Positions 1 to 64,000 of a stretch of DNA of 64,000 nucleotides are shown here, piece after piece. This stretch comes from an uncultured Bacilli bacterium (GTDB lineage: Bacteria; Bacillota_I; Bacilli_A; ML615J-28; CAG-313), in contig CAKPAZ010000002.1 of the NCBI GenBank assembly GCA_934133195.1, positions 13,954-77,953 of the forward strand, given 5' to 3'. How positions within the stretch are numbered: position 1 is the stretch's first letter; each line of letters begins with the position of its first letter. Under the pieces are notes generated by a model. That model was given only the letters and a program-made list of their open reading frames with translations. It did not search any database and had not been told where the DNA came from. The position numbers and the translations under genes were made by a program.

Positions 1-451
1 ACTTAGCTTGTTTAACATCAACTTCTAATTTTCTGATTACTTTTATTACTTCTGCAAGTTCTTGTTTTACGTTAATGATTTCTTCATTTAAACGACTATT
101 TGGTTCTTTTAAACCATCTAGTTTTTGTTTTAATTCTAAGCTATGTTTGCTTAATGATTCATATTGTTTATTACTAATTTCTAATTGTTTTTGTGATTCA
201 ACTAGTTTGTTATAATTTGTTTCAATTCTTTGAAGTGTATTAACATTTGTAATTGTTTGTTTTAATTCTTCAAATGTTATTTTTCCTTCAACAAAGTCAT
301 TAGCAAGTTGTTTACTCTTTTTCTTAGCATTACGATGTGCAAGTTCAGCTTGGAAACTTTTTGAGTTTTTGTTTCCACCTCTAAAAACGACAACACCAAG
401 GAAGATTAGAGCTATTAAGCTAATGCCTAATAAAATGTACAAAAATACCAT
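1..451 (-). CDS. membrane-anchored coiled-coil protein, C-terminal part cut off by the window edge
   Basis: Not in the ORF track because it runs off the window. The ATG is the complement of 449-451 and is preceded by AGGAGG (complement of 461-466). The translation starts MVFLYILLGISLIALIFLGVVVF (one TM helix), then a Lys/Glu/Gln-rich heptad-like sequence continues to position 1. No family recognised. Confidence 0.55.
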   Translation of the reverse strand, partial: MVFLYILLGISLIALIFLGVVVFRGGNKNSKSFQAELAHRNAKKKSKQLANDFVEGKITFEELKQTITNVNTLQRIETNYNKLVESQKQLEISNKQYESLSKHSLELKQKLDGLKEPNSRLNEEIINVKQELAEVIKVIRKLEVDVKQAK

Positions 452-468
452 CTCATCAATCCTCCTTT

Positions 469-3400
469 CTATTTACGTTTTTCAAGCTTAAATTCTTCAC
501 GCTTACGGTCTATTTCATTGTTGATCTTTTCAGCATATTCAAATAGAACTTCACGAGGATTATATAAGTTATTAATTACTTGACGATAAGCATTTTCCAT
601 TTCACGGCCAGTGATATAACTACCAGCAATTTGTGGGATTTCACAAGATTGTTCCCATTGTTTCATTAGTATTTCAAGGTCATCTTTTGGCCATGCAAGA
701 GCGTTAAGAGCTTTAACGTTTGCTGTAGTATGACGAGCAGCAGAACCTAAAATTCCTTCCATCTCACGTCCAAATGATACTTGTGATTCATATGATGACC
801 ACCATTTAACGAATTCCCAAGAATCATTCATTACTTGTTCACTAGCTAAGGCAGGTTGTTTCATTACTACACAACCAGAACCTGAGGCAGTAGCAGTATG
901 ATTGATTGTACCATCAGCTTGACGAGTACCAGGAATCATGTGGAAGCTCCATTTACCTTTTAGTTCAGGAGCAAATACACTTAATGTATTATATAATTCA
1001 TAATACGCTATACCAATTGGCATTTCACCAGATCTAAAACGGTTAACAAATGATGCTGATTTAGGGAAAGAATATAATGTATAGAATTCAGTCCATTGTT
1101 CAAAAGCATCCATTGCCTCATTACTAGATAAACCAGTTTCTTTATTGTCTTTTGTGTAAAGACGTCCATTACGTTGATATAATAAAGTTACAAACACAGG
1201 GTTTAATGCTGATGCACCAGCGTCATTTACTGGTAGATAGAATTGAAGTTGATCTGTTTGTAAATCAGCAACTAAGTCTATTACATCTTCCCATGTCATT
1301 GAATCCCAGTCATAAACATCACTTAATCCTTTTTCATCCATAATGTCATCACGAACGAACATCATTAAGAATATTTGTTTTTCTGGAAGTGCATATGTTC
1401 CAGTTGTTCCATCACGTGGATCTGGAATTGTTGTATCAGTATAATATTTACTATCAAAATAGAATTGGAATTGACTTAGTGAACTTTCCATATAGAAGTT
1501 ATTTGGAATAGAATCACTATTTAAGATTTCTGAATAAGATTTTGTATCTTTTCCAGTAACACCATTAATTTCTGCATATCTTCTTACAACAGCTTCTTTA
1601 TAAGTTTCGCCATTCCATACGAAGGCAAAATCTTTATCTTTTACTACTGGTTTATACATTGTTATGAAACTACCAGTAGAATCTTTTTTAACTGTACCAT
1701 CTTCATTATAGCAGTAAGCATCTGCATAAACTATTGCACCATTAGCATCAAGTTCATAAATGAATGATGATAAGTCAAGTACGGCATTTCTTAATGCGTA
1801 GTTAACAGGTAAACTTGAATCAACGTTTAAAGCAACATCTGGACCGATTCCCGCAAGTGTTGCTTTTAACAATACATCTGCGGCGGTTAATTTTAATTCA
1901 ACGTTAATGTTTGTTTTCGGTGTAAAGTCAGTATCAATTAAGTTTCTTATTACGTTAGCTTGGTCTCGACCTTGTGTCATCCAAACTTCGATTGTACGTT
2001 GTGTATTTCCACCTTCTACAGTTTTACTGATTGATGAATAATCAATAAAGAATGATAGGAAGAATGATACAATACCATCCCAAACACCACGGAAGAAACC
2101 TTCATTTGGTTTTTGAATCTTAACATCTGGAGTATGTACCTCAATGTAATCTATCATTAATGGTAACTCTCTTAAATCGTTAAGAATTGTACCAAGTGAT
2201 GAAATGTTGTTTGAGAATGTAGTTAAACGATTAGGGATAGAACGAAGATTATCTTTTAGGAAGTCTGTTAATTGAACAACTACGCTATCGATAACACCAG
2301 TTTTATCACTCTTTGTTCCAGAAATTCTTGTAATATTATCAGAAATATCTTGAAGTTCATTACGATATTGAGCAATTAATCCATCTTCACCCGCATATTC
2401 AGGGAAACGTACATGTAATTGATAGTCACGGTTAGCATCTGGAGTAACAGTTGTATAACTAATAATTGAACGATATAAGTTATTTAATTTTGTTACAACA
2501 TCTTGAATACGACTAATTAATGATGCATATTCACCTAATGTTACTTCCATACGAATTGTATGTTTAATAGCATTTCCATCTTCATCTTTAGCTTTAAAGT
2601 AGAATAAGAAATCTCCATCTTCATTTCCTAATGTTACATTTTGCCATTTTCCACTATAAGCAAATTGAACGTCATTTAATTCATCAAATAATATTTCATC
2701 ATCAACATAAACCATACGGCTTGAGTACATTCCTCTTACCATATTTTGTTTAGCACGCATTGAAATATTATAATATCCATCTTCAGGAACAGTGAATTCC
2801 CATTCAATCCAATCTCCTAATACCTTCCAACTAGTACCACCAATCGCATTTAGATAAGTCTTAGTATATGAGAATGGTTCAGTTAAAGAACTTGAACGGT
2901 CAGTTGTTGGATAAAGAGTTGGAGAAGATTTGTATAAACTTCTTTCTGCTTCAAATCTATATGATGAATTAGTTAAATTATTATTTGGATAAGTTTTTAA
3001 TAAATCATTTAGATAATCTTTATAAACTTTTTGTTCAACAGCTGTTTCAACAGTTAACTTATATATTACAAGTGGTTCTTTTACAGCGTCAAATGTAATA
3101 TAATTTAAGCCTTCTTCAAAGTAGAATTGATATGGTTTTGTTTCATAATACATATAGTCTCTTAGGTATGTTCCTGTATATGTATGTTCTTCTACTTGTT
3201 TAGGTTTTAAGTGGTTACCTCTTGTGTCTGATTTAAATTCTCCATTTTCAAATGCATCTTCAGAATCTTTCCATACACGTGAGAAAGTTAATGCTTCAGT
3301 ACCTTCAAAAGGTGTTTCACCATTAATCTTGATACCTCTTTCAATTGATGAACTATATCCCTTAACTGTAAAATAATCTAGATAAATTGAATAGAAACCA

Positions 3401-3852
3401 GCTTTTTGAACGTTAAACGCAAGTGAAACGCTTCCGGAATCTTCTTGATAAATTAGTTTTGAATTTTTAAGTTCTTCACTAGCATTATCAACCATGTAAG
3501 GTCTTGAACCTTTATCAGTTCCTTCAGTTACTTCATAATCATATGGTCTAACACCTGATTTATCTGTATCACTATGTTCAGCATCATAGTTATCAGCGTT
3601 AGCTACTATTTCTACTCCTTGAGGATAATAATCCTCATTACCATATGTTTCTAAGTGGTGTGCTTTCTTTTCTTCTAAATATTTACTATAAGCTTCATTA
3701 CTCGAGCTACTACTCGATGTACTTCCTGTAGTTGTGGTTGTATTATCATCAGCATATACATGACTTTTTACAACGCCACTAGCATTTAAAAGAAAGTAAG
3801 ATGCACAAAGAAATACTAAGGTAAAAATACATACTTTTCTAATTTTCTTCAT
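469..3852 (-). CDS. large secreted protein: two CBM-like beta-sandwich modules fused to a C-terminal ABC-type extracellular solute-binding (family 1-like) domain
   Basis: 1127 aa ORF. N-terminal signal peptide (MKKIRKVCIFTLVFLCASYFLL) followed by a Thr/Ser linker. Two similar modules are present (..FNVQKAGFYSIYLDYFTV.. and ..WIEWEFTVPEDGYYNISMRAKQN..). The C-terminal roughly 500 aa has the look of a sugar-binding SBP (IEVWMTQGRDQANVIRNLID..., WEFVKWWSS...). RBS is GGAAGGAGA. Confidence 0.6.
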   Translation of the reverse strand: MKKIRKVCIFTLVFLCASYFLLNASGVVKSHVYADDNTTTTTGSTSSSSSSNEAYSKYLEEKKAHHLETYGNEDYYPQGVEIVANADNYDAEHSDTDKSGVRPYDYEVTEGTDKGSRPYMVDNASEELKNSKLIYQEDSGSVSLAFNVQKAGFYSIYLDYFTVKGYSSSIERGIKINGETPFEGTEALTFSRVWKDSEDAFENGEFKSDTRGNHLKPKQVEEHTYTGTYLRDYMYYETKPYQFYFEEGLNYITFDAVKEPLVIYKLTVETAVEQKVYKDYLNDLLKTYPNNNLTNSSYRFEAERSLYKSSPTLYPTTDRSSSLTEPFSYTKTYLNAIGGTSWKVLGDWIEWEFTVPEDGYYNISMRAKQNMVRGMYSSRMVYVDDEILFDELNDVQFAYSGKWQNVTLGNEDGDFLFYFKAKDEDGNAIKHTIRMEVTLGEYASLISRIQDVVTKLNNLYRSIISYTTVTPDANRDYQLHVRFPEYAGEDGLIAQYRNELQDISDNITRISGTKSDKTGVIDSVVVQLTDFLKDNLRSIPNRLTTFSNNISSLGTILNDLRELPLMIDYIEVHTPDVKIQKPNEGFFRGVWDGIVSFFLSFFIDYSSISKTVEGGNTQRTIEVWMTQGRDQANVIRNLIDTDFTPKTNINVELKLTAADVLLKATLAGIGPDVALNVDSSLPVNYALRNAVLDLSSFIYELDANGAIVYADAYCYNEDGTVKKDSTGSFITMYKPVVKDKDFAFVWNGETYKEAVVRRYAEINGVTGKDTKSYSEILNSDSIPNNFYMESSLSQFQFYFDSKYYTDTTIPDPRDGTTGTYALPEKQIFLMMFVRDDIMDEKGLSDVYDWDSMTWEDVIDLVADLQTDQLQFYLPVNDAGASALNPVFVTLLYQRNGRLYTKDNKETGLSSNEAMDAFEQWTEFYTLYSFPKSASFVNRFRSGEMPIGIAYYELYNTLSVFAPELKGKWSFHMIPGTRQADGTINHTATASGSGCVVMKQPALASEQVMNDSWEFVKWWSSYESQVSFGREMEGILGSAARHTTANVKALNALAWPKDDLEILMKQWEQSCEIPQIAGSYITGREMENAYRQVINNLYNPREVLFEYAEKINNEIDRKREEFKLEKRK

Positions 3853-3855
3853 ATT

Positions 3856-5670
3856 TTATCTCCTTCCATCTATAGCTGTCAAAATATTAATTAGCCATTT
3901 AATTCGATTACTACTAGGTATAAACCCAGCTTCAACATTTCTGATTGACCATAATTCATGATGTTTTTTAATAAAAGCATTAAGAATTAAGATGTCTTTT
4001 TCGAATACGTTGTGTTCATCATTGAAAATCACTTTTTTTAGATTGCGTTGAATATCAACTAAAGTTAAAAGTAAATTTATGCTGTTTTCAATTTCACCTT
4101 TAACTAAAGTATCTTCTGAACGGATATCTTTCATTACATCATTAAACATCGATTCTAATTGTTTTAGATTTTTATCTTCAATTAAGTTCGATTTCATTTT
4201 TTCCAAGAAGTATTTAATTTGATCTTCTTGATTTTGTGAATGTTCAGCCCATAAAATTAAACTGAACAATCTGCTACCATAATCACGGTACTCTCCTTCA
4301 AGAGTAGTGTATGTAGCAAGTTTTAAAATAGCGTTTGAAGAAATAGGACCAACTAATTTATCAAGATATGGTTTAATTATTTCTTCATTTGGAGTTGACC
4401 ATGCACATTCTGCTCCATAGATAAATCCTGGATAGCTAAATGGCAAATATTGTAAGTGACCTATGTCACCCCAATCAGTAACTAAAAGGCCAAGTCCTTG
4501 ATACTTTTTGGTTGCTTCTGAGCTATTCTTAATTGAACCAACCATATCATAGTATCTAGATGTGATGGTACTCCATGTTGAAGTTCCTGGAGCCATCATA
4601 AATTTAACATCGTGTTCCCTTAGCATTTTTCCATGTGATTCAAAATCATAATTTAAATTATAACCCCAATCAACAAAGATTAAATCTTTGGGTAAACGAT
4701 TTAACGCCTCTGGATGATGAATTAATACATCACCCCACATAAGTGGCGTTTTTTTATATTTTTTAACTACTTTATAAAGTGGTAGTAAAAAATCAATATA
4801 TACATCAGCAACTGATGTTTTTTCACATGCTTCCTTGCTTTTTCCATGGCCTAGTTCATAAGGTTCATCAAAATTCATATTAAAGTATTTGGATTTGAAA
4901 TGTGGTAGCATATCATCATACATTTTTTTTACAAGTTTAAAACTTTTAGGATTAGTTGGGTCTAAAGTACTTGAGGAGCGATGAGATCCCCATATAGTAA
5001 ATCCATCAGGGCATTCCGCAAGTTCATGATATTCTTTTTTCATGAGCCAAGCGTTCATATGTCCAAATCCATTTTGATTAGGAACAAGATCAATGTAGTT
5101 CTTTTCCGTAAACGCTTCCAATTCAAGATAATCATTAAGCGTTATATAATTTTTTTCAACCAATACATCTTTAAAACTTTGATACTCATATGAAAAGCCT
5201 TCAACATAAAGTTCTAAATGATTATATTTTAAATCAGCTAACATTTGCGTTATTTCTTTTAAAGTTTTTAATGTTGGAACTTTTGAACGGCTTATATCAA
5301 TCATTGCGCCTCTGATTTCAAGATCAGGGTAATCTTTAATTTCACAACATATAATGGATTTGTTTTCAACACATTGTTTTAAAGTTTTGATTCCATAAAA
5401 GATTCCAACATCAGTTGACGCAGTTAATGTAATTTTGTTTGGATTAACTACTACTAGGTACTCTTCTTTTTTTAGTTTTTTATTGTATATAAATTCTATA
5501 TCTATACATGATGTCTCGTTATTTAATTTTATGTCTTTAAGCTTTAAATCTTTCTTTAATGTCTCAATTAAATTTTCAGAAAATTCATTGTTTTTAACAT
5601 TTAATTCACGATTTAAATTGAATTTTCCTGAGGTTGTTTGGAAAGACTTGGGGGTAGGAATTATATACAT
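3856..5670 (-). CDS. GH20-like beta-N-acetylhexosaminidase family protein (no signal peptide)
   Basis: 604 aa. The block DYPDLEIRGAMIDISRSKVPTLKTLKEITQMLADLKYNHLELYVEG is typical of the GH20 TIM-barrel start. A later block, FNMNFDEPYELGHG, has an acidic D-E pair. The canonical HLTDDQG variant is absent, so the subfamily is uncertain. Confidence 0.6.
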   Translation of the reverse strand: MYIIPTPKSFQTTSGKFNLNRELNVKNNEFSENLIETLKKDLKLKDIKLNNETSCIDIEFIYNKKLKKEEYLVVVNPNKITLTASTDVGIFYGIKTLKQCVENKSIICCEIKDYPDLEIRGAMIDISRSKVPTLKTLKEITQMLADLKYNHLELYVEGFSYEYQSFKDVLVEKNYITLNDYLELEAFTEKNYIDLVPNQNGFGHMNAWLMKKEYHELAECPDGFTIWGSHRSSSTLDPTNPKSFKLVKKMYDDMLPHFKSKYFNMNFDEPYELGHGKSKEACEKTSVADVYIDFLLPLYKVVKKYKKTPLMWGDVLIHHPEALNRLPKDLIFVDWGYNLNYDFESHGKMLREHDVKFMMAPGTSTWSTITSRYYDMVGSIKNSSEATKKYQGLGLLVTDWGDIGHLQYLPFSYPGFIYGAECAWSTPNEEIIKPYLDKLVGPISSNAILKLATYTTLEGEYRDYGSRLFSLILWAEHSQNQEDQIKYFLEKMKSNLIEDKNLKQLESMFNDVMKDIRSEDTLVKGEIENSINLLLTLVDIQRNLKKVIFNDEHNVFEKDILILNAFIKKHHELWSIRNVEAGFIPSSNRIKWLINILTAIDGRR

Positions 5671-5720
5671 ATTTTGCCATCTCCTTAAGGTTTGCGCTTT
5701 TTTCCCAATTTACTTAACTT

Positions 5721-5749
5721 ATTATATCAAAGTAAGCGTTTTTATTCAA
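5721..5749 (-). promoter_or_regulatory. sigma-A type promoter for the GH20-like gene (-35 TTGAAT, 17 nt spacer, extended -10 TGATATAAT), with a cre-like element in the spacer
   Basis: The minus strand reads cTTGAATaaaaacgcttactttgaTATAAT. The -10 is the complement of 5721-5726 and the -35 is the complement of 5744-5749. The spacer contains TAAAAACGCTTACT, which has 2 outer mismatches to the cre consensus TGWAANCGNTNWCA. Confidence 0.55.
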
Positions 5750-5794
5750 GTGATAAACTTAAAAAAAACGAAATTAGCAGAAATTGTCATTAAA

Positions 5795-5828
5795 AGCAGA
5801 AAAAAGCACCCCCAAAAGGATGCTTTTT
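5795..5828 (-). terminator. rho-independent terminator after the 416 aa GHL10 gene
   Basis: The minus strand reads AAAAAGCATCC-TTTT-GGGGGTGC followed by TTTTTTCTGCTTTT. Confidence 0.7.
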
Positions 5829-5830
5829 GT

Positions 5831-7081
5831 TTATTTCCATAATTTCTTAATGGTGTCTAACGCTTCGTCTTTTATCTCATTTTGACCTTTTACAAGATCA
5901 TGATAAGTAAAGAAAATTGTACCAGCAATATTATTAAAATTACAATTAAATCTTAATTGATTTTCAATTTCATTTGGATTTTGCCATACTTCATTAGAGC
6001 CCATTTGATATAATCCCATACCAATATAAAGAGTAGTATGTGTTTCATTACAAATATCACTCCACCATTTTGTTAAATCATGATAAGTAACATCTTTTCT
6101 TTCAAATGGGAAATATACTTGAGGTACTACATAGTCTATCCAGTTTTCCTTCATCCAAAGGTAAACATCGGAATAAAGTTCACTATAGCATTGTAATGCA
6201 CCTGCAGCATTGTATGAACCCCTTTCCCATCCACCTTCAATAATAGCAGAATTTGTACGATAGATTGCGAAAGGACTAATACCAAATAAAACTTTTTTAT
6301 TATTTTTGCTAAACGAATTTTTCAATCCATCATGAATGCTTTTAATCATTTTGTTTACATTCATTCTTCTAAAATCATCAAAGCATTGTGATTCATCTAA
6401 ACGATATTTTAAATAATCTTCTTGTTCTCTTTCTTCTGGTATCTTTGCATATGGATAGAAGTAATCATCGATATGAACTCCTTCTACATCATAATTATCA
6501 ACTACTTCCATAATTGTTTTAGTAACAAAATCAATTACTTCAGGATGACTTGGAGAAAGAATTATTTTGTTTGCACCATCTAAAATAGTATGTTCAGGAT
6601 GTAGTCTTGCAAAGTTATTTGGTGCAAGAGTTTCTAAATATTCTTCTTTTGTCATGTTTAATTGATCTAATGAAGCTTGTGATACTCTATATGGATTCAT
6701 CCAAGCATGTACTTTAATATCATGTTTTTTAGCTTCATCGATTACATATTTTAAAACATCAAAACCAGGATCTTTACCTTCTTCTCCAGTTATATATCTA
6801 GACCATGGATTTAATTTTGATGGATAGAAAGCATCATTGTTAGGACGAACTTGGAAAATGATTGTATTAATATTATAACTTGCAATATTTTCAATCATCT
6901 TTGTTAAGTATGCTTTATATTCATTTTCAGGCAAACCTTTAGGTACATCAATATTGGCTACTGTAGATACCCATACACCTCTTACACTTTGTTTATTAAA
7001 TTTGTATTCAGGAATTTCTACTACTTCATCAGAATTCCAATAATGTACATATTCATCACTACGATATTTATTTAATTTCAT
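5831..7081 (-). CDS. GHL10 (glycosyl hydrolase-like 10 / DUF187) family protein, cytoplasmic form
   Basis: 416 aa with no signal peptide. The motif block VRGVWVSTVANIDVP...NINTIIFQVRPNNDAFYPSKLNPWSRYITG...HAWMNPYR...GVHIDDYFYP is shared with the two upstream paralogues. Confidence 0.75.
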   Translation of the reverse strand: MKLNKYRSDEYVHYWNSDEVVEIPEYKFNKQSVRGVWVSTVANIDVPKGLPENEYKAYLTKMIENIASYNINTIIFQVRPNNDAFYPSKLNPWSRYITGEEGKDPGFDVLKYVIDEAKKHDIKVHAWMNPYRVSQASLDQLNMTKEEYLETLAPNNFARLHPEHTILDGANKIILSPSHPEVIDFVTKTIMEVVDNYDVEGVHIDDYFYPYAKIPEEREQEDYLKYRLDESQCFDDFRRMNVNKMIKSIHDGLKNSFSKNNKKVLFGISPFAIYRTNSAIIEGGWERGSYNAAGALQCYSELYSDVYLWMKENWIDYVVPQVYFPFERKDVTYHDLTKWWSDICNETHTTLYIGMGLYQMGSNEVWQNPNEIENQLRFNCNFNNIAGTIFFTYHDLVKGQNEIKDEALDTIKKLWK

Positions 7082-7083
7082 AT

Positions 7084-9591
7084 TTAGTCTCTCTTTCTTA
7101 AAATAAATAAAGCACCAGCAATAATTGTTATACCAGTAAGTACTAGTTCAACGTTTTTCTTACAGTTACAACCACTAGGTTTAGTTGGAACTTCAGGCTC
7201 TGGTTCAGGGTCTGGATCATCATCACCTGGTTCATCTGGTTTTACTTCTTTAGTAATATTAAAGGTGTTAGATATTACTTCAACTTGATTATCATTATCA
7301 CTTACCACAAGTTTAAATTTGCAATTTGCTTGAGGAATGATTGTCGAATAATCAAATGTAAATTCTCCTGGTTTAATTTTTCCTTCTTCTAGTAGTTCAT
7401 ATTCACCATTATCTACAGAAATATATAATTTATAATTTAAATTTGTTTGTTCATCATCCGTAATTGTCGCTTTAAAATGTTGTACCTTCTTAGTGTTAAA
7501 ATCATCAATCTTTGGTAGTGTAACTATAGGTGGTGCACTCTTGATAGATATTGGTGAATTTACTTCAACAGTATCAATAATATCTTTTACTATTACTATT
7601 ATTTTTCCATTATTAGTAGAAAAACGTGGAGCTTTAAATGTTGTGTGATATTCTTTTGTTGTTATTTTTTCATTACTTACAATTTCTATTCCATATGAAG
7701 CACCATTTGAAGAATAGATGATTGTTAAATAATAATAGTCACTATCATCATCGTCGATTGTTACATCAATTATAATATCTTCATCATATAAAAATTGAGT
7801 TTTGTTAACTTTTAAATCTACATTTGGACGATTGTTTTCTAATACTAACCATTCAACATCTTCATAGATTGAGTTATCTTGATCAAATGTAACAAGAGCA
7901 TATACTTTATTTTCTTGTTTAGTAAATGTTAATTCTTTGTTAGGGTTAATCTCTAAGGCTCTAATTTTTGATGGATCAAAATCATTAAGATTTGAAGTTT
8001 GTTCATCAAATTCATATATACCATAGCCCTTAGCTTTATCTACTTTATTTACTTTGATTGATACTTCATTTTCTTTAATCGAAATATTTTTAGGAGTTGC
8101 TTTTTCAGTTACTTTTTTGTCATATGTATAAGCTCCATAAAGTGGTGTTAACGCATTATATTTCCATGCGTGTTTTGCGACAGTTGACATTGCAAGACCA
8201 CCATCACGAGTAAGTAGGCTTGAATAACTGAAGATAAAGTATCCTTCTACTTTTTCAAGATGAGCAGAATTATAAGTTACTTGATAATACATTTCAGTTA
8301 GGCCATAGCCCCATGATTCTTTTACTTGATATAGAGCAGTACCCATATATAGTTTAGTTTTACTATCTTTTAAAGCATTACTCCACCATTTAGCGATATC
8401 ATCATAATCACCTTTTAAATGAGTATAATTTTGAGGAGTTATATAATCAATCCATTCTTCTTTAGCCCATTTTAGTGTATCAGCAAACAAGTCTGAGTAA
8501 GAATAGTAATTATTACAACTACCTAACATTCCTCCTTCTGCACCTCTTTGTGGTTCGCTTGAACAAGCCTCAACAGTTGGTGCCCAGCGTGATGCAGGAC
8601 TTATACCAAAGGCACACTTAACGTCTTTTGTTTTATTTTTTTCTCTAACCGCGTCACTTATTTGTTTAATTAATTTATTTACATTTTCACGACGCCAGTC
8701 ATATATATTAAGAGGATCAGTAGTTTCACTTACATATTGTTTATAATCTGCCATGTCTACCCATGGTTCTGTAGAGAAAGTATATCCTTTGTAAGCTGTA
8801 TTGCTTCCAATATATGATGCATCATTTGGATAAAAATAGTCATCAAAATGAATTCCATCAATATCATAATTTTCAACAATTTCCATTATTGTATTTGTTA
8901 CATGGTTTCTTACTTTTTCTGAAGCAGGATTTAAAACAAATAAATCTTCTGCACCAAGTACAACATTATGATGAAGTTCATCACCTGTTTCAAACACTGG
9001 ATTATCGATGCCTTCTGCTTGTTCTTTTTTTCTACCAAAATAAGTATCTTTAAAGTTATTTAATTCAGTAACATCGATATCTTTGATTTTTTCAATTCCA
9101 GTTGCAGGATCCTTTACCATCATAGATGTAGTTGAACCAGTTGATGCTCGATATGGGTTAAGCCATGCATGATATTCAAGGCCTCTATTATGAGTTACTT
9201 CAATCATCCATTCAAGGGGATCCCAACCAGGATCAACACCATATCCAGCTAGATATTCACTCCATGGATTATATTTAGATGGATAAAATGCATCATTAGC
9301 AGGTCTTACTTGAAACACAATTGTGTTAAAATGATTAGCTTCAGCGTTATCTAATATTTTAATATACTCATTTTTCCATGATGCGATAGCAGCTTCATCT
9401 GTACCTAGTTGACGATCAATGTTAAGATTTCCAACCGTTGCAACCCATACAGCTCTCATATCTGTTGATACTTGAGTATAGGGTACAAACTTGCCATCCC
9501 ATGCTGCTTTTGATACAGTTGTACAAATTAGCAGACAAAAGGACATTAAGCATATTCCCATAAGGGCTAGTTTTTTACATAATTTCTTCAT
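7084..9591 (-). CDS. surface-anchored GHL10 family glycosidase with Ig-like repeats and a C-terminal GCNCKK-TM-RKRD tail
   Basis: 835 aa. Signal peptide MKKLCKKLALMGICLMSFCLLICT. GHL10 block MRAVWVATVGNLNI...FNTIVFQVRPANDAFYPSKYNPWSEY...HAWLNPYR...GIHFDDYFYP. The C-terminal half looks like beta-sandwich repeats, followed by the linker DEPGDDDPDPEPEPEVPTKPS and then GCNCKK, a hydrophobic helix and RKRD. Confidence 0.75.
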   Translation of the reverse strand: MKKLCKKLALMGICLMSFCLLICTTVSKAAWDGKFVPYTQVSTDMRAVWVATVGNLNIDRQLGTDEAAIASWKNEYIKILDNAEANHFNTIVFQVRPANDAFYPSKYNPWSEYLAGYGVDPGWDPLEWMIEVTHNRGLEYHAWLNPYRASTGSTTSMMVKDPATGIEKIKDIDVTELNNFKDTYFGRKKEQAEGIDNPVFETGDELHHNVVLGAEDLFVLNPASEKVRNHVTNTIMEIVENYDIDGIHFDDYFYPNDASYIGSNTAYKGYTFSTEPWVDMADYKQYVSETTDPLNIYDWRRENVNKLIKQISDAVREKNKTKDVKCAFGISPASRWAPTVEACSSEPQRGAEGGMLGSCNNYYSYSDLFADTLKWAKEEWIDYITPQNYTHLKGDYDDIAKWWSNALKDSKTKLYMGTALYQVKESWGYGLTEMYYQVTYNSAHLEKVEGYFIFSYSSLLTRDGGLAMSTVAKHAWKYNALTPLYGAYTYDKKVTEKATPKNISIKENEVSIKVNKVDKAKGYGIYEFDEQTSNLNDFDPSKIRALEINPNKELTFTKQENKVYALVTFDQDNSIYEDVEWLVLENNRPNVDLKVNKTQFLYDEDIIIDVTIDDDDSDYYYLTIIYSSNGASYGIEIVSNEKITTKEYHTTFKAPRFSTNNGKIIVIVKDIIDTVEVNSPISIKSAPPIVTLPKIDDFNTKKVQHFKATITDDEQTNLNYKLYISVDNGEYELLEEGKIKPGEFTFDYSTIIPQANCKFKLVVSDNDNQVEVISNTFNITKEVKPDEPGDDDPDPEPEPEVPTKPSGCNCKKNVELVLTGITIIAGALFILRKRD

Positions 9592-10474
9592 TAACTTTTA
9601 TTCCTTTCTTATATCTTAAAAAATTGTTATAAGCTATTCCTTCAATTTCTTCTTTTGTTAAGTTTCTTTTCATTAATTCTTGTATTAGATTTTGAGCATC
9701 CATGTGACCTCTTAAATCATCTAAGTTGGCGTTATGATCATCATAACTCTTTAGGAAGTCCATAATGTCAAGTCCAAGCATAACATGGTCAATACCTATT
9801 TTTTCACCTAGATAAATGATTTGATCAGCAAGGCCCATAGTATTTTGTCGACTTGGATCTTTTGAAACAAAGTTTCTTGCAGAAACGGCTCCAACATATC
9901 CTCCTACTTCTCTCATTAATCTAAGTTGATCATCATTTAGGTTTCTACGGTGATCACTTAAAGTATATGCATTAGAATGACTTGCGATAATATTATGAGG
10001 CATATAGTCTAAAACATCGTAAAAACTCTTTATATTTAAGTGTGAAACATCAATGACCATATGGTGTTTATACATATAATCTAGAAATTCTTTTCCAAGG
10101 GATGTTAATCCACGATCTTTGTCTCCAGCAACCCCTGTTGCGAGATGATTTTCTTCATTCCAAGTAAGCGTAGCATGTCTTACGCCAAAATTATACATTT
10201 CATTTAAATCATCTAATGTATGAACATTACGGAGGCCTTCTAATCCAAGTAATACATTATAATTATCTTTATATGGTTTAAATGCCTCGTATGCTATTTT
10301 ATAGGCTTCAAGTACATTAAAGTCATATTCACTATATACTACCCAAATTCCACCTTTGATTTCTCCTTGTTCCATGGCTTCTAGATGATATTTTCGAAAA
10401 GGATCTTTAATGCCTTCTAAAGTTCTTTCATACAAATTTGAAAAAACATCACTATGTGTATCATATATTTTCAT
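9575..10474 (-). CDS. membrane dipeptidase family protein (peptidase M19)
   Basis: Motifs seen: DTHSDV at the N-terminus, HATLTWNEENHLATG, VIDVSHLN and ASHSNA. I prefer the second ATG (10474) because the spacing from AAGGAG is better. The track ORF starts at 10480. Confidence 0.75.
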   Translation of the reverse strand: MKIYDTHSDVFSNLYERTLEGIKDPFRKYHLEAMEQGEIKGGIWVVYSEYDFNVLEAYKIAYEAFKPYKDNYNVLLGLEGLRNVHTLDDLNEMYNFGVRHATLTWNEENHLATGVAGDKDRGLTSLGKEFLDYMYKHHMVIDVSHLNIKSFYDVLDYMPHNIIASHSNAYTLSDHRRNLNDDQLRLMREVGGYVGAVSARNFVSKDPSRQNTMGLADQIIYLGEKIGIDHVMLGLDIMDFLKSYDDHNANLDDLRGHMDAQNLIQELMKRNLTKEEIEGIAYNNFLRYKKGIKVNEEIM

Positions 10475-10514
10475 TTTCATTCTCCTTTTTTAATCTTTAC
10501 ATTATATCGACTTA

Positions 10515-10543
10515 ATTATATAATATTTTCTTTAAAATAGCAA
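10515..10543 (-). promoter_or_regulatory. sigma-A type promoter upstream of the M19 dipeptidase gene (-35 TTGCTA, 17 nt, -10 TATAAT)
   Basis: The minus strand reads TTGCTAttttaaagaaaatattaTATAAT. It lies just downstream of the terminator at 10551-10580. Confidence 0.5.
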
Positions 10544-10550
10544 ATATTTT

Positions 10551-10580
10551 AGAAATAAAAGGGCTAATATCTTAGCCCTC
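10551..10580 (-). terminator. rho-independent terminator after the 979 aa GHL10 gene
   Basis: The minus strand reads GGGCTAA-GATA-TTAGCCC followed by TTTTATTTCT. Confidence 0.75.
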
Positions 10581-10587
10581 TAAATTA

Positions 10588-13527
10588 TTATTTTCTTTTT
10601 CTAATTACAAACACAAAACATGTTAATGCAATCATTAAAGTAGCAACTTCAAGTATTGATTTTTTACAGTTGCAACCTTTTTTATCTTCATCTATAGGAT
10701 CATCTGGAACAGGAGTAGGGGTAGGATCATCTGGTTCTACTTCTTTTTTTACAACAACTAAATCACTATCTAAATATTCAGTAATACCATTGTTGTCGAT
10801 TATTACTCTTACTTTAAGTGATGTATCATTTTCACTGATTTTATACATTGTTCCAATATAATTATTTTCAACAATTCCTTCATCTAAAAGTTTAATAATG
10901 TTATTATCATTATCAAGAAGTAATAGTTTATAATTATATCCATTTATTCCATAAGTAGAAATATTAATAATTATGTTTTTACCAATAGGTGGATTATAAT
11001 CAGTAATTTTAATATTTGTATTATCTAAATAATTAGTTCTAATTACTTTAAATGTGTTTGATGTATAGGTTGTTGAATAATCTCCTTGTGTAAGTTTTAG
11101 AACAAAATGATATGTTCCTTCACTAAGTTTAATATCATCAAAGTTAGCAACTATACTTCCATTTAAAGTTCCTTTTTTAACTTCTTTTGTAACATAGTTT
11201 GCTTCATTGACAGCAATCAATACATAATCATAATCTAAGTCATTTGTACTATTTATATTTACCGGTATTGAAAGTGGAGTTTTGTAACTAAATCTTGTTT
11301 GGATTTTTGTAAAATCTTTAACATTTAGTTTGGTATAATCACTTACGGTATTGAATTTATTTGTAAAGACACTAATTGAGGCAGTGCCATCAGTAATGGT
11401 TATTTTTAGTTGTGAGTTTGATGTTGTGTAAGGGTATGCTTTATATGGTATTTCAAAAGTATTTGAAGTAATATTACCACTCGCGATTACTCTTTTCTTA
11501 TCAATATCATTTTCAAAATAATTTATTGTGTATTTTAAATTATGATTAGTTAAATTTGAAATATTAAGTCTTAAGTTTATTGTTTCATTACATATGATTT
11601 CTGTTGGAAGTTGTGATAGATAATTAATTTTAATCGATTCATATTCTTCCATATTAGTAAAATCTAGTTTGGTTGAAAGTGATGAAACATAACCATTTGT
11701 TGATACTACTTTTATATAATAATCATAATTTTCATCATAATCATAAATTCTTAGTGTTGCTTTTTCTCCTTCTACATATGGATCATAAATAACACTAATA
11801 CGAGATTCAACACTTGCGTTAAATTCAGTTCCTTTTAATACTTTATATATACCATACACTCTTGATGATGGCATTTTATCAAAAGTAATATTTACACTAT
11901 TATCAAGAGTATCTTTTGATAATTTGTAATCTTTTACGACTAAGCCTTCAGAATCATCATTACCACGTTGAATTGGATAAACAGGATTTTTTGTCCAATT
12001 AACCTTTAGGAATGATATTCCTTGTTCATGAGTTTCGCTTGAGAAAACATAGAGATTTTCATATGAATATAATGCAGATCCTTTAATAACTGGATATTTT
12101 TTATTATATACAATTTGATTTCTGATTTCTGAAGGATTGTAAAATTGTGATGGAGCATCTCGGTATTTATATATTCCATGTGCAACATACAATTTAATTG
12201 CTTTCTTTCCCTCACTAGCACGTACTTCATTTAATTCTGTTACCATCTTTGCCCACCAATCAACGATGTCAGCATACGCAGCAACATTATCTTCAAATGC
12301 ATAATAAACTTGAGGAGCAACATAATCAACTAATCCTTCTTCTACCCATTTCCATGTGTCAGCAAAAAGATCGGAGTATGATGAATAAGCACCTGATGCG
12401 GTATTAGAACCAATTGGTGAACAACGATCAACACTTTCAGTACAATATTCAGAATTACTACGCCATACAGCAGCAGGTTTTGATCCAAATTCAACTATTT
12501 TATTATTTGTTTCATTATATTCATCAACCATAGCACGAATTCTACGCATCATTACATTAATGTTTTCTCTTCTAAAATCACCTAGTGAATATCCTCTTTC
12601 CATATGAGCATACTTAGGATCATTATTTAAGTATTCTTGATAATTTCCTAAATCATTTAGGGTATTTACTCCTGATAGAGAACTATCATATTTTTCTCCA
12701 CCAGCAAAGTTAGTATTAACTTTATCACTTGATACAGAACCATTTAAATAGAAGTAATCATCAAAATGCATACCATCAATATCGTAGTTTTCAATGATTT
12801 CTTTTAGGGTTGCGACAATAAAATCTTGTACCGCTATTTCACTTGGATTTAAAATTAATCTTGTATCATGTTCTCCCATAACAACATATTCAGGATGTAA
12901 TCTTGCAAAATTGTTAGGTGCAAGTTTTTCTATTGCTTTTTCTTTAAATTTTAAGAGTTCAGCATTACTGTATGTACTTGCGTTCTTGTTCGCATTATCA
13001 AGAACACTATATGTTGTTACACGATAGGCATTCATCCAACATTGGAAATCAAAGCCTCTTTTATGAGTTTCTTCAATCATCCATTCAAGAGGATCCCATC
13101 CTGGGTCAACTCCAGCACCAACTAAGAATTCACTCCATGGATTTAATTCAGATTTATAAAAAGCATCATTACTTGGTCTTATTTGAAAGAATAAAGTATT
13201 CATTCCGAATTCTTCCATTCTATCAAGAATGGTTAAGAATTCCTTTTTATAACTATTAATAGCTTCTTCATCTAATCCATTTTGTTTACCAATTGCAATG
13301 TTGTAAACTGTAGCAACCCATACTCCACGCATTTCTGATTCATATACTGAAAATTTCTTAGGTAGAGTTACTGGTTCACCTGTACCATAATGATATATTT
13401 TTGATGTGGGTCCACTTTTATTCGAATATAGGAAATCTTCATCATCACTTTTACTATTTACAATATTAGAGAATGATAAGGTTGCAAGTAGTAAAAGGCT
13501 TAAAAATATACTTATTATTTTCTTCAT
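10588..13527 (-). CDS. surface-anchored GHL10 family glycosidase with Ig-like repeats and a C-terminal GCNCKK-TM-RKRK tail
   Basis: 979 aa. Signal peptide MKKIISIFLSLLLLATLSFS. GHL10 block MRGVWVATVYNIAI...MNTLFFQIRPSNDAFYKSELNPWSEF...QCWMNAYR...GMHFDDYFY. A long beta-rich repeat region follows, then the linker EVEPDDPTPTPVPDDPIDEDKK, GCNCKK, a TM helix and RKRK. The start overlaps the PIG-L stop (TAATG). Confidence 0.75.
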   Translation of the reverse strand: MKKIISIFLSLLLLATLSFSNIVNSKSDDEDFLYSNKSGPTSKIYHYGTGEPVTLPKKFSVYESEMRGVWVATVYNIAIGKQNGLDEEAINSYKKEFLTILDRMEEFGMNTLFFQIRPSNDAFYKSELNPWSEFLVGAGVDPGWDPLEWMIEETHKRGFDFQCWMNAYRVTTYSVLDNANKNASTYSNAELLKFKEKAIEKLAPNNFARLHPEYVVMGEHDTRLILNPSEIAVQDFIVATLKEIIENYDIDGMHFDDYFYLNGSVSSDKVNTNFAGGEKYDSSLSGVNTLNDLGNYQEYLNNDPKYAHMERGYSLGDFRRENINVMMRRIRAMVDEYNETNNKIVEFGSKPAAVWRSNSEYCTESVDRCSPIGSNTASGAYSSYSDLFADTWKWVEEGLVDYVAPQVYYAFEDNVAAYADIVDWWAKMVTELNEVRASEGKKAIKLYVAHGIYKYRDAPSQFYNPSEIRNQIVYNKKYPVIKGSALYSYENLYVFSSETHEQGISFLKVNWTKNPVYPIQRGNDDSEGLVVKDYKLSKDTLDNSVNITFDKMPSSRVYGIYKVLKGTEFNASVESRISVIYDPYVEGEKATLRIYDYDENYDYYIKVVSTNGYVSSLSTKLDFTNMEEYESIKINYLSQLPTEIICNETINLRLNISNLTNHNLKYTINYFENDIDKKRVIASGNITSNTFEIPYKAYPYTTSNSQLKITITDGTASISVFTNKFNTVSDYTKLNVKDFTKIQTRFSYKTPLSIPVNINSTNDLDYDYVLIAVNEANYVTKEVKKGTLNGSIVANFDDIKLSEGTYHFVLKLTQGDYSTTYTSNTFKVIRTNYLDNTNIKITDYNPPIGKNIIINISTYGINGYNYKLLLLDNDNNIIKLLDEGIVENNYIGTMYKISENDTSLKVRVIIDNNGITEYLDSDLVVVKKEVEPDDPTPTPVPDDPIDEDKKGCNCKKSILEVATLMIALTCFVFVIRKRK

Positions 13528-14210
13528 TATAGTTCATCCTTAAATATCTTTTTTTGTCTGTCAAGCACAGCAAAACATTCAGCATAGCCTTTTTTCATTA
13601 AAGCACCACGGCAGCGAGCAAGTGATGTATAATAATCAAAATATTTAAAGTCACTGCTATTCATAATAAACCAGTGAGTTTGAATAGCTTCTTTCCATAG
13701 TTCAAAACCTTCTGTAATATCGACATAAACATATGGTGTAAAGTTATCTGAGTCTTCCCAGTTTTCACAAAAATAAAGTGGAGCGTAAAATCTTTCACCA
13801 TTTTTATTTCCAACTACACCTGCTCTAAATTGAGCTTCTTGAACAATTAGATGAGTGTTGTTATGATCACGATGCATTGTACTTTGCCAATGTGTTACGA
13901 TTACATTTGGTTTGTATTTAACAATTACATCGACAACTTGATTAATTACTTCATCATTATTTGGAAGTTCACCATCTGCATATTTTAAGACAATTGCTTC
14001 ACCATTCACCATTTTCGCAAACTTATTTGCTTCATCAATTTTTTGTTTGCGATATTCTTGGATTGTCATATGTGGAGGATTTCCTCTTTCACCTGCAGTT
14101 AGTGCCATTATTATGTTTTTTCCACCTCTTACTGCGTTTGTGGCCATAATACCACCAGCAGTAAGTTCCATATCACCAATGTGACCACCGATTGCTAAAA
14201 TAGTTTTCAT
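13527..14210 (-). CDS. PIG-L / LmbE family N-acetyl-sugar deacetylase
   Basis: 227 aa. ILAIGGHIGDMELTAGG corresponds to the AHPDD.E.G.GG motif, and HRDHNNTH is the second metal-binding motif. Confidence 0.7.
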   Translation of the reverse strand: MKTILAIGGHIGDMELTAGGIMATNAVRGGKNIIMALTAGERGNPPHMTIQEYRKQKIDEANKFAKMVNGEAIVLKYADGELPNNDEVINQVVDVIVKYKPNVIVTHWQSTMHRDHNNTHLIVQEAQFRAGVVGNKNGERFYAPLYFCENWEDSDNFTPYVYVDITEGFELWKEAIQTHWFIMNSSDFKYFDYYTSLARCRGALMKKGYAECFAVLDRQKKIFKDEL

Positions 14211-14226
14211 TGTATTTTCCCTTTCT

Positions 14227-15303
14227 TTATTTTTTTAATTCATCAAGATTTGCGATTATAAAGTTAGCAAGTCTTGCTCTTGCATCCATATGTAAGATAT
14301 TCTTACGAGTTGGATGAACACGATTTGAAAGTAGAACAAAAGCTACTTCATTCTTTCTATCTACCCAGATGTTAGTTCCGGTAAAGCCTGTATGAAGGAT
14401 GGTTTCACTGCTTGTTAGTTCTCCTGCAGATGAGGCAGGGCCTTTATTAACAAAACCGATTGATCTTCTTTCTGGTACTAATGATACACCATTTCTTTCT
14501 TCTACTTGTGGTGTAAACAATAAATCAATTGTTGCCTTTGATAAGAAGTGTTCATTATTAAATACTCCATCATTTAAAAGCATTTGTAAATAATTAGCCA
14601 TATCTTTTACTGTAGAAAACAAACCAGCATGACCTGCTACACCACCTAAAGCATAAGATGTCTCATCATGAACTTTTCCACGAACAATTCCTTTATATAC
14701 GGGATCATCACGATATTCTGTAGGAGCACATCTTAGTGGAGATTCAGGAAGATAGCCTGTATCTTTCATATTTAGTTTATCAAAAATTTCCTCTTTAACA
14801 AATTCATTTAAAGGTTTCTTTACGATACTTTCTATTACCTTTCCAAGGATAATATAACCTAAATCTGAATAATGAATTTTAGTTCCTGTTTCGTATTTTA
14901 ATTCAATATTTAATATCCTATTCCATACTTCAGTTGGATCATTCAAAGTGTTTGCGCGAGGTAATCCCTCAGGTAATCCTGAAGTATGAGTCATCAAATT
15001 CCATATTGAAATATTATCAAATCTGAATTCAGGAAGATATCTTTTTACTGGTGCATATAGACGAAGTTTTCCTTTTTCAATTAATCTTAATACAGCTGTT
15101 GTAGTACTAACAATTTTTGTTAATGATGCCATATCATAGATTGTATCAATATCATTTTCTTCAACATTTGGAATTAAACTTTTCTTTCCAAATGAACCGA
15201 ATAATACTTTATCTTTAAAAACTATTGCATAGTTTGCACCTGGGAATGCTCCTTCATTGATTGCGTCTTGTAAAAGATTGTTAAATTCTTGGATTTTTGA
15301 CAT
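14227..15303 (-). CDS. serine hydrolase, beta-lactamase / DD-peptidase (SxxK) family
   Basis: 358 aa. It has the SxxK motif (MASLTKIVSTT) and the overall class C / penicillin-binding-like layout. The start codon lies 12 nt after the tyrS stop and has its own AAAGGAG. Confidence 0.7.
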   Translation of the reverse strand: MSKIQEFNNLLQDAINEGAFPGANYAIVFKDKVLFGSFGKKSLIPNVEENDIDTIYDMASLTKIVSTTTAVLRLIEKGKLRLYAPVKRYLPEFRFDNISIWNLMTHTSGLPEGLPRANTLNDPTEVWNRILNIELKYETGTKIHYSDLGYIILGKVIESIVKKPLNEFVKEEIFDKLNMKDTGYLPESPLRCAPTEYRDDPVYKGIVRGKVHDETSYALGGVAGHAGLFSTVKDMANYLQMLLNDGVFNNEHFLSKATIDLLFTPQVEERNGVSLVPERRSIGFVNKGPASSAGELTSSETILHTGFTGTNIWVDRKNEVAFVLLSNRVHPTRKNILHMDARARLANFIIANLDELKK

Positions 15304-15315
15304 TTTATACTCCTT

Positions 15316-16548
15316 TTATTTATGAATAATTAGATAATAATTTTTCTTTCCTCTTCTGATTACTGTATAAGTTTCACCTATAGCATTAGCTTTTGTGATT
15401 ACAAAGTTTAAATCTTTGTTTTGAACACCATTAACTAGTGTTGCTCCATTATTAATAAAGTCACGAGCTTCACGTTTACTTGATGCGGCTTTTACTGCAA
15501 CTAAAGCATCAATTAAATTAAGGTCTTCTTCAACTGTTATAGATGGAACACCGTTAAATAATGTTTCAATTTCTTCTTTTGTTAATTTAGATATATCACC
15601 ACTGAATAAAGCTTCTGATAGTTTTACAGCTTGGTTGTAAGCTTCTTCGCCATGTACCATAGTTGTCATTTCTTTAGCAAGAGCCTTTTGGGCAGCACGT
15701 TTATGTGGTTCTTCCATGAAGCTCTTTTCTAATTCTTCAATTTGTTCTTTAGTTAGGAATGTGAATTGTTTTAATTCTCTTATAACGTCACTATCTGGAG
15801 TGTTAATCCAAAATTGATAGAATGCATAAGGAGAAGTTTTTTCTGGATCAAGCCAAATTGCTCCCCCTTCACTCTTTCCAAATTTAGTTCCATCACTCTT
15901 TGTGAAAAGAGGAATAGTAATACCATATGCTTCTGTGTCAGCACCATGGATTTTTCTTATTAATTCAAGTCCACCTGTAATATTACCCCATTGATCTTGA
16001 CCACCGATTTGAAGAATACAATTTTTAGTATCTAGTAAATGTTCAAAATCTAATGCTTGTAAAATTTGATATGAGAATTCAGTATATGAAATACCACTAT
16101 CAAGTCTTGCTTTTACTGTTTCTTTGTTAATCATATAACTAACATTAAAGAATTTACCATATTTTCTTAAGAATGTTAATATATCAATATCATGAGTCCA
16201 ATCATAGTTGTTTACCATTTCACATTTAAACAAATTAGAAACTTGTTTATATAAACATTTAGCATTATGTTCAATTATTTCATTTGATAATAATTGTCTT
16301 TCGCTACTAGGTTTTGGATCACCGATAAATCCTGTTGCACCACCAATTAAGAAAATAGGTTTATTTCCAACACTTTCTAAACGCTTTGCGAAAAGAAAGA
16401 CAAGCATATGTCCAACGTGTAGACTATCGCCAGTTGGGTCAGTACCTAAATAAAAAGTAACTTCACCTTTATTGATTTTATCAATAATTTTTTCATCTGT
16501 AACATTGTGGATTAATCCACGCCATTGTAATTCTTCAAATAAATTCAT
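15316..16548 (-). CDS. tyrS: tyrosine--tRNA ligase
   Basis: Motifs seen: MNLFEELQWRGLI..., HVGH (class I HIGH) and KFGKS (KMSKS). The track ORF extends 30 codons upstream into the T-box terminator. I start at the ATG with GAGGAAAA upstream. Confidence 0.9.
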   Translation of the reverse strand: MNLFEELQWRGLIHNVTDEKIIDKINKGEVTFYLGTDPTGDSLHVGHMLVFLFAKRLESVGNKPIFLIGGATGFIGDPKPSSERQLLSNEIIEHNAKCLYKQVSNLFKCEMVNNYDWTHDIDILTFLRKYGKFFNVSYMINKETVKARLDSGISYTEFSYQILQALDFEHLLDTKNCILQIGGQDQWGNITGGLELIRKIHGADTEAYGITIPLFTKSDGTKFGKSEGGAIWLDPEKTSPYAFYQFWINTPDSDVIRELKQFTFLTKEQIEELEKSFMEEPHKRAAQKALAKEMTTMVHGEEAYNQAVKLSEALFSGDISKLTKEEIETLFNGVPSITVEEDLNLIDALVAVKAASSKREARDFINNGATLVNGVQNKDLNFVITKANAIGETYTVIRRGKKNYYLIIHK

Positions 16549-16770
16549 TTTGTTTTCCTCTTTCTTTTTTTTAATAAAATAAAAGTCCCCTAAAGAAATG
16601 CTTAAAAAAGCAATCTTTAAAGGACGATAACAATGCATATTGCATTATTCCCGCGGTACCACCTTCATTCAAGAATATATCTTGCACTTTGTTGATAGGG
16701 AATGTATGTAATTCATAAAATAAACTTGTCTACTTTTCCACCGACCAAGTAGTTCTCTATGTGCCATTTA
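16549..16770 (-). promoter_or_regulatory. T-box leader (tRNA-Tyr sensing) with terminator/antiterminator
   Basis: The minus strand carries the T-box core GGTGGTACCGCG (complement of 16652-16663). A terminator hairpin GTCCTTTAAAG...CTTTAGGGGAC (16585-16625) follows, then TTTTATTTTATT. Upstream there is an AGAGA motif and a candidate specifier, GAAU-UAC-A (UAC is the complement of 16708-16710). Confidence 0.8.
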
Positions 16771-16778
16771 TTTTACTA

Positions 16779-17810
16779 CTATTTTGTTGAATCACGCCAA
16801 ATTACATCAAAGTCAATTAATTGATTAATTGATTTTCCTTCAGGTAAGCGATCCTCCATTAATTCTGTTAATAAATCCATTGCAGCTTCTCCAAGTTCAT
16901 AAATTGGAGTATTAATACATGTAAGTGTTGGTCTTGATAATTCCGCATATTTAGTATTTTGGAAACCGATTACTTGCATTTGTTGTGGGATTTCAATATG
17001 AAGTGTTCTTGCAACATTGATCAAAGATACTGCCATTGAATCACGTACTACTATTGCGACATCTGGATGATCTTTTTCTAGATGTTCACGATATTCAGGT
17101 TGGTTCAATTCTATTTTTCCTGGAACCTTTAAGACATAAGGTTCTAGACCAGCTTCTTCCATTGCCTTTAAATATCCTTCCACTTTTAAATCATTAACAA
17201 CATACTTACGAACAGTTGTAACAATCCATATTTTTTTATTTCCACGTGATATCATTTCTTTAGTGATATCATAAGCAGCTTTAAAATAATCAATTGATAC
17301 GGAAGGAATTTCTTTATCACTACATACTGTATTTGTTAAAACTAAACTTGTATTTAAATCACGCATGATTTCTAGGTGTTCTTCAGTGATTTCATCATTG
17401 ATATATAAAACACCATCTACACTTGAGCTCATAACGATGCTCCAAAGTTCTTTTTCACTGTTTTTTACTTGTTCCACATTTTGGGTAGGTCTGTTAACAA
17501 AAAGTCTTAGTAAATAACCACGTTTAGTCGCACAATCAGCAATACCATCTACCATACCAGCAATACTACTTCTAGTTAGTTCAGGTACAACTACGGCTAC
17601 TGTTGTAGATTTTGAACTTGCAAGACCTTTAGCATTTAGATTAGGTTTGTAGCCTAATTCACGTATAATCTTGTTTATGCGTTCTCTTGTTCCTGGTTTA
17701 ACTTTTTCTGGGTGATTAAGAACACGTGAAACAGTCGCAAGCGATACACCTGCAGCACCAGCTACATCATAAATTTTAATTTGTGAACTGTATTTGTTAT
17801 CTCCTTTCAT
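16779..17810 (-). CDS. LacI family transcriptional regulator (possibly CcpA-like)
   Basis: The N-terminal HTH is IKIYDVAGAAGVSLATVSRVLNHPEKVKPGTRERINKIIRELGYKPNLNAKGLAS, followed by a periplasmic-binding-fold body. The start is the ATG after GAGGTG. Confidence 0.8.
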   Translation of the reverse strand: MKGDNKYSSQIKIYDVAGAAGVSLATVSRVLNHPEKVKPGTRERINKIIRELGYKPNLNAKGLASSKSTTVAVVVPELTRSSIAGMVDGIADCATKRGYLLRLFVNRPTQNVEQVKNSEKELWSIVMSSSVDGVLYINDEITEEHLEIMRDLNTSLVLTNTVCSDKEIPSVSIDYFKAAYDITKEMISRGNKKIWIVTTVRKYVVNDLKVEGYLKAMEEAGLEPYVLKVPGKIELNQPEYREHLEKDHPDVAIVVRDSMAVSLINVARTLHIEIPQQMQVIGFQNTKYAELSRPTLTCINTPIYELGEAAMDLLTELMEDRLPEGKSINQLIDFDVIWRDSTK

Positions 17811-17889
17811 AAAGCACCTCATTTAATTATTTTTTCATTTACATTATACCATATTTCGATTTTTATTGCAATAAAAAAATGAAAATTTT

Positions 17890-19152
17890 TTATTCATTTT
17901 CATTTTTTATTAATTCTTTTATATATTTACTTATTGTTCCTGCACCTAAGAATATCCATAATTCAAATTTCTTTTTGTCAATTAAATCTAATATTTTAGG
18001 AGTAAATGAACGATAATTCTTAAATATTTTATTTATCTTTAATTGTTGATATATATTTTCACTTTCTCTTTTTGAAGTAAATACTTTTGCGAGATAAATT
18101 GAATCAAACAAATCAAAAGCTTCTTTAAATTCTTTCTTTAAAGTTAATGTTCTTGAATAAGTATGTGGTTGGAATACCGCATTAATTTTATAATTAGGAT
18201 ATTTCTTTCTTAGTGTTTCAACTAGTGATTTGATTTCTGTTGGATGATGAGCATAATCATCTACTAAGATAGTATTACCATATTGGTATTCTTCTATTCT
18301 TCGATGAGGAAGATTTATATTTGTTGTGTTTGGTTTTTCACCAAGAAGGATACATACAATATACGCCATTACATAATCATAGACTAGATGTTTTCCAACA
18401 AAGGGAACTGATATTTCATATGATGATTTACCAATGATAATTTGAACTTTTGTTTTGTTTTTTGTTTCATCTAAAATATAATACTTTACATCGGCATCTT
18501 TTTGCGTACCTACTTTTAGAACTGCTTTAAATTTTAGTTTTTTAACATTGGGATCGTCGTAATTTACTACTACTAAATCAGATTGATTCACTAATTTTTG
18601 ATATGAATTAATCATTTGATTAATATCTTTAAAATAATCAGGATGATCCATTTCTATGTTATTTATTATTAAAATGTTAGGATTATAGCTTAAAAAGTGA
18701 TCACGATATTCACATGCTTCAAGAACTAATAAATTAGATTTATTGGTTCCACCACCACTACCATCTCCAATAATAAATGATGTTTTATTATTTAACATTT
18801 CTTTGAGAAAAGTTGAAGTAGTAGTTTTTCCATGAGTACCAGAAATTGCGATTATATCTTTGTTTAATTTTTTTCCAATGAAATCATGATAATAATAATA
18901 TTCAAATTTATTATCTACAATATTTTTTACATCGATGTTTGTTTGATCATAAGCATTGCTAATAATATATATATAATCATTATTTAATTTTGAGCCAAAT
19001 GGATACCATTTAATGTTTTTTTCTTTAAGCAATGGATCTGTAAAATATTCTTTATTTTCATCACTACCCACTACATTGTTTCCTAAATCCTTTAGAAGCA
19101 TCGCGAGAGCACTCATTCCAGTTCCTTTAATTCCAACTAGATAAAATTTCAT
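17890..19152 (-). CDS. murC: Mur ligase, most likely UDP-N-acetylmuramate--L-alanine ligase
   Basis: 420 aa. MKFYLVGIKGTGMSALAMLLKDLGNNVVGSD is an N-terminal Rossmann motif, and ISGTHGKTTTSTFL is the P-loop. Confidence 0.7.
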   Translation of the reverse strand: MKFYLVGIKGTGMSALAMLLKDLGNNVVGSDENKEYFTDPLLKEKNIKWYPFGSKLNNDYIYIISNAYDQTNIDVKNIVDNKFEYYYYHDFIGKKLNKDIIAISGTHGKTTTSTFLKEMLNNKTSFIIGDGSGGGTNKSNLLVLEACEYRDHFLSYNPNILIINNIEMDHPDYFKDINQMINSYQKLVNQSDLVVVNYDDPNVKKLKFKAVLKVGTQKDADVKYYILDETKNKTKVQIIIGKSSYEISVPFVGKHLVYDYVMAYIVCILLGEKPNTTNINLPHRRIEEYQYGNTILVDDYAHHPTEIKSLVETLRKKYPNYKINAVFQPHTYSRTLTLKKEFKEAFDLFDSIYLAKVFTSKRESENIYQQLKINKIFKNYRSFTPKILDLIDKKKFELWIFLGAGTISKYIKELIKNENE

Positions 19153-19170
19153 AAAAAAATCACCACTTAA

Positions 19171-19629
19171 TTATATGCAAGTGGTGATAGTAATATTTAA
19201 TATAACTTTAATTAATTTATCTAAATCCTTAATGTTTTTCAAACTTGGTAAATGAATAAAAATAGCATTTTTATTTCTTTTTAATACTTTATGATAAGCA
19301 AAATTACATAAATAATTAGTAGGTTTATCATTAATAATGCAAGGAATATCATTATAAATGAAATAATCATAAACTTTATTATAATTTAAATTTGTAGATA
19401 ATAATTCACTATTCAATAAACTATTAAGTTCTAATCTAATACTTTTCTTTAGATTACTTCTTAAACCTAACATTATTATTAAATCATATTCTTCTATATT
19501 AATATTAGCTAACTGATTATCTATTTCCCTAAATGCATTATTGAATAATATTTTATCATTATTAATTCTATCAATTATTATTTTAGAAGTATTGTTAAAT
19601 CCATTAAAAGCTGTAAACAAAATTTTCAT
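19171..19629 (-). CDS. short pyroglutamyl-peptidase I (C15)-like protein
   Basis: MKILFTAFNGFNN..., ..RLELNS.., NYLCNFAYHKVL and AIFIHLP resemble the Glu / Cys / His motifs of C15 peptidases. At about 152 aa it is much shorter than typical members. The sequence is very AT-rich. Confidence 0.4.
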   Translation of the reverse strand: MKILFTAFNGFNNTSKIIIDRINNDKILFNNAFREIDNQLANINIEEYDLIIMLGLRSNLKKSIRLELNSLLNSELLSTNLNYNKVYDYFIYNDIPCIINDKPTNYLCNFAYHKVLKRNKNAIFIHLPSLKNIKDLDKLIKVILNITITTCI

Positions 19630-19640
19630 ATATTTATCCT

Positions 19641-20600
19641 TTATTTCAATAATGATTGTTTCCACTTAATCATCGGATGATTGTTAATTTTTTCATCAAT
19701 CATTTTATTTTCAAAAAGTTTTACTGAAATATTAGGAAAACTATTTATAAAATGAATTTCATTTTCAGTAATACTTTCTAAAATTTCATCTAATAGCATA
19801 CTAATATCATCTACAGCACCACAAATGTCAAACTTTTCATTTAGTTTTAACGTTGATGTTAAATATTGAGGGACTCTTTTTCCTATAAAAGAATTCATAC
19901 GTTTTTTACACTCTTCAAACAACGCTTTAATATCAATTTTTTCTTCAGAAGATAACAACAAATAAAAAATTAAACTTTTTTTGAATATAATAAATTCATT
20001 ACTATTTATTGTTTTATTTTTAATCATATTATATACATCATAAATGTCTCTAATAGTTGTTCTATATATTAAAGCATTAGTTTTTGATGCAAATAAATCA
20101 AATTTATTTAATGTTAAAACCTCTTCACTATTTTTTAAAGGTAATGTAATACTTCTTTTCCCGCAATCATATAAATGAATTCTATTCATATAATTGATTT
20201 CAATTTTTATCATATCTGTAGCATTAAACATATTTGAGTAATTGAAAACAAAAGAATCCAAAGCGTGAGTTTTCTTTGTTTTATCATTACGATATTGCAT
20301 ATTAGATTCTTGCATATAATTTAATAATTTTTTTTCAATTAAATCTCTATCTATCATCATTTTTTCTCTATCATTCGAACCAATATAATCTAAATCAATA
20401 TCAACACTTAGTCTCAAATAATTATAAAATGTTAAATTAATAGCAGTTCCACCTTTTAATGCTAGTTTATCCTTTAAATAAATGTCAGTATTAATAAATT
20501 CCAAAACATCAATTAGTCTTAATACTCTTTCCAATGTTTGTTTTTGAACATTTAATTCTTGTGCAGTAATAACAATTTCTTTTTTTGTATATGAAAACAT
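19641..20600 (-). CDS. AbiEii/AbiGii family nucleotidyltransferase toxin (DUF1814)
   Basis: 319 aa. LALKGGTAINLTF....LSVDIDLDY matches the GG[ST] and DxD nucleotidyltransferase motifs of AbiEii. It lies 3 nt downstream of the AbiEi-like gene. Confidence 0.75.
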   Translation of the reverse strand: MFSYTKKEIVITAQELNVQKQTLERVLRLIDVLEFINTDIYLKDKLALKGGTAINLTFYNYLRLSVDIDLDYIGSNDREKMMIDRDLIEKKLLNYMQESNMQYRNDKTKKTHALDSFVFNYSNMFNATDMIKIEINYMNRIHLYDCGKRSITLPLKNSEEVLTLNKFDLFASKTNALIYRTTIRDIYDVYNMIKNKTINSNEFIIFKKSLIFYLLLSSEEKIDIKALFEECKKRMNSFIGKRVPQYLTSTLKLNEKFDICGAVDDISMLLDEILESITENEIHFINSFPNISVKLFENKMIDEKINNHPMIKWKQSLLK

Positions 20601-20602
20601 TG

Positions 20603-21328
20603 CTATCCCTCCATATCCTTATAAACAAACAAACGCCATTTCGCATTAAATACTAATGAGTCTTTTGCTTGTAGATTGTAGTAACCAACTATATTTTCAC
20701 TTCTTTTTCTACATTCAGAAAAAAAATCATCGTGGATATTAAATACCTCTTTATATTTTTCTAAAACATACCCAACTTTTTTATACAGCAACTTGTTATT
20801 TAAACTTTCTAAATATTCCATTATTTTTAAATCATCGATTATATTAATATTATTTATACATTCTAATAACTCATAATATTCAAAATTTGCACTATCTTTG
20901 ATACAGTCAACAATCGCTCTTTCAATGCTACTAATTCTAATTCCAGAAAAATTATTTACTTGAATTAAATTACTGCTTCTATGATATTTATATAAATTAT
21001 CTTCAAAAACAAAATCACGTTTATAGGTATTTGTTGTGACATCAATAGTATTATAAACTTGATTATTTAATCCATAATATTCAAAAACACTATGATGGGA
21101 AATAAAATCATTACTACCATAACCACATGCTATTTCATATTTATTAGCAGCTGATATATTATTAACTAAATCATTAATTACAAAATAATCTTTTTTGATT
21201 TTTGTTATATACCCCTTATCTATATATGAACTTAATATATAGTTAGCATTATGAATACCTCCACAGATATTTATTACATCTTTTTTATTAAACAATTTTA
21301 AATTAGATAATTCTTTTAAATATTTCAT
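20603..21328 (-). CDS. AbiEi-like antitoxin / transcriptional regulator
   Basis: 241 aa. The size, the position immediately upstream of the AbiEii-like gene and an N-terminal wHTH-like segment fit AbiEi. My direct motif recognition is weaker here than for the toxin. Confidence 0.55.
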   Translation of the reverse strand: MKYLKELSNLKLFNKKDVINICGGIHNANYILSSYIDKGYITKIKKDYFVINDLVNNISAANKYEIACGYGSNDFISHHSVFEYYGLNNQVYNTIDVTTNTYKRDFVFEDNLYKYHRSSNLIQVNNFSGIRISSIERAIVDCIKDSANFEYYELLECINNINIIDDLKIMEYLESLNNKLLYKKVGYVLEKYKEVFNIHDDFFSECRKRSENIVGYYNLQAKDSLVFNAKWRLFVYKDMEG

Positions 21329-21505
21329 AGCTTATAACCTCAACATTATTATACATCATTTAATCAAAACAATCAAATTAAATGTTTAATTATTTTGCTC
21401 ATTATTTAGTTTTTGTTATATATTATGTTTATATTTTTAAACTTTTTTGCCAGACATTCGTGGATTCCCTACCCTTTAATTCCCACTAAGAAATAATTCA
21501 TTTTT

Positions 21506-21547
21506 ATCACCTAATATAGTTTATGTTATTTACCTATATTTGGTGAT
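21506..21547. repeat. 14-bp inverted repeat (ATCACCTAATATAG / CTATATTTGGTGAT, 1 mismatch) with a 14 nt spacer
   Basis: Read directly from the sequence: arms at 21506-21519 and 21534-21547. It lies just downstream of the GNAT stop and upstream of the AbiE cassette. Confidence 0.6.
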
Positions 21548-21553
21548 ATCTTC

Positions 21554-22018
21554 TTATAGTATTTTCTCCATTCCTATTTTCTGAATTTTCATTCCTATTT
21601 TTTCATAAAACTTTAAGGCACTATCATTGCCTGCCCATACATTTAGAGTAACATTGTAACATCCTAATGATTTTGCAAAATTCAAAACATATTCATATAA
21701 CTGTTTTCCAATTCCTTTACCACGTATTGAACTATTTACACATAAATCATCTATATATAAGCTTTTATAACTTACTAATGAATGATCATTTTCATGATTT
21801 ATAATAACACAAAATGCATAACCTAAAACCTTGTTATCTTCTTCATATACAAAAATTGGTTTAGTGCCATCATTTAATATTACTAATAATTCTTCATCAT
21901 TGTATTTCTTTTCACCTGCTTTAAATAAATCAGGTCTTACATCAGAATGCACTTTATGAACTTGATATAAAAGTTCATTCAAAGCATTGACATCTTCTTT
22001 TGTTGCTTTTCTAATCAT
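21554..22018 (-). CDS. GNAT family N-acetyltransferase
   Basis: 154 aa. The block LYIDDLCVNSSIRGKGIGKQLYEYVLNFAKSLGC is the acetyl-CoA binding motif (R/QxxGxG/A). Confidence 0.85.
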   Translation of the reverse strand: MIRKATKEDVNALNELLYQVHKVHSDVRPDLFKAGEKKYNDEELLVILNDGTKPIFVYEEDNKVLGYAFCVIINHENDHSLVSYKSLYIDDLCVNSSIRGKGIGKQLYEYVLNFAKSLGCYNVTLNVWAGNDSALKFYEKIGMKIQKIGMEKIL

Positions 22019-22030
22019 TTTATTCCTCCA

Positions 22031-22060
22031 AATTAAATAAAAAGCACCTAAGTGCTTTTT
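22031..22060 (-). terminator. rho-independent terminator after the 604 aa repeat protein gene
   Basis: The minus strand reads AAAAGCAC-TTAG-GTGCTTTT followed by TATTTAATTT. Confidence 0.75.
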
Positions 22061-22064
22061 AAGA

Positions 22065-23879
22065 TTATTTTTTAATTGTAATTGCTGGTCTTACACCATA
22101 TTCTTTTGTTACGATTGAATATCTTTCAACAGTATTAGGTGTAAGTTGGAAGTTTTCTGTCATTCCTCTAACAATGCTTATACCATTTGCTTTTGAGAAT
22201 GGTGATCTCAACATCCAATCACAGTTAGCATAGTTAGCGTAAAGTGGAGACACCTTAATTCCTTTAGCACGTAAATACTCAGTCGCAATTCCTTTTCTGT
22301 TTTTATCATTAACATCAAATGATGAACTAAAGCCATATTTTGCGTTTGTTACATCAGCATAAGATAGTAAGAAAACAAAATCTTCTGTGTCATTAGATGC
22401 CATTGGATTACTTGATGCATATGTTGTTGAAGCAGAGTTGTCAACTTTAGTTTTTACTATTCTTTGTTGTTGAGCTTCACTAAAAGCATTTTTGTAGAAC
22501 ACTTGATTTAACCACTTTCTAATTTGTGAATTTTCATAGTTGTTATCTTCAGCTTCATTAAACTTATAAACATCTAAAACATATTCACTAAATAGAGTCA
22601 TTGTGTCATTATCTTCACTAATTACTCTCCATTTAATTGGATCAACATTGAAGTAATAATAGCTAACTTCTTTACTTGTTCCAATTGTCATAGTTGGAGT
22701 GTTTCTATAATAAGTAAGTCTATCAAATTGATAAATTGCATTAGCAGGATTAGGTTCTACTTTTACATACTTTTTACCATTATATTCAATTTCTTCAGTT
22801 TTAGCATCAGTTGAAAGAGCTTTTAATGCATTGATTGTTTCAGCGTCAGCAACTACACTTTGAACATAACTTCCGAAGTATATATATTTTTTGCCGTTTT
22901 CCACAAAAACTACACCATCTTCAGCTGGTAAGAATTTTGCATATAAAGTAATATCTTCAGTAGTTCCTTTAGTAATTGTTTCTACTTTATTTATATACTC
23001 AGGTTCACGATACCAACCATCAAAACGATATCCATATTTAGTTGGAACAGGAAGTGTCAATCCTTTTGAACTATTATATGTAGTAGCAGTTAATCTTTCA
23101 TTAAAGCCACCATCTAGTTCATAAGTAACATTATATGACCATTCTGCATAAAGCGTAATATCTTGATCAGTTCCTAATTTAATTTCTGTAATTAATGAAT
23201 CTTCGTTAAAATCAGGTGAAGTATACCAACCAGTAAATACCATATTTTCTTTAGTTGGAGTTGGTAGTTTTACATTATCTAAAATAGTAAATGAAGTAAC
23301 TAAGTCTTCGCATGTACCGCCATTTAATTCATAGGTAATTGTATGAGTTGGAGCTTTCCAAGTTGCTGTAAAGACCTTATTTCCAATTTCACCTTTTTCA
23401 ATTTTAGTAACTGTAGTTCCAGATGCATCTTTCCATCCTTCAAATGTGCATCCTTCTCTTGTTGGAGTTGGAAGGTCAACTTCTGTTTCTACTGTATAGC
23501 TTGTTGGTATTGTTATATTTGCACTAAAGTTTCCACCATTTAATTCAAAAGTAATTGTATAAAATATCGCAACCTTATTATATTTTGCTGTTACAGTAAT
23601 ATCATCTTGAATATTTTCTATGCTTGGTTCCCATCCAGCAAATACATATCTATAGCCTTTTCCTGGATTTTTACTAGATGTTAATTTTTTAATATCAGGT
23701 TGTGTTGCAGTTTTTCCAATAGCAGTTTTTACTTCTGCAATAACAGTTCCATCATCATTAACAAACTTAACAACTGGGCGTTTAATCTTTGTACTTACAA
23801 TAATAACAGCAAGTGCTAAGATAAATAGTACTGTACCTATAATTGTTTTTACAATCATTTTATTTTTACTTTCTTCCAT
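22065..23879 (-). CDS. membrane-anchored surface protein with Listeria-Bacteroides repeats and a C-terminal DUF6273-like domain
   Basis: An N-terminal TM anchor (IIGTVLFILALAVIIV) is followed by 4-5 repeats of the type Y.ITFELNGG......LPTPTREGCTFEGW. The C-terminal region has IKWRVIS..., IRKWLN, WMLRSP and GVRPAITI. Confidence 0.7.
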   Translation of the reverse strand: MEESKNKMIVKTIIGTVLFILALAVIIVSTKIKRPVVKFVNDDGTVIAEVKTAIGKTATQPDIKKLTSSKNPGKGYRYVFAGWEPSIENIQDDITVTAKYNKVAIFYTITFELNGGNFSANITIPTSYTVETEVDLPTPTREGCTFEGWKDASGTTVTKIEKGEIGNKVFTATWKAPTHTITYELNGGTCEDLVTSFTILDNVKLPTPTKENMVFTGWYTSPDFNEDSLITEIKLGTDQDITLYAEWSYNVTYELDGGFNERLTATTYNSSKGLTLPVPTKYGYRFDGWYREPEYINKVETITKGTTEDITLYAKFLPAEDGVVFVENGKKYIYFGSYVQSVVADAETINALKALSTDAKTEEIEYNGKKYVKVEPNPANAIYQFDRLTYYRNTPTMTIGTSKEVSYYYFNVDPIKWRVISEDNDTMTLFSEYVLDVYKFNEAEDNNYENSQIRKWLNQVFYKNAFSEAQQQRIVKTKVDNSASTTYASSNPMASNDTEDFVFLLSYADVTNAKYGFSSSFDVNDKNRKGIATEYLRAKGIKVSPLYANYANCDWMLRSPFSKANGISIVRGMTENFQLTPNTVERYSIVTKEYGVRPAITIKK

Positions 23880-23980
23880 AGGGACCTCCTAGTCTTTAAA
23901 AAAGATTCTTCTTTTACATATTATATCATTTTTTTTAATCATTTTCAAGTAAATTAGGAATATATATTAAATGTATTTTT

Positions 23981-24015
23981 GGAGAAAAAGAAAAAGTGCT
24001 ATCTCTAGCACTTTT
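23981..24015 (-). terminator. rho-independent terminator after rplS
   Basis: The minus strand reads AAAAGTGCTA-GAGA-TAGCACTTTT followed by TCTTTTTCTCC. Confidence 0.8.
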
Positions 24016-24039
24016 AACTTTCCGTTTTTAAAATTAAAA

Positions 24040-24390
24040 TTAGTTACGACGTTCTTTGATTCTTGCAGATTTAGCTGATAAACCACGGATGTAGTTAAGT
24101 TTAGCACGACGTACACGACCAAGACGTACAACTTCAATTTTAGCAACCATTGGTGAATGAACAGGGAAAATTCTTTCAACTCCAACACCAGATGAAATCT
24201 TACGAACTGTGTAAGTTTCACTAATGCCACCACCATGACGGCCAATTACTAATCCTTCAAAAATTTGGATTCTTTCGCGGTCACCTTCTTTAATCTTTAC
24301 ATGTACTTTTACAGTGTCACCTGGACGGAATTCAGGAACATCGTTTCTCATGTAAGATTGAGTTACTGCTTTGATTAATTGTTGACTCAT
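24040..24390 (-). CDS. rplS: 50S ribosomal protein L19
   Basis: 116 aa. It reads ...[59 protein letters not shown].... Confidence 0.95.
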
Positions 24391-24469
24391 ATTATCTCTC
24401 CTTTATCTTCTGGTATTCATTCATATTCCATATCAACTTGGTTAATATCAGCGGAATACCATGTATTGC
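24391..24469 (-). promoter_or_regulatory. structured rplS 5' leader (L19-leader-like nested hairpin)
   Basis: On the minus strand an outer stem pairs GGUAUUC (complement of 24454-24460) with GAAUACC (complement of 24412-24418). It encloses an inner stem AUAUUAAC-CAA-GUUGAUAU. The 3' arm ends about 10 nt before the RBS GGAGAG. Confidence 0.4.
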
Positions 24470-24475
24470 TTTAAT

Positions 24476-24504
24476 ATTATATCACATCTTCTTGTTTTTT
24501 GCAA
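24476..24504 (-). promoter_or_regulatory. dedicated rplS promoter (-35 TTGCAA, 17 nt, -10 TATAAT)
   Basis: The minus strand reads TTGCAAaaaacaagaagatgtgaTATAAT. The -35 is at 24499-24504 and the -10 is the complement of 24476-24481. Confidence 0.65.
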
Positions 24505-24524
24505 GAAATATATCTTTTTATTTT

Positions 24525-24560
24525 TAAGAAGAAAGTGTCTCAAATTAATGAGACACTTTT
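24525..24560 (-). terminator. terminator hairpin after the 2517 aa gene
   Basis: The minus strand reads AAAGTGTCTCA-TTAATT-TGAGACACTTT followed by CTTCTT. The stem is a perfect 11 bp but the U-tract is interrupted. Confidence 0.6.
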
Positions 24561-24564
24561 GTTA

Positions 24565-27500
24565 TTAACGTGCATATACCTTATTGTTCCAAATTCTACT
24601 TGCAGGATAACTTCCATCCCATTGTTCCCAAGTAGTTGTACCAGGAATAACACTATATAGTTTGATTTCTCTTGTTTCACCATTTAGTTCAACTTTTAAT
24701 GTATAAGATACAGTTGTTGTTTTTTCTGGTGCATTGATTACTCTACCAGTGTTATCAATAATTTCAGGATTATGAGATACTAATGAAATCTTAGCATCTT
24801 TATAATTAGATCTTACTTCATATTGTAATTCAATCATTTCCATTAGACATGGCCAGAAGCTTCCTTCAATTACTGATTGAGGACAGTTTTTACCACACCA
24901 TGTATTATGTTGTTTAACTCTAGTTGGATCAAGGTTATTTCTAATTAAGATATCTGCAACAAGCATTGCAGTTCTTTGCCATGTATCATATACATCACCA
25001 GAAGTGTTAACGCACATTTCAATACCAATTGAATTACAGTTTCCACCAAATGCTGAAATGATTCCATAACCAGAATACCATAGTGGTCCTCCAATATAAT
25101 AATAGCCATCAACAACTTTCCATACAGGACCTAAATGACTGAACATTGCTTTTGTAGGTTCTTTTGTACCAGTTTTTGGAATAGCAACTGTAGTTGCTTC
25201 ACCATTTAAACTTAGGAAGTAATCTTCTCCTATTTTAACTATATCAAAGTCTGGTTTAACGTTTCCTGGAGCTTTTACAGTTGTCTTTATCCAGCTAAAT
25301 GTATTCTTAGTTCCGTCGGCCGCATGGTATGCAATGTATTTTTCAGGTACAACACCAAATATTGCATCATTACCTACTGTGTAGTGAATAGAAGTTTCAC
25401 CTGATGACATTACTTGAGCAATTGATTCAACAGTACCAGTAAGTGTTGCAGTATCATGGATAGTTACAAATTCAATTGTATCAACATCACGACGATCTTT
25501 ATGGTTATTTGGATTCTTTTCTGTAGTTTCATAATATGTTTCATTAACAACATATTCATCAAATAAGAATCTGTTTACACTTCCATATGTTGGAACAAAT
25601 ACTTTAGTTGTTCCATCATTATATAAGCTTACGTTACCACTTTGTACTGTTGAGAAATGACCATTTACTAATAATGATAATAATTTATCAATACTTGTTT
25701 CATTTCCTAATGATTTAACAGTAACACCAATTGTTAAGTTAGCTTCCATGCCAACAGTCTTAATTAATATTTCTGCATATCCATCTTTTAACGCTGTGAT
25801 TAAACCAGTTGCAGATACAGAAACAATTTCTGGATTTAATGATTCAAATACAAATGTTGCAGAAGCTGCATTCTTACCAAATGCTTTAACATTTAGTTGA
25901 AGTGTATCTTCTGGTTTAATTGTTCCATTATATACACCTTCAAAACTTGCATCAATTGAATCATGTGAATATACAGTTATTTCTCTTTCAACAACAACTA
26001 AGTTCATATAATCACGCATGATTATTTTAGCAGTACCAACATTGATGGCTTTTACTAATCCTGTTGAAGTTACTTGAAGAATATCAGTATTACTTGATTC
26101 AAAGTATACAGTTTTGAAATATGCATCACTAGGTTCGATTGAAGCAACAATTTGGAATTCTTCATTTGTAAGCATTTCATCTTTGAAAGCATCAATCTTA
26201 ATGCCAGTTGCTGGATTTAAAGCTTCCCACTTAGCTTTTAGTGTTGTATCGCCTTTAAGTTCAGTAATTGATGTGATAAGTTTATCATTTTCATACCAAC
26301 CTAAGAATTTATAACCAAGTAGTCCTGGTTTAATTAATTCATCATTAGTTCCTACTTTAACTGTGATTTGGTCACATTCAGGAAGTTCATCAAAGAAACA
26401 TACTTCTGTAGGATTTGCATTATTAATTGATTCAATAGCTCCACCAAATACTACATATTGGCCAACTTTAATTTTATTAGTTATTGGTTTAATATTTATA
26501 CCATATCCATTGTAGGAATTAGAAATAGTTATTACATATTCTGCACCTTCAGGCCATGATGATGCACCTGTTTGTAAGAAACTTACAACTTCATATAAGC
26601 CAGTTTCTTTATTCTTAGCAATATAAATACGGTCAGAGAAAGTAGCTTTTGGATCACATGATGCATCAGTAATGAAAATATCAGTTACATATTTACCACC
26701 AGTCCAGAATGAACCATCACTATTGTTATAGTTATTAATAGTTACAGCAATTGGGTTTTCTCCACGATTTTGGTAAAGGCCTTCATTTGAGTATCCACCA
26801 TTGTATATATATGTAATATTAAAATATTCAACTGCTTCCCAAATAGCATAAACTGTTACATCACCTGTTGTTGTTTTAGAAATTGCTGTAATAATTTGAC
26901 TTCCATCAGGAGTTAAGCTCCATCCAACAAAGCGATAATCTTCTTTTGTTGGAATTGGAAGAATATATTCTTTTCCTTCTAAATAACGAGTTGATGCAGA
27001 TACTTCACCACCATCTAATACATAGATGATTTTTGAGTAAATCTTAGTTTCACCAGATCCACCATCAACTTCTTCTTTTGATGGAACATCTTGAGCATTT
27101 TGATATGCATCAGCATATGTTGTAACATTTAGGAAATTCTTATCTAATAGAGTAGTTGTACCCCAGTAGTTTTTATCTGCGTTTACTACTACATCTGGGT
27201 TTACATTCTTAACAAATAAATCACCACTACAATTTTCACGGATATTGTAATTGATATTAATCATACAATTATCGCCGTTTAAAACTTTTGCTTCTTCAAA
27301 TCTAAATAGCATATAACCATTTGTAATTTTATTGAAACGATAGTTAATCTTTAGTTCATCATCTTTAGAACCTGAGTAAGTCTTGAATGTTACACCTGCA
27401 TGGTATTCAGCAAGACCAATGTTATTGTATTTGTTACTTTCAATTGTATAGTTACCATAACTATATCTTAAGAACCAAATAACATATTGTTGATATCCAT

Positions 27501-30500
27501 CAAATACGTTATCAGAAATATTGATTTCACCTTTAGTACCAAATGCACCGATATCATCAATTTTGATACCATCATTATATGTTTGATATGGACCATAGAA
27601 TTCATTATTAGTAATTGTTAGATTTTCAAATTCAGATCCATAAAGTATCATTTGACGACCAGTACCTTTGTTTATACGTGAGTATTTAATTACTACATTC
27701 TTATATGATACGCCAGTAGCAGGTACAAAGTAGAATGGAGCAGTTTTAGATCCAGCAACCTTAGAATTATCAAATAAAATATAATTAATTGTTAGATTTT
27801 CAATTGAAGTTGATTCAGATCCAACAATACGAGCTTCGCCTGTTAATGTAATACCATTAATTTCGACGTTACTTGCTTCAATTATTAAATCTGATGTAAA
27901 GATTGCTTCATTTTGTCTTGTATCCTTATTAGGATTAATATCTTTATTAGGGCCAATGATAGTTACGCTCTTAGCAATAGTACCACCAGCGTAAGTTCCT
28001 GATACAAATTCAATTGTATCACCATCAGTTGCTGCTGCAAGAGCTTCTTCTAGTGTTTTATATGTTTGGCCTTCGCCTACCATCAATGATGGTTTAATTT
28101 CTTTAAATATTGCATATAGAGTAATTTCTCCAGTTGCAGTTTCTGGAATAATTGTAATGTATTCATTACCATCTTTTGTTAATGACCAACCTAAGAACTT
28201 ATATCCATCTTTTGTTGCAGCAATTAATCTTGTTGCATAGCCTGGTAGATATTTAGTAGGAGCACCTTCAAGAAGGGTTCCACCATCAAGTTCATATTTA
28301 ATTGCACACATTTTTGTTTCTGCATATGCATCGTCTAATTCCATTGTTGATTTGAAATCATCTTTTGCAATTTCTGATGCTTTAATATTAGGTGTACCTT
28401 GATCAGTGTATGCAAGAGCAGAATAGTTCATACCAAAATAGAAGTTTTTAGCATTAACACAGAATCTCATTCTTGCAGAAGTATTTAAAATCTTATTATA
28501 CTTGATAGTTACATGTGGAGTTGAAGTAGTATCAGTAGTTGATTTACCTTGTACACTAAATACTGTGTCTTTACAATAGTTAAATGTGTTACCAATATAA
28601 TTAATTTCAATTGATTCATACTCAGCATGATGAACAGCCATTCCACATTCAGCATTAGCTGCACTATCACTATCAAAATTATTATCACGCATTGTGATTT
28701 TTGTATTTTCAGCAAGTTTATCTTGACCAACCCAGAAAGTCCAATAGTTTCCAGCAAAACGATATGCAATGTTATCATTCATATTAATAACACCTGCAGC
28801 GTTTCTTAGCCAGAATGCAAAGACATTTTGTGATGTTGGGCAATTGTTTGTAACATAGTTATGGTTAATTTCTGCACCTGTGATTAAGCCTTGGCTATAA
28901 ACACAAGAATAATAATTAACTGTAGATTTTAATGTAAATTTATTATATTCAACAACTAAATTGTTGATAGCACCAACGAAATGGATTTGACCAATTCCGG
29001 CAGCTGATGTTCCAGCTGATGCAGCTGTTCCTTCAATTACGTTATATTTAACAACGATAGTATCATTATCACCTTCACCATAAACTGAAGTTGTATTTGT
29101 TAATTTAAATCCTAGGATTTTAACATCTTTTACATTTTTAGATATTGTTATTTTTCCACTAATTATAGCTTCTAATGCTCGTTTATCACTTGTTCCCTCA
29201 ATTCCACTATTTGGACCAATTAATTGAATTCCATCATAAGCTATAACTAAATCTTCACTATAAGTTCCCGCTTTAACATATATTTTAGTATTTGCAGTTG
29301 CTGCAAGTAAAGCATCTTTAATTGTTTTATACTCTTCATTAGGGCCAACTACAATTTCATCAACAGCGACTACTTCTTCTTTCCATACTGCATAAACTGT
29401 TACATCACCTGTTTGTGCAGCAGATATTGATGTAATATATTCAGTACTATCTTTTTCAAGAGTCCAACCAAGGAATATATATCCTTCTTTAACAGGAGTT
29501 GCTAAAACTAATTCTTTACCTTCTTCATAAGTTGTAGGAACAACATATCCTTCTTCAAATTCTCCACCATCAAGTTCAAATGTGATTTTAGAATTTACTA
29601 CTGGAATTGTATATTCCCATTTTGCATAAAGTACTAAATTACCAGTCATACCCTTAGTTATTTTAGTAATTGCGATTGTACATTCTTTATCTAAGAACCA
29701 ACCTAAGAAATTAACATTAGCTGTTGCAGATGGTAAATCAAATTCATCTTCAACTGTATATTTTAGATTAGTTGTAGGAAGTTCAGCTTTAACTTCGGTA
29801 TTATCTTTTACAATGTATTTTGCAGGAAGTTCATTAAATGCTGCAATTGTTGTTCCTTTTACCCATTGATGGAAACGGAATAGAATTTGGATTTTACCAG
29901 CTGATGTTGGTGTATATGTGTTATCATATGCTGGGTAACCATTCTTAACAGCATTATAGAAATATTGATCCATTGCTTGATATTTTTCACGATATGCATT
30001 GCTATTTAAGAAATAACTTTCTGAATGTTCTATTACAGCTTTTCCTTCACTATCACGTTTAACTGGTTGATAAATGAAGTTAGATACTGTTTTTTCAAAA
30101 ACATAAATATCAATTGCTTTTAATTCTTCAGCATTACTAAATGAAGTTGTTTGACCATTCTTAGTTATAGTAACTTTACCATTTTGAACTTGAACATATG
30201 TTGAAATGTATTCAGCATTTGTTACAAACCAATTATATAAATCACTATAGAATTCATTTACAAATTCATCTTTGCTATTCCATTTTGTTTTAATTATTGT
30301 TGTTAAGTTTTTATCATATGTAATTGTGTATTCACAAATTTCATATAAAGCAGTTACTTCAAGGTCTTGTTTTACATTTACAATTGGCTTATCCCAACCA
30401 ATAAACTTATATCCAAGACGGGTTGGATCTTTTGGTGCTGCTGCAGCACGACCATCTTTAACTACAGTTTCTTTTAATACTTTTCCATCATAATCTTTAA

Positions 30501-32118
30501 ATACAACTTTATGAGTTATATTTGAATCAGGATTACTTGAAGATTCTGGTAAATTTAGTTTACTCATTAATTGCCAATCGCATGTTACATAGTCAACACC
30601 TTTATCAATCCATTCTTGAACTGTTGGATAGTCAACATATTGAGTAAATGTATATGTAGAAATCTTTAATCCTGCTTCTTTGTATTTAGCAAGCCATTCT
30701 TCACTGTTTGAATAACTAGCTGTTACATTGATACTTACATCTAAATCGTATTTTTTACATCTTTCTAAAATTGTATCGCTTTCACATGAGTTTACTAGAT
30801 ATTGACATTCAATATCAGAATAGCCATTTTCTCTTGTCCAGATTAAACAGTTATATTGTGAACCTAAGAAAATAGTATCTTCTCGCATTCCTGCTTTTTC
30901 AATTTCATCCATTAATGCTTGCATTCTTGATTGATCAGAGTTTGTGATACCTGCTGATGATTTAAGTTCAATTACAGCTTTTGCGTTATATTGACGACAA
31001 ATTTCTAGGTAACGTTCTAATGTACAAAGTTTTGTTGTATAACTATCTTTAGTTACACTTCCATTTTGAGCAGGGAAACCAGCCTTTCTACTCTTTGTTA
31101 CTTCAACATCTTTTAATACACTCCATGGTGTTGTTGAAATAGTATAATCGCCAAATGTTTCATCATGACTCATTACAAAAACGCCATCAGAAGTTTGTTT
31201 TAAGTCACACTCTAATGCTTGATACTTTAAGACTTGTACCGCATATAAGAATGCTTCTTCAGAATTCATTAAACCATAGTAACTACCAGCATGACCAATG
31301 AAAGTTACATCATAGTTCCATACAACCTCAATTGTACGCTTGAATTCAGCTTTATTACCAGCTTCATCTTCAACTCGATAAATTAGATCATAGAAACCAT
31401 ATGTTTGATTGTCAACTTCACCTTCTACTGTAATTTTAGAAGTTATGTCACCATCAACATTGTCAACAGCTTTAATACCATCAAGTGGATTAAATGGTTT
31501 GTTCCAATTTAAGAAGTTTTTATCTTTAATACCTTCTTCAAGAATAAATTCAGGTTTAATTACATCAACTTCTTTTTCAACAGCAATTGTTATTTCTGCT
31601 TTTAAGCCATCAACTTCAACACTAATGATTGCAGTTCCAGCACCTATTGCTTTAACAATGCCATCTTTTACAGTCGCAACGCTAGGGTCACTTGATGACC
31701 ATACACAAGTATCGTCAGCTAAGAAGATATCCTTAGGAAGTATCTCTAACTTAGTTGTTTCTCCCACTTTCAAATAAACGGAATCCGCACTTAGAGATAT
31801 CTCACGATTATCTTTGATTGTGAAGTGAACAGTTACTTTATTTCCTTTGACATATTTTACGCCAATTTCAACATCTGTTTCACCTTCTCTAAGAGCAGTT
31901 ACGATGCCTTTTTCTACGCGTGCGATAGATGGATCTAACACTTTATAAGAAAAGATTGGATCATCATCATTTACGACTTTTACATCTAGTTTGTAAGTTT
32001 CTCCAACTTCTAGAGAAACATCTTTATCCTCAATACTAAGTTCTGCCGATGTAGTTTGGCAGGCAATAATACCAAGGGTTAGTAGGAATGCTACTAATAA
32101 CAAAAATCCTTTTTTCAT
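24565..32118 (-). CDS. giant multidomain cell-surface lipoprotein: Big_2 / DUF5011-like Ig domains, GDPD phosphodiesterase, Listeria-Bacteroides repeats, right-handed beta-helix regions, C-terminal N-acetylmuramoyl-L-alanine amidase (Amidase_2)
   Basis: 2517 aa. The lipobox is LTLGIIAC. The GDPD motif FIGHAGSYYG..NSEEAF...ALECDLKQTSDGVFVMSHDETF lies at roughly nt 30560-31310. Several Y.I.YELDGG...GYKFLGW repeats are present, along with beta-helix style segments (IYVKAGTYSEDLVI.., VTIIGPNKDINPN..). The Amidase_2 motifs IEFVTIHDTA, IHYTV, YHAADG, NSIGIEMC and KQHNTWCGKNCP lie at roughly nt 24890-25500. Confidence 0.8.
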   Translation of the reverse strand: MKKGFLLLVAFLLTLGIIACQTTSAELSIEDKDVSLEVGETYKLDVKVVNDDDPIFSYKVLDPSIARVEKGIVTALREGETDVEIGVKYVKGNKVTVHFTIKDNREISLSADSVYLKVGETTKLEILPKDIFLADDTCVWSSSDPSVATVKDGIVKAIGAGTAIISVEVDGLKAEITIAVEKEVDVIKPEFILEEGIKDKNFLNWNKPFNPLDGIKAVDNVDGDITSKITVEGEVDNQTYGFYDLIYRVEDEAGNKAEFKRTIEVVWNYDVTFIGHAGSYYGLMNSEEAFLYAVQVLKYQALECDLKQTSDGVFVMSHDETFGDYTISTTPWSVLKDVEVTKSRKAGFPAQNGSVTKDSYTTKLCTLERYLEICRQYNAKAVIELKSSAGITNSDQSRMQALMDEIEKAGMREDTIFLGSQYNCLIWTRENGYSDIECQYLVNSCESDTILERCKKYDLDVSINVTASYSNSEEWLAKYKEAGLKISTYTFTQYVDYPTVQEWIDKGVDYVTCDWQLMSKLNLPESSSNPDSNITHKVVFKDYDGKVLKETVVKDGRAAAAPKDPTRLGYKFIGWDKPIVNVKQDLEVTALYEICEYTITYDKNLTTIIKTKWNSKDEFVNEFYSDLYNWFVTNAEYISTYVQVQNGKVTITKNGQTTSFSNAEELKAIDIYVFEKTVSNFIYQPVKRDSEGKAVIEHSESYFLNSNAYREKYQAMDQYFYNAVKNGYPAYDNTYTPTSAGKIQILFRFHQWVKGTTIAAFNELPAKYIVKDNTEVKAELPTTNLKYTVEDEFDLPSATANVNFLGWFLDKECTIAITKITKGMTGNLVLYAKWEYTIPVVNSKITFELDGGEFEEGYVVPTTYEEGKELVLATPVKEGYIFLGWTLEKDSTEYITSISAAQTGDVTVYAVWKEEVVAVDEIVVGPNEEYKTIKDALLAATANTKIYVKAGTYSEDLVIAYDGIQLIGPNSGIEGTSDKRALEAIISGKITISKNVKDVKILGFKLTNTTSVYGEGDNDTIVVKYNVIEGTAASAGTSAAGIGQIHFVGAINNLVVEYNKFTLKSTVNYYSCVYSQGLITGAEINHNYVTNNCPTSQNVFAFWLRNAAGVINMNDNIAYRFAGNYWTFWVGQDKLAENTKITMRDNNFDSDSAANAECGMAVHHAEYESIEINYIGNTFNYCKDTVFSVQGKSTTDTTSTPHVTIKYNKILNTSARMRFCVNAKNFYFGMNYSALAYTDQGTPNIKASEIAKDDFKSTMELDDAYAETKMCAIKYELDGGTLLEGAPTKYLPGYATRLIAATKDGYKFLGWSLTKDGNEYITIIPETATGEITLYAIFKEIKPSLMVGEGQTYKTLEEALAAATDGDTIEFVSGTYAGGTIAKSVTIIGPNKDINPNKDTRQNEAIFTSDLIIEASNVEINGITLTGEARIVGSESTSIENLTINYILFDNSKVAGSKTAPFYFVPATGVSYKNVVIKYSRINKGTGRQMILYGSEFENLTITNNEFYGPYQTYNDGIKIDDIGAFGTKGEINISDNVFDGYQQYVIWFLRYSYGNYTIESNKYNNIGLAEYHAGVTFKTYSGSKDDELKINYRFNKITNGYMLFRFEEAKVLNGDNCMININYNIRENCSGDLFVKNVNPDVVVNADKNYWGTTTLLDKNFLNVTTYADAYQNAQDVPSKEEVDGGSGETKIYSKIIYVLDGGEVSASTRYLEGKEYILPIPTKEDYRFVGWSLTPDGSQIITAISKTTTGDVTVYAIWEAVEYFNITYIYNGGYSNEGLYQNRGENPIAVTINNYNNSDGSFWTGGKYVTDIFITDASCDPKATFSDRIYIAKNKETGLYEVVSFLQTGASSWPEGAEYVITISNSYNGYGINIKPITNKIKVGQYVVFGGAIESINNANPTEVCFFDELPECDQITVKVGTNDELIKPGLLGYKFLGWYENDKLITSITELKGDTTLKAKWEALNPATGIKIDAFKDEMLTNEEFQIVASIEPSDAYFKTVYFESSNTDILQVTSTGLVKAINVGTAKIIMRDYMNLVVVEREITVYSHDSIDASFEGVYNGTIKPEDTLQLNVKAFGKNAASATFVFESLNPEIVSVSATGLITALKDGYAEILIKTVGMEANLTIGVTVKSLGNETSIDKLLSLLVNGHFSTVQSGNVSLYNDGTTKVFVPTYGSVNRFLFDEYVVNETYYETTEKNPNNHKDRRDVDTIEFVTIHDTATLTGTVESIAQVMSSGETSIHYTVGNDAIFGVVPEKYIAYHAADGTKNTFSWIKTTVKAPGNVKPDFDIVKIGEDYFLSLNGEATTVAIPKTGTKEPTKAMFSHLGPVWKVVDGYYYIGGPLWYSGYGIISAFGGNCNSIGIEMCVNTSGDVYDTWQRTAMLVADILIRNNLDPTRVKQHNTWCGKNCPQSVIEGSFWPCLMEMIELQYEVRSNYKDAKISLVSHNPEIIDNTGRVINAPEKTTTVSYTLKVELNGETREIKLYSVIPGTTTWEQWDGSYPASRIWNNKVYAR

Positions 32119-32141
32119 TACTTACCTCTTTCTCTATTTCA

Positions 32142-32178
32142 AATTTGTGAAAGCCTTTTCACAAATTAGATTATATCA
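32142..32178 (-). promoter_or_regulatory. extended -10 promoter (TGATATAAT) followed immediately by a perfect 11-bp palindrome (cre-like operator) in front of the giant gene
   Basis: AATTTGTGAAA (32142-32152), spacer gcct, TTTCACAAATT (32157-32167). The -10 is the complement of 32170-32178. The core TGAAAGCCTTTTCA differs from the cre consensus TGWAANCGNTNWCA at one central position. Confidence 0.5.
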
Positions 32179-32342
32179 TATTTGTTTTTTTAAATCCCTT
32201 TAAATGATTAAATTTTTCTTAAATTCTTTGGTTATTAATTTTATCAAATATAAAAATGGAGGTTTTTATCTTTAAATGTAAAAATGAATTATTTTTTTTT
32301 GATTTATGATATGATATATTAAAGATAAAAGGAGTGATATAT

Positions 32343-33200
32343 ATGCCTTTACATATTGGTGAAGTAAATAGATTTATTGTAAAAAGAGAAACCGATATCA
32401 GTTATACTCTTAGTCCTGATGATGATGAGTTAACTACCTATGTCTTTTTACATTTTAACCAAGCAACAAGAAAACTTGAACCAGGAGAAAAAATTAAAGC
32501 TTTTCTATACTATGATCAAAAGAAAAGACTATGTGCCACTATGGAAGAACCTTTAATTACTACTTCTAATTATGGTTTCGTAAAAGTAGTTAATGTATTA
32601 GAAAATGCAGGAGTATTTGTTAATATTAATATTGCTAAAGATATTTTATTGTCAAAAGACTTTTTACCTAGTTTCATAAAAGCATGGCCAAGAATTGATG
32701 AGGAAGTACCATGTATTTTAATTGAAAAGCAACATCAGTTAGTCGCAAGAATTATTACTCCTAGTGATATTAAGGTTCTACCTTCCAAACTTAAAGTTGA
32801 CCAAACAATAAGTGGAAATGTATCAAAGATTACTCCATCGGGAATTACTGTTTGTACAAGAGAATATCAGTTTGTTTTTATTCATAAGAACTATCTTCGT
32901 AAAAACTATCATTTAGGCGAGGAGGTTACTTGCAAAGTAATTCATATTAATGAACATGGTGAGTATTATGCATCAACGATTGAAAGAAAAGAATATTCAA
33001 GACTTAGTGATAGTGATACTATCTATAACTATTTAAAACAAATGGGAGGAATTATACCACTTGGTAATGCTTCTTCTCCTGAGGATATTAGTAAATTTTT
33101 TAAGATGAGTAAGAGTGCCTTTAAAAGAGCTGTTGGAGCACTTTACAAGAAACGCTTAATCAACATTGAAGATTACAAAATTACTTTAATAGAAAAATAA
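32343..33200 (+). CDS. cvfB: S1 RNA-binding domain protein, CvfB / YitL family
   Basis: 286 aa. Repeated S1-like modules are followed by a C-terminal winged-helix-like tail (MSKSAFKRAVGALYKKRLI). The start is the ATG 8 nt after AAAGGAG. Confidence 0.65.
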   Translation: MPLHIGEVNRFIVKRETDISYTLSPDDDELTTYVFLHFNQATRKLEPGEKIKAFLYYDQKKRLCATMEEPLITTSNYGFVKVVNVLENAGVFVNINIAKDILLSKDFLPSFIKAWPRIDEEVPCILIEKQHQLVARIITPSDIKVLPSKLKVDQTISGNVSKITPSGITVCTREYQFVFIHKNYLRKNYHLGEEVTCKVIHINEHGEYYASTIERKEYSRLSDSDTIYNYLKQMGGIIPLGNASSPEDISKFFKMSKSAFKRAVGALYKKRLINIEDYKITLIEK

Positions 33201-33201
33201 T

Positions 33202-33233
33202 GCCGGATAAATTATCCGACATTTTTTCTTTTT
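33202..33233. terminator. weak hairpin plus T-run between convergent cvfB and the M6 protease gene
   Basis: CGGAT-AAATT-ATCCG followed by ACATTTTTTCTTTTT on the plus strand. The stem is short. Confidence 0.4.
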
Positions 33234-36207
33234 ATTTGAATGAAATGTTAATTACAGCTTCATTATTATTGATTGATACAACTTCTAAAATGAATCCAGC
33301 ATCACTACCATCATACCATTTAGCTGTTGACCAAACATCTTTTGCTTGGAATAAATCACTATTAGATGATGTACCACCATATATATCATCGCCTTCAATA
33401 TCATTATTACCATCAGCTTCTACTAAAGAGATTAAACGATGATCAGTGCTACTATTGTTATATTTATAAACATCCCAAATTGATACACCTTTTGTTGGAT
33501 CGTTAGGGGTTGCGTCAATATGGTAAATACGTATACCGCTCTTTGAGAATAAGCCACTATAGCCTGCTTCCATTTGGTTTAGTCCATCTGGAGTATAGAA
33601 ATCAATAATGAAATATTCTGTAAATAATGAGTTTTTAAAGTTTTTAGCAATAATCAAACAGTCACCTGTAGAACCAAATGATCTAAGGGTTACGGTTGCA
33701 TCATCATCACCCATTACAAGTGGGTCTACCCATCCAAGGATTGCTTTAGAGAATGGATTATGATCACCAACATTATAGTCCATCATATCTCCACCACCAA
33801 GGCCACCAGCAGGACCTTTTGAAGCATCTGTGTCATAGTAATCATCTAATCCTAGTAAATGACCAGTTTCATGAATGAATGTTTCTAGATTATACTTTAT
33901 TGATTTTCCTGATGAAGGAACTTCGCTTAAGAAATCATAACCAGCAAGTAGATAGAAGTCTGCTTCAACATTATCATATTTTTCAATATCATCTGTGAAG
34001 TATTCATAAGTATATGCCCACCACATACTGTTGTCATCAGTTCTGTTTATTTCACAAGTATATACAAGATATATAGAGTCAATATATCCATCTTTATCAC
34101 TATCATATTCAGAATAATCAATGTCTTTGTCATAATACTTTAGAGCTGCTTGAATTATTTCATAATCACCATTGTCTTTTGCATCATAATATGAGGCTTT
34201 TTTACCTGTTTGGAAAACTGGTAATACAGTACCTTCAATGTTTAATTTTCCATAAGAACTCTTTTGATAGTAACTGCTTAAGCTTTCCCATCCTGTTGTT
34301 GATGCATCACCAAAGAATGCTCTTTCAAGATTATTTACCATATCACTTGGAGCAGGATAATCTGTGAATGATACCGGAATAACTAATACTTTAGGATTAC
34401 CAATTGAAGGAAGACCACGAGTAACACCATAAACTTCACCAGTTGTTTCATCTTTTCCCATATCTTTAATGATATCTTCAAGACGAGTAGTGTCCTTTGA
34501 AATTGGTGTTGGTTTACTTGAACCTGTAGTTACTACAATAACAAATACTGTAGTTAAATCATTATATGTAACTTCAATTTCATATTCTCCTTCAGTTGTT
34601 TTATAATCAACTGAATTTAATGTATACTCATCACTAGAAAGAACTCTAGATGTTCCATCAACATCATTGAATGTTACTACTAAAGATTTTATTGCATCTT
34701 CAAATGAAGTATTTTCTTTTACACGGATACGTGCAGGTGCAGCAACAAGTGTTGCTTCTAATGTACCAAGAGTTATAATCGTATTCGCTGTTACCGCAAC
34801 TTGTGGTTTGTTAAAATAGCTAATAACTGCACTAGTTACGTTGATAACATCACCAACACTTAATGAAGCAAGTAAATTATAAGTTTCATCATCTAATGCA
34901 TTATTTAAATACTTAGAAATAAATAATGTTGTTGTATTAGTACCATCAGAAATTGTAAAACTATTATCTGAAGATGAAACAAATGATTGAGGGACTGCTG
35001 TAACCACAAAGTTTTGGAAACTAACATTCATGCCTACATATAAATCTAATTCTTCTTTTGTTAGTGTTTCAAGATCTATTGTGTAAAGATCATCATCACC
35101 AATTATTTCAATACTTGATATTGATTTAATTTCAACAAGACCTTTATATGTTTCTTTAACACCTGTTACAGTAACAACAGTGCCTATTGTAAGGTCATTT
35201 AAAGCATCATTGCTCTTTCCACAATATATATATATTCCACCAGTTTCATCTTGAATATAGAAGTTGTTACCAACTATACCAGATACTGAACCAGTAACAG
35301 TTACACTTTCGCCTTCTTCTGCAGCTTTTGCTTCAGCGATAGTTGTTCCTGTCTCAAGTGGAGTAGCATTTGGTAAAGTAAATTCAACTTTATTATGATT
35401 TGAGAAACTTACTTCATATGTTACATCTTGAGTTGATGATGCGACAGTTACAAATATTTTATATAGTTTATTTTCAAATAATTCAATTGCTAAATTAGTA
35501 TATTCTTCATCCATAGTGCAGAATAAATCATTAGCAATTTCTGATGTTTGTTCAAAATCTTTTAGAATGTATTGACCATTTTTAAACATAAATTTAGAAG
35601 TATCAATACTTGATAAATCAATCAAATCGAAGTAAGCAATATATGAACTAAAGAATTGATTGTTTTCATCAACACTATAATATGTTCCATCTTCATATAA
35701 GCCATAGTAATAATAAACATCTTCAACGTATGCTAAATACTCATAGCCAATTGATGAATCTTCATATTGAATCATAGCTTTATAACTATTATTGTAGAAT
35801 TCATAGCTATAAGAAGCACGAGTAAGTCCATCAATAACATATGAAACATTATAAGCAAAACTATTTAAATTATTAAGGGCTTTATCTAATTCTTCAACTG
35901 AAGGTGTTGGTACATCATTTTTGATTTTCGCATATAAAGTGATATCACCAGTTTGATCTTTTTCAATTTGAACCACAGGTTCTCCTTCAAATGTTTCACT
36001 TAAATACCATCCTTCAAAATTATCATTATCAAGTGGTGTAAGTTTTGTAACCTTTCCTTCTTCATAACTTGATGGTGCATGTTCAATTATTTCACCACCT
36101 ACATAATAAGTTATATTATATTTAGTACTTGTTCCTGTTAATTGACATGAAGTAATTAATACTAAAGATAATATTAAAAATAATAAATTAAATATTCTTT
36201 TTTTCAT
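33232..36207 (-). CDS. secreted lipoprotein with a C-terminal M6 (immune inhibitor A-like) metalloprotease domain
   Basis: The lipobox is LVLITSC. One Listeria-Bacteroides repeat is present. Two OB-fold-like barrels follow (GESVTVTGSVSGIVGNNFYIQDETGGIYIY..), then an Ig-like domain. The zinc motif is FIHETGHLLGLDDYYD. The start is taken at MKKRIF (36207). Confidence 0.7.
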   Translation of the reverse strand: MKKRIFNLLFLILSLVLITSCQLTGTSTKYNITYYVGGEIIEHAPSSYEEGKVTKLTPLDNDNFEGWYLSETFEGEPVVQIEKDQTGDITLYAKIKNDVPTPSVEELDKALNNLNSFAYNVSYVIDGLTRASYSYEFYNNSYKAMIQYEDSSIGYEYLAYVEDVYYYYGLYEDGTYYSVDENNQFFSSYIAYFDLIDLSSIDTSKFMFKNGQYILKDFEQTSEIANDLFCTMDEEYTNLAIELFENKLYKIFVTVASSTQDVTYEVSFSNHNKVEFTLPNATPLETGTTIAEAKAAEEGESVTVTGSVSGIVGNNFYIQDETGGIYIYCGKSNDALNDLTIGTVVTVTGVKETYKGLVEIKSISSIEIIGDDDLYTIDLETLTKEELDLYVGMNVSFQNFVVTAVPQSFVSSSDNSFTISDGTNTTTLFISKYLNNALDDETYNLLASLSVGDVINVTSAVISYFNKPQVAVTANTIITLGTLEATLVAAPARIRVKENTSFEDAIKSLVVTFNDVDGTSRVLSSDEYTLNSVDYKTTEGEYEIEVTYNDLTTVFVIVVTTGSSKPTPISKDTTRLEDIIKDMGKDETTGEVYGVTRGLPSIGNPKVLVIPVSFTDYPAPSDMVNNLERAFFGDASTTGWESLSSYYQKSSYGKLNIEGTVLPVFQTGKKASYYDAKDNGDYEIIQAALKYYDKDIDYSEYDSDKDGYIDSIYLVYTCEINRTDDNSMWWAYTYEYFTDDIEKYDNVEADFYLLAGYDFLSEVPSSGKSIKYNLETFIHETGHLLGLDDYYDTDASKGPAGGLGGGDMMDYNVGDHNPFSKAILGWVDPLVMGDDDATVTLRSFGSTGDCLIIAKNFKNSLFTEYFIIDFYTPDGLNQMEAGYSGLFSKSGIRIYHIDATPNDPTKGVSIWDVYKYNNSSTDHRLISLVEADGNNDIEGDDIYGGTSSNSDLFQAKDVWSTAKWYDGSDAGFILEVVSINNNEAVINISFK

Positions 36208-36218
36208 GTTTTTCCTTT

Positions 36219-36719
36219 CTAACAGCCACAATCTTCAATTCCTGTTACAATGGGAATTAAATCATGGTTATATTCATTTAATATTTTATATCCTTCTGCG
36301 TAAATATGAATATTTTTATATCCACTTGATTTTAGTTTTACTGCTTCTGATAGCACATTTGTACCATTTTGATCTATCAAAAATATTGTTGTTTTCTTGT
36401 CAACATTTTGACGGACCCAACTTTGAAAAGCAGTACTACATCTTTGTAAATAAGTAGCTTCATCTTCTGTACTTTTTCTTTTTAAATTATAGTTGTAACT
36501 TATAAATCCTTTTAAGTGCCCAGAAGCATAACCTGTTTGTAAATCTCTTAAATCGATTGCGATAAAATCTTGTTTTTCATCACTCAAATATTCATAATAT
36601 GCATTCAAATAATCAACAGCTTCTTCATTATGGTATATATATGTTTTTTTACATCCTGTAATTGATAATATATATATCAATACTAAAACTAGACAGCTAA
36701 TCTTCTTTACATATTTCAT
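36219..36719 (-). CDS. rhodanese-like domain lipoprotein
   Basis: The lipobox is LSITGC. The segment FIAIDLRDLQTGYASGHLKGFISYNY is rhodanese-like. The C-terminus ends in CGC. The gene overlaps the trmD 3' end. Confidence 0.55.
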   Translation of the reverse strand: MKYVKKISCLVLVLIYILSITGCKKTYIYHNEEAVDYLNAYYEYLSDEKQDFIAIDLRDLQTGYASGHLKGFISYNYNLKRKSTEDEATYLQRCSTAFQSWVRQNVDKKTTIFLIDQNGTNVLSEAVKLKSSGYKNIHIYAEGYKILNEYNHDLIPIVTGIEDCGC

Positions 36720-37431
36720 TTTTAATTTCCTCAATCATAGCTAAATCTTCTGGAGTTAATGTAGCTTTTTCTAATAAATCAGGTCTTACAAGTAAAGTTT
36801 TTTTGAGGGCCTCATAGCGTTGCCATTTTTTTATTTTCGCATGATGTCCAGAAAGTAGGATTTCCGGAACACTATGACCATCGTATTCTTGTGGTCTTGT
36901 ATATTGAGGATATTCTAATAAATCATCATTGAATGATTCTGTACTTATTGAATCCTCACTTATTACACCTGGGATTAAGCGACTTACAGAGTCGACAATC
37001 GCAAGGGCAGGTACTTCACCACCTGTTAAGACATAATCACCAATTGATATTTCTTCATCAACATAGTTAAGAACTCTAGCATCTATGCCTTCATAATGTC
37101 CACATATAATTATTAGATGTTCTTTTTTTGAAAGTTCTAGGGCCTTCTTTTGATTAAATTGATTACCGCTTGGTGAAGTTAAAATTACATATGCTTTCTC
37201 ATAATCCTTAATATGAGTAAGAGCACGATGAATGGGGTCAACACGAATTAACATTCCAGCTCCACCACTATATGAATAATCATCAACAGTGTTGTGTTTA
37301 TTACCTGAATATTCACGAAAATCAATGGTGTTACACTCAATTAAGTTATTGTTAATAGCTCTTTTTAAAATTGAACTATTGAAATAATTTGTAAACATTT
37401 CGGGAAATAAAGTTAGGATATCAAACTTCAT
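36697..37431 (-). CDS. trmD: tRNA (guanine37-N1)-methyltransferase
   Basis: MKFDILTLFPEMF... and GHYEGIDARV... are present, along with SIGDYVLTGGE. Confidence 0.95.
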   Translation of the reverse strand: MKFDILTLFPEMFTNYFNSSILKRAINNNLIECNTIDFREYSGNKHNTVDDYSYSGGAGMLIRVDPIHRALTHIKDYEKAYVILTSPSGNQFNQKKALELSKKEHLIIICGHYEGIDARVLNYVDEEISIGDYVLTGGEVPALAIVDSVSRLIPGVISEDSISTESFNDDLLEYPQYTRPQEYDGHSVPEILLSGHHAKIKKWQRYEALKKTLLVRPDLLEKATLTPEDLAMIEEIKNEICKED

Positions 37432-37931
37432 GATCTTAAACCTTCAATTTCTTCAATTATAATTTTTTCATCATCAATTGACTTTACAAAAGCATCTACA
37501 AATGGAACTAAGAAACTACTATTGGTTGTTTGGTTAGTTATCTCCAACAAGTAACCACTAGGAATATCAATTACATCTGTTACAACTCCTAAGATTTCAT
37601 TATTAGTATTTAATACTTGTAAGTCAACTAAATCATCAACATAATATTCATTTTCTTTCATTGGAGGAACATCATTTGTTGAAGCAAATACATCCATTCC
37701 AACTTTATCTAAAACATCATTAATGTTAAGTAAATTATTAATAGTTATTAAAACATTTCCTTTATGTACTCTAAAAGAAGTTACTTCATATTCCTTTAAA
37801 TCTTGAAAATAAATTTTTGCACCAACCCTAAAGCGATATTCAATAAAATCACTTTCACTATTTATTTTAAGTTCACCTTTAATACCAAAAGTACCAACAA
37901 CATGACCAATTAAGATAAGATTATTTTTCAT
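37428..37931 (-). CDS. rimM: 16S rRNA processing protein RimM
   Basis: 167 aa. The N-terminus is LILIGHVVGTFGIKGELKI and the C-terminal part is PRC-barrel-like. There is an ATGA overlap with trmD. The start codon lies inside the last codons of the ATPase gene. Confidence 0.9.
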   Translation of the reverse strand: MKNNLILIGHVVGTFGIKGELKINSESDFIEYRFRVGAKIYFQDLKEYEVTSFRVHKGNVLITINNLLNINDVLDKVGMDVFASTNDVPPMKENEYYVDDLVDLQVLNTNNEILGVVTDVIDIPSGYLLEITNQTTNSSFLVPFVDAFVKSIDDEKIIIEEIEGLRS

Positions 37932-40437
37932 TTGTTACTTCTTCCTTTTCGTTTGTTTTTTTATTTTTGAAAGTACCTAAAATAAATATTGAGTTAAATA
38001 TAGCAATTAGTGACACACCAACATCAGAGAATATTGCTACCCATAATGGAAGTGGGAAGGCAGGATTGATTGCTGAAATCATTACTAAGACTTTTATTGA
38101 TAATGAAATTACAATGTTTTGAATTACTTTTCTTCTTGTTACTTTTGCTATTTTTAATAAATCAGGTAATTTACTTAAGTCGTCACTCATGATAACAACA
38201 TCTGATACAGCGATTGTTGCATCACTACCTACTTTACCCATCGCAATTCCAACATCACTTGCCGCAATTGCAGGAGCATCATTGATTCCATCTCCAATGA
38301 ATACTGTACAACCAAGGGTTGCTGATTCACGAATTTCTTCAAGTTTCTTTACTTTTTCATCAGGAAGTAATTCTGAATATACTTTATCAACACCAATTTT
38401 ATTGGCAGTTTCTTCAGCAATTCCTTTCATATCTCCTGTTAAAATATATGTATGTTTAACACCTTGTTTATGTAATTCTTTGATTGCTTCAGTGGCTTCT
38501 TCTCTTATTGAATCACCAATTACAACATATCCAAGATATGTTTTTTCCTTTACAACATATATAATTAAACCATTTTCTTCAATCACTGGTACTTCATATT
38601 TTAAGGAATTCATTAATTTCAAATTACCAACAGTATATTTTGTACCATTTACTAAGGCTTTTGCACCACCGGATAAAGTAGTAAAATCACTAATAATTTC
38701 AGAAAATACATTTTCTCTTCCATAATCTTCAACTATTGACATGCCAATTGGATGATTTGAATAAAATTCAACATAGATTAAATTCTTTAAAATTGTATCT
38801 TCCTTAATGTCTGGTGATGCTGGTACTACCTTTTGAATTTTAAATTCACCTTTTGTTAATGTACCAGTTTTATCAAAGACAATGTTTTCAACTTTATTTA
38901 GCGTTTCAAGATAGTTACTTCCCTTTACAAGAATACCTCTTTTTGAAGCAATACCTATTCCCATAAAGAAACATAGAGGAATTGATATTACTAAGGCACA
39001 AGGACAAGATATTACTAAAAATACCATTGAACGATAAACCCATTCTTGAATTTTTTCTAAGTAATTTACTGATACACTAGGCATTATGTAATTAGTCTCT
39101 ATAAAGTATCCACATACGCCAATGATAATAGCAAGAACTAAAATTATCGGTGTATAATATCTAGAAAATTTAGTAATAAAGTTTTCTGCTTTGGCTTTTG
39201 AGGCTGAAGCATTTTCAACCATATCAAGGATTTTAGTTATCATTGATTCTGAATATGGACGAATTACTTTAATTTCAATTACATCACCCATATTTACTGT
39301 ACCAGCCATTATTACTTCGCCTTTATCGATTTCTCTAACTAATGATTCACCAGTTAGATTTTTCGTATCAAGCATGGCTTTATGATTTAGTAGAATACCA
39401 TCAAGAGGAATCATTTCACCTTTATTAACAACTATCACATCATCAGGTAAAACACTTTCTACCTCAATTTCAATAACTTCATCTTCTTTTTTAATTTTAG
39501 CGTTTTTAATATCAATTTTAAGTAATTCTTCAATTGACTTACGACATTTATTTACTGCTCGATGTTGAAGGTATTCACCTAGTTGGAATAACGCAAGTAC
39601 CATTACTGCTTCTGAGAAATGGTTAGTTGCTATCGCACCGATGCTCGCAATAGTCATTAATGAATTTTCATCAAAGAAACGCCCATGACGAAGATTTTTT
39701 AAAAAGCGAATAATAATTGGATAACCAATAAGTAAATAGGTTACTATTAATAAAACTAGGTGAGCAGTTAAATACCCATTTCCAGTATCAAACACTTCTT
39801 CATGTTCAAATATTTTATGCCAGTTTGCTGGTCTAAATTCAATTAAACATAAGTATGAGAATATATAAGATATCACTCCAAATATAACTGTTAAATCACG
39901 GAAATATTTTTTTGGTTTTTCTTCTTCTTTTAATTCTTCAACTTTTTTGACTTTTTCTGTTACTTCAATTCTTTCATCAACTTTATGAGCTATTTTAGTT
40001 ACAAGCTCAATAATATTGTCCATTTGTTCTTTATTACCACTTTCAATAATGAAACGAAAGCTAGTATAATCAACTAATAGTTTTTCATAATCAAGTTCTC
40101 TTTTTGCGATGGTTTCGATTTTTGTTGCACAGTGTGCACAATCAAGACCATTTAAATATAGTACTCTACGATATACTTCTTTCGCGACAATCTCGTCGAT
40201 TGTTGCTTTTTTCTCATATGTTAAGATGGCATTTGTTATTTGGGTTTTTACCTTCTCAAGTCTAGCTTGAGCTTTTCTTTCATTTTGATCTACACTTACT
40301 TCAATACGTAAAGTGTTTTTTTCTTTATTTATTGTAGCCGATTTAATCCCCTTTATTTTTTTAATTTCATTTAATATTCTTTTATAATTATTACTTTCAA
40401 TTTTTGAAAGTTGAAAATTCTTAATTATTTCAGGCAT
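37921..40437 (-). CDS. heavy-metal translocating P1B-type ATPase (Zn/Cd/Co-type)
   Basis: Motifs seen: HMA motif GLDCAHCATKIE, TM CPC motif (SCPCALVISIPL), DKTGTLT, SNHPIG and GDGINDAP. The start is taken at the ATG 1 nt after the ArsR stop. The track start is 40449. Confidence 0.85.
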   Translation of the reverse strand: MPEIIKNFQLSKIESNNYKRILNEIKKIKGIKSATINKEKNTLRIEVSVDQNERKAQARLEKVKTQITNAILTYEKKATIDEIVAKEVYRRVLYLNGLDCAHCATKIETIAKRELDYEKLLVDYTSFRFIIESGNKEQMDNIIELVTKIAHKVDERIEVTEKVKKVEELKEEEKPKKYFRDLTVIFGVISYIFSYLCLIEFRPANWHKIFEHEEVFDTGNGYLTAHLVLLIVTYLLIGYPIIIRFLKNLRHGRFFDENSLMTIASIGAIATNHFSEAVMVLALFQLGEYLQHRAVNKCRKSIEELLKIDIKNAKIKKEDEVIEIEVESVLPDDVIVVNKGEMIPLDGILLNHKAMLDTKNLTGESLVREIDKGEVIMAGTVNMGDVIEIKVIRPYSESMITKILDMVENASASKAKAENFITKFSRYYTPIILVLAIIIGVCGYFIETNYIMPSVSVNYLEKIQEWVYRSMVFLVISCPCALVISIPLCFFMGIGIASKRGILVKGSNYLETLNKVENIVFDKTGTLTKGEFKIQKVVPASPDIKEDTILKNLIYVEFYSNHPIGMSIVEDYGRENVFSEIISDFTTLSGGAKALVNGTKYTVGNLKLMNSLKYEVPVIEENGLIIYVVKEKTYLGYVVIGDSIREEATEAIKELHKQGVKHTYILTGDMKGIAEETANKIGVDKVYSELLPDEKVKKLEEIRESATLGCTVFIGDGINDAPAIAASDVGIAMGKVGSDATIAVSDVVIMSDDLSKLPDLLKIAKVTRRKVIQNIVISLSIKVLVMISAINPAFPLPLWVAIFSDVGVSLIAIFNSIFILGTFKNKKTNEKEEVTNEK

Positions 40438-40438
40438 T

Positions 40439-40735
40439 TTATTCACCATTTGATGTGTGTACTAATCCTGATTCAATAATGTTTTTAACGTGTTCATCTT
40501 TTAAACTATAATACACAAGTTTACCTTTCTTTTCATTTTTTAATATACCTGATGTTTTCAGTAGACGTAAATGATGAGAAATAGCCGGTTGACTCATTTT
40601 CAAGTATTCTGTTATTTCTGTCACATTTGCTGGATGTTCTAATAAATAAACAACTATTGATAAACGAACAGGATCCCCTAAGATTGCTAACGTATTTGCT
40701 AATCGATCTACTTTTTGGTAGTTCAATATCTGCAT
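40439..40735 (-). CDS. ArsR/SmtB family metalloregulator, Cys-free, alpha5-site (CzrA-like) type
   Basis: 98 aa. The HTH is VTEITEYLKMSQPAISHHLRLLKTSGIL. The C-terminal LKDEHVKNIIESGLVHTSNGE fits a DxH-x10-H-x2-x metal site. The protein contains no cysteine. Confidence 0.8.
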   Translation of the reverse strand: MQILNYQKVDRLANTLAILGDPVRLSIVVYLLEHPANVTEITEYLKMSQPAISHHLRLLKTSGILKNEKKGKLVYYSLKDEHVKNIIESGLVHTSNGE

Positions 40736-40763
40736 TCTTTCACCTTTCTTTCATTCTCATATA

Positions 40764-40817
40764 AGCATATGTTTATATATGCTAAATAATTATACCAAAT
40801 TTAAGGCTTTATTGCAA
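40764..40817 (-). promoter_or_regulatory. promoter (-35 TTGCAA, 17 nt, extended -10 TGGTATAAT) with a 7-6-7 inverted repeat operator just downstream
   Basis: The -35 is at 40812-40817 and the -10 is the complement of 40789-40794. The inverted repeat is AGCATAT (40764-40770) / ATATGCT (40777-40783). This is the typical position for an ArsR-family operator. Confidence 0.6.
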
Positions 40818-40870
40818 TAGAAAGAACTTTTAATACGACAAAATTAACCATAGTTTTTAATTTGTTTAAT

Positions 40871-40910
40871 AAAATAAAAAACTGATATTACATATATAAT
40901 AATATCAGTT
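40871..40910 (-). terminator. rho-independent terminator after the DUF3737-like gene
   Basis: The minus strand reads AACTGATATTA-loop-TAATATCAGTT followed by TTTTATTTT. Confidence 0.8.
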
Positions 40911-40917
40911 TAAATTT

Positions 40918-41772
40918 TTAGTTATTTTCTTTATTATGAAGTATGATTTGTGCTTTGGTTTCATATTTACTATCAACAAGAATTATTTCTGAATTACCAT
41001 CTATGATAATTTGACCAGAAAGAGGATTCTTAACCGAAATCATATCTCCTAATATATGTGCATCTACTTCACTATATTCAAAACTTAAATCAGCATCTTC
41101 CATATAACAGTCAATTAGTTTAAGTCCTTTACAATAACAAAGTGGTTGTGTTCCCTTAATCTTACAATTAACTAAAGTTAAGTTTTCACTGTACCAACCA
41201 AGATATTCCCCAATTATCGTTGAGTTTTTGACTGTTGTGTTTTTAGCATGCCAAAAAGCATCTTTAGTATCTAGAACAGAGTTATCAATTATTAAGTTTT
41301 CAACATATTGAAATGAATATTTTCCCGAAAATTTACAATCATTTAATTTTATATTATGTGATTCAAAGAATGCATATTCACTAACAATACTTGAATTATT
41401 TAAATTTATATTATTACTACGCCATGAAAACTCTGGAGAAATAATATCACTATTATTAATGATAAAATCTTGACATTCACGGATTGCTTTAATACCATGT
41501 AGTTTTGAGTTATCAATTATAGTATTAACAGTATACCACAATGCAGCTCTACAGTTTGGTGTCATTTCAACATCATTTAAATAAAGATTATGAACATGCC
41601 AAAATGGATAACGTAAATCCATGTAGCAAGATTCAACATTAACATTTGTTGATTCTTTTAAGGCTGATTCGCCATCTTCTTCTCCTTCAAAACGACAATT
41701 AATTAATTTAACATCTGATTCATTATATAAAGCTCTTTCACTAGAAAAAGTTTTATTAATTATTTTCTTCAT
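40918..41772 (-). CDS. DUF3737-like right-handed beta-helix protein (cytoplasmic)
   Basis: 284 aa from MKKIINKTFSSERALYNESDVKLINCRF. The sequence has repetitive N..I.NS/C.. turns. The ATG is preceded by AGGAGG. Confidence 0.55.
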   Translation of the reverse strand: MKKIINKTFSSERALYNESDVKLINCRFEGEEDGESALKESTNVNVESCYMDLRYPFWHVHNLYLNDVEMTPNCRAALWYTVNTIIDNSKLHGIKAIRECQDFIINNSDIISPEFSWRSNNINLNNSSIVSEYAFFESHNIKLNDCKFSGKYSFQYVENLIIDNSVLDTKDAFWHAKNTTVKNSTIIGEYLGWYSENLTLVNCKIKGTQPLCYCKGLKLIDCYMEDADLSFEYSEVDAHILGDMISVKNPLSGQIIIDGNSEIILVDSKYETKAQIILHNKENN

Positions 41773-41794
41773 ATTAAACCTCCTAATTTTAGAA

Positions 41795-41839
41795 TGAAAA
41801 AAGTTAGAAAGCATAGGGTAGACCTATAAATTCTAACTA
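41795..41839 (-). terminator. rho-independent terminator directly after the KH-domain gene
   Basis: The minus strand reads AGTTAGAA-(inner ATAGG..CCTAT)-TTCTAACT followed by TTTTTTCATT. The stem starts at the stop codon. Confidence 0.7.
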
Positions 41840-42091
41840 TTCAAGTCCTGTAAATTCAATTGTTACAGATTGATCATTGCGGGTTGCAGCGGCATGAGCT
41901 AAAGTTCTTATAGCACTTGCTACTCGTCCATGTTTTCCTATTACTCTTCCAAGATCAATTGGATCAACTAATACTTCAACAGAAATCTCCCTATCATTAA
42001 TAGTTTCCACTTTAACAACAACTTCTTCTGGGCGACTAACAAGTGGCTTAACTAATTCTTTAACTAAATTTTCATAATTAATTTCAGCCAT
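41837..42091 (-). CDS. ylqC: KH domain RNA-binding protein (UPF0109, YlqC-like)
   Basis: 84 aa. VIGKHGRVASAIRTL is the GxxG KH motif. The gene follows rpsP, its conserved position. Confidence 0.85.
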   Translation of the reverse strand: MAEINYENLVKELVKPLVSRPEEVVVKVETINDREISVEVLVDPIDLGRVIGKHGRVASAIRTLAHAAATRNDQSVTIEFTGLE

Positions 42092-42101
42092 TGTTTATCA
42101 C

Positions 42102-42377
42102 CTATTTTGTAGTAGTGTTTTTATTTGTAAATTTTGCAATGATTCCTTGTTTTGATAATAATGACTTAACTGTATCTGTTGGTTTTGCACCTTTTTCTAA
42201 CCATGATAATACTTTTTCTTCGTCAATTTTAACAGTTGCAGGATTTGTTAGAGGGTTATAAGTTCCTACGATTTCGATGAAACGACCATCACGAGGGTTA
42301 CGTGAATCAGTTACAACGATACGATAAAAAGGACTTTTCTTAGAACCAAATCTTTGAGATCTTAATTTTACAGACAT
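42102..42377 (-). CDS. rpsP: 30S ribosomal protein S16
   Basis: The sequence reads [40 protein letters not shown]. Confidence 0.95.
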
Positions 42378-42411
42378 AATAATTCCTCCTATTTGTAATT
42401 ATTTCTTAAGT

Positions 42412-42457
42412 ATTATATCACAATATTAAATAGGTGTCAAGTATATTGCCTTGACAC
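42412..42457 (-). promoter_or_regulatory. consensus rpsP promoter (-35 TTGACA, 17 nt, extended -10 TGATATAAT) overlapping the terminator hairpin of the upstream gene
   Basis: The minus strand reads GTGTCAAG-gcaatata-CTTGACAC cctatttaatattgtga TATAAT. The -35 is the complement of 42435-42440 and the -10 is the complement of 42412-42417. Confidence 0.65.
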
Positions 42458-42681
42458 TAACTATTTAGATATTTTACAATTCCATTAATAAAATCTACTT
42501 GCTTTCTTAAGTTATCAATTTTATCGTAAGTCGTTAACTTTAAATTTACTTTTACTTCTTTTTCAAAATCATCATATGCATTTGGATGATCATTTAAGAT
42601 AACATACCATTTTGGATGATATCTTAAATATGTTAAATACAAATCATTTTGATAAAGTTTGCTTAAAATTTCTTGTGTCAT
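42457..42681 (-). CDS. YlbE-like small protein
   Basis: 74 aa from the ATG after GGTGGG. The LYLTYLRYHPKWYVILNDHP pattern resembles YlbE family proteins. Confidence 0.5.
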   Translation of the reverse strand: MTQEILSKLYQNDLYLTYLRYHPKWYVILNDHPNAYDDFEKEVKVNLKLTTYDKIDNLRKQVDFINGIVKYLNS

Positions 42682-42683
42682 AA

Positions 42684-43046
42684 TTAATCCCACCAACTAT
42701 TATAATTTGCGTTATAGAGGCTACTTACATTTTTACCTCCAAAACTTTGTGTTATTTGAAGAACCTTTTGCACTGTATTTAGTGTTTTACTTATTGAGTC
42801 TGGGTTAATCTTTTTTACATATCCCCAGATATTTTTTAAGTTTGCTTGTGCTAGTAAGTCTTCAAGTTTTTTGGGTTGTTCAGTAGTTTCTTGTTTTTCA
42901 TACTTTTTCCAAGATTCATCACTTTCTCCTAGAATTACCCAATTTTCATAAATTTGTTGCCATGTTGATGTTCCCTTTTTTACTTCATCTCTTACAAGAG
43001 GATGTTTTGATACAAACTCACGAAATTCATCCATTCTACTTGCCAT
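42684..43046 (-). CDS. YlbD-like (putative spore-coat associated) protein
   Basis: 120 aa. MDEFREFVSKHPLVRDEVKKGTSTWQQIYENWVILGESDESWKKY resembles the YlbD family. Confidence 0.5.
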   Translation of the reverse strand: MASRMDEFREFVSKHPLVRDEVKKGTSTWQQIYENWVILGESDESWKKYEKQETTEQPKKLEDLLAQANLKNIWGYVKKINPDSISKTLNTVQKVLQITQSFGGKNVSSLYNANYNSWWD

Positions 43047-43138
43047 TCTTTCACCCCTATTATAATTTATTACAAATATCTAATTTTGGTGACAAAAAAC
43101 TAGATTAATTCATAATATAAGGTGAAAGGAGGATTACT

Positions 43139-43381
43139 ATGTTTTTCAAAAAGAAAGAGGAACGATATAACAACCCTATGCCAAATCCATATGCACCAAT
43201 GAATAATGGGGTTCCTGGATATATGTATGGGTATCAAGAAGTTGCTCCAAACAATTATGATTTAAGTCGTTTACAATCAGAGATTAACGAATTAAAACGC
43301 TTAAACAATGAAATGTTAAAGCGTGTAAGTAGATTAGAAAACTATTTAGGAATTAGAGGAAATGATAATACTACTTATTAG
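43139..43381 (+). CDS. small Pro/Tyr/Asn-rich protein with a C-terminal coiled coil, unknown family
   Basis: 80 aa with a strong RBS (AAAGGAGG). It has a low-complexity N-terminal half and a heptad segment LSRLQSEINELKRLNNEMLKRVSRLENYL. Confidence 0.55.
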   Translation: MFFKKKEERYNNPMPNPYAPMNNGVPGYMYGYQEVAPNNYDLSRLQSEINELKRLNNEMLKRVSRLENYLGIRGNDNTTY

Positions 43382-43647
43382 TATTTTCCACCACATGATG
43401 TAATTATTTGATAAATCGAGATTCCTGTAACTTTCTCAAAATTTTTATCATATTTTTTTTGTAAAGCAATATTGTTAATAATATTACGATATTCTTTATA
43501 AGCTGTTAATAATTCATCTTTTTTAATCTTTTGATGTTTTGTTCTTTCCATCAAAGAATAAAAATTAAAAATTTTAACTATTTCTTCTGTTGTAAATAAC
43601 TCATAATCTATTTGTAATGCCATTTCGGCTTCATGTTTTTGCTTCAT
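43378..43647 (-). CDS. UPF0223 (YktA-like) protein
   Basis: 89 aa. The pattern TTEEIVKIFNFYSLMERT....ELLTAYKEYRNII......KKYDKNFEKVTGISIYQ matches my memory of UPF0223. Confidence 0.55.
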   Translation of the reverse strand: MKQKHEAEMALQIDYELFTTEEIVKIFNFYSLMERTKHQKIKKDELLTAYKEYRNIINNIALQKKYDKNFEKVTGISIYQIITSCGGKY

Positions 43648-43777
43648 ATTAATCACCCAATACATTTTACCATATTTGTTTAATTTAATAAATTAATTTG
43701 TATTTATAAATTTGGGTAAAGGCATAGACAAAAATGTAAAACGTTCATATTATATAATAACTAAAGGAGGGGAGTTT

Positions 43778-43924
43778 ATGTATCAACCTAATTATGGATT
43801 TAATTGTTGTCAACCAGTTAATACTGGATGTTGTAACACTGGCTGTGGCACAGGAGGTTATGGATATGCTTTAATTCTTGTATTATTCATTCTTCTTGTT
43901 ATCATTGGTACTGCTCGTTGGTAA
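43778..43924 (+). CDS. YjcZ-family small sporulation membrane protein
   Basis: 48 aa from the ATG after AAAGGAGGGG. A Cys/Gly-rich head (CCQPVNTGCCNTGCGTGGYGY) is followed by ALILVLFILLVIIG. Confidence 0.6.
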   Translation: MYQPNYGFNCCQPVNTGCCNTGCGTGGYGYALILVLFILLVIIGTARW

Positions 43925-43934
43925 AAAGATAAAG

Positions 43935-43965
43935 ACTGCTGTTAATCAGCAGTTTTCTTTTTTCT
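43935..43965 (+). terminator. rho-independent terminator after the yjcZ-like gene
   Basis: ACTGCTG-TTAAT-CAGCAGT followed by TTTCTTTTTTC. Confidence 0.8.
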
Positions 43966-44015
43966 TGATTATTCTTATGTTTTTTAGTATAATATATATA
44001 TAATGAGGTGATAAA

Positions 44016-44591
44016 ATGCTCACAATGAAAAACATTATAAGAGAAGGAAATCCTATTTTAAAAGCTAAATCTGTTGATGTAGCACTTCCCTTAAGTGAAG
44101 ATGATGAAAATACTCTTAAATCAATGATTGAATATATATTTAATTCTATCAATCCTGAGATTGCTGAAAAATATAAACTACGCCCAGCAGTTGGAATCGC
44201 TGCTCCACAAGTTGGTAAAAATATTAAAATGCTTGTTATGTATTGTACTGATGAATATGGTAATGAACATTATTATCCAATGGTGAATCCTCGTATTATA
44301 AGTTATTCTGAAGAACTAACTTATCTTGATTGTGGAGAAGGTTGTCTATCTGTTGATCGAGAAACTCATGGATATGTACATCGACCACGTCGTGTTTCTT
44401 TAGAAACTTATCTTTATGACAATGGTGAATTAAAAAAAGTATCACTTCGTCTTAAAGGTTATCCTGCTGTGGTATTTCAACATGAATATGATCATTTAAA
44501 TGGAATCTTGTTTGTTGATCGAATTAACAAAAAAGAACCATTTAAGGTTCCTGAAAATTCACGTCCAATTGTTTTTAAAAATGAAGAATAA
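44016..44591 (+). CDS. def: peptide deformylase
   Basis: Motifs seen: GIAAPQVG, EGCLSV and HEYDHLNG. Confidence 0.95.
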   Translation: MLTMKNIIREGNPILKAKSVDVALPLSEDDENTLKSMIEYIFNSINPEIAEKYKLRPAVGIAAPQVGKNIKMLVMYCTDEYGNEHYYPMVNPRIISYSEELTYLDCGEGCLSVDRETHGYVHRPRRVSLETYLYDNGELKKVSLRLKGYPAVVFQHEYDHLNGILFVDRINKKEPFKVPENSRPIVFKNEE

Positions 44592-44622
44592 AATGAATTG
44601 AGTAATCAATTCATTTTTTCTT
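44591..44622. terminator. bidirectional terminator between def and the Cof-type hydrolase gene
   Basis: AATGAATTG-AGTAAT-CAATTCATT followed by TTTTC. It overlaps the stop codon of the minus-strand gene. Confidence 0.7.
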
Positions 44623-45409
44623 TTAAGATATATTCTTTTATATTCTTCATTAAGCCTTCGTCACTAATATCATATCCAACAATCTTCGCAGCATTCTTAG
44701 CTTTTGTGGTACCATTTCCCATGCAAATTGAAGTACCAACTCTTGTGAACATTACAACATCATTATCTGAATCACCTATTGCGAAAGTATTTTCTAATTT
44801 GTATCCCATTAAATTAATTACTCTTGTTACTCCTTCACCTTTGGTGTGATTTTTTTCAAGCACATCCGCTCCATAGTTTCCCCAATTGATAACTTCTAGT
44901 TCTGGAAAATCATGACGAATTTTTTCATTCTCCTCATTTGAAACAAAAAGCCATAATTGAGAAACACTTATTGTAGAAAGAATATTCATATCTTGAAGTG
45001 GTTCTATTTCCACCTTGATGTATTCCTCAAAATTAGTTTTCATTTCTTGGTTTAGTTGATTATAGTACAAATGATCTTCACAGATTAGAACAATTGGATA
45101 ATTGTTTTTGTTACAATATTTAACAAATCTTTCAAGTATAGTTGATGATATTTTTCCTTGATATATTTTTTTATCATCAATGTAGATTTCTTCACCATTG
45201 GTGAGAACAAAGCCTTTAAAGTTATTAAAATATTTTTTTACGCTACCGATTGTACTAAGTGATCTTCCACTCGCAATATATAAATCATAATCTGGATTGT
45301 TTGCGAGTTGTTTTAATATTTCAATAGTAGTTGGTCGAAAATCCTTAATAGAACTATCATATAATGTTCCATCAATATCTATAAAAATTGCTTTTTTGTT
45401 ATTTAACAT
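44606..45409 (-). CDS. Cof-type HAD-IIB family hydrolase
   Basis: Motifs seen: FIDIDGTL, SGRS and GDSDNDVVMF. Confidence 0.85.
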   Translation of the reverse strand: MLNNKKAIFIDIDGTLYDSSIKDFRPTTIEILKQLANNPDYDLYIASGRSLSTIGSVKKYFNNFKGFVLTNGEEIYIDDKKIYQGKISSTILERFVKYCNKNNYPIVLICEDHLYYNQLNQEMKTNFEEYIKVEIEPLQDMNILSTISVSQLWLFVSNEENEKIRHDFPELEVINWGNYGADVLEKNHTKGEGVTRVINLMGYKLENTFAIGDSDNDVVMFTRVGTSICMGNGTTKAKNAAKIVGYDISDEGLMKNIKEYILKEKMN

Positions 45410-45569
45410 ATCCTTACCTCTTGTAATGATTATACATTATTTTTATTATTTCCGACATTAATGTACTTATAAAAATGTTTTCATATATTTTTTAAGTTTT
45501 TTACTGTAAAATTATTGAAATTTTTGATATAATATATTAGATGAAAAAAGAAAAGAAAGGAGGAAACTA

Positions 45570-47267
45570 ATGGAGAAAGTGAATAAGAAACGAAAAGAAC
45601 AAAATAGACTAGAGTATAAAGTCTACTCCTTAGGTGGTCTTGGCGTTGTTGGAATGAATATGTATGTAATTGAAAGTAATAGTGAAATTCTTATTATGGA
45701 TGCTGGCATTCTTTTCGCTGATGATGAACAAAAGGGTGTAAATTATGTAATTCCCGATTTTACTCATTTAATCGAAAATCAGGATAAAATTGTCGGACTT
45801 TTTATTACCCATGGCCACGAGGACCACATTGGAGCTTTACCATTCTTACTTAAGAAAGTAAAAATTCCTGCCGTTTATGCAAGTGGTATTGCGATTGGAC
45901 TTATTCAAAATAAAATGCAAGAATTTCCAGATATAACATATAATCTTCAACCATACTATGATAATTCAGAATTTACATTTAAAACTCTAAAGGTAAGTTT
46001 TTTTAGAACTAATCATAGTATTCCTGATTCATATGGTATTGCATGTAAAACGCCTTATGGATATATCGTTAATACTGGAGATTTCAAATTTGATTTTAGT
46101 CCAATTGGAGAAAAATGCGATTATTATAAAATGACTAAACTCGGTAGAGAAGGTGTGCTATGCTTATTAGCTGATAGTACAAATGCAGATATTGCTCAAT
46201 TTTCAGCAAGTGAAAGAAAGATTGGAGAAAACCTAAATAATTTATTTAGTCAAATTGAAGGTCGTATTATTGTTGCGACATTTGCTTCTAATGTATATCG
46301 TGTACAACAAATTTTACAAGCAAGCATTAATTCTAATCGTGATATTATTGTTTTTGGACATAGTATGGAAAAAACAATTGAAGTTGCTTCAAGATTAAAG
46401 TACATTACAATACCAAAATCAAGAATCCACTTTGGTCGTGATTTAGGTAAACTTGACTCTAAGAAAGTAACTATATTATGTACAGGTTCACAAGGTGAAC
46501 CACTTGCGGCTCTATCAAAGATTGCTAAAGGTACACATAAACAAATTAAATTATTACCTGATGATACTATTATTTTTTCAAGTAAACCAATACCTGGAAA
46601 TGAACAATTCATAAATCGTAACATTAATATGTTAGTTCATGCAGGTGCACATGTTATCAAGAATAGTCCTTTAACTGACACTCATACAACTGGACATGCC
46701 TCACAAAATGAAATTCGCTTAATGCTTTCATTTATGCAACCAAGATACTTTATGCCAGCACATGGTGAATATTCAATGCTTAAGCGTCATGCTAATATTG
46801 CTATATCAATGGGAATGCCTAAAGAAAATTGTTTTGTGTTAGACCCAGGAGATTCTTTATGCTTTAATGGTAAGGGAGCAAGAGTTATTAAAAATGATAT
46901 TGTTGCTTCTGATGTTTATCTAGATTCTTCTTTAAGTGATGTTGACAGCAACATTATCAAAGAAAGAATTAAAATGAGTGATGGAGGACTTGTTAGTATT
47001 ACCTTTAGTATAAACAAAAATAAGAAAGTGGTTTATCCAACTCAAGTTGTAACTAGAGGATTTATGGTACCTAATTTATCACAAGAATTCTGTGAGTTCT
47101 TAAAACAAAAAGCAAATGAAGTTTTAGCAAATGCCTTAAAGCAATATAAAAACATTAATATTAAATATATTGAACGTCAAGTTGGGATTGCTTTAAGTCA
47201 AGATATATATCACAAGACTGAAAGAAGGCCTTTAATTGTAACTACTGTTAATATTATAAATAAATAG
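45570..47267 (+). CDS. rnj: ribonuclease J
   Basis: 565 aa. The metallo-beta-lactamase motif is HGHEDHIGALPFLL, followed by beta-CASP and C-terminal domains. Confidence 0.9.
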   Translation: MEKVNKKRKEQNRLEYKVYSLGGLGVVGMNMYVIESNSEILIMDAGILFADDEQKGVNYVIPDFTHLIENQDKIVGLFITHGHEDHIGALPFLLKKVKIPAVYASGIAIGLIQNKMQEFPDITYNLQPYYDNSEFTFKTLKVSFFRTNHSIPDSYGIACKTPYGYIVNTGDFKFDFSPIGEKCDYYKMTKLGREGVLCLLADSTNADIAQFSASERKIGENLNNLFSQIEGRIIVATFASNVYRVQQILQASINSNRDIIVFGHSMEKTIEVASRLKYITIPKSRIHFGRDLGKLDSKKVTILCTGSQGEPLAALSKIAKGTHKQIKLLPDDTIIFSSKPIPGNEQFINRNINMLVHAGAHVIKNSPLTDTHTTGHASQNEIRLMLSFMQPRYFMPAHGEYSMLKRHANIAISMGMPKENCFVLDPGDSLCFNGKGARVIKNDIVASDVYLDSSLSDVDSNIIKERIKMSDGGLVSITFSINKNKKVVYPTQVVTRGFMVPNLSQEFCEFLKQKANEVLANALKQYKNINIKYIERQVGIALSQDIYHKTERRPLIVTTVNIINK

Positions 47268-47299
47268 AAGCAATGTTTTCACATTGCTTCCTTTTTTAT
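47268..47299. terminator. bidirectional terminator between rnj and the MFS gene
   Basis: GAAGCAATG-TTTTCA-CATTGCTTC followed by CTTTTTTATT. Confidence 0.8.
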
Positions 47300-48645
47300 T
47301 CATCTAAATCATCAGTATCTTCAAATTTTTCCATTCCCTTTTTGATTTTAATTTTAGCGTTTTTATTTTCTTTAAATAGAGAAAATATGACTGCTGCAAT
47401 AATCATTGTAACAAGAGCATAAATAAATAATATTTTGTAATGACCTTGTACTGTAATTAAGATACCAACAACAATTGGAGTAATACTTTGAGCTACCATT
47501 GAGAAAGTATAGTATAATCCAGTATATTTTCCAACATTATCTTTATTTGATACTTCAACTAACATTGGATAACTATTAGCATTGATTAAAGCCCATCCAA
47601 TACCACAAATAATAATTGCTATAATAAAGACGATTGGATTGTACCAATTAAATACTCCTTCTAAAACAATTATTAAGAATCCTAGTATTAATGATCCAAG
47701 TCCCAAAAGAACGGTTTTCTTACGACCTATTTTTGCAGGTAGATTAATTGTAAATAAGAAGGTTAAAATTGAAGATAATGGAAGTCCTGCCATTACAATT
47801 GTACCTACAAATGATTCTTCGCCGAATGTTTTCTTACAAAAAACACTATAGAATGATTCAACCGCGTTAAAACTAATAAACCAGAATAAAACTGAGAAAA
47901 GTAAAATTAAAGTATTAATTTTATCTTGTTTTGAAAGAGTAGTTTTTTCATTTAAAGAAGTATCTTCTTTAGTAAAACTTTCACTTAGTTTTTCGCCCTC
48001 TTCCATTTCTTCTTCCATTTCTTTGACTAACTTAGGTTCATTAATCTTTAGAATTAGGATTACTACTGCAAGTAGCATGAAGAATGAAGCGATTAAAAAT
48101 CCCGCAATACCTTGAGATGTTAAATCTTTAAAGAAAATCTTGATAATCATTGCGATTAAACCACCAATTACAGCACCGATATAACCAACTAAATTGATAA
48201 TACCATTAGCTTGAGAACGTAGGGGTTTAGGAGTTACGTCTGGCATTAGTGCTACTGCAGGATTACGATAAGCATTCATTATTAATAGAATTACTAACAT
48301 CATAATTATTACTGCTGTTAATGAATTATAGCTATATGCTACAGCAACAAAAGGAAAAGCTATTGCTGATAATATCATACCAATTACCATATAAGGCATA
48401 CGACGTCCCCATTTTGATTTTGTTTTATCTGATAAAGCACCAAATAAAGGGAGCATAAATACAGCGAACATATTATCTGCAGCCATGATGATACCAATTA
48501 AATATGTTTTATCTTTTCCTAATAAATCTTCTAAGAATAAAGGACAATAATAGTTGTACATTTGCCATAACATTAGGATTGCAAAGAAAGCAAACCCCAT
48601 ATAAAAGGTTCTTTTATAATTCAGTTTAAGTTGTTTTTTCTCCAT
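47296..48645 (-). CDS. MFS transporter, GPH (glycoside-pentoside-hexuronide)-like
   Basis: 449 aa with about 12 hydrophobic segments. LSDKTKSKWGRRMPYM is the D..T.S..GRR.P signature. Confidence 0.75.
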   Translation of the reverse strand: MEKKQLKLNYKRTFYMGFAFFAILMLWQMYNYYCPLFLEDLLGKDKTYLIGIIMAADNMFAVFMLPLFGALSDKTKSKWGRRMPYMVIGMILSAIAFPFVAVAYSYNSLTAVIIMMLVILLIMNAYRNPAVALMPDVTPKPLRSQANGIINLVGYIGAVIGGLIAMIIKIFFKDLTSQGIAGFLIASFFMLLAVVILILKINEPKLVKEMEEEMEEGEKLSESFTKEDTSLNEKTTLSKQDKINTLILLFSVLFWFISFNAVESFYSVFCKKTFGEESFVGTIVMAGLPLSSILTFLFTINLPAKIGRKKTVLLGLGSLILGFLIIVLEGVFNWYNPIVFIIAIIICGIGWALINANSYPMLVEVSNKDNVGKYTGLYYTFSMVAQSITPIVVGILITVQGHYKILFIYALVTMIIAAVIFSLFKENKNAKIKIKKGMEKFEDTDDLDE

Positions 48646-48713
48646 TGTATTTTACCTCATTTCAATTTCGATACACTTATTTTAACACATAATTAAAAAA
48701 AAACCAACAATAT

Positions 48714-48761
48714 GAATAAAAGAAAAGGTATTTATAAGATTATTTCTTCATAAATACCTTT
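48714..48761 (-). terminator. rho-independent terminator after the exonuclease gene
   Basis: The minus strand reads AAAGGTATTTAT-loop-ATAAATACCTTT followed by TCTTTTATTC. Confidence 0.7.
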
Positions 48762-48762
48762 A

Positions 48763-49626
48763 TTATTTATTGTTTTTGATTTCTTCTAAAAATAAATGAA
48801 AGACTTCTGATGTAGCAACAGCATCATTTAAAGAATCATGATCTTGTACGATTGGAGCTTTCTTTCCAAATAATCCATATGCATTAAATAGACCAATATC
48901 TGATTTAATACTATAGTAATTTTTAATTATTTGCATTAAATTGATTACTTGTTTTTTCTCTAGTATTTTGGGTTTATGGTGCATTTCACATGAAAGATCA
49001 ATTACATATATATCATTTCTTCCCCATACATAAACGATAGGTTGATACATAGTTAAAATATCTTGAAATGTTTTATAAAATTGATTATATGTTTGTGCAT
49101 GTTTAAAATCTTTTTCCGTTAAATTAAGGAAATCATAGGTTCTATCGGTAATATCATTTTTATTAAATGGTAACACATTACTATGTTCTGTTAAAACCAC
49201 ATTTCCTTCGCTATCTTCTAGATAAATACCATATTGTATTATTTCTGGTTTAAATCCAGCACCATGAACATATGAATAACTTGGCATTGTAAACTCTAGA
49301 TCAAGAAACATACGATATGCATCTTTTGATAGTAGTTTATTTACACCTTTTTTTATCATATCAATATCAAAATAAGTAATAAAACCTCGAGATGTAGGAC
49401 GCATTAGTTTTGTAAAGCTTACTACTTCTCTTGCCATACATTTATCTTTTTTTACTTTTTCACTTTTACAGATGAAATGTACATAAAGGCCTTCATGAAG
49501 ATATGGTTTAAATCTTTTGTATTGGCTTCTTCCAAAATAGAAAAATTCAATGCGATTTTTAACTTTAACTTCAAATATACGTTCATCTAGATTAATTGAT
49601 CTTATTTGCCCCCATACTGTTTGCAA
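48763..49626 (-). CDS. DEDDh 3'-5' exonuclease, KapD-like, with an extra N-terminal domain
   Basis: FLDLEFTMP is the Exo I motif and HDSLNDAVATSEVF is the Exo III H-x4-D motif. The apparent start is TTG. Confidence 0.65.
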   Translation of the reverse strand: MQTVWGQIRSINLDERIFEVKVKNRIEFFYFGRSQYKRFKPYLHEGLYVHFICKSEKVKKDKCMAREVVSFTKLMRPTSRGFITYFDIDMIKKGVNKLLSKDAYRMFLDLEFTMPSYSYVHGAGFKPEIIQYGIYLEDSEGNVVLTEHSNVLPFNKNDITDRTYDFLNLTEKDFKHAQTYNQFYKTFQDILTMYQPIVYVWGRNDIYVIDLSCEMHHKPKILEKKQVINLMQIIKNYYSIKSDIGLFNAYGLFGKKAPIVQDHDSLNDAVATSEVFHLFLEEIKNNK

Positions 49627-49642
49627 GCTAATCGCCTACTTT

Positions 49643-49855
49643 CTATTTTATTTTTAGTTCGTTCATTTTTATTAATTCAAGAATTGCTTGGCTTCTACCT
49701 TTGACACCAAGTTTTTGAATCACATTAGATATATGATTTCTAACTGTTTTACTACTAATATGAAATTTATCAGCTATTAATTCTGTATCATAGTTTTGTA
49801 CAAGCAATTCAAAGATTTCTCTTTCTCGGGTTGTTAAAAAATTTTTTCTTGACAT
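49643..49855 (-). CDS. LuxR/GerE family single-domain HTH regulator
   Basis: 70 aa. The sequence is LTTREREIFELLVQNYDTELIADKFHISSKTVRNHISNVIQKLGVKGRSQAI. Confidence 0.8.
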   Translation of the reverse strand: MSRKNFLTTREREIFELLVQNYDTELIADKFHISSKTVRNHISNVIQKLGVKGRSQAILELIKMNELKIK

Positions 49856-49895
49856 CTTTTTCCCCACACTTTCATTTTTATATTATGCAAGTTGG

Positions 49896-51701
49896 TTATG
49901 ATTTGTCACGATTCTTAACAACATCTTGTATCTTTAATGCAAGTTTTTCTGGAAAGCCTAAGGCCTTTAGTTTTTCTACACTTGTATTTTCAAGCTCTGT
50001 TAAATTTTCAAATTCTTTCATTAGTAATAGTTTTCTAGATTTTCCGATTCCTTCAATATTATCAAAAATGGATGTAAAAGCATTTTTGGTGTGTGTTTGT
50101 TTAAAAAATGTTATTGCGAAACGATGAACTTCATCTTGCATTGCTGTAAGGATTAAGAATAAATTACTTGTTTTATCAAGGTGAATTTCTTCAAAATCAC
50201 TTGTTACGATTGAGTCTGTACGATGATTATCATCTTTTGCAAGACCAATTAGCGGTATTTCAAGATTAAGTTTTTGTAATATTTCTTTAGCTGCTTTTAC
50301 TTGAGGTTTACCACCATCAACAATAATTAAATTTGGCATTCTTCCATTTTCCCTTTGTAATCTGCTATAACGTCTGAAAATCACTTCTTGCATTGTATGG
50401 AAATCATCTGCACCACTTACTGTTTTTACTTTATATTTTCGGTAATCTTTTGGTGATGGTGAACCATTAATGTAGGTGACCATTGCTGAAACAGGACTTG
50501 CACCAGAAATATTAGAGTTATCAAAGATTTCTATTACTTCTGGATAAGGAATATTCAGAATGGTTCCTAATTCTTCTATTGGTTTAGTCGTTTTGCTGAT
50601 TTTTATTAAACGCATCTTTTGAAGATTTTCCAAATTGTTTTGGGCATTTTCACATCCAAGTTTTACTAATTGTTTCTTTAATCCTTTTATCGGAACAACA
50701 ATATTTATTTCTAAGAGTTCATTAAGTATTTCATATCCCTCAATATATGGAATTAATAATTCAGTAGGTTTTAATTCTCTTCTTGCATCATAAAACTCAT
50801 ATAGATACTCACATAAAATATCATCTAGATTGTCAATGATATCAAATACTTCTCCAGTTCGTTCAATTATTTTTCCAGAACGCATGTGAAGAATTTGAAC
50901 ACAAACAAGACCATCATGAACATAATAACCAAATACATCACGATCTTTACCATCAGTTATGGTCATCTTTTGTGGAGTTAATAATTCACTAATACTATTT
51001 ATGATATTACGATATTCAATGGCTTCTTCAAACATTAAGTTTTCTGCACAATAATTCATTTTTTCATTCAGTTCTTTTAGAAGAGTTTGGTTACTTCCTG
51101 ATAAAACTTCTTGAACACTTGTTATATATTTTGTATAATCACTTTTTGTAATTGTGTTAACACAAGGTGCAAGGCATTGATGCATATCGTAATATAAACA
51201 ACTTTTTTTAGGGATATGATTACATTTTCTAAATGGATAAATTTTGTTTAAAACTTCAACAGTTTCTCGACATGCCTTAACATTAGGAAAAGGTCCATAT
51301 ATTTTTAATGGACGCATTTTTCCTTTTAGTTTAACTTCTCTTGTTAATAACAAACGTGGATTAGTTTCATTTGTTAAGACAATATATGGATATGTTTTAT
51401 CATCCATCAGCATGATGTTATACTTTGGACGATATTCCTTTATAAAATTTAATTCTAGAAGAAATGCCTCTTTTTCTGAGCTTGTAATGATATATTCAAA
51501 GTCATATACATTTTGAACCATTTTAGTTGTTTTAGAATCATGAGAACCTGTAAAATAGCTCTTTAATCTATTTTGTAATATTTTAGCTTTTCCTACATAT
51601 ATTATGGTTCCAGATTCATCTTTCATTTGATAGCAACCTGGTTTTTTAGGAACAAGTGATAGCTTTAACTTAATACGTTCTTTTACTTCACTTTGTAACA
51701 T
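49896..51701 (-). CDS. uvrC: excinuclease ABC subunit C
   Basis: 601 aa. It has an N-terminal GIY-YIG (GCYQMKDESGTIIYVGKA), a UVR domain and a C-terminal endonuclease V-like domain plus HhH. Confidence 0.9.
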   Translation of the reverse strand: MLQSEVKERIKLKLSLVPKKPGCYQMKDESGTIIYVGKAKILQNRLKSYFTGSHDSKTTKMVQNVYDFEYIITSSEKEAFLLELNFIKEYRPKYNIMLMDDKTYPYIVLTNETNPRLLLTREVKLKGKMRPLKIYGPFPNVKACRETVEVLNKIYPFRKCNHIPKKSCLYYDMHQCLAPCVNTITKSDYTKYITSVQEVLSGSNQTLLKELNEKMNYCAENLMFEEAIEYRNIINSISELLTPQKMTITDGKDRDVFGYYVHDGLVCVQILHMRSGKIIERTGEVFDIIDNLDDILCEYLYEFYDARRELKPTELLIPYIEGYEILNELLEINIVVPIKGLKKQLVKLGCENAQNNLENLQKMRLIKISKTTKPIEELGTILNIPYPEVIEIFDNSNISGASPVSAMVTYINGSPSPKDYRKYKVKTVSGADDFHTMQEVIFRRYSRLQRENGRMPNLIIVDGGKPQVKAAKEILQKLNLEIPLIGLAKDDNHRTDSIVTSDFEEIHLDKTSNLFLILTAMQDEVHRFAITFFKQTHTKNAFTSIFDNIEGIGKSRKLLLMKEFENLTELENTSVEKLKALGFPEKLALKIQDVVKNRDKS

Positions 51702-51725
51702 AGCATTTCTCCTATTAAATTTAAT

Positions 51726-52064
51726 TTATTTTTTTAAGCTTTCAAGTATTGCATCAATTTTATTACCATATGCTAAAGATTCATCATATTTAAATCTTAG
51801 TTCTGGAGTTTTTCTTAAATCAAGACGATGAGCAAGTTCACTTCTTAAAAATCCTGTCGCATTGATTAATTGATTTGTTGTAGCGGCTTGCTCTGATTCA
51901 CTACCAAGAACAGTATACCAAATGGTTGCTAAAGATAAATCTTTTGTTACAGTTACTTTAGTTACTGATACATACTTTAATAATTCTGACTTAGCTTCTG
52001 TCATTAAGATTACAGCTAACTCTTTTTCAATCATTTTTTCAATTCTGTCAATACGGTATCCCAT
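51726..52064 (-). CDS. rbfA: ribosome-binding factor A
   Basis: 112 aa. It has a VSVTKVTVTKDLSLATIWYTV pattern and follows infB. Confidence 0.9.
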   Translation of the reverse strand: MGYRIDRIEKMIEKELAVILMTEAKSELLKYVSVTKVTVTKDLSLATIWYTVLGSESEQAATTNQLINATGFLRSELAHRLDLRKTPELRFKYDESLAYGNKIDAILESLKK

Positions 52065-52065
52065 A

Positions 52066-54474
52066 CTATTCCCTCTCTTTTTCTTCCATTACAAAACATT
52101 CAAGAATATCGCCAACTTTAATGTCGTTATAGTTTTCAATTGTAATACCACATTCATAGCCAGCTTTTACTTCTTTAACATCATCTTTAAAACGTTTTAA
52201 AGATCCGATTTTTCCAGTATATACAACTATACTATCACGAACTACACGAACGCCACCATTTCTTACAAAGCTTCCGCTTAGTACATAACAGCCAGCAATT
52301 GTACCAACTTTACTAACTTTAAATGTTTCTCTGACTTCGGCTTGTCCAGATTCTTTTTCTTCAAATACAGGGTCTAACATACCTTTAACTGCATTTTCGA
52401 TATCTTCTTGAAGTTTGTAAATAATATTATATAATCTAATTTCAACACCTTTTTCTTTTGCGAGATCAGTGATTTGAGCAAGAGGACGAATGTTGAAACC
52501 AATTATGATTGCATTTGATGCAATCGCAAGACTTATGTCATTATCAGTAATACCACCAACACGGGCACCAACAATGTTAATTCTTGTTCCTTCAATTTTA
52601 ATCTTATCTAATAAACCTTTAATTGCTTCAATGGAACCTTGAACATCACATTTAATAATTAAATTTAATGTTTTGATTGATCCATCATCTTCACCTTTAA
52701 AGATATCAGTTAAAGATGCGGCTTTTGCACCATTCTTTTCTTGACTAAATTTATTGAAGGCACGAGTTTCAGCAATTGCTTTAGCTTTTCTTTCATCGTT
52801 AATTACAACAAATTTTTCACCAGCAAAAGGAACTTCCATAATACCTGTAATTTCAACTGGTTTTGATGGACCTGCTGATTTTATAGGTTGACCAAGTTCA
52901 TTTTGCATAGCTCTAATCTTACCATAAGTATTACCAACTACAACAATATCACCAATTTTGATTGTACCATTTTGTACAAGTAGAGTGGCAACTGGGCCTT
53001 TTCCTTTGTCTAGTTTTGCTTCAATAACAGTACCAATACCAAGTCTATTTGGATTAGCTTTATAATCTTTCATTTCACTAACTAAGATTATCATTTCAAG
53101 AAGTTCATCTACACCTTTACCTGTTAATGCAGAGATTGGTACAAAGATTGTATCGCCACCCCATTCTTCAGCAAGAAGACCATATTCAGTTAATTCTTGT
53201 TTAATTCGATCAGGGCTAACACCAGGTTTATCCATCTTGTTAATAGCAACAATAATTGGTACATTAGCTGCTTGAGCATGTTCTATAGCTTCTTTTGTTT
53301 GTGGCATTACACCATCATCAGCTGCAACAACTAAAACAACGATATCAGTGATTTGAGCTCCTCTTGCACGCATTTCAGTAAATGCAGCATGTCCTGGAGT
53401 ATCAATAAATGTAATTAACTTACCATTCTTTTCAACTTGATAAGCACCGATATGTTGAGTGATACCACCAGCTTCACCATTTACAACATGGCTACTACGA
53501 ATAGTATCTAGTAATGTTGTTTTACCATGGTCAACATGTCCCATAATTGTAACAATTGCTGGACGAGATACTAAATCTTTTTCATCGTCATCATCAAATG
53601 TCATTTCATCAAATCTAGTTAAATCGGTAATTTGTTTATCTTTTAACTCATAATTATATTCCATCGCAACAAGTTCTGCAGTATCTCTATCTAAGCTTTG
53701 TGTAGCGTTTGCTAAAATACCCATTGAGACAAATAATTTCTTTACAAGTTCTGTAACACTTAAATGCATTGCTTCCGCAATTTCCATTACAGTCATTCCA
53801 TTTTCATAGTATAGAACATTGTCTTCTTTATCTTCTTTAGTTGGAATGTTGCTTGTACGTTTTTCTTTATTCTTTGATTGTTTATTTTTATTGTTATTTT
53901 TCTTCTTAGAATGTGGTGTTTGATTTTCTTCACCTTGAGTTTGTCTGCGTCCACGTCCTTTGTTTTCACGGGTAATATTATACTCATCATCTTCTAAGAA
54001 TTCTTGATACTTTTCAAGAGTTTCTTCATCTACTCGTGGTTGAATTATTTCTTCAACTATTGGTTTTTGAACAACATGAGGAGTTTCCACTGGTTTTGGT
54101 TTTTCTTCAACCACTGGTTTTTTAGGTGCCTCAGTTGTTTGTTTTGGAGTAACACGAGGTTTTGGTTTTGATTCTGATGTTGGTTTAGATGCAGGTTTGT
54201 TTTTATTTTCTGCAACTTTAGGAGTTGATTTTGGTTTTGGCTTTTCTTCGACTGTTGGTTTTATCGCAACATGAGGTGCTTCAACTGGTTTTGGTTTTGG
54301 TGCTGCCTTTTTGAATGGATAAGGAACATTATAACGTTTCGCTAATTTCTTTTCAACATCCTTATCTATCATTGTTTCTTCTTTTAATGATACATCAACA
54401 CCAACATTAGGTAGAATTTTTAAAAGTTCCGCTGGGGCTACTTTAAATATTTCTGCTAACTCTTTAACTTTCAT
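52066..54474 (-). CDS. infB: translation initiation factor IF-2
   Basis: G-domain motifs [17 protein letters not shown] and NKMD. The N-terminal region is Lys/Pro-rich. Confidence 0.95.
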
Positions 54475-54784
54475 TTGCTTTACCTTCTCTTTCTAATTCA
54501 GCCAATATTGCTTTAGTAAATCCAGAATCATTTACTCCTATTACTTTAGGATTTGAGGTTCCTAAAGCTTGGGCAAGTTCATCGGTTGAATATTCTTTTA
54601 TTACTGGTATTTTATAATAAAATGCCTTTTTTTCAACTTTATCAATTGTTCCAAGTGATGAGTCACTTGCAAGAACAATTAAATGTGTATGATTTCGATT
54701 TAAATTTTTTAATACAGCATCGGTTCCTAAAACTAGCTTTCCTGCTCTTTTAGCAAGTCCTAAATAACTAAATACTTTATTCAA
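54464..54784 (-). CDS. ylxQ: L7Ae-family RNA-binding protein (YlxQ-like)
   Basis: 106 aa. It begins [17 protein letters not shown] and lies between ylxR and infB. Confidence 0.8.
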
Positions 54785-54785
54785 A

Positions 54786-55073
54786 TTATTTATTGCCTTC
54801 CTTTTCTAAAATTTCAAGCATTTGAGCATATATTTCTTCTGGAACCACTGTTTCTAGATGTCTATCTAGAATTCTTTTCTTTTGTGATGCTAAAATAACA
54901 GTTTTATTTTTAGTTACATATGCACCATGTCCGCGAACCTTACCGGTTAAATCTACAACAACACTACCTTCTGGAGTTCTTACAACTCTAAACATTTCCA
55001 TCTTTGGGTGTTGTTCATTTGTTACAACGCATTTTCTAAGGGGAATCTTTTTAACTTTTTGTTGTTCTTTCAC
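54786..55073 (-). CDS. ylxR: YlxR/RnpM family (DUF448) protein
   Basis: 95 aa. It has RKCVVTNEQHPKMEMFRVV....GRGAYV-like motifs (here GHGAYV). It uses a GTG start after GGTGA. Confidence 0.8.
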   Translation of the reverse strand: MKEQQKVKKIPLRKCVVTNEQHPKMEMFRVVRTPEGSVVVDLTGKVRGHGAYVTKNKTVILASQKKRILDRHLETVVPEEIYAQMLEILEKEGNK

Positions 55074-55082
55074 GCTATCACC

Positions 55083-56174
55083 TTAAATTGTATATACGTT
55101 TGGTTTAAATTTAATACCTTGTTCGTAGGCTTGGCTTTCACTTCTAATGTCAATTTTCCATCCTGTAACTTGTGAAGCAAGACGAGCATTTTGACCACCA
55201 CGTCCAATTGCTAGAGAGAATTGATCATCTGGTACAATTACTGTTGATTTCTTTTCATCACCATCACTAATTAGTACACTAATTACACGTGCAGGAGTAA
55301 GTGATTCCGCAATTAATTTAACTGGATCATCATTCCATTCAAAAATATCAATTCTTTCACCATTTAATGCTTCATTAATTTGTTTAATACGAGCACCTTG
55401 GATACCTACACAAGCACCCTTAGCATCTACATTTATATTATTACTCTTAATACCAATCTTTGTACGATTACCAGGTTCACGAGCAATACCGATTACTTCA
55501 ATTACACCGCTTGCAACTTCAGGAACATATGTTTCAAGAAGACGTTTAATTAAATCACGATGAGTTCTTGATACATATACCTTTGGTCCACGTCCAGTTT
55601 CCTCTACTTTAGTAATACAAACCTTTATTTGAGAACCAACTACATAGTTTTCACCAGGGATAGTTTCTTCAACTGGAAGTACTGTATGTGTATCCATTCC
55701 TAAATCAATTACAACACGATTTGTTACTGCAACAATGGTCGCAGTTATGATTTCGCCTTCTTTAGCACTGAAATACTCAAATGCACGTTTGCCACATACT
55801 TCTTTTAATCCTTGAATTAAGATTGCTTTAAATCTTGTAGCACCTTTTCGGCCAATTGAGTTAATGCTAATTTCAGTTCTAAATTCTGATCCTGAGCGAA
55901 CTCTTGCACGCATTTCTTTTGCTTCATCTAATAATATTTGACCTTCTGGACCTTCAGGGTCAATTTCATCAACAACTCTAAAAGTTTGGAAAACTCTTAT
56001 TTTCTTTTGTTCTTCATTAAATTCAACAGTTACTTCACCTTTTGCACCTTCAAGTTTGCATGCTTTAATCATAGCTGTAGTAACAACATTAAATACATCT
56101 TCTAATTCTAAATGTTTTTCATTTGCGATATTAACTAATTCTTCATAAAAGCCCTTACTGATCATTTTCTTCAT
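55083..56174 (-). CDS. nusA: transcription termination/antitermination factor NusA
   Basis: 363 aa with S1 and two KH domains (AIGRGGQNARLASQVTGWKIDI). The start is ambiguous between 56174 and 56165. Confidence 0.9.
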   Translation of the reverse strand: MKKMISKGFYEELVNIANEKHLELEDVFNVVTTAMIKACKLEGAKGEVTVEFNEEQKKIRVFQTFRVVDEIDPEGPEGQILLDEAKEMRARVRSGSEFRTEISINSIGRKGATRFKAILIQGLKEVCGKRAFEYFSAKEGEIITATIVAVTNRVVIDLGMDTHTVLPVEETIPGENYVVGSQIKVCITKVEETGRGPKVYVSRTHRDLIKRLLETYVPEVASGVIEVIGIAREPGNRTKIGIKSNNINVDAKGACVGIQGARIKQINEALNGERIDIFEWNDDPVKLIAESLTPARVISVLISDGDEKKSTVIVPDDQFSLAIGRGGQNARLASQVTGWKIDIRSESQAYEQGIKFKPNVYTI

Positions 56175-56655
56175 TCTCCTTAAAATTTACGGCTAAACGT
56201 ATTTTTGCGATATTATCTTTATTAATTATTATTTCCTTTGTTCTAGTTTTAATAACTGCATTTATTGTAACTGTGTTTTCATCATATGCTAATAAATATC
56301 CATAAAACTCTTTTAAGTTACTTGCTTCTTTAATTTTTTGATATGTTGAAATATATATATATTTATTTAACGCTCTTTCATAATCTTTAGTAGTTACAAG
56401 TTCTCTTTCTGCACCTAAACTTGAAACTTCTAAGTAGTAGCCATCGGGAAGTAAATCATTAATTAAATCAAGAATTTCTTCATTGATTGTCGCAACTTCA
56501 TCAATGTCTAAAATGAAAGTTTCTGGATCATCGATAATAATTACAATTTTATCAATCCCATATTCTTTTACTTTTTTAATACTTACTAATTCTTTTTGAT
56601 GCTTCTCTAAAACACTCAGTGTTTTTAGTTTCATTTCCTCTAGATTTACAGTCAT
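56155..56655 (-). CDS. rimP: ribosome maturation factor RimP
   Basis: It lies upstream of nusA and has a YLEVSSLGAEREL motif. The start is taken at the ATG after AAAGGTGA. Confidence 0.85.
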   Translation of the reverse strand: MTVNLEEMKLKTLSVLEKHQKELVSIKKVKEYGIDKIVIIIDDPETFILDIDEVATINEEILDLINDLLPDGYYLEVSSLGAERELVTTKDYERALNKYIYISTYQKIKEASNLKEFYGYLLAYDENTVTINAVIKTRTKEIIINKDNIAKIRLAVNFKENEENDQ

Positions 56656-56917
56656 CTTTATCACCTTTCTTAAACATTTAAAAAGTGAGTACTAAACGTG
56701 CTCACCAACAATTAATATCTCATACATTATTATGATATCATACTTTCTAATAAAAGTCAACTAAAACCTATTTTTTCTTTTTATTTAGAAAGAAATAGAA
56801 AAAATATTTATGAAATTCAATTGTTTTGTTAATTGATAATTTCCTAGTAATAGTTAATTACTTGATTAAATTAGAAAAATATCGTATAATATTCACACAT
56901 AGAAAAGGAATGAGATT

Positions 56918-58576
56918 ATGCTAGAAATTTATATTAATGGAATCAAAAAAGAAGTTCCTGAAGGAACTATGGTATTAGATTTACTACCAGATTTTGAAAG
57001 AACAAATTATTTAGTTTGTCAAATAAATAATCAGATTAAAGAATTAAGATTTTGTTTGACAGAAAAACACAATGGAGCTCATATTGAATTTAAAGGCTTA
57101 GAAATTATGGAAGGTGGAAAAGCATATGAAGCAAGTTTAAGACTTGTTATTGCGATGGCTTTTTATAACTTATATCCTGATCTTCACATTAGATTTAGTT
57201 ATAATGTTTCACGTTCAATCATGTGTGAAATACTTTCAAAAGGAATTCATATTACTAATGTCTGTGATGAAATAAAAAAAGAAGTCGCAAGAATTATTAA
57301 ATTAAATCTTCCAATTGAAAGAATTACTCTAACTAAACCTGAAGCTGTTGAACTTTATAAAAAGTTTAATCATTGTGACAAAATTGATATTTTAAAATAT
57401 CGCCCTGATCAAACTATTCATGTTCATAAAGTTGGCGATTATTACAACTATATGAATGCTTATGTAGTTCCATCTACAGGATGCTTAAAAGAATATGTAA
57501 TTAGACCTTATAGTCCTGGTTTGATTATTCAGTATCCTCGTTATGAATTAGGTGCCAAAATTCCTCATTTTGTTGAAGAATCAACATATGGTAAAACCCT
57601 TAGACAAGCTTACAAATGGGGAAGAATGACTCATAGTCAAACTATTGTTGATATAAACAAAAAGATTGAAGAAGGTAATATCGTTGATTTTATTCAAATG
57701 TGCGAATCAAAGCATAATAATATGCTTGCAGAACTTGGAGAGATTATTTCTAAAGATATTGAAAATATTCGACTAATTGCTATTGCGGGACCATCTTCTA
57801 GTGGAAAAACTACATTTTGTAATCGTTTAAGAATTGAACTTATGTCAAAAGGTATTAACCCTGTTATGATTTCAATGGATAATTATTATCTAACAAGAAG
57901 TGAAATTGCTAAAATACAAAATACTACACCTGATGCAGTAGACTTAGAACATATCAATACTCTTGACATAGACCTATTTAACCGTAACCTATTTGATTTA
58001 ATCAATGGTGAAGAAGTAACACTTCCTGTGTTTAATTTTTCTAAAGGTATTCGTGAAGTTGGAGAAACAATTAAGATCGATAATAATACTCCAATTATCA
58101 TTGAAGGAATTCATGCTTTAAATGAAAAACTTACTTCTTCTATTCCAAAGCATCAAAAGTTTAAAATTTACATTGCTCCTCAAGCTCAAATTAATATCGA
58201 CAATCATTCACCACTTTCTACTACTGACTTACGTTTAATTAGACGTATAGTTCGTGATATGAAATTTAGAAATTGTCCAGCTGCAGGAACCATAGATATG
58301 TGGCCATCTGTTCGTGAAGGTGAATTCAAATGGATATATCCTAACCAAGAGGGTGCAAACTATGTCTTTAACTCTGAATTAACATATGAACTTGCGGTAC
58401 TAAGAACTCAAGCTCTACCAGCATTAAGAGAGATTAAGCCAACTGATCCTGAGTACTTAGTAGCTAACCGACTTATTAAGTACCTTAAATATTTTAGACC
58501 AATTGAAGATGAAAGTTTAATTCCATGTAATTCTTTATTAAGAGAATTCATTGGCGGAAGTTGTTTTAAAGTTTGA
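56918..58576 (+). CDS. uridine-kinase-family nucleoside kinase fused to an N-terminal ThrRS-like (TGS / second additional domain-like) region
   Basis: 552 aa. The P-loop is IAGPSSSGKTTFCNRL in the C-terminal half. The N-terminal roughly 270 aa has a beta-grasp-like start (MLEIYINGIKKEVPEGTMVLDLL). Confidence 0.65.
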   Translation: MLEIYINGIKKEVPEGTMVLDLLPDFERTNYLVCQINNQIKELRFCLTEKHNGAHIEFKGLEIMEGGKAYEASLRLVIAMAFYNLYPDLHIRFSYNVSRSIMCEILSKGIHITNVCDEIKKEVARIIKLNLPIERITLTKPEAVELYKKFNHCDKIDILKYRPDQTIHVHKVGDYYNYMNAYVVPSTGCLKEYVIRPYSPGLIIQYPRYELGAKIPHFVEESTYGKTLRQAYKWGRMTHSQTIVDINKKIEEGNIVDFIQMCESKHNNMLAELGEIISKDIENIRLIAIAGPSSSGKTTFCNRLRIELMSKGINPVMISMDNYYLTRSEIAKIQNTTPDAVDLEHINTLDIDLFNRNLFDLINGEEVTLPVFNFSKGIREVGETIKIDNNTPIIIEGIHALNEKLTSSIPKHQKFKIYIAPQAQINIDNHSPLSTTDLRLIRRIVRDMKFRNCPAAGTIDMWPSVREGEFKWIYPNQEGANYVFNSELTYELAVLRTQALPALREIKPTDPEYLVANRLIKYLKYFRPIEDESLIPCNSLLREFIGGSCFKV

Positions 58577-58612
58577 TAAAGTGGATATAATATAATTATA
58601 AATGGAGGGAAT

Positions 58613-58930
58613 ATGAAACTACAACATATTAAACAAGATGAATTTAACAAAGAAGTACTAAGCAGCACAACACCTGTTGTTGTTGATTTCTATGCAGATT
58701 GGTGTGGCCCATGTCAAATGTTAGGGCCAGTACTTGAAGAAATTGCTGAAGAACATCAAAACATTAAAATTGTAAAAGTTAATGTTGATAATGCTCAAGA
58801 ATTATGCCGTGAATATGGCATCTTCAGTATTCCTCATGTTATCATTTTTAAAGAAGGCAAAAAAATCGATAATTTTGTTGGATTCCAATCAAAAGAAAAA
58901 GTACTTGATGTTTTAAAAAAGTATATGTAA
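58613..58930 (+). CDS. trxA: thioredoxin
   Basis: 105 aa with the WCGPC active site. Confidence 0.95.
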   Translation: MKLQHIKQDEFNKEVLSSTTPVVVDFYADWCGPCQMLGPVLEEIAEEHQNIKIVKVNVDNAQELCREYGIFSIPHVIIFKEGKKIDNFVGFQSKEKVLDVLKKYM

Positions 58931-58934
58931 AAAG

Positions 58935-58972
58935 AACCGGATTAGCGTAAAAGTTAATCCGGTTTTCTTTTT
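58935..58972. terminator. bidirectional terminator between trxA and the TrxR-like gene
   Basis: AACCGGATTA-loop-TAATCCGGTT followed by TTCTTTTT. It overlaps the last codons of the minus-strand gene. Confidence 0.8.
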
Positions 58973-59826
58973 AAATATTCACTAATTGATGTTGCGGCTA
59001 TCATTCCTTCATACACCGCTTTATTTACTTGATATGGTTGTTCTAAAATATCACCACAAGCAAAAATTCCTTTTACTGATGTTTCCATCTTATTATTTAC
59101 TACAAGATGATTATTTGAAAATTCTAGTCCAACTTTGCGTGAAAATTCATATGCTCCAGGAGTTTTCCAAGCAACAAATAATCCTGGGACTTTTATTTTA
59201 GTTTCATCTTCAAACTCTATTTCTTCAAGTTTTCCTTCGCCTAGAAATTTCTTAATTTTTCTTGTTTCAACTTTTATATCATCAGTTATTACAAAATTAG
59301 GTGTTTCTCCATTTGTTAGAATAGTAACACTCTTGGCAATATGTTGAAGTTCATGAGCCTCTGATAGTGCATATGGACCATATCCTAAAACATAGACATC
59401 TTGATTACGATAGAAAAAACCATCACAAATTGCACAAAAACTAATGTTTGTATCAACATATTCTTTTATATTGCTGATCATAGGAATTGACCTTGAGGTT
59501 CCTGTTGCAAGAACGATTGTTTTTGCAAAAAAGCTATCTGATGTTGTTTCAACTGTAAACTTAGGAATACTTTGATAATCTGATTTTATGTTTAAAACTT
59601 CAGTTATATCAAAGGGAATGTTTAAATGTTCTAATTGTTTTATTCCTAAATCATATAATTCTTTTCCTGTTATTTCCGGAAATCCATAGTAATTTTCTAT
59701 TACCTTAGCCTTTTTTAATGCACTATCATTTGTTGATAAAACTAGCACATCAAATCCACTTCTTTTTAAATATACAGCAGCAGAAACACCAGATGGGCCA
59801 GAACCAATAATTATTGTATCATACAT
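58954..59826 (-). CDS. thioredoxin-reductase-like flavoprotein lacking the NADPH-binding signature
   Basis: 290 aa. The FAD motif is IIIGSGPSGVSAA and the redox CxxC is FCAICDGFFYRNQ. Canonical TrxB has GGGNSA...HRRxxxR where this protein has LGYGPYA...TNGETPN. Confidence 0.7.
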   Translation of the reverse strand: MYDTIIIGSGPSGVSAAVYLKRSGFDVLVLSTNDSALKKAKVIENYYGFPEITGKELYDLGIKQLEHLNIPFDITEVLNIKSDYQSIPKFTVETTSDSFFAKTIVLATGTSRSIPMISNIKEYVDTNISFCAICDGFFYRNQDVYVLGYGPYALSEAHELQHIAKSVTILTNGETPNFVITDDIKVETRKIKKFLGEGKLEEIEFEDETKIKVPGLFVAWKTPGAYEFSRKVGLEFSNNHLVVNNKMETSVKGIFACGDILEQPYQVNKAVYEGMIAATSISEYLKRKPD

Positions 59827-59838
59827 ATAAATACCTCA

Positions 59839-60537
59839 CTAGATATGGAATCTTTTCTTGAATTCATCCTTAGTAGCTCTATCACCAAAGATAAACATTC
59901 CAATAATTGTTAGTACTGCATATAATGCACTTGCAATACTTGGCCATAAGACTAACTTATCATTTAATATAAATAATGGTTTAACCGATTTAGTAAATGA
60001 AAGAATCAATGGTAAAGTACCAACCAATGCCACAGCAATTAAATATAACATATAATCTTTGTAACGCATAGTTTTAATAAATATTAATAAGGTTATAGAA
60101 AATATTGTTCCAATCATTATAAATGGTAAAGCATATGGTGTTAACCAATGAACATTTGGAGTTATAAGCTGAATTTGGAGTAACAATATTGTTATCGCAA
60201 GGGCTTGTAAAACTAGTTTTAAAGCTATGTTACGTCTTGAAATAATGGTTCCTTTAATTAATACCCATAAATAGATAATGCCACCTAATACTACAAGCGA
60301 CCATATTGTTCCGTTATATGTTAAAGCATTTACTACTGCACAAATACTACATGCCATAATTGATAGAAAAATAAAGACTTTTCTTGCCATATGAAGTTTT
60401 TCCTTTTTTGGTTTATATCCTTCGTATGGTTCAAATCCTGATGATGTTTTATTATTTTCTACTAATACATCTCTACACAAAGGGCATGTCATTCTATTTG
60501 TATCAACATCTATATTACACTTATTACAATGTTTCAT
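59839..60537 (-). CDS. zinc-ribbon-headed polytopic membrane protein (DUF6320-like)
   Basis: 232 aa. It begins MKHCNKCNIDVDTNRMTCPLCRD (CxxC...CxxC), followed by about 5-6 TM segments. There is an ATGA overlap with the upstream gene. Confidence 0.6.
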   Translation of the reverse strand: MKHCNKCNIDVDTNRMTCPLCRDVLVENNKTSSGFEPYEGYKPKKEKLHMARKVFIFLSIMACSICAVVNALTYNGTIWSLVVLGGIIYLWVLIKGTIISRRNIALKLVLQALAITILLLQIQLITPNVHWLTPYALPFIMIGTIFSITLLIFIKTMRYKDYMLYLIAVALVGTLPLILSFTKSVKPLFILNDKLVLWPSIASALYAVLTIIGMFIFGDRATKDEFKKRFHI

Positions 60538-61805
60538 GATTCCACCTCCAAATCATTTGATTGAACTGTTATTTGGAGTCCATCATTAACTAAATGACGT
60601 ACAAAGTTTTTTTGAAGAGTACGTTCAATTATTCTTGAAGTAAAAGTCAAAGTAATTTTATCATTATATGTTGATGCGGAAAGGTTAGTCGGACCATCAC
60701 TGTTTGCACCAATCATAAAATATATATTATCAACATATTTATAAAAATCTTTTGGAACTTTTATGATTCCAAGATTGGAAAAACTAATTGTGTTTAAATC
60801 ACTTCCATAAGATTTATAACTTAAATTTAAAGCAATCTTCTTTATAAATAGAGGTAATATTCTAATAAAGAAGTTTTTTTCTATTTTAACATTAGAAACA
60901 AGACGTGATGTTAAATGTTCTTTTGTTAAATTTTCTTCAAAACTTTTTTTAGTTATATTTAAAACATCTTCAAATGTATAGTCTTGATTTAAATTCATTT
61001 GAAGTGATGTTCTTATATAAAGCATAAAGTTTCTTAAGCTCTTACTACCAAAATATTTTCTTGCGTTAACTGGTGTAAATAACGTAATTGGTCTTTTTTT
61101 AGGATCATCATAAGTTTTTAATATTTCGTATAATAATACGCTTCCTAAATATTCTGTTACTGTTACTTGTTTTTTATTCACAAGTTCCTTTAAACTTTTG
61201 ATATTCATCATAACATGAATTACGCCGACCCAGTTATCTTGATATTTTGTTCCTTTAATTTTGTAAGCTTTTGGCTCTTTATTAATTGTTTTTATTTTTG
61301 AATTATAGTTATAAACAAAACTATCTTGACCTTCATCAGACAATTGTTCATATTCAGTTGTCATTATTGAACCATCATTTATTATTTCTTTATTATCTAA
61401 TTGTAAATAATAAAAGATAATTGTTTTAAAAAATTCAATTCCCCCATTACCATCACTTAATGCATGAAACATTTCTAGTGAGATTCTTTTTTTACTATAT
61501 TCAACACAAAACATAAATTTATTATGTTCATCTGTGTTGATGGTATCAAACAATTGTGGTGATTCAACTCTAATTAATGGTTGTAAATCATTGTGTTCAA
61601 AATAATACCAAAATGTTCCCCTTTTTAATTTTACCGAATACATTGGAAAACGAGTTAAAGCAGTATGAACAGCTTCTTTTAAAAGTTCTGGTTTAACTTC
61701 TTCTTTTAATACAGCTGATAATCTAAAATAATTACTTGAGTCATTATGTGAGATTGCTGGAAAGATTTTTGCAGCATTATCTAGTTTATACCATTTTTCA
61801 CTCAT
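60534..61805 (-). CDS. HxxxD acyltransferase (condensation-domain / alcohol acetyltransferase-like)
   Basis: 423 aa. It begins WYKLDNAAKIFPA. The catalytic-type motif is MFHALSDGNGG (HxxxDG). Confidence 0.6.
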   Translation of the reverse strand: MSEKWYKLDNAAKIFPAISHNDSSNYFRLSAVLKEEVKPELLKEAVHTALTRFPMYSVKLKRGTFWYYFEHNDLQPLIRVESPQLFDTINTDEHNKFMFCVEYSKKRISLEMFHALSDGNGGIEFFKTIIFYYLQLDNKEIINDGSIMTTEYEQLSDEGQDSFVYNYNSKIKTINKEPKAYKIKGTKYQDNWVGVIHVMMNIKSLKELVNKKQVTVTEYLGSVLLYEILKTYDDPKKRPITLFTPVNARKYFGSKSLRNFMLYIRTSLQMNLNQDYTFEDVLNITKKSFEENLTKEHLTSRLVSNVKIEKNFFIRILPLFIKKIALNLSYKSYGSDLNTISFSNLGIIKVPKDFYKYVDNIYFMIGANSDGPTNLSASTYNDKITLTFTSRIIERTLQKNFVRHLVNDGLQITVQSNDLEVES

Positions 61806-61820
61806 TGTTTCCCCTCCTTT

Positions 61821-62570
61821 TTATTTTTTTAGTTCATATAATACAATTGAAGATGCAGCTAATACATTTAGTGATTCTACATCATTTTGCATTTCTATTT
61901 TAATATTTTTATCCATTAGTTTAATTATTTCTTCGTTCATTCCTCTTGCTTCATTTCCAAAACATACCGCATACTTTTTACAATGCTTAATGCTTTCTAA
62001 ATTTACTGAATTATCAAGAGTTGTACCAAAACATATTATTCCATTCTTTTTCAATTTAGAAATTAATGTTTCTAAATTACCATAATAAAATGGAATCTTA
62101 AAGATTGAACCTTGTGTAGCTCTTATGGACTTTTCGTTATATATATCAACAGTATCACTTGACATATATATAGCATCATATCCAAGAGCAGCTGCAGTAC
62201 GTACTATTGACCCTAAGTTACCAGGATCATTAACATTATCTAAAAGTACAATTTTTATAGAATCCTTTTTTAAATCAAGTGGTGAGTTTTCTTTCATTCT
62301 TACTACTCCGATGATTCCTTGAGGATTGATTGTTGTTGATAATTTTTTAATAATTTGTTCTGTAACTAGATATTGTTCACAATTTTTAAATTGATTAAAG
62401 TCTTTTTCATTTGTTGTGAAAATACAATCAAGTTGATTATGTTTATAAGCTTCTTCAACAAGATGGTATCCTTCAACAATAAATTGATGTTTACTTGTTC
62501 TTACCTTTTTATCATGTAATTTATCAACTAATTTTATTGTTTCATTTTGAAGTGATTGTATAACTTTCAT
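61821..62570 (-). CDS. TrmH/SpoU family RNA 2'-O-methyltransferase
   Basis: 249 aa. Motifs seen: LDNVNDPGNLGSIVRTAAALG, FGNEARGM and LNVLAASSIVLYE. Confidence 0.85.
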   Translation of the reverse strand: MKVIQSLQNETIKLVDKLHDKKVRTSKHQFIVEGYHLVEEAYKHNQLDCIFTTNEKDFNQFKNCEQYLVTEQIIKKLSTTINPQGIIGVVRMKENSPLDLKKDSIKIVLLDNVNDPGNLGSIVRTAAALGYDAIYMSSDTVDIYNEKSIRATQGSIFKIPFYYGNLETLISKLKKNGIICFGTTLDNSVNLESIKHCKKYAVCFGNEARGMNEEIIKLMDKNIKIEMQNDVESLNVLAASSIVLYELKK

Positions 62571-62577
62571 ATTTCAC

Positions 62578-63381
62578 CTATATTTGACGTTTAAAAAATA
62601 AAAATACATTAATTTCACAACCAACTAACCATAAAACAAAAGTTAGCCAAGTTACATACCAATATCCTGTAATGATTGATACGATCAAATAAATAGTTGT
62701 AAATAACGCAAGTAGATTTAAACAATTTCTAATTAATCTTGTATATGGCTTTTTATTTGGATATAAAAAACTATCTACAAATACATAGGCACTTCCTACC
62801 ACAAATATAACTAGCCAAGCAGGATGCCAAATTTTGATGTTTTTGTATATTGAACAGTAAAGGCTAGGTACTGTGTATAAAGCTACTGCAAATGTTAGGA
62901 ATGAAAGTCCTAAGAATACTCTTGTTAACACATTAAAGTTCATTTTTTTACAATATGTAAAAGTAAATAATGCTGTAATCCATAAGAAAATAATCGATGG
63001 TGCTAAAACAATAAAATATGTTTTCTTGAAACTATTTACAACAAATTTACTAACAATCATATATATAAGAATTATTATTAAAAAATAAATTGTTCCAAAA
63101 ATACTAAATCCCATCAATTTATCTTTTAATATTTTTTTACTTGATTCAACTTCTAAATCATGAAGAACTTGTTTATATGATGACATCATAACGGCCATAC
63201 ATTCTTTATATTTTTGATTTTCCGTTCCTGTTTGTAAATCATTGTATTTATCTAAAACTATTGACAATAGTTCTTCTTTTAAATCTAATACTTCTTTTGT
63301 CTTAGGATAATAAGAAAATTTTCTTTCAATTACTCTTTTTATACGATTTATTGTACGAGGATCACTCATCGTCATCACCAC
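62578..63381 (-). CDS. PadR-associated polytopic membrane protein
   Basis: An N-terminal soluble helix bundle (KEELLSIVLDKYNDL..) is followed by about 6 TM segments. The gene overlaps the padR stop. The start is ambiguous, between 63369 and 63381. Confidence 0.55.
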   Translation of the reverse strand: MVMTMSDPRTINRIKRVIERKFSYYPKTKEVLDLKEELLSIVLDKYNDLQTGTENQKYKECMAVMMSSYKQVLHDLEVESSKKILKDKLMGFSIFGTIYFLIIILIYMIVSKFVVNSFKKTYFIVLAPSIIFLWITALFTFTYCKKMNFNVLTRVFLGLSFLTFAVALYTVPSLYCSIYKNIKIWHPAWLVIFVVGSAYVFVDSFLYPNKKPYTRLIRNCLNLLALFTTIYLIVSIITGYWYVTWLTFVLWLVGCEINVFLFFKRQI

Positions 63382-63703
63382 CTAAAATTAAGTTATTTAA
63401 TATATGGTTTACTTCTTTCCATTCAATTATTTTTTGTTGGTAATATTCTTTACCACGTTCTGTTATATGGTAGTACTTACGACGAGCACCAGTGTTTTCT
63501 TCACCCCAATATGTGGTAATTAGACCATCGTTTTCCATTCTTTTGATAGTAGTATAAATCGTAGCATCTTTTAAATCAAAGATACCACCACCACGTTCAT
63601 TTATGCTTTTTAATACAGCATATCCATAGCTATCGTTATTTATCAATATTGCTAGAATGATTGTTTCTGTATTTCCTCTTAACATTTCACTTGAATATTT
63701 CAT
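63362..63703 (-). CDS. PadR family transcriptional regulator
   Basis: 113 aa. The sequence ETIILAILINNDSYGYAVLKSINERGGGIFDLKDATIYTTIKRMENDGLITTYW is present. Confidence 0.9.
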   Translation of the reverse strand: MKYSSEMLRGNTETIILAILINNDSYGYAVLKSINERGGGIFDLKDATIYTTIKRMENDGLITTYWGEENTGARRKYYHITERGKEYYQQKIIEWKEVNHILNNLILGGDDDE

Positions 63704-63790
63704 ATTTTACCTACCTAATAACATTAGATATATGATAGCATAAATTAGCGTTTTTTTCATTAAAATTGCAAAAATATATATTTACATATA

Positions 63791-63826
63791 TAAAAAAAGA
63801 ATTAACCATTATTAGTGGTCAATTCT
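63791..63826 (-). terminator. rho-independent terminator after the partial gene at the window end
   Basis: The minus strand reads AGAATTGACC-loop-GGTTAATTCT (one G-U pair) followed by TTTTTTTATAT. Confidence 0.7.
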
Positions 63827-63841
63827 CTTTTTTGATTTTAA

Positions 63842-64000
63842 TTACTTTTCAGTATATGTTCCATGAATAATTGTTGAATATGTTTCGGATTTTGTTTCAC
63901 CAGTTTCATTATTCTTTACAGTTACTGTATAACTTGCTGTTTGTGTGTAATTAGGAACTTTAATTAATCTACCATTATCTTGAACTAATTCTGGAGTATT
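63842..64000 (-). CDS. C-terminal 52 codons of an unidentified protein (5' part outside the window)
   Basis: The open frame on the minus strand ends ..YTVTVKNNETGETKSETYSTIIHGTYTEK-stop (TAA is the complement of 63842-63844) and is followed by a terminator. It is beta-strand-rich and Ig-like in flavour. Confidence 0.45.
   Translation of the reverse strand, partial: NTPELVQDNGRLIKVPNYTQTASYTVTVKNNETGETKSETYSTIIHGTYTEK

Follow-up and report, generated by a model that had tools for sequence, protein, structure and literature searches.

A candidate locus for the capture, import and dismantling of peptidoglycan fragments, with three GHL10 paralogues, in an uncultured Bacilli bacterium

The first 17.8 kb of the window, the whole 64-kb stretch of DNA that was analysed, hold a series of co-directional genes with gaps or overlaps of 1-17 nt between neighbours. 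All open reading frames of the initial annotation were found again at exactly the same positions, and all are on the minus strand. The features referred to below are as follows.

1..451, minus strand: 5' end of ABC permease 1, with an N-terminal transmembrane (TM) helix and a coiled-coil extension; the gene extends beyond the window
469..3852, minus strand: 1127-aa membrane-anchored capture protein, described from an AlphaFold model, Foldseek and the domains of relatives
3856..5670, minus strand: 604-aa enzyme of the GH20 beta-N-acetylhexosaminidase family (PF02838 and PF00728), no leader
5801..5828, minus strand: terminator-like hairpin downstream of GHL10-416, in a gap of 160 nt
5831..7081, minus strand: GHL10 paralogue 1 (GHL10-416), 416 aa, catalytic domain alone
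7084..9591, minus strand: GHL10 paralogue 2 (GHL10-835), 835 aa, PF02638
9575..10480, minus strand: M19 (renal-type) dipeptidase, 301 aa, PF01244 (198.3 bits), no leader
10558..10581, minus strand: terminator-like hairpin downstream of GHL10-979, in a gap of 107 nt
10588..13527, minus strand: GHL10 paralogue 3 (GHL10-979), 979 aa, PF02638
13527..14210, minus strand: PIG-L/LmbE-family protein of a non-canonical subfamily, 227 aa, PF02585 (70.5 bits), no leader
14227..15303, minus strand: PBP4B-like PF00144 (SxxK) serine hydrolase, 358 aa (189.6 bits), no leader
15316..16638, minus strand: tyrS, with the SxxK gene 12 nt downstream
16779..17822, minus strand: LacI/CcpA-family regulator, candidate regulator of the locus
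24565..32118, minus strand: surface protein of lipoprotein type, 2517 aa; domains GDPD, Amidase_2, Big_2 and Flg_new

The window covers only the first third of a conserved locus of about 37 kb. The permease translation at the window edge is almost identical to the N-terminus of a 617-aa protein in the related loci L001 and L037, in which BPD_transp_1 forms the C-terminal half. Past the edge lie ABC permeases and then about 20 kb of further conserved locus. This continuation comprises four ABC permeases, Yip1, DUF5696, DUF624, two NAGPA glycosidases, a NagZ-like GH3 (200.8 bits, under the cut-off of 207) and NagB (301.9 bits, which passes the cut-off), and the NAGPA pair, the GH3 and NagB are likewise conserved in relatives. 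At the head of the locus tyrS is syntenic in several species, and is treated here as a neighbour for which no functional role is claimed. The LacI/CcpA-family regulator is kept upstream in five related loci (L001, L003, L006, L007 and L031), and a gene for a MurC-like ligase lies directly upstream, within the window. The total count of terminator-like hairpins is not above chance; that at 5801..5828 sits in a real intergenic gap, of which there are only two.

The family assignments of the enzymes were confirmed, with all five Pfam families (PF02638, PF00728, PF02585, PF01244, PF00144) passing their gathering scores. The GHL10 paralogues of 416, 835 and 979 aa score 220.8, 187.1 and 161.9 bits (cut-off 27.9), and their catalytic domains, mutually 37-38 % identical, share the VWV..TV.N...FQ.RP.NDAFY..NPWS...DDYFY block described initially. 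They can also still be aligned as DNA where this had been claimed, with stretches of 72 % (6763-6876 vs 9225-9335), 82 % (9176-9315 vs 13049-13188) and 86 % identity (6803-6838 vs 13135-13170); 20 codon-shuffled control runs gave one hit. Hydropathy bears out an N-terminal leader and a C-terminal TM helix in GHL10-835 and GHL10-979, and neither in GHL10-416. GHL10-835 is made up of the leader, a catalytic barrel, three beta-sandwich modules, a disordered Pro/Asp/Glu linker, a GCNCKK motif, the TM helix and a basic tail. GHL10-979 has a leader, a catalytic domain, a longer all-beta stalk and the same GCNCKK-TM-basic tail, and the C-terminal halves of the two proteins are homologous (24 % identity over 335 aa). 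The stalks had been called Ig-like repeats. Pfam has no match for them and BLAST detects no repeats within them, but the AlphaFold model of GHL10-835 (pLDDT 83.7) places the three modules at about residues 500-780, where they match Ig/macroglobulin (MG)-domain arrays. The anchor is of a non-LPXTG type, which fits the absence of sortases predicted for the related orders RF39, RFN20 and ML615J-28 (PMC10868615, 2024).

Cwp19 and DigH are the sole characterised GHL10 enzymes, and both have been shown experimentally to cleave peptidoglycan glycan (PMC6016235, PMC12288456). GHL10-416 matches the sequence of Cwp19 (5oq2) with E = 1.2e-73 and is 35 % identical to E. coli DigH, with all conserved blocks common to both. 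The model of GHL10-835 also matches Cwp19 (TMt 0.81-0.83, E = 6e-29).

The remaining enzymes, like GHL10-416, have no leader and no TM segment by hydropathy. Both the catalytic domain and domain 2 of the GH20 protein exceed the Pfam gathering scores, the D-E pair in 'NFDEP' is kept in 28 of 33 orthologues, and its PDB neighbours are GH20 GlcNAcases (chitobiase-like) and lacto-N-biosidases. The M19 gene reaches 17 nt, with its stop, into the start of GHL10-835; its product resembles bacterial and renal dipeptidases in the PDB, and the N-terminal 'THSD' (HxD) motif is kept in orthologues. The PIG-L protein had been read as a GlcNAc deacetylase. It belongs to the family, but when aligned with BshB1, BC1534, diacetylchitobiose deacetylase and GalB it shows H-I-G-D in place of the H-x-D-D of characterised deacetylases, with the Gly kept in 10/10 orthologues. 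The Zn-ligand positions are retained without the canonical general-base (catalytic) Asp, and the deacetylase label is not secure.

The SxxK protein carries SxxK (residues 59-62), YSD and HTG motifs that are kept in orthologues. The family assigned to it stands, but it resembles its best curated match, E. coli PBP4B (YfeW), and not a demonstrated DD-peptidase, at 27 % identity with YfeW end to end (E = 3e-41), with 161.9 bits against the PBP4B model, under the equivalog cut-off of 385. PBP4B belongs to the E. coli murQ-murP operon (PMC5061867), and B. subtilis AmiE, a MurNAc-L-Ala amidase of the same Pfam family as the SxxK protein (PF00144; PMC10653849 Table 1), is likewise encoded in a MurNAc operon (PMC10653849 Table 1, PMC8054146). 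From this best match and the presence of AmiE in the family, a role as MurNAc-peptide amidase appears at least as likely as one as DD-peptidase.

In the 1127-aa protein a leader/TM helix is followed by two CBM-like modules of beta-sandwich fold, a linker of four helices and an ABC solute-binding domain of oligosaccharide type. Its own sequence gave no hit in Pfam, NCBIfam or the PDB. The proposed fusion of CBM and solute-binding parts is supported by PF13416/PF01547 and CBM_35 in its relatives, by the ABC permease genes directly downstream and by its AlphaFold model (pLDDT 82), in which the C-terminal ~520 residues match oligosaccharide-binding ABC proteins (Foldseek E down to 6.5e-17, TMt 0.70-0.78). 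The transport cassette is generic and serves nutrient foraging elsewhere. In Clostridia, 44 loci share it, all without any of the enzymes of the present locus, and its neighbours there are the GH10, GH43, CBM6 and esterase genes of xylan loci. The specificity of the binding protein therefore cannot be read from homology; because the cassette adjoins xylanases there and the enzyme arm is absent, this arm is the substrate-specific part and defines the substrate.

Gene neighbourhood and order, whose conservation had been left to be checked, are kept across many gut Bacilli genomes, all of them MAGs, down to about 41-65 % protein identity. Peptidoglycan-specific enzymes are also encoded in outgroup loci that share the cassette. 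That of Haloplasma has GHL10, PF00144, GH73, SpoIID/LytB and NamZ, and that of Bacillales UBA2253 (L072) has PIG-L, an LdcA-like S66 LD-carboxypeptidase, GHL10, GH20, GH3 and NagB.

Together, with moderate confidence, we suggest that the region is the upstream third of a locus for the capture, import and dismantling of peptidoglycan glycan fragments, most likely in the salvage of cell-wall material in the gut. Judged from sequence, peptidoglycan is the best-supported target, because GHL10-416 resembles Cwp19/DigH and the outgroup loci carry GH73, SpoIID/LytB, NamZ and the LdcA-like enzyme. The murein target of the initial annotation is thus kept, with several of the part-roles corrected. Its surface-exposed enzyme set is narrowed to GHL10-835, GHL10-979 and the binding protein, which are predicted to be extracellular, and the five leaderless enzymes are predicted to be cytoplasmic. 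The predicted logic is to cut outside, import and dismantle inside. Like Cwp19 and DigH, the two long enzymes, which their beta-sandwich stalks would keep at a distance from the membrane, would cleave glycan strands at MurNAc-GlcNAc linkages. Given its modelled fold and the adjacent permeases, the 1127-aa protein would bind the released oligomers and hand them to the ABC permeases at the window edge. In the cytoplasm GHL10-416 may shorten the oligomers, GH20 and the downstream NagZ-like GH3 may remove terminal GlcNAc, and the PBP4B-like hydrolase may free stem peptides from MurNAc, as AmiE does, or trim them. Dipeptides containing D-residues would then be hydrolysed by M19, an amino sugar modified by the atypical PIG-L protein, and GlcN-6-P channelled into glycolysis by NagB. 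The upstream LacI/CcpA-family regulator probably controls the locus. Counting against this explanation, neither the 64-kb window nor the ~37-kb locus showed MurQ, MurK, AnmK, NagA or NagK, so the scheme does not account for the MurNAc. The 2517-aa protein, with a lipoprotein-like leader by hydropathy, had been proposed to generate the denuded strands; it was found in the same species only and its tie to the locus is one of proximity only, and it is a possible accessory wall-stripping enzyme.

It is possible, if rather unlikely, that the locus serves the organism's own wall, with the surface GHL10s as autolysins or cell-separation enzymes and the transporter and cytoplasmic enzymes recycling turnover products. 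Cwp19 and DigH each act on the wall of the producer (PMC6016235, PMC12288456), the MurC-like ligase indicates that the organism probably has a wall, and PF00144 and GH3 enzymes occur in known operons for recycling (PMC8054146, PMC5061867). However, a gene set with three GHL10s, a pair of NAGPA enzymes, four permeases and a capture protein that bears CBMs is an unusually heavy investment for recycling, long stalks and CBM-like modules suit an external substrate, the same cassette forages plant xylan in Clostridia, and the related orders named above are predicted to depend on muropeptides scavenged from outside (PMC10868615). None of these arguments settles the matter.

A different HexNAc polymer (chitin or chito-oligosaccharides, host mucin or N-glycans, PNAG, capsule) is a doubtful target. 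It would require GHL10s of non-peptidoglycan specificity and would leave unaccounted for the conserved M19 and PF00144 hydrolases of the operon and the LdcA-like, GH73, SpoIID and NamZ genes of homologous loci. The strong similarity of GHL10-416 to Cwp19 also speaks against it, and sialidase, fucosidase, galactosidase and chitinase (GH18/19) genes were not seen in the locus. Nevertheless, the GHL10 family is large and mostly uncharacterised, the GH20 protein has its closest solved relatives in chitobiase-like enzymes and lacto-N-biosidases, PIG-L with NagB resembles the archaeal chitin route of deacetylation and then deamination, the PIG-L protein weakly matches diacetylchitobiose deacetylase in the PDB, and the substrate of the cassette clearly differs between lineages. 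That the genes are chance neighbours, or share a lineage-specific order with unrelated roles, is very improbable. The presence of tyrS within the block, the hairpins, which may divide it into three transcripts, and the absence of the SxxK/PIG-L/GHL10-979 arm in some relatives (L005) would fit this. Against it stand the tight co-directional spacing, the core order kept at such low identity, the theme shared with outgroups and the enzyme arm absent from 44/44 Clostridia cassette loci.

If the peptidoglycan-salvage reading is true, the locus may explain the supply of wall building blocks in relatives with incomplete wall synthesis. Among known systems, own-wall use would liken it to the murQ-amiE-nagZ-namZ recycling system of B. 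subtilis. What is new here is a variant gene set, and the kindred known types are peptidoglycan-recycling loci and Gram-positive glycan-utilisation loci.

The window holds only part of a locus of about 37 kb, the rest of which is seen in its continuation in the same species (homologous loci L037 and L117), and several independent lines of sequence evidence point to peptidoglycan as the substrate. Nine co-directional open reading frames on the minus strand match the coordinates of the initial annotation exactly. All the families that it named were recovered well above gathering scores in a Pfam profile search; for the three GHL10 proteins PF02638 scored 220.8, 187.1 and 161.9 bits against a gathering score of 27.9. 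The motif block attributed to these paralogues is common to all three catalytic domains, which share 37-38 % pairwise identity, and their genes are alignable at the DNA level where this had been claimed (72-86 % over 36-140 nt), with one hit in a control of 20 codon-shuffled runs.

The proposal that the whole enzyme set is surface exposed does not hold, as five of the eight proteins lack a leader in a hydropathy scan. An N-terminal leader is predicted only for the 835- and 979-aa GHL10 proteins and the 1127-aa binding protein, and a C-terminal transmembrane (TM) helix only for GHL10-835 and GHL10-979. The long Ig-like repeats described for these two proteins have a counterpart in the beta-sandwich modules of the GHL10-835 AlphaFold model (pLDDT 83.7), but not in sequence-level repeats, the stalks having no Pfam match and no BLAST-detectable internal repeats; on the model, their repeat character is structural only. 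The predicted parts of GHL10-835 are as follows.

Residues 45-474: barrel
Residues ~500-780: three beta-sandwich modules
Residues 781-814: disordered linker
Residues 815-834: TM helix

In Foldseek searches the barrel is nearest to Cwp19 (TMt 0.81-0.83, E = 6e-29) and the stalk to Ig/macroglobulin-domain arrays. The short paralogue, GHL10-416, matches Cwp19 in sequence (E = 1.2e-73) and is 35 % identical to DigH, with every conserved block present and 66 invariant columns, including DDYFY and NPYR. Lytic transglycosylase activity is known for Cwp19 and hydrolysis of denuded glycan for DigH (PMC6016235, PMC12288456), and the likeness of GHL10-416 to both argues for a peptidoglycan substrate. No GHL10 activities beyond these two were found in the literature searched, and a 2026 paper on denuded glycans leaves GHL10 out.

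Four surface enzymes of the locus (two GHL10 and two NAGPA proteins) have a shared tail, composed of an acidic/Pro-rich linker, (K/S)GCNCKK, a TM helix and R-K-[RK]-x, at the C-termini encoded at these positions.

Window 7084-7200, minus strand: shared tail
Window 10588-10700, minus strand: shared tail
L117:13290-13389: shared tail
L117:15990-16090: shared tail

The tail was found in no other window ORF of at least 150 aa and has no NCBIfam model. RFN20 and ML615J-28 have been reported to lack sortases (PMC10868615), and in such bacteria the tail may serve for anchoring or sorting in a lineage-specific way.

The GH20, M19 and PF00144 enzymes carry the residues expected of their families. The GH20 protein has both the catalytic domain (PF00728, 58 bits) and domain 2 (PF02838, 68.4 bits), and the Asp-Glu pair of its 'NFDEP' motif is kept in 28 of 33 orthologues. 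In the M19 protein (PF01244, 198.3 bits against 26) the HxD metal motif, 'THSD' at residues 8-11, is likewise kept in orthologues. The PF00144 protein (189.6 bits) has the SxxK motif ASLTK at 58-62, YSD at 145 and HTG at 304; its best curated (NCBIfam) model is PBP4B, at 161.9 bits and thus below the equivalog cut-off of 385, and it can be aligned with E. coli YfeW from one end to the other at 27 % identity. YfeW is encoded within the murQ-murP operon (PMC5061867), and AmiE, the MurNAc-L-Ala amidase of the B. subtilis recycling operon, belongs to PF00144 as well (PMC10653849 Table 1; PMC8054146). The likeness to PBP4B/YfeW and the Pfam family shared with AmiE again suggest a peptidoglycan substrate.

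The PIG-L protein (window 13527-14210; PF02585, 70.5 bits against 28.2) conserves the Zn-ligand positions H10, D13 and H-R/K-D-H, but in place of the canonical H-x-D-D found in BshB1, BC1534 and diacetylchitobiose deacetylase it reads H-I-G-D. The form H-[IV]-G-D occurs in all ten orthologues, Erysipelotrichales and Bacillales included, and among PDB entries the hydratase GalB (H-S-A-D) matches best. The first Asp of H-x-D-D serves as general base, as in MshB and BshB. By its motifs the protein belongs to a distinct subfamily of uncertain chemistry, and it may be no deacetylase at all. Since the locus has no MurQ etherase, another PIG-L chemistry acting on MurNAc is conceivable.

The 1127-aa protein gave no matches in Pfam (also at E <= 1), NCBIfam or a PDB phmmer search. 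Its description as a carbohydrate-binding module fused to a solute-binding protein (SBP) is backed by its relatives, which carry SBP_bac_8, SBP_bac_1 and CBM_35 (CBM_35 lying at residues ~100-220), and by a structure model (pLDDT 82) with an anchor helix, a four-helix linker and the following domains.

Residues ~80-270 and 297-438: beta-sandwich modules
Residues 566-1120: alpha/beta domain

In Foldseek the alpha/beta domain resembles oligosaccharide-binding ABC proteins (E to 6.5e-17, TMt 0.70-0.78), whose ligands are malto-, cello- and sophoro-oligosaccharides and cycloalternan. A permease gene begins at the window edge and continues in a 97 %-identical genome, where a second permease comes after it.

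Window 1-451, minus strand: start of an ABC permease (by translation), corresponding to a 617-aa BPD_transp_1 protein in that genome

This first permease (L037:8146-9999) has an extension of ~330 residues ahead of BPD_transp_1, formed by a TM helix and a long charged coiled-coil-like region, which is unusual among CUT1-type permeases. With these first two permeases included, the same-species loci show, in order:

Two permeases
An anchored protein of 645 aa that weakly matches NHL/TPR
Yip1
A DUF5696 protein of 1256 aa, likewise anchored
Two further permeases
DUF624
A pair of NAGPA phosphodiester glycosidases that carry Flg_new repeats
A leaderless GH3 protein, best model NagZ-type beta-N-acetylhexosaminidase (200.8 bits, cut-off 207)
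NagB (301.9 bits, above cut-off)

The tandem NAGPA paralogues (L117:10696-16090, 3' of the transport genes) are 70 % identical. If they act like the uncovering enzyme, they could cut the GlcNAc-1-phosphate-6-MurNAc link that joins secondary wall polymers to peptidoglycan.

Nine of these genes form a transport cassette that spans gut Bacilli, Haloplasma, Lachnospiraceae, Butyrivibrio and Oscillospiraceae (L037:4745-20695; L030; L073-L116). It consists of the ~1100-aa CBM and SBP protein, two permeases, the anchored NHL/TPR-like protein, Yip1, the anchored DUF5696 protein (>900 aa), two more permeases and DUF624, at 35-60 % identity to the Clostridia counterparts. One binding protein is paired with two permease pairs, and no ATPase gene lies within the cassette. 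No literature on DUF5696 or PF18952 was found. None of the 44 Lachnospiraceae, Butyrivibrio and Oscillospiraceae cassette loci has an adjacent GHL10, GH20, M19, PIG-L or PF00144 gene; they are flanked by GH10, GH43, CBM6, GDSL and feruloyl esterases and AraC regulators, and are xylan loci. A cassette specific to peptidoglycan is ruled out by these loci. Because the Clostridia cassettes adjoin xylan enzymes instead, the cassette is best seen as a generic glycan-import module, with the substrate set by the neighbouring enzyme arm.

The initial annotation had made its proposal depend on a conserved neighbourhood, and the core order (M19, GHL10-835, GHL10-416, GH20, SBP, cassette) does recur in about 35 MAG loci of gut 'Bacilli/Mollicutes', with identity falling to ~41-65 %. 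The arm comprising tyrS, SxxK, PIG-L and GHL10-979 is frequent but optional among relatives; in one of them (L005) housekeeping genes are followed by a locus beginning at M19. The tyrS gene (window 15316-16638) heads the locus, separated by 12 nt from the SxxK gene downstream of it, and keeps this place in several species (L001, L003, L006, L007 and L031). An Rfam scan of window 1-25000 gave no family at gathering score and no T-box upstream of tyrS. Promoter and terminator scans gave counts not above shuffled expectation, and two terminator-like hairpins are suggestive by position alone. On the same cassette, the more distant Haloplasma contractile locus has GHL10, PF00144, a GH73 glucosaminidase, a SpoIID/LytB-domain protein and NamZ. 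In the Bacillales outgroup MAG (L072) there are a double GNAT, PIG-L, an LD-carboxypeptidase that scores best with the muramoyltetrapeptide carboxypeptidase model, GHL10, GH20, GH3 and NagB. These peptidoglycan-specific enzymes argue for the same substrate in the locus described here.

Families, conserved motifs, gene adjacency, synteny and the contrast with the Clostridia loci are direct observations, to which predicted topology and folds are added. What they are used for we infer, and this covers every enzyme activity, the ligand and whether the wall is foreign or the cell's own. We lean towards the salvage of peptidoglycan fragments, which would be cut outside the cell, captured, imported and dismantled inside. 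That the genes form no functional unit is very improbable given the synteny. Another HexNAc glycan would suit GH20 and is an unlikely target, as neither chitin nor a host glycan needs M19 or PF00144, and the keeping of these two peptide-directed enzymes in the operon speaks for peptidoglycan. Recycling of the cell's own wall by the same machinery would draw on the same enzymes and is a lesser possibility, though one to be taken seriously. It is a weak point of the proposed mechanism that MurQ, MurK, AnmK, NagA and NagK were all absent from the genes in view, and another that Cwp19 and DigH are the sole characterised GHL10 enzymes.

Salvage of foreign fragments would gain a purpose in lineages with incomplete wall synthesis. 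RF39, ML615J-28 and RFN20 are predicted to lack some precursor steps and to need scavenged muropeptides, and the study names no scavenging apparatus (PMC10868615, 2024). It is possible, though less likely than not, that the locus is this missing apparatus in wall-precursor-deficient gut Bacilli related to these groups. GHL10 and NAGPA enzymes, stalked and anchored in the membrane, would strip peptidoglycan from other bacteria or from wall debris, perhaps along with its phosphodiester-linked secondary polymers. Peptidoglycan oligosaccharides, beyond mono- and disaccharides, would then be imported by a binding-protein-dependent ABC system, and final cleavage would fall to the cytoplasmic GHL10. 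We know of no organism in which such ABC uptake of peptidoglycan oligosaccharides, or an intracellular muramidase or lytic-transglycosylase step after it, has been described.

The 2517-aa protein (window 24565-32118), which the initial annotation had called amidase-bearing, does contain Amidase_2, with GDPD and a lipoprotein-type leader; a hyaluronate-lyase N-terminal beta domain and Flg_new and Big_2 repeats are also present. Its GDPD and amidase domains would fit the removal of teichoic acid and stem peptides from the walls of Gram-positive bacteria. It had matches only in the same species in the genome scan, and rplS, GNAT, an AbiE module, murC, the regulator and tyrS lie between its gene and the locus. 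The Mur ligase (420 aa, window 17890-19152; best model MurC, 280.9 bits, below the equivalog cut-off of 335) is directly upstream of the LacI-family regulator, as also in L003. Between murC and GNAT, an AbiEii-family toxin gene (319 aa) sits between two small unassigned ORFs (window 19171-21328) in a stretch with G+C ~0.23, against ~0.30 elsewhere, possibly an inserted toxin-antitoxin or abortive-infection module. Two other surface proteins lie nearby, one of 604 aa with Flg_new repeats and DUF6273 (window 22065-23879) and a lipoprotein-type protein of 999 aa that has a Flg_new repeat and matches an OB-fold (tRNA_anti-codon) (window 33232-36231).

The gut is rich in peptidoglycan fragments, which act as potent immune signals. 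To our knowledge, little has been established about which commensals consume them, and how. If our reading is right, widespread uncultured gut Bacilli have a dedicated ~37-kb system for dismantling the walls of other bacteria, and peptidoglycan or muropeptides could be tried as a culture supplement for these lineages. GHL10 enzymes whose physiological role can be tested would triple in number, the first cytoplasmic one included, and a reusable ABC cassette (big SBP, Yip1, DUF5696, DUF624) would have been re-tooled from plant xylan to the bacterial cell wall by a swap of enzyme arm. A mechanism would also be at hand for the published prediction that reduced-genome lineages depend on scavenged muropeptides (PMC10868615).

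The GHL10 proteins share with Clostridioides difficile Cwp19 and E. coli DigH their catalytic family, fold and FQV-P, NPYR, DDYFY, FG-SP and DY-PQ-Y blocks, and the long paralogues are predicted to be at the surface like Cwp19. The anchors differ: CWB2 repeats in Cwp19, a periplasmic lipoprotein in DigH, and Ig-like stalks with GCNCKK-TM in the long paralogues. Cwp19 and DigH are each stand-alone autolysins or cell-separation enzymes, whereas here three GHL10 paralogues, one of them predicted to be cytoplasmic, occur together within a transporter and catabolic locus.

The B. subtilis murQ-murR-murP-amiE-nagZ-namZ operon is alike in having a PF00144 enzyme (AmiE), a GH3 NagZ and another glycosidase (PMC8054146, PMC5061867), which jointly break peptidoglycan down to sugars and peptides, and in its dedicated regulator; its NamZ recurs in the Haloplasma version of the locus. 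B. subtilis secretes its three hydrolases and takes up monosaccharides by PTS (MurP, NagP), with MurQ acting next. In contrast, PF00144, GH20, GH3 and one GHL10 are leaderless here, GHL10 proteins are the putative glycan cutters, and uptake would be by an ABC system whose SBP is oligosaccharide-type in look. No SIS or PTS genes, and so no MurQ or MurP, were found in the 64-kb window or in L037 and L117.

In a literature search for loci that scavenge or utilise exogenous peptidoglycan, the only described system found was that of Tannerella forsythia, whose parts differ. It scavenges MurNAc and muropeptides with AmpG, MurT, MurK, MurQ and NamZ1/2 (PMC5388701, PMC7670621, bioRxiv 10.1101/2021.12.02.470905). 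The likeness lies in a host-associated life, wall material from neighbours, and the use of exo- and endo-glycosidases against the glycan of peptidoglycan. T. forsythia belongs to the Gram-negative Bacteroidota and has MFS-type transporters and GH171 enzymes, and its system is without GHL10, the ABC/SBP cassette, M19 and PF00144. Its auxotrophy is proven, whereas here auxotrophy is conjecture.

The closest relatives in transport are the Gram-positive polysaccharide-utilisation loci of the Clostridia, whose cassette is homologous. They combine it with xylan enzymes and AraC regulators, whereas here it stands beside peptidoglycan-type enzymes and a LacI-family regulator. The features that define such loci (co-directional glycoside hydrolases, an SBP-dependent transporter, a regulator and conservation in relatives) are all present. 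The locus is a variation on known kinds, namely peptidoglycan recycling operons and Gram-positive glycan-utilisation loci, and not a new category.

What the first reader, a model, noticed from the sequence alone, without database searches (positions are those of the whole stretch)
7084..7242. Identical G-C-N-C-K-K / TM helix / R-K-R C-terminal tail on both surface GHL10 proteins: possible unrecognised sorting or anchoring signal
Seen in the sequence:
- The 835 aa protein ends ...KPDEPGDDDPDPEPEPEVPTKPS-GCNCKK-NVELVLTGITIIAGALFIL-RKRD.
- The 979 aa protein (nt 10588-10743) ends ...EVEPDDPTPTPVPDDPIDEDKK-GCNCKK-SILEVATLMIALTCFVFVI-RKRK.
- The rest of the two C-terminal halves is poorly conserved. 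The hexapeptide, the helix length and the basic tail are preserved.
- No LPXTG motif is visible in either protein.

Established knowledge: this tripartite layout (short signature, hydrophobic helix, basic tail, preceded by a flexible acidic or Pro-rich stalk) is the architecture of processed C-terminal sorting domains such as LPXTG/sortase, PEP-CTERM/exosortase, GlyGly-CTERM/rhombosortase and MYXO-CTERM, which is also Cys-containing.

Inference: GCNCKK may be a cleavage, lipidation or disulfide or metal cross-link site for a dedicated processing enzyme that is not in this window. Alternatively it is only a conserved juxtamembrane motif of a plain tail anchor.
Basis: partly seen in the sequence, partly recalled or inferred. 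Interest (0 to 1): 0.7.

Follow-up and report, generated by a model that had tools for sequence, protein, structure and literature searches.

The report
Shared cysteine-containing C-terminal anchor signal
The two enzymes end in a previously uncatalogued cysteine-plus-lysine motif, membrane helix and basic tail that unrelated secreted enzymes of Anaeroplasma-like gut bacteria also carry, so it looks like a new surface-anchoring or sorting signal rather than a quirk of two paralogues.

Summary
Both GHL10 proteins lie on the minus strand and end in an acidic/Pro stalk, GCNCKK, a 19-residue hydrophobic stretch and RKRD/RKRK.

It goes far beyond two paralogues. About 115 of 118 complete GHL10 homologue tails keep a Cys 21-24 residues before a terminal R-K-K/R cluster. 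A tail-only profile searched against 1.84 billion proteins gave 72 significant hits. All but one sit at the extreme C-terminus, and most are on non-GHL10 enzymes: NAGPA phosphodiester glycosidases and purple-acid-phosphatase-like metallophosphoesterases.

The signature subtype (GCNCKK, KKGCKKK, KKCGKK, SxCNMG and others) is genome-specific. It is shared by deep paralogues and by unrelated families within one genome (0 of 1,854 permutations reach the observed value). That argues for a co-evolving, genome-encoded recognition partner.

The helix has a short core (mode 16 residues) and a conserved stripe of small residues. No Pfam or NCBIfam model covers the tail; weak hits go to other C-terminal sorting domains.

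No processing enzyme was found, and neither cleavage nor lipidation is shown. Verdict: a real, apparently undescribed Cys-containing tripartite C-terminal domain, a new variant of the MYXO-/Synerg-/JDVT-/CGP-CTERM kind. Its processing is unproven.

The parts
7084..9591 (-). Gene for GHL10 protein A (835 aa): signal peptide, GHL10 catalytic domain, beta-rich C-terminal half, then the tail
   Evidence: ORF list; Pfam PF02638 E=5e-55
9502..9591 (-). N-terminal Sec-type signal peptide region of protein A (MKKLCKKLALMGICLMSFCLLICTTVSKAA)
   Evidence: Translation. The signal-peptide call is by inspection and was not run through a predictor.
7174..7242 (-). Acidic, Pro-rich stalk of tail A (KPDEPGDDDPDPEPEPEVPTKPS)
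7156..7173 (-). Signature of tail A: G-C-N-C-K-K. The second Cys lies 22 residues before the basic cluster.
   Evidence: family-wide Cys position
7099..7155 (-). Hydrophobic segment of tail A: N-V-E followed by the 16-residue uncharged core LVLTGITIIAGALFIL
   Evidence: the modal core length of 16 and the conserved Glu at -17 are
7087..7098 (-). C-terminal basic cluster of tail A (RKRD); the stop codon is at 7084-7086
10588..13527 (-). Gene for GHL10 protein B (979 aa), a deep paralogue of A with the same tail
   Evidence: Pfam PF02638 E=2.5e-47; 35% identity to A
13438..13527 (-). N-terminal Sec-type signal peptide region of protein B (MKKIISIFLSLLLLATLSFSNIVNSKSDDE)
   Evidence: by inspection
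10678..10743 (-). Acidic, Pro-rich stalk of tail B (EVEPDDPTPTPVPDDPIDEDKK)
10660..10677 (-). Signature of tail B: G-C-N-C-K-K
10603..10659 (-). Hydrophobic segment of tail B: S-I-L-E followed by the 15-residue uncharged core VATLMIALTCFVFVI
10591..10602 (-). C-terminal basic cluster of tail B (RKRK); the stop codon is at 10588-10590

Best explanation
The two C-termini are instances of a lineage-specific tripartite C-terminal anchoring or sorting domain that is not in the curated libraries.

Anatomy, N- to C-terminal: a Pro/Glu/Thr-rich stalk; a short signature built around a near-invariant Cys, usually Lys-flanked (K-K-G-C-K-K, K-K-C-G-K-K, G-C-x-C-K-K) and in some genomes Ser/Gly-flanked; a short hydrophobic helix with a stripe of small residues; and a terminal R-K-K/R cluster.

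Proposed function: it tethers Sec-exported hydrolases (GHL10, NAGPA, PAP-like metallophosphoesterases) to the outer face of the cytoplasmic membrane of low-GC, Anaeroplasma-like Bacilli.

Shown here: the module exists; it is under selection; it is shared by three unrelated secreted enzyme families; its signature subtype is genome-specific.

Inferred: N-out/C-in insertion, with the Cys just outside the membrane. Also inferred: recognition of the signature and helix by a genome-encoded membrane partner, most likely a processing enzyme that modifies the Cys and/or cleaves next to it. The analogy is the CPBP/Rce1-type myxosortases that process MYXO-, JDVT-, Synerg- and CGP-CTERM signals. After such cleavage, a lipidated Cys next to a polybasic patch would remain as the anchor.
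For: 1. Conservation: the nearest signature Cys lies 21-24 residues before the basic cluster in 112 of 118 tails, mode 23. Among 183 non-redundant tails, Cys at -23 is the most informative column at 3.8 bits.

2. Unrelated carriers: the tail-only profile A3 against 1.84e9 representatives gave 72 hits at E<=1e-3, all but P0121 at the extreme C-terminus. With the tail removed, most full-length hits match the NAGPA protein and not GHL10. Pfam gives PF09992 NAGPA and PF00149+PF16656 metallophosphoesterase. L140 is a metallophosphoesterase orthologue with different repeats before the same tail. One MAG (JAZSNL01) carries KKGCKKK on both a GHL10 (L006) and a NAGPA protein (L127).

3. Genome-specific signature: within-genome similarity 32.6 versus 17.0 +/- 2.65 between genomes; 0 of 1,854 derangements reach the observed value. 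Protein bodies show the opposite pattern (paralogues 42%, orthologues 59% identity) and the helix cores do not co-vary. Codons differ synonymously.

4. Helix features unexpected for a generic anchor: modal uncharged core of 16 residues, Glu at -17 in 31%, and small residues at -13/-10/-7 in 68/69/92%.

5. Specificity control: no hit better than E=0.8 among 6,392 ORFs pre-selected for a K-G-C-K-K...R-K-K DNA pattern.

6. Weak HMM hits of the tails go almost only to other C-terminal sorting models.

7. Precedent: Cys-dependent cleavage of MYXO-CTERM by a CPBP protease (PMC11980579; bioRxiv 10.1101/2023.06.07.544157). Related orders RFN20 and ML615J-28 lack srtA/B (PMC10868615).
Against: - No candidate processing enzyme (CPBP PF02517, rhomboid, sortase, exosortase-like) was found in the 64 kb window or within 10 kb of tail-bearing genes in about 14 related loci.
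- No whole genome could be profiled, so co-occurrence with an enzyme is untested.
- No evidence of cleavage or Cys modification exists.
- In a cell without an outer membrane, a simple stop-transfer helix already gives surface tethering, so processing is not required.
- The Lys-rich flanks have no counterpart in the four described Cys-containing signals.
- The genome-specific signature could also reflect tail-tail interaction among the carriers and not a separate enzyme.
- The taxonomic assignment rests on a few source names and GC content.
Confidence: 0.6

Rival explanations
1. Plain, unprocessed type-I stop-transfer anchor. The helix and R-K-K/R cluster simply hold the enzymes in the membrane. 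The Lys-flanked Cys is a juxtamembrane feature with a local role and needs no dedicated sorting enzyme. Possible roles: binding anionic lipid head groups, S-acylation, or a disulfide or metal bridge that assembles tail-bearing enzymes into homo- or hetero-oligomers.
For: - No processing enzyme was found near any carrier gene or in the window.
- Hydrophobic helix plus positive cluster is sufficient for anchoring (established knowledge).
- A Haloplasma homologue (P0108) uses a Cys-free helix at the same place, so a bare anchor works for this family.
- Within-genome co-variation of the signature and the small-residue stripe would also arise if the tails pack against each other.
- 49 of 183 tails have two Cys (CxC or CxxC), which is compatible with metal or disulfide bridging.
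Against: - The Cys is kept at a fixed distance in about 97% of tails of three unrelated enzyme families. That is much stronger than usual for juxtamembrane regions.
- The uncharged core is short (mode 16) and often starts with Glu, which is marginal for a permanent anchor.
- These are probably anaerobic gut organisms (my inference from the sample sources and the Anaeroplasma-like assignment). Extracytoplasmic disulfides are uncommon in such organisms (established knowledge, not tested here).
- No bacterial extracytoplasmic S-acylation system of this type is known to me.
Confidence: 0.3
2. Evolutionary relic. The shared hexapeptide reflects recent duplication or gene conversion between the two neighbouring GHL10 genes and has no function of its own.
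For: The two genes are only 1 kb apart in one operon-like cluster.
Against: - The paralogues are about 35% identical.
- Sequence flanking the hexapeptide is unrelated, and its codons differ synonymously.
- Both paralogues keep a tail in every related genome examined.
- The tail occurs on unrelated families on other contigs.
Confidence: 0.02
3. Divergent sortase (LPXTG-type) or exosortase/rhombosortase substrate. The tail would be a degenerate member of an already known non-Cys sorting signal.
For: TIGR01167 LPXTG_anchor gives borderline hits to about 10-12 tails. Gram_pos_anchor PF00746 weakly hits 4 tails.
Against: - Those hits cover only profile positions 9-31, the helix plus basic cluster, and not the LPXTG motif.
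- No LPxTG occurs in either window protein or in the last 60 residues of 231 collected proteins.
- There were no GlyGly-CTERM hits, and PEP-CTERM hit at most 2 tails at E>=0.2.
- Related orders are reported to lack srtA/B (PMC10868615).
Confidence: 0.03

Closest known systems
MYXO-CTERM / myxosortase MrtX (CPBP family); TIGR03382; Haft 2023 bioRxiv 10.1101/2023.06.07.544157; Guo, Haft and Wall 2025, PMC11980579
   Same: Tripartite C-terminal domain with an invariant Cys in the signature, often a second Cys (GCGC there, GCxC here). A helix and a basic cluster follow. It is carried by many unrelated secreted proteins. The Cys is required for cleavage in the MYXO system.
   Different: MYXO-CTERM is confined to Myxococcota, which are diderm and export via T2SS. 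It has no Lys flanks and an Arg-rich tail. The HMM does not recognise these tails (1 weak hit among 93-96). Here the hosts are low-GC Bacilli or Mollicutes-like, the cluster is R-K-K, and no CPBP partner was identified.
Synerg-CTERM (TIGR04564) / MrtS
   Same: Short domain with a Ser/Gly-rich cluster ending abruptly in a single invariant Cys. The Lys-free subtypes found here look similar: GSQGGGSNC in L134, SSSGGC in P0111, PSTGGC in P0116. Two tails hit the model weakly, best E=1.1e-4.
   Different: Synerg-CTERM is restricted to Synergistales and linked to a T2SS, with an invariant Pro in a Leu-rich helix. Most tails here, including both window tails, are Lys-flanked, lack that Pro and do not match the model.
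JDVT-CTERM / MrtJ and CGP-CTERM / MrtA
   Same: Cys-containing tripartite C-terminal signals predicted to be processed by glutamic-type intramembrane proteases. The C-G dipeptide of the KKCGKK subtype recalls C-G-P.
   Different: JDVT has a nearly invariant D-P before the helix, and its protease gene lies next to the substrate. CGP-CTERM is archaeal (Thermococcales) with an invariant G-P after the Cys. Neither feature is present here, and only 4 and 1 weak HMM hits were found.
LPXTG cell-wall sorting signal / sortase A
   Same: Same position and same helix-plus-basic-cluster layout. Same biological purpose: surface display of secreted enzymes in monoderm bacteria. A Pro-rich stalk comes first.
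   Different: No LPXTG pentapeptide. The signature is a Cys with Lys flanks. The related orders RFN20 and ML615J-28 are reported to lack srtA/B (PMC10868615).
Eukaryotic CAAX box with polybasic region (for example K-Ras4B) / Rce1
   Same: A Cys next to a Lys-rich patch close to the C-terminal end of the mature protein. Rce1 is the founding member of the protease family that includes the myxosortases. This comparison rests on my own knowledge.
   Different: CAAX is cytosolic, four residues from the C-terminus and prenylated. Here the Cys is predicted to be extracytoplasmic and is followed by a transmembrane helix.
N-terminal lipoprotein anchoring of GHL10 proteins (YddW/YngK, UPF0748)
   Same: Same enzyme family tethered to the membrane surface. 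Sources even label some tail-bearing members as 'uncharacterized lipoprotein YddW'.
   Different: The window proteins have ordinary signal peptides without a lipobox and are tethered from the C-terminal end instead.

Membership tests
Generic tripartite C-terminal protein-sorting domain (class defined by LPXTG, PEP-CTERM, GlyGly-CTERM, MYXO-CTERM and others) | Located at the extreme C-terminus of proteins that have an N-terminal signal peptide | tested here: met
   All tail-profile hits except P0121 (whose C-terminus shows no tail) end within 0-2 residues of the protein end; the exception is P0127, which has a 12-residue extension. Full-length carriers start with signal-peptide-like N-termini.
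Generic tripartite C-terminal protein-sorting domain | [quoted passage not shown] | tested here: met
   Position-specific profile of 183 non-redundant tails
Generic tripartite C-terminal protein-sorting domain | Carried by several unrelated protein families, including within one genome | tested here: met
   GHL10, NAGPA and Metallophos/PAP-like carriers. GHL10 and NAGPA carriers occur in the same MAG, JAZSNL01. Per-genome totals could not be counted.
Generic tripartite C-terminal protein-sorting domain | Taxonomically restricted and co-occurring with a dedicated sorting enzyme | not testable with these tools
   All carriers come from DNA of 28-34% GC. Source names are Anaeroplasma bactoclasticum and 'Bacilli bacterium'. 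Whole genomes could not be fetched, so no phylogenetic profiling was possible. No enzyme lies within 10 kb of any carrier.
Generic tripartite C-terminal protein-sorting domain | Proteolytic removal of the helix and basic tail, with transfer to a lipid or wall anchor | not testable with these tools
   Needs mass spectrometry or genetics.
MYXO-CTERM (TIGR03382) | Match to the family HMM above its cut-off | tested here: not met
   1 of 93 tails at E=0.045 and 1 of 96 at E=0.21. Only sub-threshold hits to MYXO-CTERM-bearing full-length families.
MYXO-CTERM (TIGR03382) | Invariant Cys in the signature, frequently a second Cys | tested here: met
   Cys at -23 in the profile; 49 of 183 tails have two Cys; the window tails have C-N-C.
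MYXO-CTERM (TIGR03382) | Cognate CPBP-family myxosortase in the genome | not testable with these tools
   No PF02517 protein among the window ORFs tested or in the Pfam tables of related loci.
Synerg-CTERM (TIGR04564) | HMM match; Ser/Gly cluster ending in a single Cys; invariant Pro in a Leu-rich helix | tested here: not met
   2 of 93 tails hit weakly. The window tails are Lys-flanked with two Cys and no helix Pro. Only the Lys-free subtypes resemble it.
JDVT-CTERM (NF033191) | HMM match; nearly invariant D-P before the helix; adjacent protease gene | tested here: not met
   4 weak hits; no D-P column; no adjacent protease.
CGP-CTERM (TIGR04288) | Invariant C-G-P | tested here: not met
   In the CG subtype the next residue is Lys (KKCGKK), not Pro; 1 weak hit at E=0.41.
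LPXTG / sortase substrate (TIGR01167, PF00746) | LPXTG-type pentapeptide before the helix | tested here: not met
   No LPxTG in either window protein or in the last 60 residues of 231 collected proteins. HMM hits cover only profile positions 9-31.
GlyGly-CTERM / rhombosortase and PEP-CTERM / exosortase | Match to the family HMM or its signature motif | tested here: not met
   No GlyGly-CTERM hits. PEP-CTERM hit 1-2 tails at E>=0.2.
GHL10 (PF02638), the carrier proteins themselves | Match to the Pfam model above the gathering score | tested here: met
   187 and 162 bits against a cut-off of 27.9.

The most novel reading that the evidence does not exclude
This would be a fifth Cys-based C-terminal protein-sorting system and the first in monoderm, Mollicutes-related Bacillota. 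In sortase-poor Anaeroplasma-like bacteria, an unidentified membrane enzyme recognises the Lys-flanked Cys signature and the small-residue stripe of the helix. It lipidates the Cys and/or clips off the helix. The result is a lipid-plus-polybasic C-terminal anchor that displays cell-wall-degrading enzymes (GHL10, NAGPA, phosphoesterases) on the cell surface. Enzyme and signature co-evolve, which produces the genome-specific subtypes.
Probability: 0.35. Interest if true: 0.85.

Novelty: new variant of a known kind. Interest (0 to 1): 0.7.

Why it matters
Surface display in Gram-positive-type bacteria is usually explained by sortase/LPXTG, N-terminal lipoproteins or wall-binding repeats. The Mollicutes-related gut orders are reported to have lost sortases and are read as having 'reduced surface protein expression' (PMC10868615).

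A dedicated Cys-containing C-terminal signal on their secreted hydrolases would revise that picture. It would extend the recently discovered Cys/CPBP sorting paradigm beyond diderm bacteria and archaea. It would give annotators an HMM-able domain that marks the surface enzymes of largely uncultured gut bacteria.

The genome-specific signature subtypes offer a direct handle for finding the cognate partner by co-variation. The carriers are peptidoglycan- and phosphodiester-cleaving enzymes sitting in muropeptide-scavenging loci. They also point to how these reduced bacteria feed on other bacteria's walls.

If the tail proves to be only a plain anchor, it is still a useful, previously uncatalogued domain, but of modest interest.

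Tried and rejected
1. Tail-only word-indexed searches. The two-sequence alignment A2 found 4 candidates and none scored. The 96-sequence alignment A6 returned only 8 short fragments. Neither is useful for a census. A1 was too short.

2. Bare degenerate DNA pattern for K-G-C-K-K...R-K-K/R on viral contigs. I therefore did not use it on the genome collection. It served as a negative control for the tail HMM.

With the KKGCKKK sub-alignment, 149 stretches matched but only 1 passed tblastn confirmation.

4. A very specific metagenome pattern (KGCKKSSAEL) gave only 2 hits, both true tails.

5. Search for a processing enzyme. Pfam/NCBIfam on window ORFs, motif inspection of unannotated membrane ORFs and Pfam tables of about 14 related loci found no CPBP, rhomboid, sortase or exosortase-like gene.

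6. Rejected readings: recent duplication or gene conversion; LPXTG variant; any existing NCBIfam or Pfam C-terminal model.

7. Literature searches for such a signal in Acholeplasma, Anaeroplasma or Mycoplasmatota found nothing.

8. I considered calling the host wall-less. I rejected that because the window encodes a MurC-like ligase and a YjcZ sporulation protein.
Full report
**1. Observation.**
The two ORFs are on the minus strand: 7084-9591 (835 aa) and 10588-13527 (979 aa). Translating the quoted ranges on the plus strand gives nonsense. On the minus strand the tails read exactly as described.

| Part | Protein A | Protein B |
|---|---|---|
| Stalk | 7174-7242 | 10678-10743 |
| GCNCKK | 7156-7173 | 10660-10677 |
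| Pre-core + core | NVE + 16-residue core, 7099-7155 | SILE + 15-residue core, 10603-10659 |
| Basic cluster | RKRD, 7087-7098 | RKRK, 10591-10602 |

These coordinates are verified. Both proteins are GHL10 (PF02638), start with signal-peptide-like N-termini, and contain no LPXTG. They are deep paralogues, about 35% identical in the catalytic domain. The hexapeptide is identical but encoded with synonymous differences, and its flanks are unrelated. Chance and recent gene conversion are therefore excluded. No other ORF of the window has such a tail.

**2. The tail is conserved across the GHL10 subfamily.**
I examined the best 120 homologues of the 835 aa protein, down to about 34% identity and with varied repeat modules. 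Almost all end in a Cys-containing signature, a hydrophobic stretch and (L/I)-R-K-(K/R).
- The nearest signature Cys lies 21-24 residues before the basic cluster in 112 of 118 tails, with a mode of 23.
- Only the most distant homologues lack the Cys, for example Haloplasma contractile P0108.
- The locus is syntenic in relatives, and both extracellular paralogues keep a tail everywhere.

**3. The tail is shared by unrelated enzymes.**
I built a profile from 93 GHL10 tails only (A3, 34 positions) and searched it without a word index against 1.84 billion cluster representatives.
- It gave 72 hits at E<=1e-3 (35-53 bits).
- All but one false hit (P0121) match at the extreme C-terminus.
- With the last 40 residues removed, most full-length hits match a 750 aa protein of locus L127 and not GHL10.
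- Pfam identifies these as NAGPA phosphodiester glycosidases (PF09992). Two further carriers are Metallophos + purple-acid-phosphatase-N proteins.
- A third phosphoesterase orthologue (L140, 52% identical to P0187) has Big_2 repeats where P0187 has Flg_new repeats, before the same tail. It sits at the same genomic position next to rplT/rpmI.
- L127 comes from the same 'Bacilli bacterium' MAG (JAZSNL01) as the GHL10 locus L006. Both proteins carry KKGCKKK.
- NAGPA carriers occur as tandem pairs, both with tails.

As a control for specificity, 6,392 ORFs from 1.07 Mb of DNA pre-selected for a K-G-C-K-K...R-K-K pattern gave nothing better than E=0.8.

**4. Anatomy of the tail (183 non-redundant tails).**
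Positions are counted from the first residue of the terminal basic cluster.
- **Stalk:** Pro/Glu/Thr-rich.
- **Lys flanks:** at -26, -25, -21 and -20.
- **Cys:** at -23, the most informative column (3.8 bits). Usually G-C (79 tails) or C-G (37). C-x-C in 35, including the window, and C-x-x-C in 12.
- **After the signature:** Ser at -19 and Glu at -17 (31%).
- **Core:** uncharged, modal length 16 residues.
- **Small-residue stripe:** S/T/A/G at -13, -10 and -7 (68%, 69%, 92%).
- **End of helix:** L/I/V/F/M in 97-98% at -3 to -1.
- **Basic cluster:** R, K, K/R.

A generic anchor would not be expected to keep a fixed Cys, a short core and a one-sided stripe of small residues across three unrelated protein families. 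The stripe suggests packing against another membrane helix. That is inference.

**5. The signature subtype follows the genome and not the protein.**

| Genome or locus | Signature on the two carriers |
|---|---|
| Window | GCNCKK twice |
| L002 | KGCSKCNK and KNCKSCKNK |
| L134 | GSNCNMG and GSQCNMG |
| L135 | SPCPTG and NSCNFG |
| L005 | SGGCKMGSG and PKGCQTGTC |
| JAZSNL01 | KKGCKKK on GHL10 and on NAGPA |
| L130 | KKKCGKK and EKKCGKK on two NAGPA paralogues |

I scored the best 9-residue match, allowing equal register shifts for every comparison.
- Within-genome pairs average 32.6.
- Between-genome pairs average 17.0 +/- 2.65, with a maximum of 24.7.
- None of the 1,854 derangements reaches the observed value.

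Protein bodies behave the opposite way: paralogues 42% and orthologues 59% identity. The helix cores show no clear within-genome excess. The signature is therefore selected in concert within each genome. This is what co-evolution with a genome-encoded recognition partner predicts. Mutual tail-tail interaction would give the same pattern, so it remains the main rival.

**6. Comparison with known families.**
No Pfam or NCBIfam (release 20, June 2026) model covers the tails of any carrier family. The weak sub-threshold hits go almost exclusively to other C-terminal sorting models:
- Heimdall-CTERM: 14
- Loki-CTERM: 11
- LPXTG anchor: 10
- NPXTG: 6
- MYXO-related families: about 13
- JDVT-CTERM: 4
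- PEF-CTERM: 3

The LPXTG-anchor hits cover only profile positions 9-31, the helix and basic part.

The closest known kind is the group of Cys-containing signals MYXO-, JDVT-, Synerg- and CGP-CTERM. These are predicted, and for MYXO-CTERM shown, to be cleaved by CPBP/Rce1-type intramembrane proteases in a Cys-dependent manner (bioRxiv 10.1101/2023.06.07.544157; PMC11980579). The Haft preprint has no occurrence of the terms Firmicutes, Bacillota, Mollicutes or Erysipelotrich. Two literature searches found no description of such a tail in Mollicutes-related lineages.

The Lys-free subtypes (S/G-rich cluster ending in Cys) resemble Synerg-CTERM. The Lys-flanked subtypes, including the window's, have no described counterpart.

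**7. Host and biology.**
- All carrier DNA is 28-34% GC.
- Source names attached to cluster members are Anaeroplasma bactoclasticum and 'Bacilli bacterium'.
- PMC10868615 reports that the related uncultured orders RFN20 and ML615J-28 lack srtA/B. It also predicts dependence on scavenged muropeptides in several of these lineages.
- This fits the syntenic locus around the two genes: MurC-like ligase, LacI, TyrRS, beta-lactamase-like, PIG-L, GHL10-tail, M19 dipeptidase, GHL10-tail, cytoplasmic GHL10, GH20, and an ABC importer.
- It also fits the report that the GHL10 protein Cwp19 is a peptidoglycan lytic transglycosylase (PMC6016235).
- I do not claim that the host is wall-less. The window also encodes a YjcZ sporulation protein and a MurC-like ligase.

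**8. Mechanism.**
Shown here: a conserved, shared C-terminal module with a genome-specific signature.

Inferred:
- Sec export, followed by stop-transfer insertion with the Cys just outside the membrane and R-K-K inside.
- Recognition by a membrane partner.
- Most likely Cys modification and/or cleavage, by analogy to myxosortase. This would leave a lipidated Cys beside a polybasic patch.

No enzyme candidate was found in the window or near any carrier (and the locus tables). Whole genomes could not be profiled, so this step remains unproven. I put about 0.6 on a recognised sorting or anchoring signal with a partner, about 0.35-0.4 on actual processing, and about 0.3 on a plain anchor with a local Cys/Lys function.

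**9. Verdict.**
The tail is a new variant of a known kind of system. It is worth a dedicated HMM, a genome-wide census and a biochemical test.

Noticed in passing
window 469-19152 (minus strand); syntenic in L001-L006 and L134-L137: A conserved gene cluster that looks like a peptidoglycan or muropeptide scavenging locus. Order: MurC-like ligase, LacI regulator, TyrRS, beta-lactamase-like protein, PIG-L deacetylase, surface GHL10, M19 dipeptidase, surface GHL10, cytoplasmic GHL10 (416 aa), GH20 hexosaminidase, a giant solute-binding protein (1127 aa, no family hit) and two permeases. It fits the predicted muropeptide dependence of Mollicutes-related Bacilli (PMC10868615).
   Followed up: partly
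window 43697-43924 (+): A small ORF ending ...NCCQPVNTGCCNTGCGTGGYGYALILVLFILLVIIGTARW matches the YjcZ-family sporulation protein model (TIGR01732, E=3.7e-9). It is a Cys-rich tiny membrane protein and suggests that sporulation genes are retained in this reduced lineage.
   Followed up: partly
window 24565-32118 and 33232-36207 (minus strand): Two very large predicted N-terminal lipoproteins (2517 aa and 991 aa). The 991 aa protein has an M6 metalloprotease domain just below the cut-off and a nuclease-like segment. The same organism therefore also uses lipobox anchoring for other surface enzymes.
   Followed up: partly
window 19641-21328 (minus strand): An AbiEii-type nucleotidyltransferase toxin (PF08843) followed by a 241 aa ORF with no family hit. 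This is probably a type IV toxin-antitoxin pair inserted next to the scavenging locus.
   Followed up: no
window 59839-61805 (minus strand): A DUF6320 membrane protein with an N-terminal zinc-ribbon-like CxxC...CxxC, overlapping a 423 aa ORF with no Pfam or NCBIfam hit. Function unknown.
   Followed up: no
window 62578-63375 (minus strand): A 265 aa multi-pass membrane protein with no Pfam or NCBIfam hit. It has no CPBP or rhomboid catalytic motifs.
   Followed up: partly
L130-L133 (7622-12274 in L130) and L139: NAGPA phosphodiester glycosidases with the tail occur as tandem pairs between an ABC-F ATPase gene and comEA/comEC. Metallophosphoesterase carriers sit next to rplT/rpmI (L129, L140), with Flg_new or Big_2 repeats swapped in before a constant tail.
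   Followed up: partly
window about 10555-10587 (minus strand, just downstream of gene B): A GC-rich inverted repeat (agagggctaa...ttagccct) followed by a T-run. It looks like an intrinsic terminator between GHL10 gene B and the M19 dipeptidase gene. In contrast, gene A's stop lies one base from the start codon of the next GHL10 gene (7081).
   Followed up: no
L006 1237-2954: A TMEM164-like (PF14808) membrane protein and a second unannotated membrane protein lie upstream of the locus in one MAG only. TMEM164 relatives are acyltransferases, so this is a long-shot lead for a Cys-modifying enzyme.
   Followed up: no

Follow-up and report, generated by a model that had tools for sequence, protein, structure and literature searches.

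A predicted 2,517-residue surface lipoprotein from an uncultured gut bacterium joins a GDPD-type phosphodiesterase, beta-helix modules and a peptidoglycan amidase

The staphylococcal autolysin Atl is a modular, bifunctional enzyme – an Amidase_3-type domain together with a glucosaminidase – that carries GW wall-binding repeats and is processed; AmiD of E. coli is a small, single-domain, lipid-anchored Amidase_2. The giant protein described here recalls Atl as a modular wall hydrolase with more than one catalytic domain, and AmiD as a lipid-anchored Amidase_2. Neither of these, however, possesses a glycerophosphodiester phosphodiesterase (GDPD) or beta-helices. The same two-activity logic is found among phage virion-associated lysins, in which GDPD- or pectinesterase-like modules and peptidoglycan hydrolases are directed at the Gram-positive surface from outside (PMC10194240). 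In phage tail lysins these activities usually reside on separate tail proteins, whereas here they are combined in one cellular lipoprotein encoded in a chromosomal housekeeping context.

The gene lies within a window – the whole stretch of DNA analysed, 64,000 nucleotides in length – as a single ORF on the minus strand (24565-32118), with an ATG start and a predicted product of 2,517 aa, just as the original prediction had it; all parts of the protein described below are on that strand. Homologues spanning the protein end to end were found at 94%, 65% and 63% identity. Comparison with the closest of these (L001, 94% identical) gave a dN/dS of 0.09 for the gene overall, and values of 0.04 for the GDPD domain, 0.03 for the second beta-helix module and 0.18 for the amidase. 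The amidase is the quickest-evolving domain, being 85% identical to its L001 counterpart, as against 97-98% for the GDPD and the second beta-helix. Judged by its full-length homologues and its dN/dS, the ORF is a real one and not a chance reading frame, under strong purifying selection that extends to both enzyme domains. The gene is set among housekeeping genes, in an order shared with the 65%-identical relative. Neighbouring genes encode further secreted, hydrolase-like proteins with Flg_new repeats, one of which also has nuclease-like and M6 protease-like domains.

Placement of the host was by one marker protein, RNase J, which shares 78% identity with the UMGS75 protein and 61-62% with those of UBA1427 and UMGS1109, all members of family CAG-313 in the GTDB order ML615J-28. 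The host is thus probably a small-genome, uncultured gut bacterium of this family. For this group Field et al. 2024 (PMC10868615) predicted that the peptidoglycan wall is thin and that the m-DAP pathway lacks some steps, implying a need for muropeptide scavenging; sortases, standard wall- or lipoteichoic-acid synthesis and, in the host family, most lyt/cwl hydrolases were predicted to be missing.

Attachment to the membrane is predicted from the N-terminus, MKKGFLLLVAFLLTLGIIAC, which is compatible with a lipoprotein signal peptide. The signal peptide and lipobox (32059-32118), read from the sequence, end in LGIIA-C20, and of the 12 homologue N-termini read, 11 have a lipobox Cys and one, P0005, begins with no signal peptide. 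On these grounds we consider the giant protein a probable lipid-anchored lipoprotein, as first supposed. The anchor is followed by two Big_2 Ig-like domains at aa 28-95 and about 110-181 (31576-32037; Pfam PF02368, in two stretches above gathering score) and by a domain at aa 207-265 (31324-31500) which had been called DUF5011-like and which Pfam assigns, at 61 bits, to Bact_surface_Ig-like (PF16403).

The phosphodiesterase domain occupies aa 273-515 (30574-31302; Pfam 279-510), within about 30 nt of where it had been placed, and is defined by Pfam and by alignments to PDB and phage GDPDs. It scores 35.6-41.6 bits against PF03009 (cut-off 23.6), and its best PDB matches in profile alignments are GDPDs. 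Membership of the Pfam GDPD family, both histidines and the E/D/E triad are held in common with canonical enzymes (PDB 3no3, 3i10, 2oog and 2pz0, and B. subtilis GlpQ, 5t91): the catalytic H276 and H318 and the metal triad E303/D305/E384 are all present, along with K386 and the motif FIGHAG...ECD...SHDETF by which the domain had been recognized. The two histidines and the triad are the five residues usually cited as needed by a GDPD (PMC10194240), and they are invariant throughout the family alignment as well as in the best 150 library matches that cover them.

The critical departure is in the HRG motif, which reads HAG, the arginine being replaced by Ala277. The original prediction had made its case depend on intact catalytic residues in both enzyme domains; for the GDPD, the five cited residues are kept and the HRG arginine is missing. 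The replacement is not peculiar to this protein. In the 45 motifs that could be read in 47 genome loci the position is occupied by A (34), G (6), Q (4) or R (1), and the form H-[A/G/Q/M/T/S/C]-G marks the clade in ~65 sequence clusters and, among the 45 genome loci with a motif read, in 44; HRG is retained in the next tier of relatives, and in every one of the canonical and phage GDPDs compared. Given that the arginine has been lost throughout the clade while the domain remains under strong constraint, Ala277 points to a modified enzyme more than to a dead one, although without this arginine the domain may depart from known GDPDs in substrate, or even in activity. We considered Lys307, two residues past the metal-binding Asp, as a clade-specific stand-in for the arginine and rejected it, since Lys or Arg stands there in the canonical HRG relatives too. 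The arginine-less clade (~65 sequence clusters) constitutes an uncharacterised enzyme subfamily. The nearest phage relatives of the GDPD described here are tail-module GDPDs of the Enterococcus phage vB_EfaS_IME197, with 25-29% identity across the full domain, and phage tail-module GDPDs are thought to target teichoic acid (PMC10194240). Teichoic acid, which the original prediction had named as a target, is a candidate substrate, unsupported as it was stated.

At the far end of the protein, aa 2214-2414 (24877-25479) form an Amidase_2 domain (PF01510, 53.7-60 bits; cut-off 26), identified by Pfam and by alignment to XlyA and PlyL, again within about 30 nt of the predicted range and with the motif quoted for it, IHDTA...HYTV...YHA...NSIGIE...HNTWCGKNCP. 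All of the Zn ligands and the catalytic Glu/Lys of XlyA/PlyL are matched (H2221, H2404, C2412, E2367, K2410), leaving none of the residues missing on which the original prediction had depended, and the catalytic and Zn residues are invariant in 7 family members. The usual Amidase_2 catalytic domain is compact and contiguous, at about 130-160 aa. The core described here is not contiguous: an insert of ~85 aa (aa about 2270-2356, nt 25051-25311), conserved across the family, separates the YHA motif from GGNxNSIGIE. By sequence the domain shares a fold family, and conserved Zn and catalytic residues, with XlyA/PlyL/CwlA-type amidases (PDB 3hmb, 3rdr, 1yb0, 2l47). These, however, are catalytic domains of ~160 aa from prophage or phage lysins and are accompanied by a wall-binding domain, whereas in the giant protein the core is split and the domain forms the distal end of a lipoprotein of 2,517 aa. 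A phage origin of the insert-bearing amidase was considered and set aside: matches to phages in IMG/VR and GenBank are limited to the C-terminal half of the catalytic core, and those in IMG/VR do not show the insert. The insert-bearing clade is likewise an uncharacterised subfamily. The protein closes with a C-terminal domain of ~100 aa (24568-24876), which in the family alignment is conserved along with the amidase and which has no Pfam match.

Between the two enzymes lie two modules assigned as pectate-lyase-like right-handed beta-helices, the one by predicted fold and the other by homology. The AlphaFold2 model of module 1 (aa 918-1272; 28303-29367) has a pLDDT of 82.5 and a pTM of 0.85, and its Foldseek matches in PDB and BFVD at E <= 0.001 are all right-handed parallel beta-helices or uncharacterised viral proteins, the matches being weak and generic (E about 1e-4, TM 0.2-0.45); among them are PfbA and other adhesins, as well as plant-polysaccharide enzymes. 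Module 2 (aa 1340-1695; 27034-28101) is a paralogue of module 1 (27% identity, E 7e-11, BLASTP). Two such regions had been anticipated, and it is AlphaFold2 and Foldseek, not Pfam, that bear them out: Pfam gave no significant beta-helix match, only sub-threshold DUF1565 and Pectinesterase at the N-terminal cap, and sequence profiles (PF13229, PF12708 and similar) gave none at E <= 1 beyond these cap matches. A search of a 5.8-billion-protein set with a profile of the beta-helix alignment returned two proteins, both annotated PF13229, and gained no deeper alignment. The accompanying idea that the helices strip a secondary polymer is unsupported as it was stated: no conserved catalytic constellation is seen across the beta-helix paralogues, for which structural matches are generic (TM <= 0.45), and the invariant residues are those of the cap and of the structure.

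Much of the remaining length is accounted for by Flg_new (Listeria-Bacteroides) repeats, which the original prediction had noted as multiple and of which Pfam finds six above gathering score. Repeat 1 (aa 536-592; 30343-30513; Pfam and a listing of GW motifs), repeat 2 (29617-30333) and repeat 3 (aa 844-911; 29386-29589; Pfam) lie between the GDPD and the first beta-helix; repeat 4 (aa 1273-1337; 28108-28302; Pfam) separates the two helices; and repeat 5 (aa 1697-1763; 26830-27030; Pfam) and repeat 6 (26230-26823) follow the second. Repeats 2 and 6 are interrupted by inserts absent from the earlier account, X of ~175 aa (aa about 610-785) and Y of ~140 aa (aa about 1780-1920). X is conserved beside the GDPD; its AlphaFold2 model has a pLDDT of 75.8 and found no PDB match at E <= 0.001 in a fold search. 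Profiles of X and Y match PDB sequences via their Flg_new parts only, and the sole portion of repeat 6 and Y that matches the InlB B-repeat is again the Flg_new part; X and Y are thus large inserted domains without known relatives. Two Big_2 domains, rather than the three that had been counted, precede the amidase (aa about 1966-2137, Pfam 1973-2033 and 2066-2135; 25708-26223). Domain searches found in the giant protein none of the wall-binding modules LysM, SH3b, SPOR, CWB or SLH, and no mucin- or plant-specific CAZy domain.

Comparison among loci reveals the giant protein to be a fusion of two cassettes, Ig-GDPD-X and Y-Big2-Big2-amidase. Each is common in the host lineage, where it has expanded and is often multicopy or tandem; the full fusion is confined to a few species. 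In related loci the PF16403 domain always stands just ahead of the GDPD, with Flg_new and X usually after it, and in 43 of 47 genome loci the GDPD cassette occurs without any amidase. A third homologue search, with the amidase region, yielded mostly short-contig fragments. The suspicion that this combination of domains had not been characterised accords with the surveys of homologues and loci, in which it appears both uncharacterised and rare.

The gene is flanked by elements that may govern its expression. Upstream of the ATG are a Shine-Dalgarno sequence, AAGAGG, and a -10-like element, TATGATATAAT; a consensus scan places at 32175-32204 (minus strand) a putative promoter – TTTAAA, 18 nt, TATGAT and an overlapping TATAAT – the -10 of which is kept in the homologous loci L001 and L002. 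Between the -10 and the ribosome-binding site an inverted repeat with 14-nt arms (32139-32170, minus strand) has a cre-like core (TGAAAAGGCTTTCA), also kept in L001 and L002; this is possibly an operator or a 5'-UTR hairpin. Matching to the cre consensus is by itself at chance level, this core included. We considered and rejected a shared operator, serving both the giant gene and either the GHL10 cluster or the LacI-family regulator of that cluster: the inverted repeat occurs once in the window and cre-consensus matches are at chance. Directly past the stop codon is a perfect 11-bp hairpin with only a weak T-run (24532-24559, minus strand), a putative terminator, and after it comes an rplS promoter-like site (24476-24504). 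Rfam finds no structured RNAs in the window.

What such a protein does is the central issue. Tentatively, and at somewhat less than an even chance, we favour its being an extracellular enzyme that degrades or salvages Gram-positive wall material, whether of neighbouring cells or of debris; its substrates, its non-self target outside the cell and its role in salvage are predicted properties. Running outward from the membrane would be three Ig-like domains, the metal-dependent GDPD-type phosphodiesterase, Flg_new spacers (two with X or Y), the two beta-helices, two Big_2 domains and the amidase. At the distal tip the last of these, a zinc-dependent N-acetylmuramoyl-L-alanine amidase, would cut stem peptides from MurNAc; the phosphodiesterase would cut phosphodiester polymers or head groups of the glycerol-phosphate type; and the beta-helices, with the Ig and Flg_new modules, would supply reach and bind, or possibly cut, accompanying glycans. 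Released peptides, denuded glycan and glycerol phosphate could then be taken up and salvaged by a host that is predicted to have gaps in its own peptidoglycan pathway. Standard teichoic-acid synthesis being among the functions predicted missing, a substrate of the teichoic-acid type would be non-self; moreover, with ~2,200 residues and many rigid modules between it and the lipid anchor, the amidase would be expected to lie well outside a thin wall. As a counterpoint, a wall is predicted for the host too, and the protein may act on that.

That the protein is an autolysin – the amidase, perhaps with other modules, remodelling or splitting the cell's own thin peptidoglycan, and the lipid anchor replacing attachment by sortase or wall-binding modules – we hold to be rather unlikely. 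Some hydrolase must serve a family that is predicted to be walled yet to be without sortases and most lyt/cwl enzymes; the closest solved relatives, XlyA and CwlA among them, are Amidase_2 autolysins, and the housekeeping surroundings, with synteny extending to the 65%-identical relative, are of a kind with this role. However, the amidase stands at the distal end of ~2,500 residues, wall-targeting modules were not detected, and a host with no standard teichoic-acid synthesis predicted would offer the GDPD no substrate of its own. Multicopy or tandem expansion and variable domain shuffling would also be unusual for a division enzyme, and one paralogue is found within a catabolic or salvage cluster (L043). 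Sequence does not settle the choice between an autolysin and a foraging enzyme or weapon; context leans towards external wall material.

The surface GlpQ of Haemophilus (protein D) hydrolyses glycerophosphodiesters or lipid head groups of host or dietary origin, and the giant protein might by analogy be a scavenger or adhesin, its GDPD acting on soluble glycerophosphodiesters or head groups, its modules binding mucin or plant glycans and its amidase acting on muropeptides in the lumen. A GDPD cassette that is mostly amidase-free does imply a function independent of peptidoglycan cleavage, the arginine-less active site suggests a non-canonical substrate, and both the PfbA-type adhesins and plant-polysaccharide enzymes among the beta-helix matches and the secreted Flg_new proteins encoded nearby would be in keeping. 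Yet in at least four sequence clusters purifying selection maintains the fusion, peptidoglycan amidase included, the nearest phage GDPDs are tail-module enzymes, and mucin- or plant-specific CAZy domains were not found; we judge this reading distinctly improbable. Less probable still is a contact-dependent antibacterial weapon, with tethered enzymes lysing neighbouring Gram-positives and killing, not nutrition, the selected trait. Phage virion-associated lysins likewise pair teichoic-acid with peptidoglycan hydrolases, the amidase is the fastest-evolving domain, and paralogues are multicopy; but neither an immunity gene nor a toxin-delivery system is apparent beside the giant gene, an amidase alone is slow at lysing thick walls, and on sequence alone a weapon is inseparable from a foraging enzyme.

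Gene context lends some support to the favoured reading – degradation or salvage of external wall material. The original prediction went so far as to link the giant protein, as a supplier of peptide-free glycan, to GHL10 enzymes in the same window. Genes for GHL10, GH20, M19 and beta-lactamase-fold proteins lie at 3856-15303, 9-24 kb from the giant gene and with unrelated genes between. In one related locus (L043, metagenomic) a beta-helix-amidase paralogue does sit among genes for M19, beta-lactamase-fold, S66 LD-carboxypeptidase-type, GHL10 and GH20 proteins and an ABC-transporter binding protein, a set that is 39-55% identical to window genes at 469-15303. That locus supports the link, which is nonetheless not general: GHL10 or GH20 was found within 10 kb of the amidase in 0 of 76 other genome loci, ruling out a general adjacency of these genes to the amidase cassette. 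GHL10 hydrolases – Cwp19 and DigH, the latter of which we take to be a member – and muropeptide-recycling sets are candidate downstream partners, encoded by separate genes and not parts of the giant protein. Cwp19 of C. difficile, a GHL10 enzyme, cuts peptidoglycan glycan (PMC6016235), and DigH of E. coli acts on denuded glycan (PMC12288456).

Members of the orders ML615J-28, RF39 and RFN20, all uncultured, are frequent inhabitants of animal and human guts; many are predicted to need muropeptide scavenging (PMC10868615), and no scavenging machinery has so far been pointed out. The giant protein, together with the two widespread cassettes, provides concrete candidates. A bolder proposition, and an unlikely one as matters stand, is that small-genome ML615J-28 bacteria, unable to make all of their peptidoglycan precursors, strip the walls of Gram-positive neighbours of stem peptides, denuded glycan and glycerol phosphate and build their own thin wall from these, in an obligate dependence effected through the two lineage-specific cassettes, the one with an arginine-less GDPD and X, the other with an insert-bearing amidase. 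If active on foreign walls, the two enzyme subfamilies would merit attention as sources of lytic enzymes, and could help to explain the cross-feeding dependencies that may block cultivation of these bacteria.

The open reading frame at 24565-32118 on the minus strand is clearly a genuine gene. The ORF listing of the window gives a single, uninterrupted frame of 2,517 aa with a good Shine-Dalgarno sequence and, also upstream, a -10-like TATGATATAAT; the stop codon is followed by a perfect 11-bp hairpin and then by a separate promoter-like site for rplS. Homologues covering the full length are 94%, 65% and 63% identical, and codon comparison with the first of these (locus L001) gives a dN/dS of 0.09 overall – 0.04 for the GDPD, 0.03 for the second beta-helix and 0.18 for the amidase. 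An inverted repeat (32139-32170; 14-nt arms, cre-like core TGAAAAGGCTTTCA), which occurs once within the window, lies after the -10 and before the ribosome-binding site; its core is kept both in L001 and in L002, the locus with 65% identity.

The domain order of the original prediction was confirmed, with corrections. Behind an N-terminal lipoprotein signal (MKKGFLLLVAFLLTLGIIAC), Pfam matches above gathering scores place a Big_2 pair (aa 28-95 and about 110-181), the DUF5011-like Ig domain as Bact_surface_Ig-like (PF16403, aa 207-265), a GDPD (aa 279-510), six Flg_new repeats, each marked by a GW motif, and Amidase_2 (aa 2214-2414); the C-terminal Big_2 domains are two (aa 1973-2033 and 2066-2135) rather than three. 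Of the 12 homologue N-termini read, 11 carry a Cys lipobox; the exception is P0005, which starts without a signal peptide. Flg_new repeats 2 and 6 are split by inserts X (aa about 610-785) and Y (about 1780-1920). Searched against PDB sequences, both repeats match through their Flg_new parts only, and the repeat with X, modelled by AlphaFold2 (pLDDT 75.8), has no fold match at E <= 0.001.

A critical issue is whether the two enzyme domains, proposed as catalytic, retain the necessary residues. Profile alignment of the GDPD with solved and phage GDPDs reveals conservation of H276, E303, D305, H318, E384 and K386, among which are all five residues named as required in a survey of enterococcal phages (PMC10194240); the arginine, however, is gone, the HRG of canonical GDPDs being HAG here. 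We searched 1.84 billion representative proteins exhaustively and obtained 120 matches at E <= 1e-30. The top tier, about 65 clusters, carries H-[A/G/Q/M/T/S/C]-G nearly throughout, with one HRG exception, while the next tier is canonical HRG. Among GTDB genomes, 44 of 47 loci yielded a reading of the motif, and the 45 readings comprise 34 A, six G, four Q and one R. Because the Arg-less motif is clade-wide and the domain is constrained, the sequences point to a constrained, Arg-less clade and not to a decayed copy. In the amidase all five expected residues are present: H2221, E2367, H2404, K2410 and C2412 are invariant in the family alignment and align with the zinc-binding and catalytic positions of XlyA (3hmb, 3rdr) and PlyL-type amidases (1yb0, 2l47). 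Unlike in those enzymes, about 85 inserted residues break up the core; this insert is kept in every family member aligned and missing from the phage matches in GenBank and IMG/VR, whose coverage is confined to the core's C-terminal half.

The two predicted right-handed beta-helix regions escaped the Pfam search, yet their fold class is borne out by modelling, fold matches and paralogy. The AlphaFold2 model of residues 918-1272 (pLDDT 82.5, pTM 0.85) matches in the PDB, at E <= 0.001, right-handed parallel beta-helix proteins without exception, including AlgE4 epimerase, PL6 lyases, RbmB lyase, rhamnogalacturonan lyase and phage tail fibres or tailspikes; pectin methylesterases and the PfbA adhesin come next (E 1e-3 to 4e-3). 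At the same threshold BFVD gave either uncharacterised viral proteins or entries named as beta-helix or pectate-lyase-type proteins. Every match in either database is weak (E about 1e-4, TM 0.2-0.45), and the model supports a fold class only, assignment to one specific enzyme family not being possible. The two regions are paralogues of each other (27% identity, E 7e-11). In an alignment of eleven modules, drawn from the query and from homologues, the invariant residues are N-terminal cap and structural only, which speaks mildly against a conserved catalytic site.

Comparison across genomes reveals two recurrent units: Ig-GDPD, in most cases with Flg_new and X behind it, and Flg_new/Y-Big2-Big2-amidase-C-terminal domain, with beta-helix modules variably in front. 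The giant protein is a fusion of these two lineage-typical cassettes, an architecture on which we found no literature. The full fusion of GDPD, beta-helix and amidase is present at two of the 47 GDPD loci, and GDPD-X-amidase at two more. The amidase cassette occupies at least 77 loci among GTDB species representatives and is often multicopy or tandem; two or three such genes, tandem or nearby, are seen in L049, L053, L061, L065, L071, L077 and L103, and in the MAG nearest to the window a second copy, 38% identical, lies on another contig (L077). The 65% homologue occupies the same slot, cvfB to rplS, and the 63% homologue (L003 / L004) lies elsewhere, adjoining polC. A Spo0A-type regulator gene (413-1210), about 9 kb upstream of this 63% homologue, hints that sporulation genes are retained at least in this relative. 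Acholeplasmatales are regarded as lacking peptidoglycan. One or other cassette is also found in MAGs labelled Acholeplasma or Acholeplasmatales (L071, L074, L075, L095, L103, L115, L210, L233; labels as given, not GTDB) and, if the labels are right, this would argue for a substrate other than the cell's own.

The nearest genome, an uncultured Bacilli MAG, comes from Hadza gut samples. RNase J in the window shares 78% identity with its UMGS75 counterpart and 61-62% with those of UBA1427 and UMGS1109, all three GTDB ML615J-28, family CAG-313 (supplement of PMC10868615). Family-level predictions from the same source are a thin, Erysipelotrichales-like peptidoglycan wall, an m-DAP pathway with gaps and hence a need for scavenged muropeptides, no sortases, and no standard wall- or lipoteichoic-acid synthesis (PMC10868615). 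The window encodes a divergent MurC-like ligase (17890-19152, minus strand; 281 bits against an NCBIfam MurC cut-off of 335), adjoining a LacI-family regulator (16779-17822). An AbiEii-type nucleotidyltransferase toxin gene and its unassigned 241-aa upstream partner (19641-21328, minus strand) occupy a stretch where G+C is only about 23% and are split or decayed in L002.

The giant gene sits between trmD and rplS with two more secreted Flg_new proteins. One, a 999-aa lipoprotein (33232-36231, minus strand) and the upstream neighbour in L002 as well, combines a Flg_new repeat, an ExeM/NucH-like (nuclease-like) OB-fold region and an M6 metalloprotease domain that scores 109.7 bits (cut-off 110.8). 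The other, a 604-aa membrane-anchored protein (22065-23879, minus strand) just downstream of rplS and also in L002, carries three Flg_new repeats and DUF6273. The usual rimM-trmD-rplS order is broken (24040-37931), some 12 kb holding three surface or secreted proteins and cvfB separating trmD from rplS.

A minus-strand cluster at 469-15303 resembles a set for the salvage of peptidoglycan or amino sugars: a secreted, SBP-like protein of 1,127 aa, a GH20, three GHL10 proteins (signal peptides on those of 835 and 979 aa), an M19 dipeptidase, a PIG-L deacetylase and a PBP4B/AmpH-like beta-lactamase-fold protein. The last begins only 12 nt past the end of tyrS (region 15316-16778), which suggests co-transcription; upstream of tyrS, Rfam gave no T-box and no other family. 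GHL10 enzymes, among which we count DigH, attack the glycan of peptidoglycan. Cwp19 does so (PMC6016235), and DigH acts on denuded glycan (PMC12288456). The proposed link between the giant protein and these enzymes gained one case: in metagenomic contig L043 a beta-helix-amidase paralogue, P0017, lies inside a matching gene set (39-55% identity to the window genes) with an S66 LD-carboxypeptidase-type gene and ABC permeases. However, none of the 76 other genome loci with this amidase has GHL10 or GH20 within 10 kb, and the association is therefore anecdotal so far.

The original interpretation, a surface-tethered enzyme stripping polymers and peptides from Gram-positive walls, is supported in part. 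We tentatively favour an extracellular wall-degrading or salvage role because the amidase is distal on a very long anchored protein, autolysin-type wall-binding modules are lacking, the cell's own teichoic acid is predicted absent and a muropeptide need is predicted, and because the cassettes are expanded and shuffled and one lies within the L043 gene set. An autolysin working on the cell's own wall is a serious rival, if a less likely one. That the protein is a scavenger or adhesin directed at host or diet is doubtful, and use as a contact weapon is improbable. The giant protein belongs to a known kind, the modular surface cell-wall hydrolases, and draws its enzymes from two subfamilies that are uncharacterised.
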